32,000 bases of DNA, taken from contig VGXV01000015.1 of assembly GCA_016873165.1 (NCBI GenBank), positions 6,413 through 38,412 on the forward strand, read 5' to 3'. The notes under the pieces are model-generated. The model made no database searches and was not told the origin of the DNA. It saw only the letters and a list, made by a program, of their open reading frames with translations. The position numbers were made by a program, and so were the translations under genes. Source of the stretch: Planctomycetota bacterium (GTDB lineage: Bacteria; Planctomycetota; Brocadiia; Brocadiales; Brocadiaceae). Shown piece after piece: positions 1 to 32,000 of the stretch. The first letter of the stretch is position 1, and every line of letters begins with the position of its first letter.

Positions 1-510
1 ATAATCCGATATGCCGATTACTACGGCAAATCGTTGTATGTTATTTGCTTCAAAATATTTCTTCGGAGGCAGTATGCCGCGGATAAACTGTCCGCCAGCA
101 TGGGCAATATCCCCGTCAGGCAGGCTTAACGTATTATCTTTTGTATCAAGTATAATCCTCTTTTCTTCCTGTTTCTGCGCGGCTACGGCGCTTCCCTCCA
201 GTATTGTGCTGCTATTTGCTCCTATTTCTACAAGAGACTTCGAAGCGTACTCCTCTTTTCTCCCGCCATCGTAATAGACAATCACGGCATTCGCGCTATC
301 TTCCACCTCCAGCATATCTCCTTTTTGCAGTTCCATTGCCTTTTGGGCTTCCAATTTGCTTCCGTCCCTGAGGAGCCATACCTTTCCTGACGATTTCCGT
401 ATCATACCAACCACGCTTTCCTTCGAATATGATAACGGCAAAAAAACTAGCGAAAAAAGAAACACTAACAGATTAGATAAAATAATTACTTTCAGTATCG
501 GCACTTTCAT
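1..510 (-). CDS. secreted FecR-like domain protein, partial (C-terminus lies beyond window start); last residues look like the first strand of a caspase-like (C14) domain
   Basis: Absent from the ORF track because it runs off the edge. Hand translation of the minus strand from ATG 510..508 gives 170 stop-free codons: MKVPILKVIILSNLLVFLFSLVFLPLSYSKESVVGMIRKSSGKVWLLRDGSKLEAQKAMELQKGDMLEVEDSANAVIVYYDGGRKE...NNIQRFAVVIGISDY. GGAGG (525..521) lies 10 nt upstream of this ATG. The N-terminus is signal-peptide-like. The G-x-V...L-x-KGD-x-L-x-V...A-x-I-x-Y-x-DG pattern resembles FecR domains. xFAVVIGISDY resembles the start of caspase p20-like domains. Confidence 0.6.
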   Translation of the reverse strand, partial: MKVPILKVIILSNLLVFLFSLVFLPLSYSKESVVGMIRKSSGKVWLLRDGSKLEAQKAMELQKGDMLEVEDSANAVIVYYDGGRKEEYASKSLVEIGANSSTILEGSAVAAQKQEEKRIILDTKDNTLSLPDGDIAHAGGQFIRGILPPKKYFEANNIQRFAVVIGISDY

Positions 511-569
511 TGTCTTCATACCTCCAAACAAAAGGTTAAGGTGTTATTTGCGGCAGAGATTACGCAATT

Positions 570-602
570 AACCCTGACAGGGTTCAGAACCCTGTCAGGG
601 TT
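570..602. repeat. perfect 15-bp inverted repeat made of two tandem self-palindromic units
   Basis: AACCCTGACAGGGTT (570-584), CAG, AACCCTGTCAGGGTT (588-602). Each arm is itself AACCCTG-N-CAGGGTT. A T-rich tail (GTTTTCAAGTTTTATT) follows on the plus strand only. It sits between the cyclase stop (614) and the next minus-strand start (510). Confidence 0.9.
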
Positions 603-613
603 GTTTTCAAGTT

Positions 614-2455
614 TTATTCTATCCGATACAACTTAATTGGGTTCTTTTTCCCCCTTAGGAGAACCTCCTTTTCCGGAATTATGTTATAGTTATTTTTTAA
701 TTGGGAAAATGTAGATTCTGTTATCAGAATGTTTGCATTCAATTCCTTTGTAATACCTTCAATACGGGAAGCGGTATTTACCGTATCACCGATGATGGTA
801 TATTCCATTTTCAGCTCCGATCCTATATTTCCCACAATGGCATACCCGGTATGAATGCCGATTCCGATTTTTAAGGGCGGGAGTATATTTTGATCTTTGT
901 TCAGCTTATCAAGACCCGCAATCATTTCTAAGGCAGAACGCACTGCCGACTCAGCGTGATCTTCCCGTATTACCGGCGCCCCGAAAAAAGCAAGAATGCC
1001 GTCTCCAAGATACTTATCCAACGTCCCTTTATTTTTTAAAATAATATCGGCCATTATGGAAAAATATGAATTCAATAAAGAAACAATGTATTGCGGATCT
1101 TTATTCTCGGATAACGGAGTAAAACCCCTGATATCCGCGAACAGTATTGTCGCATGTACGCGGTTTCCTCCAAGATGCAGCGAATCAGGGAATTTTAATA
1201 TTTCATCAACAACCTCTCTGCTCACATATCTCTTGAATATTTTTTTCACCATCCGCTTTTCTTTGTCCTCAATTGTGTAACGATAAGCAAACACCGCAGT
1301 ATAGGCAAGCGGAATGCTCCCTATGGGGCAAACAAGCTGCAAAAAAATGTTATAATAAGCAAAAAGCGCAATGCAGACAAAAACATAAATTCCCAGCAAG
1401 GAAAAGGATGCGATACATCCTGTAACAGGTGATAACCGGAAAGATATAAAACTTGTCAGGATTCCAAGAAATAAAATAATTGCCACCGTTTGCCATTCTT
1501 CCGGCGGCATTATAAAATTTTGCCGGAGTATTGTATTTATCGTATTTGCAATAATTTCCACACCCAACGTCTGCGGGGTTCCTGAATAATATTTTGAACG
1601 GTAATACGGCGTCGGTTTGAAATCCTGACTATATATGTTCCCCGGTCCTATCAGAACAATCTTATCATGGAAATGTTCTCTGAAATAATCTTCCCTTTCA
1701 AGAGAGGCCATTTCCCAAATTTCATAGAATGACAACATAGGAACGGTTCCGCTCGGACCGGCAAAATTAATGCTCATTTCGTTGAACTCGTTTACCGGAA
1801 TTGCATAGTCCCCCACTATGATGTGATTTCCTTTTTTTTCAATGTGGCTGTTGAGCGCCTTTGCAATCACTTTCAGTCCGATATAAGCATACAAATTATT
1901 TTCAACATCACTCATCAGCAGAATCTGCCTGCGCACACATCCGTCACGGTCAATGGTTAGGTTTGAAAAACCAACGTTATCGGGATCTGCCGCATATAAA
2001 TATCGTGGCAGCGGATTGAGCGCCCTCAATCCATTTATTGTAGTATCCCAGCGTAGTAAATTAATCATAATAACATTTTCCGCTTCCATTAACGCATCCG
2101 CCATTATGGCATCATGATCTGTTCCCGCAATTTTATCCTTTAAGGAAATCGTTTGTAAAAAATCTATCCCTATCGCCTTTGCGCCGCCGCCGGCAACCGC
2201 TTTAATAATTTTTGCAAAATAAGGATTCCAGAATACAAAGGGATCTTTAATTTCATTAAGCGCCTTCTCATCAGTGCCGATAATAACAATCCTGTCACTG
2301 ACCGGTATTGAGCCCCTTGCCAGAAACCTGAAATCGTAACTTCTTCTTTCAATGCTCTCAAAAAAATTACTGTACTGTACGGCTGCCATGATAATGCCGC
2401 ACAACAAACCGATAACTATAATGCAGGTATAATATTTAAATGTATGCTTCAACAT
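614..2455 (-). CDS. membrane sensor adenylate cyclase: CHASE2 extracytoplasmic domain + TM bundle + class III cyclase domain
   Basis: 613-aa ORF. N-terminal TM helix (CIIVIGLLCGIIMAAV). CHASE2-like motifs YDFRFLARG...DRIVIIGTDEKAL...AKAIGIDFLQ. Three to four TM helices at aa ~322-395. Class III cyclase motifs ATILFADIRGFTPLSE, LDKYLGDGILAFFGAP, EYTIIGDTVNTASRIE. The Lys (KYLGDG) plus Thr (YTIIGD) substrate-pair pattern is the class IIIb adenylate type. Confidence 0.9.
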   Translation of the reverse strand: MLKHTFKYYTCIIVIGLLCGIIMAAVQYSNFFESIERRSYDFRFLARGSIPVSDRIVIIGTDEKALNEIKDPFVFWNPYFAKIIKAVAGGGAKAIGIDFLQTISLKDKIAGTDHDAIMADALMEAENVIMINLLRWDTTINGLRALNPLPRYLYAADPDNVGFSNLTIDRDGCVRRQILLMSDVENNLYAYIGLKVIAKALNSHIEKKGNHIIVGDYAIPVNEFNEMSINFAGPSGTVPMLSFYEIWEMASLEREDYFREHFHDKIVLIGPGNIYSQDFKPTPYYRSKYYSGTPQTLGVEIIANTINTILRQNFIMPPEEWQTVAIILFLGILTSFISFRLSPVTGCIASFSLLGIYVFVCIALFAYYNIFLQLVCPIGSIPLAYTAVFAYRYTIEDKEKRMVKKIFKRYVSREVVDEILKFPDSLHLGGNRVHATILFADIRGFTPLSENKDPQYIVSLLNSYFSIMADIILKNKGTLDKYLGDGILAFFGAPVIREDHAESAVRSALEMIAGLDKLNKDQNILPPLKIGIGIHTGYAIVGNIGSELKMEYTIIGDTVNTASRIEGITKELNANILITESTFSQLKNNYNIIPEKEVLLRGKKNPIKLYRIE

Positions 2456-2475
2456 GGCAGTGAAAGAATGATGTC

Positions 2476-5400
2476 TTATGTCTTCTTTTTCTTTTTACTT
2501 TTCATCGTGAGGTTTTTTGCCACCTCCTCGTTTATTTTCAACGTGATTTTCTCTTTCGTGTATTTTTTATAACCGTCTTTCTTGGCGATCATCTTATATT
2601 TTCCCGATTCCAGTTCGGTAAACGAATACCTGCCTTCACTGTCAGAGGTGGTTTCTTCCTCAAAAGATTTTTTCTTTATTGTTACCGATACCCCTTCCAA
2701 AGGTTCTCCGGTTTTTTTATCGGTTACCGTGCCTGTAATAGCAGAAGATTTCGGATCGATCTCAAGTCCTATATCCCTTTCCGTTGTGGAAAGGGCGTTT
2801 ACCTTTGCCGTCTCCGTATTCTCTATATACCCTGACATCTGTGCAGAAACGGAATATTCGCCCGAATCCAGCTCCATAACATACGCGCCGCTATCAGTTG
2901 TCGTATACGAGCCGTCAATGCCTTCCACATGAACAGCCGAACCCCCAAGCTCCGCGCTTGTATCGTTGTCAAAGACAATTCCCTTGATGAATCCCGGATA
3001 GCCATTCGACAATTTTGCGGTAAAGCTGTTTATGGATTCCGTTTCAGCAGCGCTTGTGAATCTGCGGGAAGAATATCCCGTGCCATTTTCCCCCATGAGA
3101 GTAGTTCCGCCGTCTACGTCAGAGGCAAGCACCTTCCAGTAATATATCGTTGAATCTCTCAGGTTCGCCTCTTTATCAACAACCGCATAACTGTCATCCA
3201 GTCCCCTTTCACGGTAATAAATCGAATCAAAATTCTCGTCTGTTGAAACAGTAATGGTATATGTTACCGGCTCATCGCTATCGGGGTCAGTACTGTCTTC
3301 CCAGTCAAAGGCAAGGGCAACGGCAGTATCAGTTCCATTGGTAGGGAAAACGGCATTAAACGGAGTGGGAGGCTGATTTTCCGCCTTATTTCTGATTATA
3401 TCGGATTCCATAAAAAGAGAAACATCGTTCGTTCCTTTCTCCCGTGCAAAATAAAATACTTCGTATTCCCCCGGTTCGCTGAAATTATCCAACTCTTTGT
3501 TACTGCTGAAGTTATTCCAGATAAATTCATTCTCAGCCTCATCAACTTCATTGTAGCGAAACCTGTGGAGGTCTATTTCCTGCTGTTCTGTCATATCTTC
3601 CTTGTTTTTTAATGTATGCCCTGGTTCTGCTATTTCCACCCATGCCTCATCTACGATAGATACGTCTTCCAATTCGGCAGTCACCGTAGGTCCTGCATCT
3701 TCCGGTTCAAGGGTAACGATATCCATACTGTCGGTGAACTCAATTGATTCCGTCACTGTTCCTATGCCCATAATGATATCGGCGGACAACTCACCATCTG
3801 CGTTATCCATGGAAGAAAGGATGCCATACGTTCCAACGCCATCCCCATTATCATCAATAAGCGGATGCTGGGCATATTCATCAAAATAATGGCCGTTTCC
3901 CGCGCTTGCGCCATTCAACCCGTTGCCATTTTCATTTTCGGTATACTCGGCTATTTTTTCCGCCGCTTCTTCGTAACTCTTCTTAATCGTTTTTCCGTTA
4001 GAAAGAGAATTCATAAGTTCCACGACAAAAAAGTCGCCGTGCCGCAGTGTCTCATCCGGGGCCAAAGGTCCTTTATATGAAATTTCTTCAGAATCACAGC
4101 TTGTGATAATAATACGATTTGAATCCGCCTTGGACAAACCATTGATAAAACTTCCCGAACGATTGGCGCCTATTACAACAATAATTGGTTCGTCCAGCGC
4201 TTCAGTTCCAAGTGAAGATTCGAGACGATCAATATTGTCTGACAAATCGGACACGGCAATCGACTCTTCGGAGTAAATGGGAAAATTTTCTTTTTTTCCA
4301 TGCCCTACCAAAAATATATACAATGGAGCAGGAGTCTCATTCATTTTTTCGGCAGCCCATGACCGTATCGCATTTTCTATCCCTTCGTGTGAAGGATCGT
4401 CATCCACCCCTGCCTGTTCCCCATTGTAGTTAAAATAGTATATTCCGTCGTCGGTAAATCCTCTTTCAATAAGTTTATTATATATATAGTTTGTTGTGAG
4501 ATTGTGGGAATCTATTCCATCGCCGCCCTTCACTTTCCCTTCAACAATTATGGCATACCCCGCAACTTCTTTAGGGGAGTCCTGCACCTCTATTTCCACA
4601 CTTGCAGTTTGAGTTCCAAGGAAACTTTCGGTTTCGCCGAATCCCGTCATCAGTTCCCATGTGCCAAGAACGGGCAAACTTACGCCGGAAAATTTGTAGA
4701 GAAGCTGATCTCCTGAAAGAAACGGCTGCGTTTCGAACACATCTTCATATTCTTCTTCCGGATTTATTCGTAGTAACTTAAGATTTTCCTTCGTAAACGC
4801 TTCTCTGGTAATTTCATTATCGGGAGTCAATGCAATGACTCCGGAAACATCAACGGTTTGATCAATATGGATTGCTGCGGATAAAGATTCAATCGTTAAG
4901 GCAACAGATGCCTGATTTACCGTAAATGACACCCCATCACTTTTTGCGCTTTTGTAATCAGTGTTTCCTTCCCAGCTTGCCGTAACCGTCCATGCTCCGC
5001 CCGATGGTGGATAATAATCGGAAAGGGAAAAAATGCCCGCATCGTTCGACACAACCGTTTCCGTATCTGTTTCCCCATTAGTTTTTGTAAAGGTGAGAAC
5101 AACATCCACCTGGAGTGAGGGGATAATCCTGCCGGTAACCGATAGAGACTCTCCAAACGTAATTTCAGTTGAAGACAGGTCAATTTCAATGGCAGATTCT
5201 CTTTGATATACGGAAATATAATCCCCGATAGTTTGAGTCACAGAGGAATCAGCGTCAGATACGGTCAAACTTACCGTATAACTGCCGGCAGAGGAATAAA
5301 CATGAATAGGATTTTGTGCGGTATCGGCGGCGTCATCTCCGAAATCCCACAACCATGAAATAACTCCACCGGTTGATGTATCGGTAAATTGCACTACTAA

Positions 5401-6897
5401 CGGCCATGTTCCTGATGTGGGGATAGCAGTGAAGTCTGCCGTTAGCGTATCGGCTACCGATATACAACTGTCAACCGTTTTCGTATTTGAACCATCAGGG
5501 CCTGACACCGTCAGACTTACGGTATATTTTCCTGTTGCATTGTAGGTATGAGTCGGATTTTGTGTTGTATCCGTAGCGCCATCGCCAAAATTCCACAACC
5601 ACGAAAAAATCTCTCCTGTCGATGCGTCGGTAAATTGGACGGTAAGGGGCGCTTCGCCGGAGGTGGGTTTTGCGGTGAAATCAGCTTTGGGGCCATCAGC
5701 AGAAACACCAATAGCGTAAACATTTCCGGTGGCGCCGCCAATATAGAGAATGCCGTTGTCGCCAATACAAGGGGCGCCAATAATTTCTTCTCCCGCTTTA
5801 TATGTCCACTTTAAGGTTCCGTCATTGTTGATTGCATAAATATTTTTATCCGAAGAACCGAAATATATGGTTCCATATTTATCAATTGCAGGCGCAGTGA
5901 TTACATTCCCCGTTTCATATGTCCATTTTAAAGAACCCGCTGTTCTCTCTAATGCATAAAGAGTTCCGTATGCTGAAGGCGCATAAATCGTATTTGCCCC
6001 GGAAAGGGTATCTAATGCCAGCGCAGATTCCCCAAATGCATTCCCGGTAACATATGACCACTTGAGAGAACCATCATATTTATCCAGACAAAATATTACC
6101 CCTTCCTCAGAAGGGAAAATTACCTGTTCATTTTCCTCGTCGATAACGGGCGAGCCCGACACGAAATCGCTTGTATTAAAACTCCAAAGAGTTGCCATCG
6201 TATTGGCATTTATTGCATAAAAATATCCATCCAATGTTCCCGTAAAAAGGATTTTCCCCTCGTTATCAATTGCCAGCGGAGACCATATTTCGTCAGATAG
6301 CTTTTTCTGTTGCAGCAAATTTCCGTTTGTATTAAGGGCATATAAATAATTTGCTTCATCGCCAAAATACAAAATACCGCTTTCAGGGTTAATTACCGGA
6401 GAGGAACTAATAGGCCCGTTTGCCAGGTAACGCCACTTGAGTGTGCCGTTTCTTTCTAACGCGTAGAAATATCTGTCATCAGAACCAAAATAAATAGTTC
6501 CATTTACATCTATTATTGCCGTGGAATAAATATCGCCGCTTTCGTAAATCCAGTTTTTTGTGCCATTCGGGTGAATCGATACAAATTCCCCCTCAATATT
6601 GCCAATATAAATGGCGCCGTCCTCTCCCAGTACCGGGGAAGCGATAAATTCGCCTTCCGTTTGATATTTCCAAAACAGCACATTTTCAATCGGGACATTC
6701 GAGTCCGTGCTTTGTCCGGTATGCTGAGCATCATGCATAAACATCGGCCAGGGGCTATTGGCAAGTTGGGCATGGAGAGGAAATACGTAAAAAAAGATGG
6801 CAACAAAACTAAAAAAACAGACGCAGTAACAAAAACGGAAAGTATGAGATTGTCTTAAAATTAAGAATTTATAATTGCGGTGCAAGAAACGAACCAC
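2476..6897 (-). CDS. giant secreted multidomain protein: 8-bladed PQQ/BamB-like beta-propeller, 2 PKD domains, Ig-like domains, legumain (C13)-like domain, acidic region, FN3-like domain, 2 CarboxypepD_reg-like domains, poly-Lys tail
   Basis: The ORF track gives 2476..7017 (1513 aa). I prefer GTG at 6897..6895 because AGGAGA (6909..6904) lies 6 nt upstream, and it yields a signal peptide ...FRFCYCVCFFSFVAIFFYVFPLHA|Q. Eight repeats of G-x-IYFGS-x-D-x-x-(F/L)YA(L/I)-x-x-x-G-x-LKW-x-Y span ORF-track aa 88-437. Two PKD-type units (ADFTAxPTSG...QFTD.STG...W.W.FGD...NP.H.Y...G.YTVSLTV) lie at aa 445-521 and 527-603. The C13-like region is aa ~819-1025. The C-terminus reads ITGTVTDKKTGEPLEGVSVTI...SDSEGRYSF..L..GKY. 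The stop is 20 bp before the cyclase start. Confidence 0.85.
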   Translation of the reverse strand: MVRFLHRNYKFLILRQSHTFRFCYCVCFFSFVAIFFYVFPLHAQLANSPWPMFMHDAQHTGQSTDSNVPIENVLFWKYQTEGEFIASPVLGEDGAIYIGNIEGEFVSIHPNGTKNWIYESGDIYSTAIIDVNGTIYFGSDDRYFYALERNGTLKWRYLANGPISSSPVINPESGILYFGDEANYLYALNTNGNLLQQKKLSDEIWSPLAIDNEGKILFTGTLDGYFYAINANTMATLWSFNTSDFVSGSPVIDEENEQVIFPSEEGVIFCLDKYDGSLKWSYVTGNAFGESALALDTLSGANTIYAPSAYGTLYALERTAGSLKWTYETGNVITAPAIDKYGTIYFGSSDKNIYAINNDGTLKWTYKAGEEIIGAPCIGDNGILYIGGATGNVYAIGVSADGPKADFTAKPTSGEAPLTVQFTDASTGEIFSWLWNFGDGATDTTQNPTHTYNATGKYTVSLTVSGPDGSNTKTVDSCISVADTLTADFTAIPTSGTWPLVVQFTDTSTGGVISWLWDFGDDAADTAQNPIHVYSSAGSYTVSLTVSDADSSVTQTIGDYISVYQRESAIEIDLSSTEITFGESLSVTGRIIPSLQVDVVLTFTKTNGETDTETVVSNDAGIFSLSDYYPPSGGAWTVTASWEGNTDYKSAKSDGVSFTVNQASVALTIESLSAAIHIDQTVDVSGVIALTPDNEITREAFTKENLKLLRINPEEEYEDVFETQPFLSGDQLLYKFSGVSLPVLGTWELMTGFGETESFLGTQTASVEIEVQDSPKEVAGYAIIVEGKVKGGDGIDSHNLTTNYIYNKLIERGFTDDGIYYFNYNGEQAGVDDDPSHEGIENAIRSWAAEKMNETPAPLYIFLVGHGKKENFPIYSEESIAVSDLSDNIDRLESSLGTEALDEPIIVVIGANRSGSFINGLSKADSNRIIITSCDSEEISYKGPLAPDETLRHGDFFVVELMNSLSNGKTIKKSYEEAAEKIAEYTENENGNGLNGASAGNGHYFDEYAQHPLIDDNGDGVGTYGILSSMDNADGELSADIIMGIGTVTESIEFTDSMDIVTLEPEDAGPTVTAELEDVSIVDEAWVEIAEPGHTLKNKEDMTEQQEIDLHRFRYNEVDEAENEFIWNNFSSNKELDNFSEPGEYEVFYFAREKGTNDVSLFMESDIIRNKAENQPPTPFNAVFPTNGTDTAVALAFDWEDSTDPDSDEPVTYTITVSTDENFDSIYYRERGLDDSYAVVDKEANLRDSTIYYWKVLASDVDGGTTLMGENGTGYSSRRFTSAAETESINSFTAKLSNGYPGFIKGIVFDNDTSAELGGSAVHVEGIDGSYTTTDSGAYVMELDSGEYSVSAQMSGYIENTETAKVNALSTTERDIGLEIDPKSSAITGTVTDKKTGEPLEGVSVTIKKKSFEEETTSDSEGRYSFTELESGKYKMIAKKDGYKKYTKEKITLKINEEVAKNLTMKSKKKKKT

Positions 6898-7380
6898 TAC
6901 GTTTCTCCTTTTTTGATGCATCAAGATAAATAATAATTCTGCTAAAAAAACTTTTTTTAAATAATGTATATTCAATAATTTACGCATTATACAAAAACGC
7001 AAATCAGTTTGCCTCAAAAAAAAATATAGTATTACATTATCTTACTCCTGTTTTTTCATGTGAATAGGATTTATATCACACTTTATGAAAAATCCTCAGG
7101 ATTCATATCTAAGTTTTCAATAATGAAATATTTTAATATTTAGGAATTTCAATCTGTTCTTGTAGCGGCAAGGAGTGCCTTGCCACTACGTTGTTAAAAG
7201 TTGCCGAAGACTTAATTAACATTTTATAAAAAATAAAAGAATATTGGTGTGCGATAAATACGTTATAACTATTTCAATTTACGAATTAAGGTAATTTTGT
7301 CTTTCATTTTTTTAAAAATCCTGATAATCTGTCCTTATAGTCGAATATTGTTATTCCATTAATACCCTCGTATTTTATTA

Positions 7381-8811
7381 ATGAATAGAGAAGCACTAGA
7401 AAAAGCATATCCCGATTATCGAAAATATATAACCAAAATATTTGATTTTGAGCAGTCTCATATTTTTAAATGGTGGGACGAGATAACCCCTTCCGGGAAA
7501 CGGCATCTTTTAGAGCAAATATCTTCAATAGATTTTACACTTTTACAAAAACTCTTTCGCGAACACCTCGATCCCGCCTCCGGCACATTACAAAAAAATA
7601 TACAACCTCCACACATTATCGGCATTCCGGAAAACAATGAAGGAAAAAAACTTGCTGAAACGGCAAAACGCATCGGGGAAGATTCATTGCGGAAGGGAGA
7701 AATTGCCGTGCTTACCGTTGCAGGGGGGCAGGGAACAAGGCTGGGCATTGATGGCCCGAAGGGCATGCTTCCCCTATCGCCCATTAATAAGAAAAGCATC
7801 TTTCAACTGCATGCCGAGAAAATATGCGCCCTTCAAAAAAAATACAATACTCCGGTTCCCTGGCATATCATGACAAGCGAAACAAATGATGACGATACGA
7901 AAGAATTTTTCCGTTCAAATACGTTCTTCGGACTCGACCCGCAACGAGTATGTTTTTTTACGCAGAGAATGATTCCCACAGTGGATCTGAACGGCAAACT
8001 TTTGATGGATACAAAATCAAGTATTGCAATGAGTCCGAACGGTCATGGAGGCACTATCCTTGCCCTCCAGGAAAAAAATATTATCAACGATATGAAAAAA
8101 CAAGGCATTAAACATATTTTCTACCACCAGGTGGATAATGTGCTTATAAAAATGGCAGATCCGGTATTTATTGGTTATCATCTGAGGGACAAAGCGGATA
8201 TGTCATCGAAGGTGGTAAAAAAACGCAATCCTGAAGAAAAAGTAGGAGTTATTGTCTCTCTCGACGGGCATTTGCACGTGGTTGAGTATACGGAACTGAG
8301 CAAGGAAGATAGATATGCAAAAAACAATGATGATTCGCTAAAATACGACGCCGGGAATATTGCTATTCATATATTCAGCATAGCTTTTCTTGAAAAATTA
8401 TTTCAAATGGAAACCTACCTGCCGTATCATATAGCAATAAAGAAGGTTCCTTTCATTGATAAGAAGGGGAATTTGATTACTCCCGAAGAAAATAATGCCA
8501 TTAAATTTGAAACGTTTATTTTTGACATACTAAAGCATGTACAAAAGAGTGTAGTTATGGAAGTTGTTCGGAAAGAAGAGTTTTCCCCGGTGAAAAATGC
8601 CGATGGAGACGATTCTCCGGCAACGGCTCAGCAGGATATGATAAATATGTTCGGACGATGGCTGCAAAAAGCAGGGATTGCCATTCCGATGGATTCCCAT
8701 AACAATGTAGCAGGACACATTGAAATCAACCCCTGTTTCGCCTATGATGAAGAAGAATTAATGAAAAAAGTGGATAAAGGTTTGAAATTTAACGGTTTTT
8801 TGAATCTTTAA
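7381..8811 (+). CDS. UDPGP-family (UAP1-like) UTP:sugar-1-phosphate uridylyltransferase, probably UDP-N-acetylhexosamine pyrophosphorylase
   Basis: 476-aa ORF with the UDPGP signature LTVAGGQGTRLGIDGPKGM, then MSPNGHGG and VDNVL motifs. No obvious SD precedes the ATG. Confidence 0.8.
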   Translation: MNREALEKAYPDYRKYITKIFDFEQSHIFKWWDEITPSGKRHLLEQISSIDFTLLQKLFREHLDPASGTLQKNIQPPHIIGIPENNEGKKLAETAKRIGEDSLRKGEIAVLTVAGGQGTRLGIDGPKGMLPLSPINKKSIFQLHAEKICALQKKYNTPVPWHIMTSETNDDDTKEFFRSNTFFGLDPQRVCFFTQRMIPTVDLNGKLLMDTKSSIAMSPNGHGGTILALQEKNIINDMKKQGIKHIFYHQVDNVLIKMADPVFIGYHLRDKADMSSKVVKKRNPEEKVGVIVSLDGHLHVVEYTELSKEDRYAKNNDDSLKYDAGNIAIHIFSIAFLEKLFQMETYLPYHIAIKKVPFIDKKGNLITPEENNAIKFETFIFDILKHVQKSVVMEVVRKEEFSPVKNADGDDSPATAQQDMINMFGRWLQKAGIAIPMDSHNNVAGHIEINPCFAYDEEELMKKVDKGLKFNGFLNL

Positions 8812-8882
8812 GGCTCTTGTTGGGTTTTGTGCCTCAACCCAACCTACAACCTACAAACTTTTGAATCTTTGAGGCCTGAAGT

Positions 8883-8959
8883 TGGTAGCGGTGGAGGGAT
8901 TCGAACCCCCGACATGCGGCTTATGAATCCGCTGCTCTAACCAACTGAGCTACACCGCC
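8883..8959 (-). tRNA. tRNA with CAT anticodon (elongator Met, or Ile2 if lysidine-modified), CCA encoded
   Basis: The reverse complement reads GGCGGTG-TA-GCTC-AGTTGGTTA-GAGC-A-GCGGA-TTCATAA-GCCGC-ATGTC-GGGGG-TTCGAAT-CCCTC-CACCGCT-A-CCA. This is a full cloverleaf of 77 nt with a GTTCGAAT T-loop. It lacks the C1xA72 and GGG/CCC initiator signatures. Confidence 0.88.
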
Positions 8960-9189
8960 GTTGATGTATGTTTTCCAAAAATACGGTTTGAAAAGAGTTG
9001 TTTAAACCAATTAGTGGAGTAATGAATTGAATTGAATTGATATACTTAATACTTATATGGAAAAGATAACATCTGCTATCGTTGTTTTCAAGAAATATTC
9101 TTAAATTTCAGTATTTAAACCACCTCCATTGTTAATGGCATATAAATGGCATTTATACTTTATTATAACTTCAATTTATCATAATTAAA

Positions 9190-9999
9190 ATGGATATACT
9201 ACGTCAATCAGCAGTCGCAGGATCTTTTTATAGCGGTGACAAAGACCGGTTACGGCATGAGATCGATACCCTTGTCATCAAGGATTGTGAAAAACAATCC
9301 GCACTGGGAGTTGTTTCTCCCCATGCGGGGTATATGTATTCCGGAAGTGTTGCCGGAAGTTTGTATTCGCACGTTATAATACCGGACACGGTAGTGATAT
9401 TGTCTCCCAACCATACCGGATATGGCAAACCATACTCCATCTGGCCCGGAGGTTCATGGAATACTCCCCTCGGAGATATTGCCGTAAATGAAGAGGTGGT
9501 AAACGAATTGACCGATAACTGTCCGCTGATAAAGAAAGATCAGGAGGCGCATTTGTATGAACATGCTGCCGAGGTGCAAATCCCCTTTATTCAATATTTT
9601 AATCCCGACACAAAAATAGTGGTAATGACTATTTCCGCCCGAAAAATTCAGGATTTAAAAACGATAGGCAAATGCATGGCTCAAACGTTACAGAAATTAT
9701 GCCCGGATGCCCTTGTCGTGGCGTCTTCCGATATGACGCATCACGAGCCGCAGGAATCTGCAAACAGGAAAGACAAAATTGCCATCGATGAAATTCTGGC
9801 GCTCAATGAAGACGGTTTATACAACAAAGTACACGAATTCCGTATTTCCATGTGCGGGATATATCCGGCGGTGATTATGCTGGCTTGCTCCAAAGAGCGC
9901 GGAGCAAAAGAAGCAAGGCTTGTGCGTTACGCCACAAGCGGAGATGTTACCGACGATTATGATCAGGTGGTAGGATATGCGGGAATTATAGTACGGTAA
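9190..9999 (+). CDS. MEMO1-family protein (AmmeMemoRadiSam system protein B-like)
   Basis: 269 aa. N-terminal AVAGSFY motif, SPHAGYMYSG motif, and SSDMTHHE later. These are typical of the Memo/AmrB family. Confidence 0.8.
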   Translation: MDILRQSAVAGSFYSGDKDRLRHEIDTLVIKDCEKQSALGVVSPHAGYMYSGSVAGSLYSHVIIPDTVVILSPNHTGYGKPYSIWPGGSWNTPLGDIAVNEEVVNELTDNCPLIKKDQEAHLYEHAAEVQIPFIQYFNPDTKIVVMTISARKIQDLKTIGKCMAQTLQKLCPDALVVASSDMTHHEPQESANRKDKIAIDEILALNEDGLYNKVHEFRISMCGIYPAVIMLACSKERGAKEARLVRYATSGDVTDDYDQVVGYAGIIVR

Positions 10000-10028
10000 T
10001 ATATTTAAAAATCATCATTACACTATTA

Positions 10029-10108
10029 AATTAGATTCTTCGCTCTGCTCAGAATGACAAGTTAAAATGTCATTCTGAATGGAGCAAAGCGGAATGAAGA
10101 ATCTAATT
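10029..10108. repeat. nested-palindrome REP-like element, copy A
   Basis: Outer arms are AATTAGATTCTTC (10029-10041) and GAAGAATCTAATT (10096-10108). Inner arms are TCAGAATGACA (10049-10059) and TGTCATTCTGA (10068-10078). It lies between the convergent stops of the Memo-like gene (9999) and glmS (10112). The right half is 37/41 identical to copy B at 29474-29514. Confidence 0.9.
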
Positions 10109-10111
10109 GTT

Positions 10112-11938
10112 TTATTCAACCGTCACGCTTTTTGCCAGATTTCTTGGTTTGTCCACGTCGCAACCGCGCAAGACGGCCATGTGATACGCAAGCAATTGAA
10201 GGGGGATTACCGAAAGAATTGGTATCAGAACGTTTGAAGTTTCCGGGATGTGAAATACATGATCGACCCTTTCGGTAATTTCCCGGTCACCTTCCGTAGC
10301 GATTGCAATAACCTTTCCGCCCCTCGATTTTACTTCTTCGATATTGTTGAGTATTTTTCCGTACGTACTGTCTTTTGTTGCAATAAATATTACCGGCATG
10401 TTTTTGTCAATAAGGGCGATAGGGCCATGTTTCATTTCCGCGGCAGGATAGCCTTCCGCATGGATATATGAAATTTCTTTTAATTTAAGTGCGCCCTCCA
10501 GCGCCACCGGATAGTTGAATCCCCTGCCGAGATAGAGGGCATGATTTGTGTTCTTGTATATTTCCGCGATTTCGCCGATCTCCTTTTCTCTTTCAAGAAT
10601 CTCCTGTATCTTGTCGGGAATAGCGCGAATGGCGGCTATCATGCCGGATTCCACGAAGGATTGTTTATTTTTCAGGAGCAACAGGTAAAGAGAAAATAAA
10701 TATAATGCGGCTATCTGCGCGGTAAATGCCTTTGTTGAGGCGACTCCGATTTCCGGGCCGATATGCAGATAAATTCCCGCTGCGGCTTCACGGGCGATGC
10801 TGCTGCCAACAACATTGCAAATGGACAGTATTATGGCGCCCTTTTCTTTTGCCTCGCGCATGGCCGCCAGCGTATCCGCAGTCTCTCCCGATTGACTGAT
10901 TGCTATGACAATAGTATCTTTTTCAATAATAGGATTGCGATAACGAAATTCTGACGCATATTCCACTTCGACCGGTATCCTGACCAGTTCTTCCAGCATA
11001 TATTCCCCGACCAGCCCCGCATGCCAGGATGTTCCGCAGGCAACAATAATAATTCGTTTTGCCGCTGATAGTTGTTTTTCCCGGTTAATGAGTCCGCCTA
11101 GTTTTATCGGACCCCGATGTCCGTCCACCCTGCCTCTCATAAGATTAAGAAGCGCCTGGGGCTGTTCGTGGATTTCCTTCAGCATGAAGTGTTTGTAGCC
11201 GCCTTTTTCGATCATATCAATATTCCACAGCACTTCTTCCGTTTTCTTGTAGGTAGGAATATTTTGTATCGTCTTTGTTTTGTAACCGTCCGGAGTAAGG
11301 ATTGCTATTTCATTGTCATCCAGATAGATAACCTCCCGTGTATGTTCCAATGAGGCGGAGACATCGGAAGTAATGAAATATTCCTGATCTCCTATTCCCA
11401 GTATTAACGGCGACCCGCATCTTGCCGCTACGATTTTTTTGGGATCTTTTGATGAAATAACCGCAAGTCCATACGTTCCCTCTACTTTTTTCAGGGCTTC
11501 CATAACGGCGGTTTCGAGATTATTCCGGTAATGCTCCTCGATAAGGTGCGCCAGCACCTCGGTATCCGTCTGGCTTCTAAACGTATGACCATTTTGTTGC
11601 AGTTTTGATTTCAAATAGTCATAATTCTCGATAATTCCATTATGAACCAAAGCGATTTCGCCATGACAATCAAAATGAGGGTGCGCATTTTCAACCGTCG
11701 GCGGTCCGTGGGTTGCCCATCGTGTATGAACAATGCCCGCATGTGATTTGTAGGCATGACCACGTAGTTTTTCCTCCAGCATTGCAATTTTTCCGACGGC
11801 CTTTTCACACCGCAGAGAACCGTTTTCGAAAAAGGCGATACCGGAAGAGTCATATCCGCGGTATTCCAGTCTTTTAATGCCTTCAATCAAAACAGGGATG
11901 GCATTTTTTGGTCCGATATAACCGACAATTCCGCACAT
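10112..11938 (-). CDS. glmS: glutamine--fructose-6-phosphate aminotransferase (isomerizing)
   Basis: 608 aa. N-terminal MCGIVGYIG (Ntn Cys), two SIS domains, C-terminal ...KPRNLAKSVTVE. AGGAGGG lies 5 nt upstream of the ATG. Confidence 0.97.
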   Translation of the reverse strand: MCGIVGYIGPKNAIPVLIEGIKRLEYRGYDSSGIAFFENGSLRCEKAVGKIAMLEEKLRGHAYKSHAGIVHTRWATHGPPTVENAHPHFDCHGEIALVHNGIIENYDYLKSKLQQNGHTFRSQTDTEVLAHLIEEHYRNNLETAVMEALKKVEGTYGLAVISSKDPKKIVAARCGSPLILGIGDQEYFITSDVSASLEHTREVIYLDDNEIAILTPDGYKTKTIQNIPTYKKTEEVLWNIDMIEKGGYKHFMLKEIHEQPQALLNLMRGRVDGHRGPIKLGGLINREKQLSAAKRIIIVACGTSWHAGLVGEYMLEELVRIPVEVEYASEFRYRNPIIEKDTIVIAISQSGETADTLAAMREAKEKGAIILSICNVVGSSIAREAAAGIYLHIGPEIGVASTKAFTAQIAALYLFSLYLLLLKNKQSFVESGMIAAIRAIPDKIQEILEREKEIGEIAEIYKNTNHALYLGRGFNYPVALEGALKLKEISYIHAEGYPAAEMKHGPIALIDKNMPVIFIATKDSTYGKILNNIEEVKSRGGKVIAIATEGDREITERVDHVFHIPETSNVLIPILSVIPLQLLAYHMAVLRGCDVDKPRNLAKSVTVE

Positions 11939-11953
11939 ATATTCCCTCCTGTC

Positions 11954-12961
11954 TCAGGATGTATGCATGAATTTTTTCAGCGCCTGATACATTTCAGGCA
12001 GCTTCCTGATTACCACCTGAATTCGTTTTTCCTCGCTTAGTGCCTTTGCCGGAGATCCCCAGACAACGGCCCCCGGTTTAAGGCTTTTATAAACTTTGGA
12101 ACCTCCGCCTATAACACAATTATCTCCGATTGTCGCATGATCGGTGATGCCAACATCTTCGGCCACCATAACATTCTTTCCGATTTTTGCGCTACCGGCG
12201 ACTTTTGCATAGCCGATAAGCATCGTATCATCGCCAATTTCCACATTATGGGCAATATGGGAATGATTATCTATTTTCACACCATTTCCAATGACTGTCT
12301 TATCAATAGCGGCGCGGCAGATAGTTACCATAGATCCGATTTCCACATCATCGCCAATTTCTACCGTTCCTATTTGGGGAATCTTTATGTGTTTTTTTTC
12401 CATTTGAAGATAGCCAAAACCGTCATCGCCGATAACACTGTTGCAATGAATAATTACCTTTCTGCCGATACTGCATTTTTCCCGAACAGAAACATTTGCG
12501 TAAATCAGGGTATCGTTCCCTATCCTGCAATATTTCCCGATGAAAGTATGTGGATAAATAACAACATTATTTCCTATCACTGTATTGTCTTCAATCACCA
12601 CATATGCGCCGATAGAAACTCCTTTGCCAATGACAACGCTGCTGCCGATAATTGCAGAAGGATGAATACCTGCCGGGCGTGTAAATCTTTTTTTTGCCAC
12701 ATCTTCCATAAGGAGAGTAAATGCAAAAAACGGATTTTTTATTACGATACAAGGTTTGTTGCATGCCGGAATTTCGCGGTGTACTACTAATGCGGAAGCC
12801 TGAGATGCCAAAGCTTTCGGAATAAACGTGTCGTTTTTAATAAAAGAAATATCGCCTTTTACGGCATTTTCAATACTGGCAATGCCGGTAATAACGGATT
12901 TCCCTTCACCGATAATTTTACCACCTATGATCGATTGGATTTGGTTTAAGGTGTATTCCAT
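11954..12961 (-). CDS. lpxD: UDP-3-O-acylglucosamine N-acyltransferase
   Basis: 335 aa. LpxD-type N-terminal domain (ITGIASIENAVKGDISF) followed by a long run of hexapeptide left-handed beta-helix repeats. Confidence 0.9.
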   Translation of the reverse strand: MEYTLNQIQSIIGGKIIGEGKSVITGIASIENAVKGDISFIKNDTFIPKALASQASALVVHREIPACNKPCIVIKNPFFAFTLLMEDVAKKRFTRPAGIHPSAIIGSSVVIGKGVSIGAYVVIEDNTVIGNNVVIYPHTFIGKYCRIGNDTLIYANVSVREKCSIGRKVIIHCNSVIGDDGFGYLQMEKKHIKIPQIGTVEIGDDVEIGSMVTICRAAIDKTVIGNGVKIDNHSHIAHNVEIGDDTMLIGYAKVAGSAKIGKNVMVAEDVGITDHATIGDNCVIGGGSKVYKSLKPGAVVWGSPAKALSEEKRIQVVIRKLPEMYQALKKFMHTS

Positions 12962-12979
12962 GGTTTCTTTTCGTTTTCA

Positions 12980-14224
12980 TTATACCCTGCCGAGGACGAC
13001 GGTGGCATTATGACCACCAAACCCAAATGAATTAGAAAGAACCTTGTTAAGCCTTTTTTTGCGCGCTTCGTTAGGAACGAAATCCAACCCGGAACACTGC
13101 GGATCCGGGGTTTCATAATTTATTGTCGGAGGAATAATCCCCTCATTCAGCGCAAATGCGCATATTATAATTTCCACGCTTCCGGAAGCGCCAAGCTGAT
13201 GTCCAAGCATTGACTTGGTAGAGCTTACGGGGATTTTTGAAGCATGTTCGCCAAAAACCTTTTTAATGGCGCCAACCTCTATCTGATCGCCAAGGGGAGT
13301 AGACGTCGCATGTGCATTTATGTAATCTATGTTTTCAGCATTACATTTTGCGTCATTTAGCGCATTTGTCATACATCGTATTGCACCTTCGCCGCTGTTT
13401 TCCGGAGCGGCAATATGGTATGCATCTGTGGTTATGCCATATCCTAATATCTCTGCGTAAATAGAGGCGCCTCTCTTTCTGGCCGATTCCAGTTCTTCTA
13501 TAACAACTATTCCCGCTCCTTCAGACATAACAAAGCCGTCCCGGTCATTATCAAACGGTCTGCTTGCTCTTTGCGGTTCGTTATTGCGGGCAGACAATGC
13601 CTTCATTGCGCCAAACCCGCTTAAGGCCAGAGGAGAAATAACTGCTTCAGAACTTCCCGCAATCATAATGTCGGCATCGCCGCTCTGTATTATTCGTACC
13701 GCTTCCCCTATGGCAATTACCCCTGTTGTACAGGCTGCAACAACGGCAAAGCCGGGGCCTTTTAACCCATAGCGAATAGCAACCTGAGCAGGCGCAGCGT
13801 TTACCATTAGCTTGGGAACCATGAAAGGGGAAACCCTTGATGGCCCTTTGTTTAACAGATTTTTATGCTGCGCCTCAAGCTCTATAAGACCACCCATACC
13901 GGAACCAATTAAAACACCCGTGCGCAGTATATCAATGCTATTTATATTTAAATCCGCATCTTTTAGCGCCAGATCTGTCGCCGCTACCGCAAATTGTGAA
14001 AACCGGTCCAGCCTCCTGGCCTCTTTTATATCAAACCATTGTGTTGGGTCAAAATCGCTTACTTCACCGGCAAAGTTAACTTCGAAATTAGAAGTGTCAA
14101 AAGAAGCGATAGGTTTTATGCCACTTTCACCGTTGCATAATGCAGTCCATATTTTCTTTTTTTCACCTCCCAGCGAGGTTATTGCCCCGGCGCCAGTGAT
14201 GACGACCCTTTTTCGTCCTTGCAT
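12980..14224 (-). CDS. fabF: 3-oxoacyl-ACP synthase II
   Basis: 414 aa. RVVITGAGAITSLG N-terminus, active-site ACTTG Cys, His-His pair (NAHATSTPLGD, GHQLGASG), C-terminal SFGFGGHNA. Confidence 0.95.
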   Translation of the reverse strand: MQGRKRVVITGAGAITSLGGEKKKIWTALCNGESGIKPIASFDTSNFEVNFAGEVSDFDPTQWFDIKEARRLDRFSQFAVAATDLALKDADLNINSIDILRTGVLIGSGMGGLIELEAQHKNLLNKGPSRVSPFMVPKLMVNAAPAQVAIRYGLKGPGFAVVAACTTGVIAIGEAVRIIQSGDADIMIAGSSEAVISPLALSGFGAMKALSARNNEPQRASRPFDNDRDGFVMSEGAGIVVIEELESARKRGASIYAEILGYGITTDAYHIAAPENSGEGAIRCMTNALNDAKCNAENIDYINAHATSTPLGDQIEVGAIKKVFGEHASKIPVSSTKSMLGHQLGASGSVEIIICAFALNEGIIPPTINYETPDPQCSGLDFVPNEARKKRLNKVLSNSFGFGGHNATVVLGRV

Positions 14225-14458
14225 TTATTTGTGTTCCTCGATGTATTTGATTGCATCTCCCACTGTGCGTATTTTTTCCGCATCTTCATCAGGAATATTC
14301 ATGTCAAAGGCATCTTCAAATTCCATGATTAATTCCACCGTATCCAGCGAATCTGCGCCCAAATCATTGATAAATGATGTTTCCGGTGTTATCTGTTCCG
14401 CTTTTACTCCCATTTGTTTTGTAATTATTTCTTTTACTTTTTCCCCGACTGACGCCAC
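14225..14458 (-). CDS. acpP: acyl carrier protein
   Basis: [18 protein letters not shown] phosphopantetheine-site motif. The ORF track starts at GTG 14467, but AAGGAGG overlaps that codon. GTG at 14458 has 8-nt spacing and gives a typical 77-aa ACP. Confidence 0.93.
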
Positions 14459-14498
14459 GATTTTCACCTCCTTGTTAAAAACAATTCGAATTTATTGA

Positions 14499-15419
14499 TT
14501 AAAGATCTGTTATCGTGCCAATACTTTTAACTTGCTGAGTAGCATCTATTTTCTTCATAAGCCCCGACAATGTTTTCCCCGGGCCTATTTCATAAAACTG
14601 ACTAATTCCATCCTGTATCAATTTCAGCATGGACTGAGACCATCTGACAGGACTGTTTAGTTGTTTTGCCAGAGACATTCGTATTTCCTCCGGCTCTGCA
14701 ACATAATCCGCATGTATGTTTGCGACTACAGGAATTTTCGACCTGGAGATAGCAGTTGATTTCAGTTCAGAAGATAATTTGTCGCTGGCAGGAGACATTA
14801 AATCAGAATGAAACGCGCCATGTACTTTTAACGGAATTGCCATTCTGGCCCCTCTTTCTTTTGCCAACAAAGCCGCCTTTTCCAGCATCGTTGTTTCTCC
14901 TGATATTACCACCTGTCCCGGACTGTTATAGTTTGCGGCGCAGATTACGCCAAAAGGTTTCAATTCATCACAAATTTGCTCAATTTTTGCATCATCCAGT
15001 CCGATGACAGAAACCATCCCGCCGGGATTCATCTCGCAGGCTTCCTGCATGTATACACCGCGTTTGTACACCAATTTTACTGCGTCCGCAAAAGCAAGCG
15101 AACCTGCCGCTACATGAGCGGTGTATTCCCCCAAACTCAATCCGGCAACCGCATCGCATGTACTTGTTTCAAAAAAAGAACTTTTTTTCAAAACCTGAAG
15201 TATTGCAAAAGAAGTTACCAGTATGGCAGGCTGGCAAAGGGACGTCTTGTTTAATTCTTCCTGATTTCCCTCGAAACATAAAGACGCCAGGTCAAACCCT
15301 AACACATCATTTGCCTGATCAAAAACTTCCCGCGCATCTTTGTATTGTCTGTAAAAATCTTTTCCCATGCCCACCAACTGAGTGCCCTGGCCGGGAAAAA
15401 GAAAAGCCGTTTTCCGCAT
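14499..15419 (-). CDS. fabD: malonyl-CoA:ACP transacylase
   Basis: 306 aa. FLFPGQGTQ and GLSLGEYTA (active-site Ser) motifs. Confidence 0.93.
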   Translation of the reverse strand: MRKTAFLFPGQGTQLVGMGKDFYRQYKDAREVFDQANDVLGFDLASLCFEGNQEELNKTSLCQPAILVTSFAILQVLKKSSFFETSTCDAVAGLSLGEYTAHVAAGSLAFADAVKLVYKRGVYMQEACEMNPGGMVSVIGLDDAKIEQICDELKPFGVICAANYNSPGQVVISGETTMLEKAALLAKERGARMAIPLKVHGAFHSDLMSPASDKLSSELKSTAISRSKIPVVANIHADYVAEPEEIRMSLAKQLNSPVRWSQSMLKLIQDGISQFYEIGPGKTLSGLMKKIDATQQVKSIGTITDL

Positions 15420-15423
15420 AATG

Positions 15424-16419
15424 CTACCACTTAATAACCGATGATCCCCATGTCAATCCTCCTCCAAAAGCAACCAGCATCACCAAATCGCCTTTTTTGA
15501 GCCTTCCTTCCTGTTGCGCCTCATCGATTGCTATGGGAACTGACGCAGAAGACGTATTGCCATATTTATTAATATTTACAAATGCTTTTTCCATAGGCAG
15601 ATTTAGTTTTTCCATGGTTGCTTCAATAATTCTCAGATTGCTTTGGTGTGGTATAATTAAATCTATGTCCTGAACATCAAAGCCGTTTTTTTGAGCAGTT
15701 TCAATAACCAGATTGGTGATATTATTAATCGCCAGTTTAAATACTTCTTTTCCTCTGAATTGAATATAATGTAATCGTTGCTGTATGCTGTCCGGTGAGG
15801 CCGGATGTTTTGAACCGCCGCCATGAATTATAAGCACATCTGAATGCGATCCGTCCGAAACCAATCGTGTATCAAGTATTTGATGTTTTTCCGGGTTATT
15901 TTGCACTACCACAGCGCCTGCTCCGTCTCCAAACAAGACGCAGGTTGTCCGGTCGGTATAATCCACAATCTTTGAAAGGCATTCTGAACCCACCACTAAA
16001 ACGGTTTTTGCGGCGCCGGAATTTACAAAACTTTGTCCGATGGAGAGCGCATACACAAATCCTGAACAAGCGGCAGAAATATCAAAAGCGCTTGCGCGCG
16101 TAGCGCCAATTTGTTTTTGCAAACAACAGGAAGTAGACGGGAAAAGATAGTCAGGGGTAATAGTAGAAGTGATGATCATATCGATTTCTTCGGCAGAAAT
16201 TCCGGCATTTTCGATTGCCTTTAGAGAAGCATGGGCGGCAAGGTCTGAAGTTGCCACTCCATTCTCAACGATACGACGTTCCCTTATTCCTGTCCGCTGC
16301 AAAATCCAATCGTCCGTGGTATCTACTATTTTTTCTAAATCATGATTGGTTAATTTCTTACTAGGAAGGTAAGATCCTATACCTGTAATCGATGCTATTT
16401 GATTTTGGTGCACGTTCAA
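15424..16419 (-). CDS. fabH: 3-oxoacyl-ACP synthase III
   Basis: 331 aa. AACSGFVYAL (Cys), PHQSN (His) and GNTSSAS (Asn) motifs. The start is a TTG with no clear SD, so the start is uncertain by a few codons. Confidence 0.92.
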   Translation of the reverse strand: MNVHQNQIASITGIGSYLPSKKLTNHDLEKIVDTTDDWILQRTGIRERRIVENGVATSDLAAHASLKAIENAGISAEEIDMIITSTITPDYLFPSTSCCLQKQIGATRASAFDISAACSGFVYALSIGQSFVNSGAAKTVLVVGSECLSKIVDYTDRTTCVLFGDGAGAVVVQNNPEKHQILDTRLVSDGSHSDVLIIHGGGSKHPASPDSIQQRLHYIQFRGKEVFKLAINNITNLVIETAQKNGFDVQDIDLIIPHQSNLRIIEATMEKLNLPMEKAFVNINKYGNTSSASVPIAIDEAQQEGRLKKGDLVMLVAFGGGLTWGSSVIKW

Positions 16420-16458
16420 TTTTTAATTACCCAATGAAGATACATAGCGCTTGAAAAG

Positions 16459-17475
16459 CTAAGCAACTTCCGCAGTAAGTTTACCGGACTTTTCCAGTTC
16501 CGAAATAATATGCTCGTTAACCTTTGTTTTCGCTAATTTTACTGCCGCCTTTATAGCATTCTGAATGGCTCTTGCGTCAGATCTGCCATGGCAAATAATA
16601 CAAATACCATTTACTCCCAGCAATGGAACACCCCCGTATTCGGCAAAATCCATCTTTGCTTTTAACGATTGGAAGATTGGTTTGCATAAAAACATACCAA
16701 GTTTTGTCCAGAAACTATTCATTGCCTCTGTTTTTATCGTCATCAAAAGGCTCTTTGATATCCCCTCCGCAAATTTCAATATTACGTTTCCCACAAAACC
16801 TTCACAAACGACAACATGCGCTTTTCCATCAAATATCTCCCGGCTCTCAACATTCCCGACAAAATTTAAAGGTGAGTTGGCAAGAAGGGAAAAGGTTTCC
16901 CGAACGAGATCGTTTCCCTTTGCATCCTCTTCTCCGATGTTGAGAAGTCCCACCGTAGGATTTTCAATATTCATAAGATACTTGCATACTGTTGATGCCA
17001 TAACGCCGTATTGATACAAGTGCAATGGTTTGCAACTGATATTGGCGCCTGCGTCAATAATCATACACATTCCATAACGGGTCGGAAGCGATATCGCAAT
17101 TCCGGGACGGCGAACACCTTTCAATGTCCTCAGATGCAATGTAGCTGCCGCTACCGTTGCTCCCGTATGCCCGGCGCTGACGAGCGCATTGGCTTCGCCC
17201 TTCGCAAGCAACTCAACACTGCGTGTAATTGATGAGTTTATTTTCTGGCGTATAGAATGTGTCGCAGGATCATCCATGCCAACTATCTGAGGTGCATGAT
17301 GAATGGATATATTTTTGGGAGTAGTTCTGATAAGAGTTAACTCGTGTTTTATTTTGTTTTCGTCACCTACCAATATAATCTCAGCATCAGAAACCAATTG
17401 CGCAGCCAAGACAGAACCTTTGACGATTTCTTGCGGCGCCTTATCCCCGCCCATGGCATCTACCGCAATCCTCAT
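16459..17475 (-). CDS. plsX: phosphate acyltransferase PlsX
   Basis: MRIAVDAMGGD N-terminus and VSAGHTGA motif. The ORF track extends to 17496, but that would overlap rpmF. ATG 17475 lies 4 nt after the rpmF stop. Confidence 0.93.
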   Translation of the reverse strand: MRIAVDAMGGDKAPQEIVKGSVLAAQLVSDAEIILVGDENKIKHELTLIRTTPKNISIHHAPQIVGMDDPATHSIRQKINSSITRSVELLAKGEANALVSAGHTGATVAAATLHLRTLKGVRRPGIAISLPTRYGMCMIIDAGANISCKPLHLYQYGVMASTVCKYLMNIENPTVGLLNIGEEDAKGNDLVRETFSLLANSPLNFVGNVESREIFDGKAHVVVCEGFVGNVILKFAEGISKSLLMTIKTEAMNSFWTKLGMFLCKPIFQSLKAKMDFAEYGGVPLLGVNGICIICHGRSDARAIQNAIKAAVKLAKTKVNEHIISELEKSGKLTAEVA

Positions 17476-17479
17476 ATAC

Positions 17480-17707
17480 TTACCTTTCAACAGCAATTAC
17501 TTGCCTGCCCCGGTAATATCCACAGTTGTGACATATAGTATGCGGCTGATTTACTTGTTTACAATGCGAACAAACGTAACGTTTTGAACGGATACGCCCC
17601 CCCTTTTCCAAATTTCTGTCTAACGGAATAACGGGAGTTGCAAGTTTATCATGCGTACGCCTTTTACGTGTTCTGGAGTTGGAATGTCTCCTCTTTGGAT
17701 TAGCCAT
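17480..17707 (-). CDS. rpmF: 50S ribosomal protein L32 (zinc-ribbon form)
   Basis: MANPKRRHSNSRTRKRRTH N-terminus typical of L32. CSHC...CHNC zinc ribbon. Classic position upstream of plsX. Confidence 0.88.
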   Translation of the reverse strand: MANPKRRHSNSRTRKRRTHDKLATPVIPLDRNLEKGGRIRSKRYVCSHCKQVNQPHTICHNCGYYRGRQVIAVER

Positions 17708-17753
17708 TTAAGACCTCATAGTTAAAAATTCATTTAATTTACAAAACTCATTC

Positions 17754-17800
17754 AATAAAAACAGGGATCAATATATGATTTCACCGGATTGTGTGATCCC
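17754..17800 (-). terminator. hairpin + U-tract between alaS and rpmF (alaS terminator or rpmF leader attenuator)
   Basis: On the minus strand, GGGATCA (17800..17794) pairs with TGATCCC (17770..17764) across a 23-nt loop, followed directly by TGTTTTTATT (17763..17754). Confidence 0.4.
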
Positions 17801-17824
17801 GGAAACGGATTTTATATAGAGCGC

Positions 17825-17853
17825 ATTATACACATTATTTTTCAAATTAACAA
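17825..17853 (-). promoter_or_regulatory. sigma-70-like promoter candidate upstream of rpmF-plsX-fab genes
   Basis: The minus strand reads TTGTTA (17853..17848), a 17-nt spacer, then TATAAT (17830..17825). It is about 118 nt upstream of the rpmF ATG. Confidence 0.35.
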
Positions 17854-17948
17854 TACTATTTAATAGACACCCGATATTACGGGAACATTAAAACTTAAAT
17901 CTTTAAAACACAGAATTATATATGCCAAAAGGATAAATTGCAAAAAAA

Positions 17949-20609
17949 TTATTCAAGGGTTTTCTGCAGAATTTTTTCGCTGAGGAATACTGCGGCAAAA
18001 TCAAGCGCATCATCCAATTTGTCAACCAGTTGCCCGCCTGCCTGAGCCATGTCCGGCCTGCCGCCTCCGCCTCCGCCAACTATTTTTGCAACTTCTTTTG
18101 ATATATTTCCCGCATGCAGGCCGCGGGATGTTACGCCGGGACTTAAAGAAACAATCAGGATTACGCGTCCATTTTGAGCGCTTCCTAATACGACCGCAGC
18201 TTCCTTCTCCGATTTCATCAACATATCTGCAGTTTTTCTCATATCATCAGCAGAGGCACCGTCTATTTTCTTTGTTATGATTCTTACGCCGGAAACCTCT
18301 TTTGCGTTCATGGAAAGCGAATCAATTTTTCCCCGCAAATCTTTTTGTTTTTGCTTATTAAGTTCTTTGGTGAGTTTCTTTACTTCAGCCAGGAGTTCTT
18401 GTGCTTTTGAAGAAATGTCTTCCTCATTTGTGTTCAATATGCCACACAATCCCTGAACGATCGTTTCCTTTTCTCTGGCCCTTGAAAGCGCAGAAAGACC
18501 TGTTATCGCCTCAATACGACGTATCCCTGCCGCAACAGAAGATTCCCCGACGATTCTGAAAAGTCCTATTTCTCCTGTATAATTTATGTGCGTGCCGCCG
18601 CAAAGTTCCTTGCTAAAATCTCCGATGGATACCATTCTGACACGTTCTTCGTATTTTTCTCCAAAAAGTGCTATGGCGCCGGCATTTCTTGCCTCCAGAA
18701 GCGTTAGTTCTTTTACTGATACGGGAGCGTTTCCCATGATTTTTTCGTTTGCCAAGTCCTCTATTCGGACAATCTCCTCTTTCGTCAAAGAGGAAAAATG
18801 ATGAAAGTCAAAACGTAATCTATCGGGAGATACCATTGAGCCTGCCTGTTCCGCATGCTGGCCAATGACGTTTCTCAATACCGAATGAAGCACGTGGGTC
18901 GCCGTATGATTCTTTCTTATTAAATTTCTCCGTTGCAAATCTATTTGTGCATCAACCATGTCACCCGTTTTCAGGATGCCTTTTGTTATCTTTCCTATAT
19001 GAATAATAAAAGAATCGTTCTTTTTTGTATCTGTTACGCGAACAAGACTCCCATTCGTTTCAAGTATTCCCGTATCGCCAATTTGTCCGCCGGATTCTCC
19101 ATAAAAGGGCGTTTGGTCTAAAACTATTGATACTTCACTTCCCGTTTCAGCATTGTCTGCAAGATTCTCACCTTTAATAATGGCAATGATCTTCGCTTTG
19201 CACGAATTCTTTTCGTAGCCTAAAAATGTTGTCCCTTTCGATATTTCCTTGATTTTACTTAGCGGGCCGGAGTCAAATACCTGACCGGTCATAGAGGATG
19301 ATGACCGTGCCTGTACCCGCTGACGCTTGAATTCTTCCTCAACCCCTGCGCTATCCACGGCAAAACCCTTTTCCCGGAGAATTGATTCGGTCATGTCCAA
19401 AGGAAAACCATAGGTATCATATAGCTTAAAGGCCTCTTTTCCGGAAAGAACCTTTATTTTGTTCTTTTGCATGACATCCATTAACTCTTTTAACCGCACC
19501 GTTCCCAGTTCCAGGGTCTCAAGGAATTTTTCTTCCTCACTTTTTATAATCCTTGCTATATTTTCCCTGCGTTGTTTAATATCAGGATAATATTCCTGCA
19601 TCACGTTGCTGACGATGGGCACAAGTTTGTATAGAAAGCATTCCTTAATGCCGAGTTGCGCGCCATCGCGGATGGCTCGTCTTAACAAACGCCTTTCCAC
19701 ATATCCACGCCCTTCATTGCCCGGCAAAACACCGTCCGAAATGCAAAAAACACATGCCTTTACATGGTCGGCAATCCGGCGCATAAACGTGGCATTTTCC
19801 GGCTTATCATGATATCGCAAGTGAGTATATTCTTCGATAGACTTAATTATCGGGACAAAAATATCTATATCGAAATTTGTCGGCACACCTTGCATAACGC
19901 GCGCCATTCTTTCGAGTCCCATGCCTGTGTCTACATTTTTGTTGGGCAATGGTTCGAGCTTGCCGCCATCTTTGCGGTTAAATTGGGTAAATACCAAATT
20001 CCATATCTCGACAAAGCGGTCACAATCGCATGCAGGTTCACATTCTTTTCTGCCACAACCAACATTAACCCCCTGATCGTAAAATATTTCAGAGCAGGGG
20101 CCGCAAGGGCCATTTGGTCCCTGTGCCGGGGCATTTGCAGGCCAAAAGTTGTCATTCTCTCCGTAGGAATAAATTTTTGATTTGGGAATGTGTATATGCT
20201 TTTCCCATATTTCGTATGCCTCGGGATCGTCTTTATAAACGCTGACAAAAAGTTTTTCTTCCGGTAATTTTAATTCCTGAACCAAAAACTCCCACGCCCA
20301 CTCAATAGTTTCTCTTTTAAAATAATCCCCAAAGGAAAAATTGCCCATCATCTCAAAGAAAGTATGATGAGAAGCTGTCCTGCCAACATTCTCCAGGTCT
20401 CCCGTTCTGAGGCATTTTTGACATGTTGTTGCTCTTTTTATATTTAATTTCCCCTTGCCAAGGAACATATCCTTAAACTGATTCATCCCTGCCCCCGTAA
20501 AGAGGAGGGTAGGATCTTCCTGCGGAACCAATGAATCCCCGGGACAAATTACATGCGATTTCTTTTCAAAGAATTTTAAATATTTATTCCGAATTTCGTC
20601 TGTTTTCAT
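17949..20609 (-). CDS. alaS: alanine--tRNA ligase
   Basis: 886 aa. MKTDEIRNKYLKFFEKKSH N-terminus, editing-domain HTATHVLH...CGGTH, C-terminal GGGGGRPDMAQAGG (DHHA1). Confidence 0.97.
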   Translation of the reverse strand: MKTDEIRNKYLKFFEKKSHVICPGDSLVPQEDPTLLFTGAGMNQFKDMFLGKGKLNIKRATTCQKCLRTGDLENVGRTASHHTFFEMMGNFSFGDYFKRETIEWAWEFLVQELKLPEEKLFVSVYKDDPEAYEIWEKHIHIPKSKIYSYGENDNFWPANAPAQGPNGPCGPCSEIFYDQGVNVGCGRKECEPACDCDRFVEIWNLVFTQFNRKDGGKLEPLPNKNVDTGMGLERMARVMQGVPTNFDIDIFVPIIKSIEEYTHLRYHDKPENATFMRRIADHVKACVFCISDGVLPGNEGRGYVERRLLRRAIRDGAQLGIKECFLYKLVPIVSNVMQEYYPDIKQRRENIARIIKSEEEKFLETLELGTVRLKELMDVMQKNKIKVLSGKEAFKLYDTYGFPLDMTESILREKGFAVDSAGVEEEFKRQRVQARSSSSMTGQVFDSGPLSKIKEISKGTTFLGYEKNSCKAKIIAIIKGENLADNAETGSEVSIVLDQTPFYGESGGQIGDTGILETNGSLVRVTDTKKNDSFIIHIGKITKGILKTGDMVDAQIDLQRRNLIRKNHTATHVLHSVLRNVIGQHAEQAGSMVSPDRLRFDFHHFSSLTKEEIVRIEDLANEKIMGNAPVSVKELTLLEARNAGAIALFGEKYEERVRMVSIGDFSKELCGGTHINYTGEIGLFRIVGESSVAAGIRRIEAITGLSALSRAREKETIVQGLCGILNTNEEDISSKAQELLAEVKKLTKELNKQKQKDLRGKIDSLSMNAKEVSGVRIITKKIDGASADDMRKTADMLMKSEKEAAVVLGSAQNGRVILIVSLSPGVTSRGLHAGNISKEVAKIVGGGGGGRPDMAQAGGQLVDKLDDALDFAAVFLSEKILQKTLE

Positions 20610-20612
20610 AAG

Positions 20613-21707
20613 TTAATTGCTTTTCGTTTTTTTCAAAGGTGTGCTTTTTTCCGTACTTTCAGGTGGATTTTCGGAGAGTTTTTCAGTCACCATAGAAGGC
20701 GACATTATTTTTAGGATTGATTGCTCAATTTTTTTCATCATTTCGGGCTTTTCGATGAGAAATTGTCTGGAATTCTCCCTTCCCTGCCCCAACCGTATAT
20801 CTCCGTATGAATACCATGTTCCCGATTTTTCAATAATGTTACGTTCAACGCCAAGATCGATAATATCTCCTGCCAGCGATATACCCGTGTCGTAAAGAAT
20901 ATCAAACTCTGCTCTTTTAAAAGGAGCGGCAACCTTATTTTTTGCAATGGTAGCGCGGACTCTGCTTCCGATAATTGCCTCACCGTCTTTTATGCTTCCT
21001 ATCCTCCTGATATCAATACGCACCGAAGCGTAAAATTTTAACGCCCTCCCTCCCGGAGTGGTTTCCGGGTTTCCGCCATACATAACGCCAATCTTTTCGC
21101 GAATCTGATTGATAAAAATTACGCTTGTTTTTGATTTTGAAATACAAGCGGTAAGTTTACGTAATGCCTGGGACATCAATCTTGCCTGCAATCCTATGTG
21201 AGAATCTCCCATTTCGCCCTCAATTTCAGCGCGAGGCACAAGAGCCGCTACCGAGTCAACCACTACCACATCAACGGCATTGCTCCTGACAAGTAATTCT
21301 GCTATTTCCAGCGCTTGCTCTCCGGTGTCCGGTTGATTTACCAATAAATCATTCAGATTCACCCCCAGTTTTTTTGCGTATTCCGGGTCTAATGCATGTT
21401 CTGCATCGATAAAAGCAGCTACTCCCCCCCCTTTCTGGGCATTTGCAATAATCTGAAGCGTCAGGGTGGTTTTCCCTGAAGATTCCTGTCCGAAAATTTC
21501 GATAACCCTTCCCCGCGGAATGCCTCCTACACCGAGCGCTATATCTAACGATAACGCTCCGGTTGAAATTACGGGGACATCCAGCTTTGTCTCGCCCCCT
21601 AATTTCATTATCGTTCCTTTTCCAAACTGCTTATCAATGTGCGAAATTGCTCTTTCTAACGCCTGATGCCGTTTTTCTTTATCGGGTATTTCTGTATTAG
21701 TTGTCAT
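20613..21707 (-). CDS. recA: recombinase RecA
   Basis: 364 aa. [14 protein letters not shown] Walker [11 protein letters not shown] Walker [30 protein letters not shown]. Its stop is 3 nt before the alaS start. Confidence 0.97.
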
Positions 21708-21797
21708 ATTTGTATAGAGAAGGATAAAGTTATAATGTATAAAAATACGAGGAATATGTTCTTACGATATACATAGAATAAATGTTGATAGCAAAAA

Positions 21798-22361
21798 TTA
21801 TACAAAACTAATAGTACTTACCCTTGTGTATGCAGGCCCTTCCGGGGAGAGATCGCTCTTCATTAACACTATGTGACTGATATTTTCATTCCCAAAGGCA
21901 TAATCTCTGTATGAGTTTATACAATCCATAAGTTTGTTTATGTTTTTATGTGTTTTTACTCTTCCGACAGTAATGTGCGCTTCAAATTTGCGTTCTTCAG
22001 ATGAAATTCCCAGCGCTGATAACTGACTGTTTAGCCTTTCGTAAACAGATGCCAAAATGCCACCCGGATCCACTGCTTTGGCAAAGATTACCCGCGGGTT
22101 TTTCCCCGTAGGAAAAACCCCTGCTCCTTTATAGCAAAGATCAAACGGTTTTATGCCGATGACAGATTGATTGATGACAGCAATAATATCATCTACTTTA
22201 GCTTCATCAGTAGCGCCAATAAATTTTAATGTGATATGAAGATTTTCAGGCGCTACCCGCTTTATATCAGCAGACGTCTTTTTAAGGTCATTTTGAAAGC
22301 CTGATATTTTTTCCCGTGTTGCGTTGGTAATTTCAATCGCAATGAAAAGTCTTACATCCAT
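21798..22361 (-). CDS. thpR: RNA 2',3'-cyclic phosphodiesterase (2H phosphoesterase, LigT/ThpR family)
   Basis: 187 aa. Begins RLFIAIEI and carries two H-x-T motifs (HITLKFIG and HITVGRV). Confidence 0.85.
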   Translation of the reverse strand: MDVRLFIAIEITNATREKISGFQNDLKKTSADIKRVAPENLHITLKFIGATDEAKVDDIIAVINQSVIGIKPFDLCYKGAGVFPTGKNPRVIFAKAVDPGGILASVYERLNSQLSALGISSEERKFEAHITVGRVKTHKNINKLMDCINSYRDYAFGNENISHIVLMKSDLSPEGPAYTRVSTISFV

Positions 22362-22438
22362 TCAACATATCCAGCAAATTAACACTACCGCGACATTTTA
22401 TCCTTGATTCCTGTCCGGGTTATTTCATTCCGGCATAT

Positions 22439-23791
22439 TTACAACCCGACAGTATTTGTAATTCCACTCAGGTTTTTAATGGTATTTTCAAGCCTTTTCA
22501 GGGTAGTTTCTCTCCCCAGGATCTCCATTGTTTCAAAAATACCCGCACTTGCGCTTCTGCCTGTTATCGCAACTCTTATAGGTTGAGCGATTTTAGAAAA
22601 ACCAATGCCCAGTTTTGCTGTCAAATCTCTCAAACACCCCTCCAGCCCTTGCCTGTCAAAACTGTTCAGGGATGAGATTGCCGAATACACCTCTTTCAGC
22701 ATTTCAGGGATACCTTCTTTTTTAAGAAACTTGTCTGTTGCAGCCGGGTCATACTCAATGGTATGAGCAAAGAAAAATCTCGTTTGATCGACCAGCTCCT
22801 GGAAATTTTTAAATCGTTCGTGGTACAATTCTATCAACCTGAACAACCAATCCGCTGAAATGTTCTTAGTATCAATATCCGATTTTTCAAAAAATAGCTT
22901 CCCCGCAGCGGTAAGTTGTTCAATAGGTGTATTCATAACATATTGTCCGCACATCCAATCCAATTTTGTGTTATCGAATTGCGCGCTCGTTTTATTTACC
23001 CGTTTTAAAGAAAATTTATCAATCATTTCCCTGATCGATAATATTTCCTGATCATTTCCGGGAGACCACCCCAGCAAAGCAAGAAAATTTACAAGCGCCT
23101 GAGGCAAATACCCTTTGTCTCGGTATTCAGTAACGGATGTTGCCCCGTGTCGTTTGCTCAGGCGGGAACCATCTTCCCCCAGAATCATCGGAATGTGTGC
23201 ATATTCCGGCGATTCAAACCCTAAGGCATTATAGAGCGCTATTTGTTTAGGTGTATTTGATATGTGATCATCGCCGCGAATGACATGGGTGATTTTCATA
23301 TCGGCGTCATCCACTACACAAGCAAAGTTGTAACTGGGAAAACCGTCTGCCTTGAGAATAACAAAATCTTCTATCACGGCAGAATCAAAAGTAATTGCAC
23401 CGTGGACAAGGTCGTCTATCACTATAACATTCTGTTGCATCTTAAACCGGATTGCAGTGCGTCCTTCCGCATCGGTATCGTAAAATGCGTTTCCTTGATT
23501 CACAAGTTGTTCGGCATATCGTTTATATATCGGCAGTCGCTGGCTTTGGAAATATGGTCCTTCATCCCAATCCAAACCAAGCCATTTCATGCTATCTAAG
23601 ATAGCATGTGTTGCTTCTTCTGTAGAACGCTGCTGATCAGTATCTTCGATTCGCAAAAGAAAGATGCCATTGTTGTGCCTTGCAAAAAGCCAGTTAAAAA
23701 GAGCCGTTCGTGCACCCCCAATATGCAAATAACCGGTTGGGCTAGGGGCAAATCTGACTCTTACACCCGAACTTAAAGTAGTTTGATTCAT
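22439..23791 (-). CDS. gltX: glutamate--tRNA ligase
   Basis: 450 aa. RFAPSPTGYLHIGGARTALFNW (HIGH) and RLSKRHG (KMSKS) motifs. Confidence 0.95.
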   Translation of the reverse strand: MNQTTLSSGVRVRFAPSPTGYLHIGGARTALFNWLFARHNNGIFLLRIEDTDQQRSTEEATHAILDSMKWLGLDWDEGPYFQSQRLPIYKRYAEQLVNQGNAFYDTDAEGRTAIRFKMQQNVIVIDDLVHGAITFDSAVIEDFVILKADGFPSYNFACVVDDADMKITHVIRGDDHISNTPKQIALYNALGFESPEYAHIPMILGEDGSRLSKRHGATSVTEYRDKGYLPQALVNFLALLGWSPGNDQEILSIREMIDKFSLKRVNKTSAQFDNTKLDWMCGQYVMNTPIEQLTAAGKLFFEKSDIDTKNISADWLFRLIELYHERFKNFQELVDQTRFFFAHTIEYDPAATDKFLKKEGIPEMLKEVYSAISSLNSFDRQGLEGCLRDLTAKLGIGFSKIAQPIRVAITGRSASAGIFETMEILGRETTLKRLENTIKNLSGITNTVGL

Positions 23792-23862
23792 TGTAACTTA
23801 AATTGTTTTAATATGTTATGCCAGTATAATGAAAACTCAGGGGAAAATACATAATTCAGGAT

Positions 23863-23892
23863 ATGATAACGAATCGTGAATAAGAGTGTCAA
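23863..23892 (-). promoter_or_regulatory. sigma-70-like promoter candidate for gltX
   Basis: The minus strand reads TTGACA (23892..23887), an 18-nt spacer, then TATCAT (23868..23863). It is about 70 nt upstream of the gltX ATG. Confidence 0.35.
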
Positions 23893-24028
23893 GCGTTTTA
23901 TTGATGGTCGCCCACAGCGGTAAAGTTCATCGCAATTATTTCTGGTTAAATATGATATGTTAATTTTATATTTACCTTTTTTAGAAATTATGATACGCTT
24001 TAAAGTAAGTAATTTTGGAGATTTTATT

Positions 24029-25114
24029 ATGGAAAATTATATTTTAACCCAGGCGTTAGATTATATAAGCAGGGGAATTATGATCCAGGATGTGAATCGC
24101 CGGGTTGTATTTTTTAATCATGCCTGCGAAAAAATTACGAAAAGAACCAAAAACGAAGTGGTTGGCAAAGATTGCGGTGATATCTTTAAGTGCCACACTT
24201 CCTCTGGGTTGTGCATAACCGACAAATGTTGTCCCGGTACGGAAATACTGAATGGCAACCTTTCCCAGGGATCACGGGAACTGTTGATCAACAGAGGAGA
24301 TAATCGTGAATCATGGATAAGGGTGAATGTGTCTCCTATTAAAGACAAAGCAGGAAAGGTTACCCATATCATTTCCGTTATAGAGGATGTTAACGAAACA
24401 AAAAGATTTTCCGACGAAATTATCAAATCAAAAGCATTATCCTCCTTTGGCGCGCTAGCCTCTGAACTGGCTCATGAAATAAAGAATCCCCTCAATGCCA
24501 TGAATGTTCAATTATTATTATTAAAGCATGAAATAAACGATACTTATAGCAACGGTGGGTCTCAAAAAAATGAATTGTTGAAAATTGTGTCCATCGTTCA
24601 AAATGAAATTAATCGCTTAAGCAATTTTGTGGGAGAATGTTTGCAGTTCGCAAAAACAGGCGAACTCAACAAAAGCCATGTGCATATTCATGAAATGCTT
24701 ACCGACATCATTGCATTGCTGAATCCCCAGGCGCAACTGAATGGCATTCAGTTGAAGCTGGACGTTATGGAGAATGTTCCTGCTGCAAATATTGACAAGG
24801 ACAAGATAAAACAGGCTATTCTGAATATTCTCATCAACGGGATCGAAGCAATGCCGGATGGTGGGGAAGTATATATAAACGCCAGCAAGGCAGATGACGA
24901 TATTATTATTACCTGTCATGACACAGGACCCGGCATACCGGAAGAATCCAGGGATAAAATATTTAATTTATTCTATACTACCAAGGATGGAGGCACAGGG
25001 ATAGGCCTTTCTTCCGCGCAAAATATCATACAGATGCACGGCGGAACAATACGGCTGGCACCCTCTGCCGTTGGCTGCAAATTTCTCATTACCATTCCTG
25101 CGGATCAGGAATAG
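24029..25114 (+). CDS. cytoplasmic sensor histidine kinase: Cys-rich PAS + HisKA + HATPase_c
   Basis: The ORF track starts at 23957. ATG 24029 is preferred because GGAG lies 8 nt upstream. There is no TM segment. PAS-like N-terminus with six Cys. H-box ELAHEIKNPLNAM, N-box LNILINGIEAM, G1 HDTGPGIP, G2 GGTGIGLS. Confidence 0.85.
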   Translation: MENYILTQALDYISRGIMIQDVNRRVVFFNHACEKITKRTKNEVVGKDCGDIFKCHTSSGLCITDKCCPGTEILNGNLSQGSRELLINRGDNRESWIRVNVSPIKDKAGKVTHIISVIEDVNETKRFSDEIIKSKALSSFGALASELAHEIKNPLNAMNVQLLLLKHEINDTYSNGGSQKNELLKIVSIVQNEINRLSNFVGECLQFAKTGELNKSHVHIHEMLTDIIALLNPQAQLNGIQLKLDVMENVPAANIDKDKIKQAILNILINGIEAMPDGGEVYINASKADDDIIITCHDTGPGIPEESRDKIFNLFYTTKDGGTGIGLSSAQNIIQMHGGTIRLAPSAVGCKFLITIPADQE

Positions 25115-25136
25115 AAAAAAAGGCTTTAATAATAGC

Positions 25137-26483
25137 ATGACAAAACCAAAGTTATTACTGGTCGAAGACGATAAAAATACGCTCGACGGATTGATCAAAA
25201 TCTTAACACGGAGCGGGTATACCGCTTCCGGTGTCACTTCCGGTTACGAAGCGCTGAACCAACTTTCAAAGGAAGATTTTGATATTATTATTACAGATAT
25301 GAAGCTTCCCGGAATGGGAGGGTTATCATTACTCCAGGAAATAAAGAAAAAAAATGCCTCTATTGCCATTGTCGTTATTACGGCATACAGTTCCATCAAA
25401 TCGGCGGTAGATGCAGTGAAACATGGAGCCGATGAATATTTGACGAAGCCGCTGGATGTGGAAGAACTTGAGCTGGTTTTGGAAAAACTGTGGAATAAAC
25501 AACAACTTATCCTTCAAAACCGCCAGCTAAAGGAGGAACTGAAGGATAAATATACATTTTCCGAACTTGTCGGCGGTTCTCCGCAAATGCACCGGATTTT
25601 TAAAATGATCGAGGATGTTGCTCCCAGCACTGCCTCTGTTCTTATTCTGGGAGAGACGGGAACAGGAAAGGAACTTGTGGCGCATGCTATTCATTATCGG
25701 AGCGAAAGGGCCGGGAAGCCATTCGTGGCATTGCATTGTGCCGCTCTTTCGGAAGGGGTTTTGGAGAGCGAATTATTTGGCCACGAAAAGGGCGCCTTCA
25801 CGGGCGCTATTCAATCCCGAAAGGGACGGTTTGAACTTGCAGACGGCGGAACCCTTTTTCTGGACGAATTAGCAGAGATGAGCCTGAAAGTCCAGGTCAA
25901 ATTGTTGCGCGTTCTGGAAAAAGGAGAGTTTGAACGAGTTGGCGGGGAGAAAACAATAAAAGTAGATGTGCGGTTTATTGCCGCAACAAATCGCAACCTC
26001 GAAAAGGAAGTTTCAGAGGGAAGATTCAGGGAAGATTTATTTTATCGTCTTAACGTCATCAGCATCCATCTGCCCTCGTTGAGAGAAAGAAAAGAAGATA
26101 TTCCCATTCTTTCAAATTATTTTGTTGTTAAATACGCAAAGAAATACAAAAAAGAGATAAAAGGAATCGACCAGGAGTCGATAAAAGCGCTGTGCTCCCA
26201 TCATTGGCAGGGCAATATCAGGGAACTGGAAAATACCATCGAACGGGCTGTTGTGCTGTGTAAAGGAGATTCTATTTCAATTGATCACTTGCCGGAGAGT
26301 ATTATACCGGACAATGAATATGTGCCGGTAATTAAAATACCCGTAGGCACTACCCTGAAAGAGGCTGAAAAAGAAATTATTCAAAAAACACTCCAGGTGA
26401 CCAATGGCAGCAAACAATCTGCCGCTAAAATATTGGGCATATCTGCACGAAAAATCGAATACAAAACCAAAGAATGGAGTTAA
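25137..26483 (+). CDS. NtrC-family sigma-54-dependent response regulator (REC + AAA+ + Fis-type HTH)
   Basis: The ORF track start 25071 overlaps the kinase gene. ATG 25137 gives MTKPKLLLVEDD. REC motif IITDMKLPGM, Walker A GETGTGKE, sigma-54 contact loop GAFTGA, Walker B LFLDEL, C-terminal HTH QSAAKILGISARKIEYK. Confidence 0.93.
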   Translation: MTKPKLLLVEDDKNTLDGLIKILTRSGYTASGVTSGYEALNQLSKEDFDIIITDMKLPGMGGLSLLQEIKKKNASIAIVVITAYSSIKSAVDAVKHGADEYLTKPLDVEELELVLEKLWNKQQLILQNRQLKEELKDKYTFSELVGGSPQMHRIFKMIEDVAPSTASVLILGETGTGKELVAHAIHYRSERAGKPFVALHCAALSEGVLESELFGHEKGAFTGAIQSRKGRFELADGGTLFLDELAEMSLKVQVKLLRVLEKGEFERVGGEKTIKVDVRFIAATNRNLEKEVSEGRFREDLFYRLNVISIHLPSLRERKEDIPILSNYFVVKYAKKYKKEIKGIDQESIKALCSHHWQGNIRELENTIERAVVLCKGDSISIDHLPESIIPDNEYVPVIKIPVGTTLKEAEKEIIQKTLQVTNGSKQSAAKILGISARKIEYKTKEWS

Positions 26484-26718
26484 TAGCGAAAAAAATTTCT
26501 TCCTTTTTGCCTTATTAAAAGAGTATATCAAGAGAACACACAAAGGCTTTTCGCTAAAAATCCCTCGAAATAAAAAACCAAATACGAAATTTTTTCGCTC
26601 TTTTTTCTGACTCACCTCATATCAACGTAAATTTTTCGGGAAAGCCATTCATTGGCGCTCTCTCCTCAACCAAATCACCTCACTCATAAAATACTGACGA
26701 TGTAAATAAGCGTTTGCA

Positions 26719-26731
26719 TATCAATGCCTTA
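26719..26731 (+). promoter_or_regulatory. IHF-consensus-like site between candidate UAS and the sigma-54 promoter
   Basis: TATCAATGCCTTA matches WATCAANNNNTTR exactly and is followed by an A/T tract. It sits about 35-45 bp upstream of the -24 element. Confidence 0.25.
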
Positions 26732-26760
26732 CGGAAACAGGAAAAATAATAATTTTTTTT

Positions 26761-26777
26761 TGGGCACAATGATTGCG
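26761..26777 (+). promoter_or_regulatory. sigma-54 (-24/-12) promoter
   Basis: TGGGCACAATGATTGCG contains GGCAC (26763-26767), N5, then TTGC (26773-26776), which gives the GG-N10-GC spacing of the TGGCAC-N5-TTGC consensus. It lies 280 bp downstream of a sigma-54 activator gene and 211 bp upstream of the next ATG. Confidence 0.65.
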
Positions 26778-26987
26778 ATCTGATTATCCAGGCATTTGAA
26801 GTGTAAGGACAAAAAATTTTATGATTGTTAGTTTATTTTGAGAAAGGAGGCTGATCCATTAAATCACCACAAAGAAAAGAGACGTCCCATTTAATAAAGA
26901 AGTTGCGCGGTAAAGTATGGTGAGTATTGAAAGTGTTTTGACCGATATTTTAAAAAATTTACATTATCTTAGAAGGAGTAAACAATT

Positions 26988-27698
26988 ATGGCTATATCAA
27001 CTGGAGAATTTTTTGACAAATTAGAAACAGATATTTTAAAACATCCGGCAGTTAATGATCACCCATATCTGCAAAAATTCAGAAAAAATGCGGATATGAA
27101 GAGGGTAAAATTATACGCAGAACAATATTATTGTTTTTCAAGACATTTCTCGCGGTATTTGGCCGGCGCAGTTGCAATCTGTCCTGATGAAGCAGGCAGG
27201 GCCCCTTTAATTAAGAATTTATTTGAGGAATACGGCGGCAGAAGCGAAGAGAAAAGAGGCATGGATGCAGAGCTTACTCATCCTGCTATTTTCCGCAGAT
27301 TCCTGAAAGCAGCCGGGGTCAATACCGACCAGCAGGCATTGGATAATATAGTAATGTTGCCGGAGACAAAATTGTTTGTTGAAAAATACCTGAACATTCA
27401 TTATATGGATTATGTTGAAGCACTGGGAGCCTTGGGACCAGGAACGGAATTTATCGTGCCTACGATGTATCAGCCAATTCGTGAAGGCTGTAAACGCGCC
27501 GGTTTAAACGATGATGCAGTGCTCTTCTTTTCCGCTCATATTGAATTGGATGTCGAGCATGCTGCAAATATCAGGCACTCTCTGGCATTTTGTTCCAAGA
27601 CCGATGAACAACAGAGGAAAATAAGGAAGGGCGCTTTTGATTTCCTTGATGCAAGAACGGTTTTGTGGGACGGATTAGAGAAGGCATCAAAATTTTAA
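26988..27698 (+). CDS. heme-oxygenase-like diiron oxidase/oxygenase family protein (CADD/PqqC-like, Haem_oxygenas_2 type)
   Basis: 236 aa, with AGAAGGAG 9 nt upstream. Motifs are HPYLQKF, AEQYYCFSRHF, NLFEEYGG...THPAIFRRF, ALGALGPGTEF and FFSAHIELDVEHA. Together they form the pattern E...H / E / H-x3-D-x2-H that matches the six-ligand diiron set of CADD-type proteins. Confidence 0.75.
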   Translation: MAISTGEFFDKLETDILKHPAVNDHPYLQKFRKNADMKRVKLYAEQYYCFSRHFSRYLAGAVAICPDEAGRAPLIKNLFEEYGGRSEEKRGMDAELTHPAIFRRFLKAAGVNTDQQALDNIVMLPETKLFVEKYLNIHYMDYVEALGALGPGTEFIVPTMYQPIREGCKRAGLNDDAVLFFSAHIELDVEHAANIRHSLAFCSKTDEQQRKIRKGAFDFLDARTVLWDGLEKASKF

Positions 27699-27771
27699 TC
27701 AAACCGTTTTGGTTCATTAGAATTATTCCTGCATTTCAATTTGTAAACACCAACAAGGAAAGGAGTATTTT

Positions 27772-29349
27772 ATGGGATCTTTGTTTATCCCAAACAAATC
27801 AAGGGCTACAGGGACATGGACCCGTTTAGGCGATGAAGTATTGCCGCAAAGTGGTATGTGTGTTACCTGCCTGGACGGTTGTCCGGGATATTGTGAAATA
27901 GGTAAATCCGCCTATAGGGGCCCTGAAGCAATTTACCCTGTTCCGTTTGGTGAAATTACCGCAGGGGCTCAAAAGGACTTCCCTGTTGATTTCTCGCATT
28001 TTAATATTACAGGTTCAATCACAGGTCACCACCAAAAGGAATATGATCTGTTTACCAATGCCAGCATTGAGACAAAAATGGGAAGGGACGGCGGTCTTAA
28101 ATTGCGGATCCCCATAATCTGTACCGGCCTTGGTTCAACAAAAATTGCCCAAACCCATTTTGAGTCTTTAGGCACTGGCGCTGCTATCTGCGGTTCAGGC
28201 ATCGTTCTCGGGGAAAATGTTGCTGCGATGGATGACAAATCAACCATTACAGATGGCAAAGTGACAAACAGTCCCGAATTAATCCGGCGTTTCAAATCTT
28301 TTAAAGATCATCAAAAAGGTGGTTACGGTTTTATTGCAATTCAGGCAAACCAGGAAGACTGGAGGCTGGGAGTATTGCCGTACTGTCTGGAAAAACTAGG
28401 CGCCGATGCCCTCGAACTGAAATGGGGGCAGGGCGCCAAAAATATTGGCGGCGAAGTAAAATTAACCTCCATTGAAAAAGCCATCAGGCTAAAAAAACTC
28501 GGATATGTTGTTATCCCCGACCCTGAAGACCCGATTACACAGCAGGCATTTCAAAACGGCACAATTAAGGGATTTGAAAGGCACACAAGAATTTGCGCAA
28601 TACCGGACGCCATGTCGAGGGCGTTTGACGGGTTTATGGATGACGTTCAGCATTTAAGAAATGCCGGCGCCAAATATATTTTTCTGAAGACAGGGTCTTA
28701 CCGGCCTTCTGATCTGGCACGCGCAATCAAATTTGCGTCATGGGCAAGAATTGACGTCCTGACTATCGACGGCTCCGGCGGCGGAACAGGCATGAGCCCC
28801 TGGCGCATGATGAATGAATGGGGTTTGCCAACCGTGTATATCGCCGCTTTAACATACCAATATTGCAAAAGGCTGGCAGACCGCGGCGAATACGTGCCCG
28901 ATATTGTGCTGGCGGGAGGACTTGTTTCGGAAGACCATATTTATAAGTCTTTTGCTCTTTTGTCGCCATTCATCAAGGCAGTCGGAATGTCACGGTCAAC
29001 TATTTGCGCTGCAATGGTTGGCAATACCATTGGCAAGTCAGTGGCGGAAGGGAAAGTGCCAAAACCCGTTTCGGAATTTGGTTCTACCACCGATCAAATC
29101 TTCTATTATTCACAGAAGGTAAAAGACCAATTCGGCACTGTTCCCGCCGGCGCTATTGGAATGTATTCTTATTATCAACGGCTTGCAACAGGGTTGAGAC
29201 AACTGATGGCAGGGTCGAGAAGATGGTCGGTAACAAACATCACAAGAGATGATATTTTTACATTAACAAGAGAAGCAACCGATATTACAGGAATCACCTA
29301 TATCATGGATTATGACAAAGAACAGGCGGAAAGAGTTTTGGATGCATAA
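27772..29349 (+). CDS. glutamate-synthase FMN-domain family protein (GltB domain-2-like) with N-terminal 4-Cys motif
   Basis: 525 aa, with GGAAAGGAG upstream. CVTCLDGCPGYC (C-x2-C-x3-C-x3-C) at aa 30-41. LELKWGQGAKNIGGEV, IDGSGGGTGMSP and VLAGGL motifs parallel GltS IKIAQGAKPGEGG / ISGHDGGTGASP / DGGL. Confidence 0.8.
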   Translation: MGSLFIPNKSRATGTWTRLGDEVLPQSGMCVTCLDGCPGYCEIGKSAYRGPEAIYPVPFGEITAGAQKDFPVDFSHFNITGSITGHHQKEYDLFTNASIETKMGRDGGLKLRIPIICTGLGSTKIAQTHFESLGTGAAICGSGIVLGENVAAMDDKSTITDGKVTNSPELIRRFKSFKDHQKGGYGFIAIQANQEDWRLGVLPYCLEKLGADALELKWGQGAKNIGGEVKLTSIEKAIRLKKLGYVVIPDPEDPITQQAFQNGTIKGFERHTRICAIPDAMSRAFDGFMDDVQHLRNAGAKYIFLKTGSYRPSDLARAIKFASWARIDVLTIDGSGGGTGMSPWRMMNEWGLPTVYIAALTYQYCKRLADRGEYVPDIVLAGGLVSEDHIYKSFALLSPFIKAVGMSRSTICAAMVGNTIGKSVAEGKVPKPVSEFGSTTDQIFYYSQKVKDQFGTVPAGAIGMYSYYQRLATGLRQLMAGSRRWSVTNITRDDIFTLTREATDITGITYIMDYDKEQAERVLDA

Positions 29350-29368
29350 TTTAATTACCTATACCATA

Positions 29369-29402
29369 AGAGGAAAAACTGCCGAAAAACAGTTTTTCCT
29401 CT
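29369..29402 (+). terminator. perfect 13-bp stem hairpin just after the GltS-like stop
   Basis: AGAGGAAAAACTG (29369-29381), an 8-nt loop, CAGTTTTTCCTCT (29390-29402). The downstream sequence GTAATTTAT is only weakly T-rich. Confidence 0.45.
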
Positions 29403-29432
29403 GTAATTTATCGTATAGGAATTTCAAAGTCG

Positions 29433-29514
29433 AGATTCTTCGTCACTCCGTTCCTCAGAATGACATGCTCAAAAGTCATTCTGAATATAGCGAAGCGGAA
29501 TGAAGAATCTAATT
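29433..29514. repeat. nested-palindrome REP-like element, copy B
   Basis: Outer arms are AGATTCTTC (29433-29441) and GAAGAATCT (29502-29510). Inner arms are TCAGAATGAC (29455-29464) and GTCATTCTGA (29475-29484). It has the same orientation and near-identical right half as copy A. Confidence 0.9.
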
Positions 29515-29569
29515 TGATGAAGTGTGATAAATCAATGGTTTTTGTCTTTTAACGGAAAGAGGAAAAGAA

Positions 29570-30082
29570 ATGGCAAATTTAACTTTAAAAGATTTGGATG
29601 CAATGTCTGTTGATAAGGCGCAACAGTTGTCGTTCGAGGAAAGGGATAAATTACTGGATCTCATCCTGAAGGATTCCTTAAAAAATGTCGGCAAACAACC
29701 GGAACGGCAAATAGGGTTAATGAGCGATTATTTTGAAGAAGATATGGTACGGCTCACAAAGGTACGGGCAATAAAAATACGCTGCGGCGGTTTTATTCCG
29801 GTAGACGCATCGGGAGAAGTGCCAAGCCTTGTGCCAAAAGAACAGTTTAAACTGGTATTTACAAACCTAAAAAACGCATTGGAAAAGATGGGTTCAAAAC
29901 TCGACAGAGTAGTAAATATGATTATTTTCCTTAAAAATATGGATTACTGGGGCGAAATGAATGCTGTTTACAGGGAATTTGTCAAATCGTGCCCCACCCG
30001 CGCCGCAATCGGGATACAAGATTTGAACAAAACGTATCAAATAGAATTGGTAAATATTATTGCCTATAAGGTGGCAAAATAG
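29570..30082 (+). CDS. RidA/YjgF/L-PSP family protein with ~60-aa N-terminal extension
   Basis: 170 aa, with AGAGGA 6 nt upstream. The C-terminal ~110 aa match RidA topology: GFIPVDASGEV...KEQFKLVFTNLKNALEKMGSKLDRVVNMIIFLKNMDYWGEMNAVYREF...CPTRAAIGIQDL...IELVNIIAY. The Arg of the P-x-R motif is retained. Confidence 0.72.
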   Translation: MANLTLKDLDAMSVDKAQQLSFEERDKLLDLILKDSLKNVGKQPERQIGLMSDYFEEDMVRLTKVRAIKIRCGGFIPVDASGEVPSLVPKEQFKLVFTNLKNALEKMGSKLDRVVNMIIFLKNMDYWGEMNAVYREFVKSCPTRAAIGIQDLNKTYQIELVNIIAYKVAK

Positions 30083-30314
30083 TTTTACTTCAACGCATCA
30101 GTCTTGTCTTAAAACAGCATACATAATAATTGAAAATGCCTGTTTAATGATGTGTCCCTCCCCATGTTTTTCTCTTATTCCATGAACCTCTGCTATGGAC
30201 TTTGTCATAAAAGGAAAATATCTTGAGAAGTAGCGAAATATATTGTTAACTAACACAGTGGCAAATTCGTTATCTCTATGATAAAAGCGAATACTAAACG
30301 AGAAGAACATTTCA

Positions 30315-32000
30315 ATGAACTCCCCTCTTTTGCTGAAAAACAGGAAAATTAAAAATCCTCTCTTAAAAAGCGTTCATACCCGGCTTGACGACGCAGTAGA
30401 AGTCATCCGGCAGAAAGACCCCGCTTTTTACAAAAATTGTCATAAATTATTTTCCGTCCTCAAGTCGCCGCAAAATGTCTGGAAAATGCCTTTGGAATTT
30501 TTCACAGACAGTGGCAGGAAATTAGTTCTTTTTATTGCCGTAGTTTTTCACAACCTTGTCCTCGGCCCGCCAAAAGGCGGCATGCTATTTATCTCTCCCC
30601 ATATTCTCGGAGAAAACTTTTTTGACCTTTTTGACAGATTGCGGGAGGAAAAACCCTCTCTTGATGAAATCAGAGAATTTTGTTTCGAATGGGTCTCTGA
30701 AGAAATAGAAGCCCTTTCCATCGTAACCACGTTAAAACTTGCCTTGTATTCTCTTCCTCTTGGAGGAGGAATGTGCGGAGTTTTTCTTGGCGAACCGGAA
30801 TCCATAAAAGGTGAAATATTTCTGAAAACCATTGAACTTACAAATGCGGAGAAAAAGAGATTGGCCAGAGAAATAGGATATTTGCTCACCAAAGAAGGGA
30901 TTATGGGATATGATGCATATTCTCCGGGACCGGATATAGGCACTGACGGGGCAACGATGGATTCACTGGCAGACGGCCATTTCAGGGCATTAACTGAAAT
31001 GGAAAAAATTAAGGAAAAAGATCTTCTGGAAAAATTAAAAAGCATCCGTGACGCTGAAATTGTATGGACGGAAGGTCTTCCTTACATAAAAACAGCGGCT
31101 GAGTTCGCGAAAGAAATAAGAAACCATGATCATACAAAACGAAGTATTCCCGAATTAGGCGCCGTTACGTTCAAAACTCATGGAGGACTGGCAGGCAGGG
31201 GAGAAGCCACCGCATTTGCCGCAGTAGAGATTGCCAATCTTCTGGTTTGGTACAATGAAAATCCAAAGGACTATTTAAAGGTGCGGATTGGGAGAGAAAG
31301 GAAGAATTTTTTAACGGGAAAAACGGTAATAATACATGGTTTTGGCAGCATCGGATTAAATTCCGCACAATTTTTTTCTTTAAAAGGAGCAAAAATTATT
31401 GCGGTAAGCGAGTATGTAAAAAAAGAAAAGAAAGTAGTCTCCATTTATAATTATCAGGGATTAAATATAGACGATTTGATCAAACACAAAGAAAAATATG
31501 GAAGTATTTGTGGATTCCACGAAGCAAATGTTTATGCCGATCCGTACCATTTATTAAAAGAAAAGGCCGATATCATTTTTTTGGCGGCCATAGAAAATCA
31601 GATACATGCCCATAATGCCGAAAGTATTCAGGCACGTTATGTTGTTTCCGCCACCAACGCGGGAATTTCTCAGGAAGGATATCGTATTCTTATAAAAAAC
31701 GGGAAGATCGTGGCCAGGGATTCCATTGTGAAATCCGGCGGAATCATCGGCTCTTACCTGGAAAAAATACAGAACGCCCAAAACGACCAGTGGGAGAGGG
31801 AATACGTTTTTGAAGATGTTATGTCGAGAATAGAAAATGTATTAAAAAATAATGTAATCAAAAACCTGGTGGAAAAATATTCTATCGATTTATCAGTTGC
31901 AGGCGATGTGGTAGCGATTAAAAGAATTATCAGCACCATGGAAGCAAAAAGTCTCCATCTTGAGAAAAAAAGCACAAAGAAACCCATAATAATAGGAATC
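30315..32000 (+). CDS. Glu/Leu/Phe/Val dehydrogenase-fold protein, divergent, partial (continues beyond window end)
   Basis: Absent from the ORF track because it runs off the edge. I translated 562 stop-free codons from ATG 30315. Motifs in GDH order are FIAVVFHNLVLGPPKGGMLF, TTLKLALYSLPLGGGMCGV, YSPGPDIGTDG, FKTHGGLAGRGEATAFA, GKTVIIHGFGSIGLNSA (Rossmann), FLAAIENQIHAHNA, VVSATNAGIS and GGIIGSYLEKIQNAQNDQW. The minus-strand ORFs listed in this region are shadows. Confidence 0.8.
   Translation, partial: MNSPLLLKNRKIKNPLLKSVHTRLDDAVEVIRQKDPAFYKNCHKLFSVLKSPQNVWKMPLEFFTDSGRKLVLFIAVVFHNLVLGPPKGGMLFISPHILGENFFDLFDRLREEKPSLDEIREFCFEWVSEEIEALSIVTTLKLALYSLPLGGGMCGVFLGEPESIKGEIFLKTIELTNAEKKRLAREIGYLLTKEGIMGYDAYSPGPDIGTDGATMDSLADGHFRALTEMEKIKEKDLLEKLKSIRDAEIVWTEGLPYIKTAAEFAKEIRNHDHTKRSIPELGAVTFKTHGGLAGRGEATAFAAVEIANLLVWYNENPKDYLKVRIGRERKNFLTGKTVIIHGFGSIGLNSAQFFSLKGAKIIAVSEYVKKEKKVVSIYNYQGLNIDDLIKHKEKYGSICGFHEANVYADPYHLLKEKADIIFLAAIENQIHAHNAESIQARYVVSATNAGISQEGYRILIKNGKIVARDSIVKSGGIIGSYLEKIQNAQNDQWEREYVFEDVMSRIENVLKNNVIKNLVEKYSIDLSVAGDVVAIKRIISTMEAKSLHLEKKSTKKPIIIGI

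Follow-up and report, generated by a model that had tools for sequence, protein, structure and literature searches.

A sigma-54-associated gene pair for a heme-oxygenase-like diiron protein and a glutamate-synthase-like flavoprotein in Brocadiia

Introduction

Which of the genes behind a sigma-54 promoter in a planctomycete of the Brocadiaceae belong together, and for what purpose? The question is raised by a window of 32,000 nucleotides (contig VGXV01000015.1), where genes for a two-component system are followed by those of a heme-oxygenase-like diiron protein (HDO), a glutamate-synthase-like flavoprotein (GltSL), a RidA-like protein and a protein resembling glutamate dehydrogenase (GDH). A sequence-only reading had taken the four enzymes as one dedicated pathway for a modified amino acid or N-containing metabolite. 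In our reading, the locus serves a glutamate/nitrogen metabolism that is induced by a signal and has a diiron partner specific to the lineage, and is not a specialised four-enzyme pathway. An oxygen-activating type of diiron protein would thereby be tied to glutamate (nitrogen) metabolism across anammox-lineage bacteria, a link of which no description was found in the literature.

The Locus

All six genes were confirmed on the forward strand, each with a plausible Shine-Dalgarno site. The positions and domain assignments of the sequence-only reading (kinase, activator, promoter, HDO, GltS-like, RidA and GDH-like) all hold, and the features are as follows.

24029-25114, + strand: soluble PAS histidine kinase (Pfam PAS_9, HisKA and HATPase_c)
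25137-26483, + strand: NtrC-family sigma-54 enhancer-binding response regulator (Response_reg, Sigma54_activat at 247 bits, AAA_lid_14, HTH_8)
26585-26597 (exact) and 26626-26638 (one mismatch), no strand: two CGAAA-N3-TTTCG palindromes, 125-175 nt 5′ of the -24 element
26762-26777, + strand: sigma-54 -24/-12 promoter GGGCACaatgaTTGCG, 9/11 consensus positions, 226 nt 5′ of the HDO start
26988-27698, + strand: HDO (PF14518, 103 bits)
27772-29349, + strand: GltSL, 525 aa, FMN TIM barrel (PF01645, 44 bits, partial)
29369-29402, + strand: first hairpin, 13-bp perfect stem, -18.5 kcal/mol, z -6.9 versus shuffles, also found in the terminator scan
29455-29484, + strand: second hairpin, 10-bp perfect stem, -13.2 kcal/mol, z -4.4 versus shuffles
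29570-30082, + strand: RidA-family protein (PF01042 on residues 72-165)
30315-32000, + strand: 5′ part of a GDH-like/MurI fusion gene (PF00208 and PF02812), which continues about 1.07 kb past the window

The source contig also encodes a cbb3 oxidase 7 kb downstream. Genes for NRPS, ATP-grasp, tailoring, ligase, exporter or resistance proteins of a metabolite cluster were not found adjoining the locus.

Two-Component and Sigma-54 Control

No membrane segment was found in the kinase. What had been described as a "Cys-rich" kinase proved to be four PAS-domain cysteines spaced C-x5-C-x6-C-x5-C; these columns are kept in 11 orthologous kinases, in one of which the third Cys is Ser. The Cys4-PAS kinase is likely a metal, Fe–S or redox sensor. 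Its assignment as an NtrB equivalog was rejected at a score of 100 bits against a cut-off of 240. The activator carries the GAFTGA motif at residue 219 and lies below the equivalog cut-offs of NtrC (450 vs 559) and AtoC (471 vs 714). Both in the window's clade and in non-anammox Brocadiia, the kinase and activator genes stand immediately 5′ of the HDO operon; locus L028 reads kinase, activator, aminotransferase, HDO, gltB and gltD.

The GGGCACaatgaTTGCG element is by itself not exceptional, as four other forward-strand sites in the window also score 9/11. It is credible because it is aligned with equivalent motifs in orthologous loci and because such motifs recur throughout the lineage. Of the 38 informative Brocadiia loci, 32 have a -24/-12 motif of 8/11 or better ahead of the HDO gene, and in Scalindua loci the strict form TGGYAY-N5-TTGCD stands 60-110 nt 5′ of that gene. 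Sigma-54 motifs also precede GltSL in L024, L036 and L051, while at GltSL loci of other phyla (L093, L156, L159, L174) one lies 3′ of the activator gene. Both palindromes fall inside conserved blocks in an alignment of the upstream regions (L013 and L015-L017) and are candidate binding sites of the activator; the pattern occurs four times in the whole window against 2.6 expected, a count which alone is not significant. The proposed sigma-54/two-component control of the locus is supported.

The Conserved Unit in Brocadiia

Among 40 genome loci of Brocadiia, HDO is followed directly by GltSL in 29, by a START-domain gene with gltB-gltD in six and by neither in one; the remaining four stop at a contig end, which leaves 36 informative loci. 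HDO is followed by a glutamate synthase gene, GltSL or canonical gltB-gltD, in 35 of these 36, and the conserved order is activator, promoter, HDO (one to three copies) and GltSL. The co-occurrence of HDO and GltS-like genes across genomes, for which a neighbourhood search had been suggested, is borne out by the 29/36 loci with GltSL next. In Scalindua, canonical gltB-gltD operons are headed by the same HDO; one Scalindua MAG carries 99%-identical HDO copies, one before GltSL and one before gltB, and a Scalinduaceae genome has the order GS-III, gltB, gltD, HDO, GltSL. The conserved unit is hdo-gltSL behind a sigma-54 promoter and not the four enzymes.

The two strong hairpins noted earlier between the first two genes and RidA are real, and their stems make it probable that the sigma-54 transcript ends in 29369-29484, after gltSL. 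A RidA gene follows gltSL in four of the 40 loci (L013-L016 only), and the fusion gene follows hdo-gltSL in two of the 40 and on the window's own contig. The match to PF01042 covers only residues 72-165 of the RidA-like protein, which therefore has an N-terminal extension of about 70 aa, and the score against TIGR00004 is 57 (cut-off 106). The complete GDH-like gene on the source contig (L001 12544-15294) encodes 916 aa with a C-terminal glutamate racemase; PDB matches are to GDH at residues 336-542 (E = 1e-27) and to MurI (2gzm) at residues 658-830 (E = 4e-20). Alignment to T. maritima GDH revealed that the catalytic Lys is replaced by Met (lplgggMcgv vs lpfgggKggv), so that GGGMCG stands for GGGKGG; the NAD domain is intact. 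This Met is kept in all seven full-length homologues, and the fusion family comprises only nine protein clusters, all within the window's clade. In L016 and L017, a short MurI-like gene that stands alone is found divergently 5′ of HDO.

RidA and GDH-like/MurI are clade-specific neighbours that probably have a transcription unit of their own. Of the system proposed from the sequence, HDO, GltSL and the sigma-54 activator are conserved, while RidA and the GDH-like protein are confined to a narrow clade; with hairpins intervening, the four do not stand as one conserved pathway. The view that the enzymes deviate from housekeeping archetypes is supported, with HDO below the CADD and BesC cut-offs and the GDH-like domain without its catalytic Lys. 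The separation from central GOGAT/GDH metabolism was not upheld, since HDO heads gltB-gltD in Scalindua and GltSL elsewhere is found near glnA, PII, amt and gdh.

The Diiron Protein

The 3His/3carboxylate dimetal site of HDO is complete (E81, H98, E154, H184, D188, H191), with ligand positions that vary little or not at all among 20 homologues and in every tandem paralogue. The AF2 model (pLDDT 91) has BesC (TM 0.81-0.85), CADD and HrmI as top PDB folds. The best NCBIfam match, CADD (TIGR04305), reaches 68 where the cut-off is 200, and BesC 64 where it is 500. A clade-specific insertion of 7-10 residues lies between the ligands E81 and H98, and the position which we take to be the sacrificial Tyr27 of CADD is Tyr or Phe across the clade.

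Relatives of HDO are found in ABC importer operons (Saprospiraceae), beside an acyl-CoA-dehydrogenase-like gene, within a sulfite-reductase/PALP/TusA cluster and in H-NOX phosphorelay fusions, contexts that differ widely and count against a dedicated glutamate synthase partner. Close relatives (34-42% identity) are fused to HNOBA-kinase-REC-Hpt (with an H-NOX gene adjoining), to a rubredoxin-like domain, or to cupin and globin. In the signalling fusions the HDO domain stands behind Hpt, where an output domain is placed; one of them has a methyltransferase gene after it, and a second includes a methyltransferase in the fusion itself. Literature searches found no published biochemistry on the HDO or GltSL families. 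To our knowledge, characterised HDOs are all O2-dependent and serve secondary metabolism or pABA synthesis, and we know of no precedent for an HDO in the primary metabolism of an anaerobe.

The Glutamate-Synthase-Like Flavoprotein

The PF01645 match of GltSL spans profile positions 193-296 only (104/369). An N-terminal C30-x2-C33-x3-C37-x3-C41 motif does not vary among 20 homologues drawn from many phyla, in whose alignment the mean column identity is 71%. The family is very large, highly conserved and widespread but unstudied, with over 8000 homologues across phyla that are about 54% identical. Sequence and profile searches gave no PDB relative, the GltS structure not being recovered by profile. 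The AF2 model (pLDDT 79) has the fold of an FMN TIM barrel, for which Foldseek placed GltS (1ofe) at rank 37, below alpha-hydroxyacid oxidases and IDI-2. The FMN-phosphate motif DGxGGTGxSP is kept, hhalign recovering DG(x)GGTG(x)SP. Judged from profile and model, GltSL is only weakly and distantly GltS-like, so that it may act on another 2-oxo, hydroxy or amino acid.

Outside Brocadiia, 85 loci were surveyed and GltSL was located in 80. The commonest context was a NuoE/NuoF/Fer2_4 module 5′ of GltSL (44/80); an ANTAR regulator was 5′ in 12, glnA was at most four genes away in six, canonical gdh (GGGKGG) was adjoining or near in five to seven, and HDO was beside GltSL in none of the 80. The company of GltSL in other phyla comprises glnA, PII, amt, ANTAR and sigma-54 regulators and canonical gdh, as in Desulforudis, where the order is PII, amt, ANTAR, glnA, GltSL, ANTAR, glnA, glnA and archaeal-type GOGAT. 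In Thermincola, hemerythrin genes lie near GltSL under an ANTAR regulator.

Proposed Mechanism and Alternatives

We give an even chance to the reading that hdo-gltSL (26988-29349) is a sigma-54 two-gene operon in the glutamate/2-oxoglutarate nitrogen network of Brocadiia, the anammox lineage, and is switched on by the adjoining kinase and activator. The Cys4-PAS kinase would sense a redox, O2, NO or metal signal and phosphorylate the activator, which would bind the two upstream palindromes and open the sigma-54 promoter. GltSL would be a glutaminase-less type of glutamate synthase (2-oxoglutarate + NH3 + 2 e− ↔ L-glutamate via 2-iminoglutarate on FMN), receiving electrons here from ferredoxin through an N-terminal [4Fe-4S] cluster and, in most other phyla, from NADH through the NuoE/NuoF/2Fe-2S module. 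HDO may be a dedicated, lineage-specific partner of this step; most likely it would oxidise an amino-acid-like small molecule in an O2-dependent, possibly NO-linked reaction and so supply or remove a substrate or by-product of the synthase. The RidA-like and GDH-like/MurI proteins may be an addition for glutamate and D-glutamate that is specific to the clade, and their genes are probably transcribed on their own. Against this reading, an NH3-dependent glutamate synthase would look redundant beside canonical gdh. The earlier option that the locus degrades an N-containing metabolite is compatible with it.

That HDO, GltS-like, RidA and GDH-like proteins form one dedicated pathway, apart from central nitrogen metabolism, for the synthesis or breakdown of a modified amino or imino acid seems improbable. 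Known HDOs all produce unusual metabolites or pABA (reviewed in PMC13108848), lysine is the substrate of BesC and HrmI, the best fold matches of HDO, and the atypical GDH-like domain is nevertheless conserved; RidA and GDH-like/MurI stay close to hdo-gltSL in the window's clade, and the divergent stand-alone MurI-like gene of two loci fits as well. The full set is nevertheless limited to that narrow clade, strong hairpins separate its halves, HDO heads canonical gltBD operons too, the ubiquitous GltS-like family is tied to nitrogen assimilation, and tailoring, ligase, export and resistance genes are absent beside the locus. It is unlikely that HDO acts as an O2/NO-reactive diiron sensor, electron sink or protector instead of converting a small molecule, being co-made with the O2- and NO-labile Fe–S glutamate synthases when the kinase detects an oxidant. 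The four kinase cysteines, the signalling and redox fusions of close relatives, the HDO copies heading both kinds of glutamate synthase operon and the Thermincola hemerythrin genes would suit such a role, as would the cbb3 oxidase, from which the organism is expected to meet low O2. However, an HDO as sensor or protector has no known precedent, uncoupled turnover would be expected to yield peroxide without removing the oxidant, the post-Hpt position and the methyltransferase gene and fusion suggest an enzyme, and the Saprospiraceae relatives lie in importer operons. It is very improbable that HDO works as a self-sacrificing pABA synthase of the CADD type, for folate, and that its place beside glutamate synthase genes has no functional meaning: CADD is among the top sequence and fold matches, TIGR04305 ranks best and a single-turnover protein would fit the tandem paralogues, but the score is far below the cut-off, the presumed Tyr27 position admits Phe, and the adjacency to glutamate synthase genes, which lies behind a sigma-54 promoter, holds in 35 of the 36 informative loci.

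Comparison with Known Systems

The closest regulatory counterpart of the preferred reading, hdo-gltSL in the nitrogen network, is NtrB/NtrC-sigma-54 of Proteobacteria, which serves glnA and gltBD. Shared features are a soluble PAS kinase, a receiver-AAA+-HTH_8 activator with GAFTGA, a -24/-12 promoter with tandem palindromes upstream, and a glutamate-synthase-type target, which in L028 is gltB-gltD itself. In contrast, the window's regulators score under the NtrB and NtrC equivalog cut-offs, the Cys4 motif suggests redox or metal input instead of PII, and the operon starts with an HDO.

GltSL resembles the GltS FMN domain (PF01645) and split archaeal-type GltS, which consists of GATase_2, Fer4-FMN and GXGXG proteins as in L011. 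It shares the FMN TIM barrel, DGxGGTGxSP, a predicted Fe–S cluster by the flavin, a QGAK-x2-GG loop (by eye) and a gene neighbourhood with glnA, gdh and nitrogen regulators. Unlike GltS, it is without glutaminase and GXGXG partners, has the N-terminal C-x2-C-x3-C-x3-C in place of the Cx5CHx3C 3Fe-4S motif, and is not singled out as GltS by profile (104/369 positions) or fold searches.

HDO shares with BesC (7TWA), HrmI (9N1X) and CADD (1RCW/8VA9) a single-domain, seven-helix heme-oxygenase-like fold (TM ~0.8) of similar size with the full ligand set. It differs in its 20-25% identity, under the family cut-offs, in the insertion between E81 and H98, and in its place in sigma-54 glutamate synthase operons of mostly anaerobic Brocadiia and not in natural-product clusters.

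The operons of other phyla, NuoE-like, NuoF-like, 2Fe-2S (Fer2_4) and GltSL last, are laid out like Bfu-type NuoE/NuoF (HydBC-like) modules, a Bfu core with a catalytic subunit (PMC9304861); glutamate is nowhere mentioned in that survey. The window, unlike these, has HDO genes where the NuoE/NuoF module would be. In the "counter-enzyme" complex GltAB-GudB of Bacillus subtilis, a GDH-family protein is associated with glutamate synthase (bioRxiv 10.1101/2021.04.12.439528). Similarly, canonical gdh adjoins the GltS-like gene in several phyla and a GDH-like gene lies 1 kb downstream in the window; unlike GudB, its GDH-like domain has no catalytic Lys, is fused to MurI and keeps company with the locus in one small clade only.

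Gene content of the locus

Six genes on the + strand, from 24029 onwards, constitute the locus as the sequence-only reading had placed them, and the domain calls of that reading stood up to profile checks:

24029..25114 (+), kinase of PAS-HisKA-HATPase architecture
25137..26483 (+), activator with a receiver, an AAA+ sigma-54 interaction domain carrying GAFTGA, and HTH_8
26988..27698 (+), HDO, heme-oxygenase-like protein of 236 aa with a predicted diiron site (PF14518)
27772..29349 (+), GltSL, GltS-like protein (525 aa; PF01645 matched in part) carrying the motif C-x2-C-x3-C-x3-C
29570..30082 (+), RidA-like protein with an N-terminal extension of ~70 aa
30315 to beyond the window (+), GDH-like protein

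The domains of the activator make it an NtrC-family EBP. The last gene runs past the window; in its product of 916 aa, the GDH-like domain is fused to a glutamate racemase (MurI). The window matches the 78-kb metagenome contig JGI 3300020198 Ga0194120_10000444. Among relatives that bear a name, the closest are MAGs entered as 'Ca. Kuenenia hertensis', 'Kuenenia sp.', 'Brocadia sp.' and Planctomycetes RIFOXY, which places the organism in the Brocadiia, the lineage of the anammox bacteria.

The part of the window from 1 to 23800 is of housekeeping character (glmS, lpxD, fabF/D/H, plsX, alaS, recA, the 2'-5' RNA ligase-family gene LigT, gltX). It also contains a tRNA-Met (CAT) at 8883-8959 (-) and, at 614-7017 (-), genes for a CHASE2-adenylate/guanylate cyclase and a beta-propeller/PKD/CarboxypepD_reg surface protein of 1513 aa with a Peptidase_C13 match. 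The ORF of the latter (2476-7017) was considered as a canonical gltB of the window and dismissed, as it encodes this surface protein instead. Two small ORFs called on the source contig are probably spurious: that at 29342-29503 (+, 53 aa) overlaps the hairpins described below, and that at 30098-30310 (-, 70 aa) has no conserved counterpart in relatives. Past the window, downstream of the GDH-like/MurI gene, the source contig (L001) encodes at 15324-21578 (window ~33095-39349) an amine-oxidase-family flavoprotein (- strand), a FixI-type P-type ATPase, FixS and a cbb3-type oxidase (CcoNO). Finding such a high-affinity oxidase is noteworthy in an organism of the anammox lineage.

Gene neighbourhood analysis

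Starting from aligned HDO homologues, 79 loci of species-representative genomes were retrieved (L-numbers denote loci, P-numbers individual proteins), and their ORFs were labelled with the window proteins, followed by de novo clustering and Pfam. GltSL lies directly 3′ of the HDO gene in 29 of the 40 Brocadiia loci. In 6 of the 40, the HDO gene is followed by a START-domain gene and then by canonical gltB-gltD; of the remaining loci, four stop at the contig end and one has neither GltSL nor gltB-gltD. The gene order GS-III, gltB, gltD, HDO, GltSL was found in a Scalinduaceae genome, and the order kinase, activator, aminotransferase, HDO, gltB, gltD in L028. Kinase and activator are immediately upstream of HDO in the clade of the window and likewise in non-anammox Brocadiia, where 2-3 tandem HDO paralogues occur.

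RidA is present downstream only in L013-L016, and the GDH-like/MurI fusion only in L013, L015 and on the contig of the window itself; no member of the fusion family, which numbers 9 protein clusters, comes from outside the window's clade. Since both are confined to a few loci of this clade, the conserved core is HDO plus a glutamate-synthase-type gene and not four enzymes; the genes for the RidA-like protein and the GDH-like/MurI fusion joined it recently and locally. The co-localisation of all four enzymes expected by the sequence-only reading thus held for the HDO–GltSL pair and failed for the other two genes.

Several peculiarities of individual genomes were observed. One Scalindua MAG (CAZPAM01) carries two HDO genes that are 99% identical (L031 4796-5503 and L036 10001-10705) with different upstream DNA, one in the context citrate synthase, HDO, START, gltB and the other in the context aminotransferase, HDO, GltSL; gene conversion or a strain mixture in the MAG could account for the twins. 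A MIP-family channel gene adjoins the HDO–GltSL cluster in L015 and L016 (11775-12920) and lies inside it in L023 (three Brocadiia genomes). In a Brocadiia-type genome of 5.1 Mb, an HDO copy of 70% identity (L177) keeps the pairing with GltSL without an adjacent kinase or activator.

The two genes of local distribution were also compared with their families. The RidA-like protein scores above the cut-off of PF01042 (69.6 vs 27.3) and below that of TIGR00004 (56.7 vs 106), and by eye the Arg of 'PTRAA' is found at the place of the RidA catalytic Arg. The GDH-like domain has GGGMCG in place of GGGKGG and hence lacks the catalytic Lys of ELFV GDH; 7 homologues share the Met, the NAD domain motif GFGSIG is intact, and the remaining substrate Lys and the Asp of PGPD appear by eye to be kept. 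The MurI part, which lies beyond the window, matches PF01177 and the PDB entries 2gzm (4e-20) and 1b73 (2.5e-18), and keeps both catalytic Cys motifs, 'ACNT' and 'ACTHY'.

Regulation

A sigma-54 promoter was expected to show GG-N10-GC with TGGCAC-N5-TTGCW, to precede the gene it regulates and to be conserved. The sequence GGGCACaatgaTTGCG at 26762 agrees with 9 of the 11 consensus positions of a -24/-12 promoter, a grade of match that turns up by chance at several places in the window. Its aligned counterparts in the upstream regions of L013 and L015-L017 are -24/-12 motifs, and 32 of 38 informative loci have a motif scoring 8/11 or better ahead of the HDO gene. The strict form TGGYAY-N5-TTGCD occurs typically once per Scalindua locus, 60-110 nt 5′ of the HDO gene. 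Because of the aligned orthologous motifs, this recurrence and the strict motif in Scalindua, the predicted sigma-54 promoter at 26762 is credible. A second strict copy is located 5′ of GltSL in L024, L036 and L051, and the strict motif is also found downstream of the activator gene at GltSL loci in other phyla (L093, L156, L159, L174). For L177, the pattern search yielded nothing beyond a weak motif ahead of the HDO gene. Two CGAAA-N3-TTTCG palindromes, 125-175 nt upstream of the promoter and within conserved blocks, are candidate binding sites for the activator, though their pattern count alone is not significant.

The regulator pair falls short of the NtrB/NtrC equivalogs: the activator scores 449.7 bits against TIGR01818 (cut-off 558.6) and the kinase 100 against PRK11073 (cut-off 240). 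Four Cys of the PAS domain are common to the kinases, which brings to mind Fe-S PAS sensors such as NreB, as a lead. An Rfam scan of 26400-30400, including the 226-nt leader, returned no match at E <= 1, and the leader folds no better than shuffled sequence (z +1.5). The two strong hairpins noticed earlier 3′ of gltSL are real, being far more stable than their shuffled counterparts, and transcripts would presumably terminate there.

The predicted diiron protein

The AF2 model of HDO (pLDDT 91, pTM 0.88) shows the seven-helix heme-oxygenase-like fold, with Foldseek TM scores of 0.81-0.85 to BesC, 0.74-0.84 to CADD and 0.82 to HrmI. The HDO superfamily is defined by a 3His/3carboxylate motif on core helices 1-3 (PMC13108848). 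This motif is present: E81, H98, H184, D188 and H191 are invariant among 20 homologues and E154 nearly so, and the same six ligands are kept in 16 of 16 paralogues checked by alignment. A centre of Fe2 or Fe/Mn with O2 activation would be predicted for a protein of this superfamily. An assignment as BesC equivalog (NF042919) was rejected at 63.8 bits against a cut-off of 500. The sacrificial Tyr of CtCADD is Tyr27; position 27 of HDO, the putative equivalent, is Tyr in the window protein and Phe in many members of the clade.

The clade is small, with 13 cluster representatives at E <= 1e-30 and 232 at E <= 1e-10 in an exhaustive search of 1.84 billion. Outside Brocadiia, a relative of 40% identity sits after an acyl-CoA-dehydrogenase-like gene, and relatives at 34-42% identity occur as fusions of several architectures. 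In hybrid kinases or phosphorelays of the type HNOBA-HisKA-HATPase-REC-REC-Hpt-HDO, the HDO domain is C-terminal (L179 67-4876, i.e. P0189; P0225; P0200). One of these fusions is encoded beside genes for H-NOX and a SAM methyltransferase, and P0225 has lost 3 of the 6 metal ligands. Further architectures are REC-Hpt-HDO-methyltransferase, rubredoxin-like plus PCP_red plus HDO, and HDO-cupin-globin. A fusion of HDO with GltS was sought among the HDO relatives and not found, the long proteins being phosphorelay, rubredoxin or globin fusions.

Further settings were also encountered. In Saprospiraceae/Chitinophagales, an HDO clade of ~33% identity with ligands kept is encoded in an ABC importer operon (L053-L091, e.g. 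L078 5954-7543 and L079 8872-10642) of the order NMT1-type binding protein with OmpA domain, permease, HDO, ATPase, with an arginine deiminase gene nearby in 8 loci. A divergent paralogue of 267 aa (50% identity) is the last gene of a sulfite-reductase-like/PALP/JAB/TusA cluster (L176 5267-8804) in the Brocadiia-type genome of 5.1 Mb mentioned above. The various contexts of the relatives fit an enzyme whose activity is under signalling control.

The GltS-like protein

GltSL belongs to a very large family. All but 3 of 8000 scored candidates were significant (E <= 0.001), identity is ~54% between Planctomycetota, Firmicutes, Acidobacteriota, Omnitrophica and Armatimonadota, and the alignment has a mean column identity of 71% with four Cys (residues 30-41) invariant. 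The PF01645 match, at 44 bits above the gathering threshold of 20.4, covers profile positions 193-296 of 369 only (104 positions). The FMN domain of GltS contains the 3Fe-4S motif Cx5CHx3C; this motif is absent from GltSL, which has the invariant Cys at 30-41 instead. GATase_2 and GXGXG are absent from the protein as well as from the adjacent genes of the window and the Brocadiia loci. PDB searches with GltSL by phmmer and family profile returned designed TIM barrels only and no GltS. Foldseek with the AF2 model (pLDDT 79) placed GltS (1ofe) at rank 37, after FMN alpha-hydroxyacid oxidases and IDI-2, to which the model fits as well as to GltS, and hhalign with canonical GltB aligned 32 columns at a probability of 28%, in the segment of the FMN-phosphate motif DGxGGTGxSP only. 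By eye, 'ELKWGQGAKNIGGEVK' of GltSL resembles the GltS loop '(I/L)EIK-AQGAKPGEGGQLPG'. As far as sequence goes, the tie of GltSL to glutamate synthase is thin.

Outside Brocadiia, 85 loci were surveyed and GltSL was placed among labelled neighbours in 80. In 44 of these it is the last gene of an operon NuoE-like, NuoF-like, 2Fe-2S (Fer2_4), GltSL (e.g. L093 3891-8581; also L098-L174). Often this operon comes after glnA, or after a sigma-54 kinase and activator accompanied by a -24/-12 motif. It looks like an undescribed NADH-linked complex resembling Bfu, the NuoE/NuoF (HydBC-like) electron-input modules; a survey paper on Bfu nowhere mentions glutamate (PMC9304861). GltSL is downstream of an ANTAR response regulator in 12 of the 80 loci, and canonical gdh (GGGKGG) is adjacent or near in 5-7. 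In Desulforudis the order is PII, amt, ANTAR, glnA, GltSL, ANTAR, glnA, glnA, with an archaeal-type GOGAT next. HDO was not encountered at any of these 80 loci. From the genomic contexts, which are more telling than the sequence link, we infer that GltSL is probably an Fe-S flavoenzyme of nitrogen/glutamate metabolism receiving electrons from NADH modules or ferredoxin. The simplest chemistry would be the reductive amination of 2-oxoglutarate with NH3.

Two further features of these neighbourhoods were noted. GltSL is repeatedly flanked by a gene for a GlcD-like FAD oxidase or a LarA-like protein of the lactate racemase family (L009 11853-13274, L048, L095 8595-9881, L041-L046), and these flanks may point to 2-hydroxy-acid/2-oxo-acid chemistry around GltSL. 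In Thermincola (L092 10695-12285), a second ANTAR regulator near GltSL is followed by two genes for hemerythrins, diiron proteins of another fold, again in a nitrogen-regulated neighbourhood.

Interpretation and comparison with known systems

We give about an even chance to a reading in which hdo-gltSL is an operon of glutamate/nitrogen metabolism, induced by the sigma-54/two-component system, with HDO as a lineage-specific partner of a glutamate synthase step. This builds on the adjacency of the two genes, the conservation of the promoter, of the metal ligands and of the Cys, and the nitrogen-regulon contexts of the GltSL family; the signal of the kinase, the reaction of GltSL and a physical or metabolic coupling between HDO and the synthase are proposed in addition.

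The dedicated pathway of all four enzymes proposed by the sequence-only reading appears quite improbable. The restricted distribution of the RidA-like and GDH-like/MurI genes tells against it. Both genes fit the glutamate theme, the first through the hydrolysis of imines and the second through a glutamate-binding domain of GDH fold and D-glutamate for the peptidoglycan. That HDO is instead a CADD-like pABA synthase adjacent to gltSL by accident is very hard to believe. The fold is shared with CADD. HDO is not a member of the CADD family of pABA synthases (TIGR04305), scoring 67.9 bits against a cut-off of 200. A non-catalytic or protective HDO, reactive towards O2 or NO, is unlikely.

The partnership of HDO with a glutamate synthase step can be extended, tentatively and at less than even odds, to a joint reading in which GltSL represents a glutamate synthase class that is new and widespread among anaerobes, and the diiron HDO of the anammox lineage was recruited as an obligatory partner of the synthase. 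Such a synthase would need no glutaminase, would take NH3 as substrate and would draw its electrons from ferredoxin or a Bfu-like NuoE/NuoF NADH module, and HDO would take part in primary nitrogen assimilation, switched on by a redox-sensing sigma-54 system. HDO might, for example, deal with O2, NO or species derived from hydroxylamine at the 2-oxoglutarate/2-iminoglutarate step.

The GltSL family, with thousands of members and >50% identity across phyla, has neither a solved structure nor a described function and is nonetheless found in nitrogen regulons and NADH-module operons. Knowing its reaction would close a gap in the modelling of how anaerobes, among them organisms used to remove nitrogen from wastewater, assimilate nitrogen. 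The locus lends itself to testing through its defined promoter, its pair of regulators and two expressible proteins.

In the literature searched, no account was found of either protein family, of the NuoE/NuoF operons of GltSL, or of an HDO linked to glutamate synthase. The regulatory logic and the protein superfamilies met here are of known kinds, and there is a real chance of new biochemistry behind hdo-gltSL. An HDO clade tied to glutamate synthase genes in the anammox lineage would widen the range of the superfamily and raise the question of the use of an O2-activating cofactor in largely anaerobic organisms. Known HDOs all belong to natural-product pathways or to the synthesis of pABA (PMC13108848); if the joint reading is true, the protein of this locus would be the first HDO in core metabolism besides pABA synthesis.
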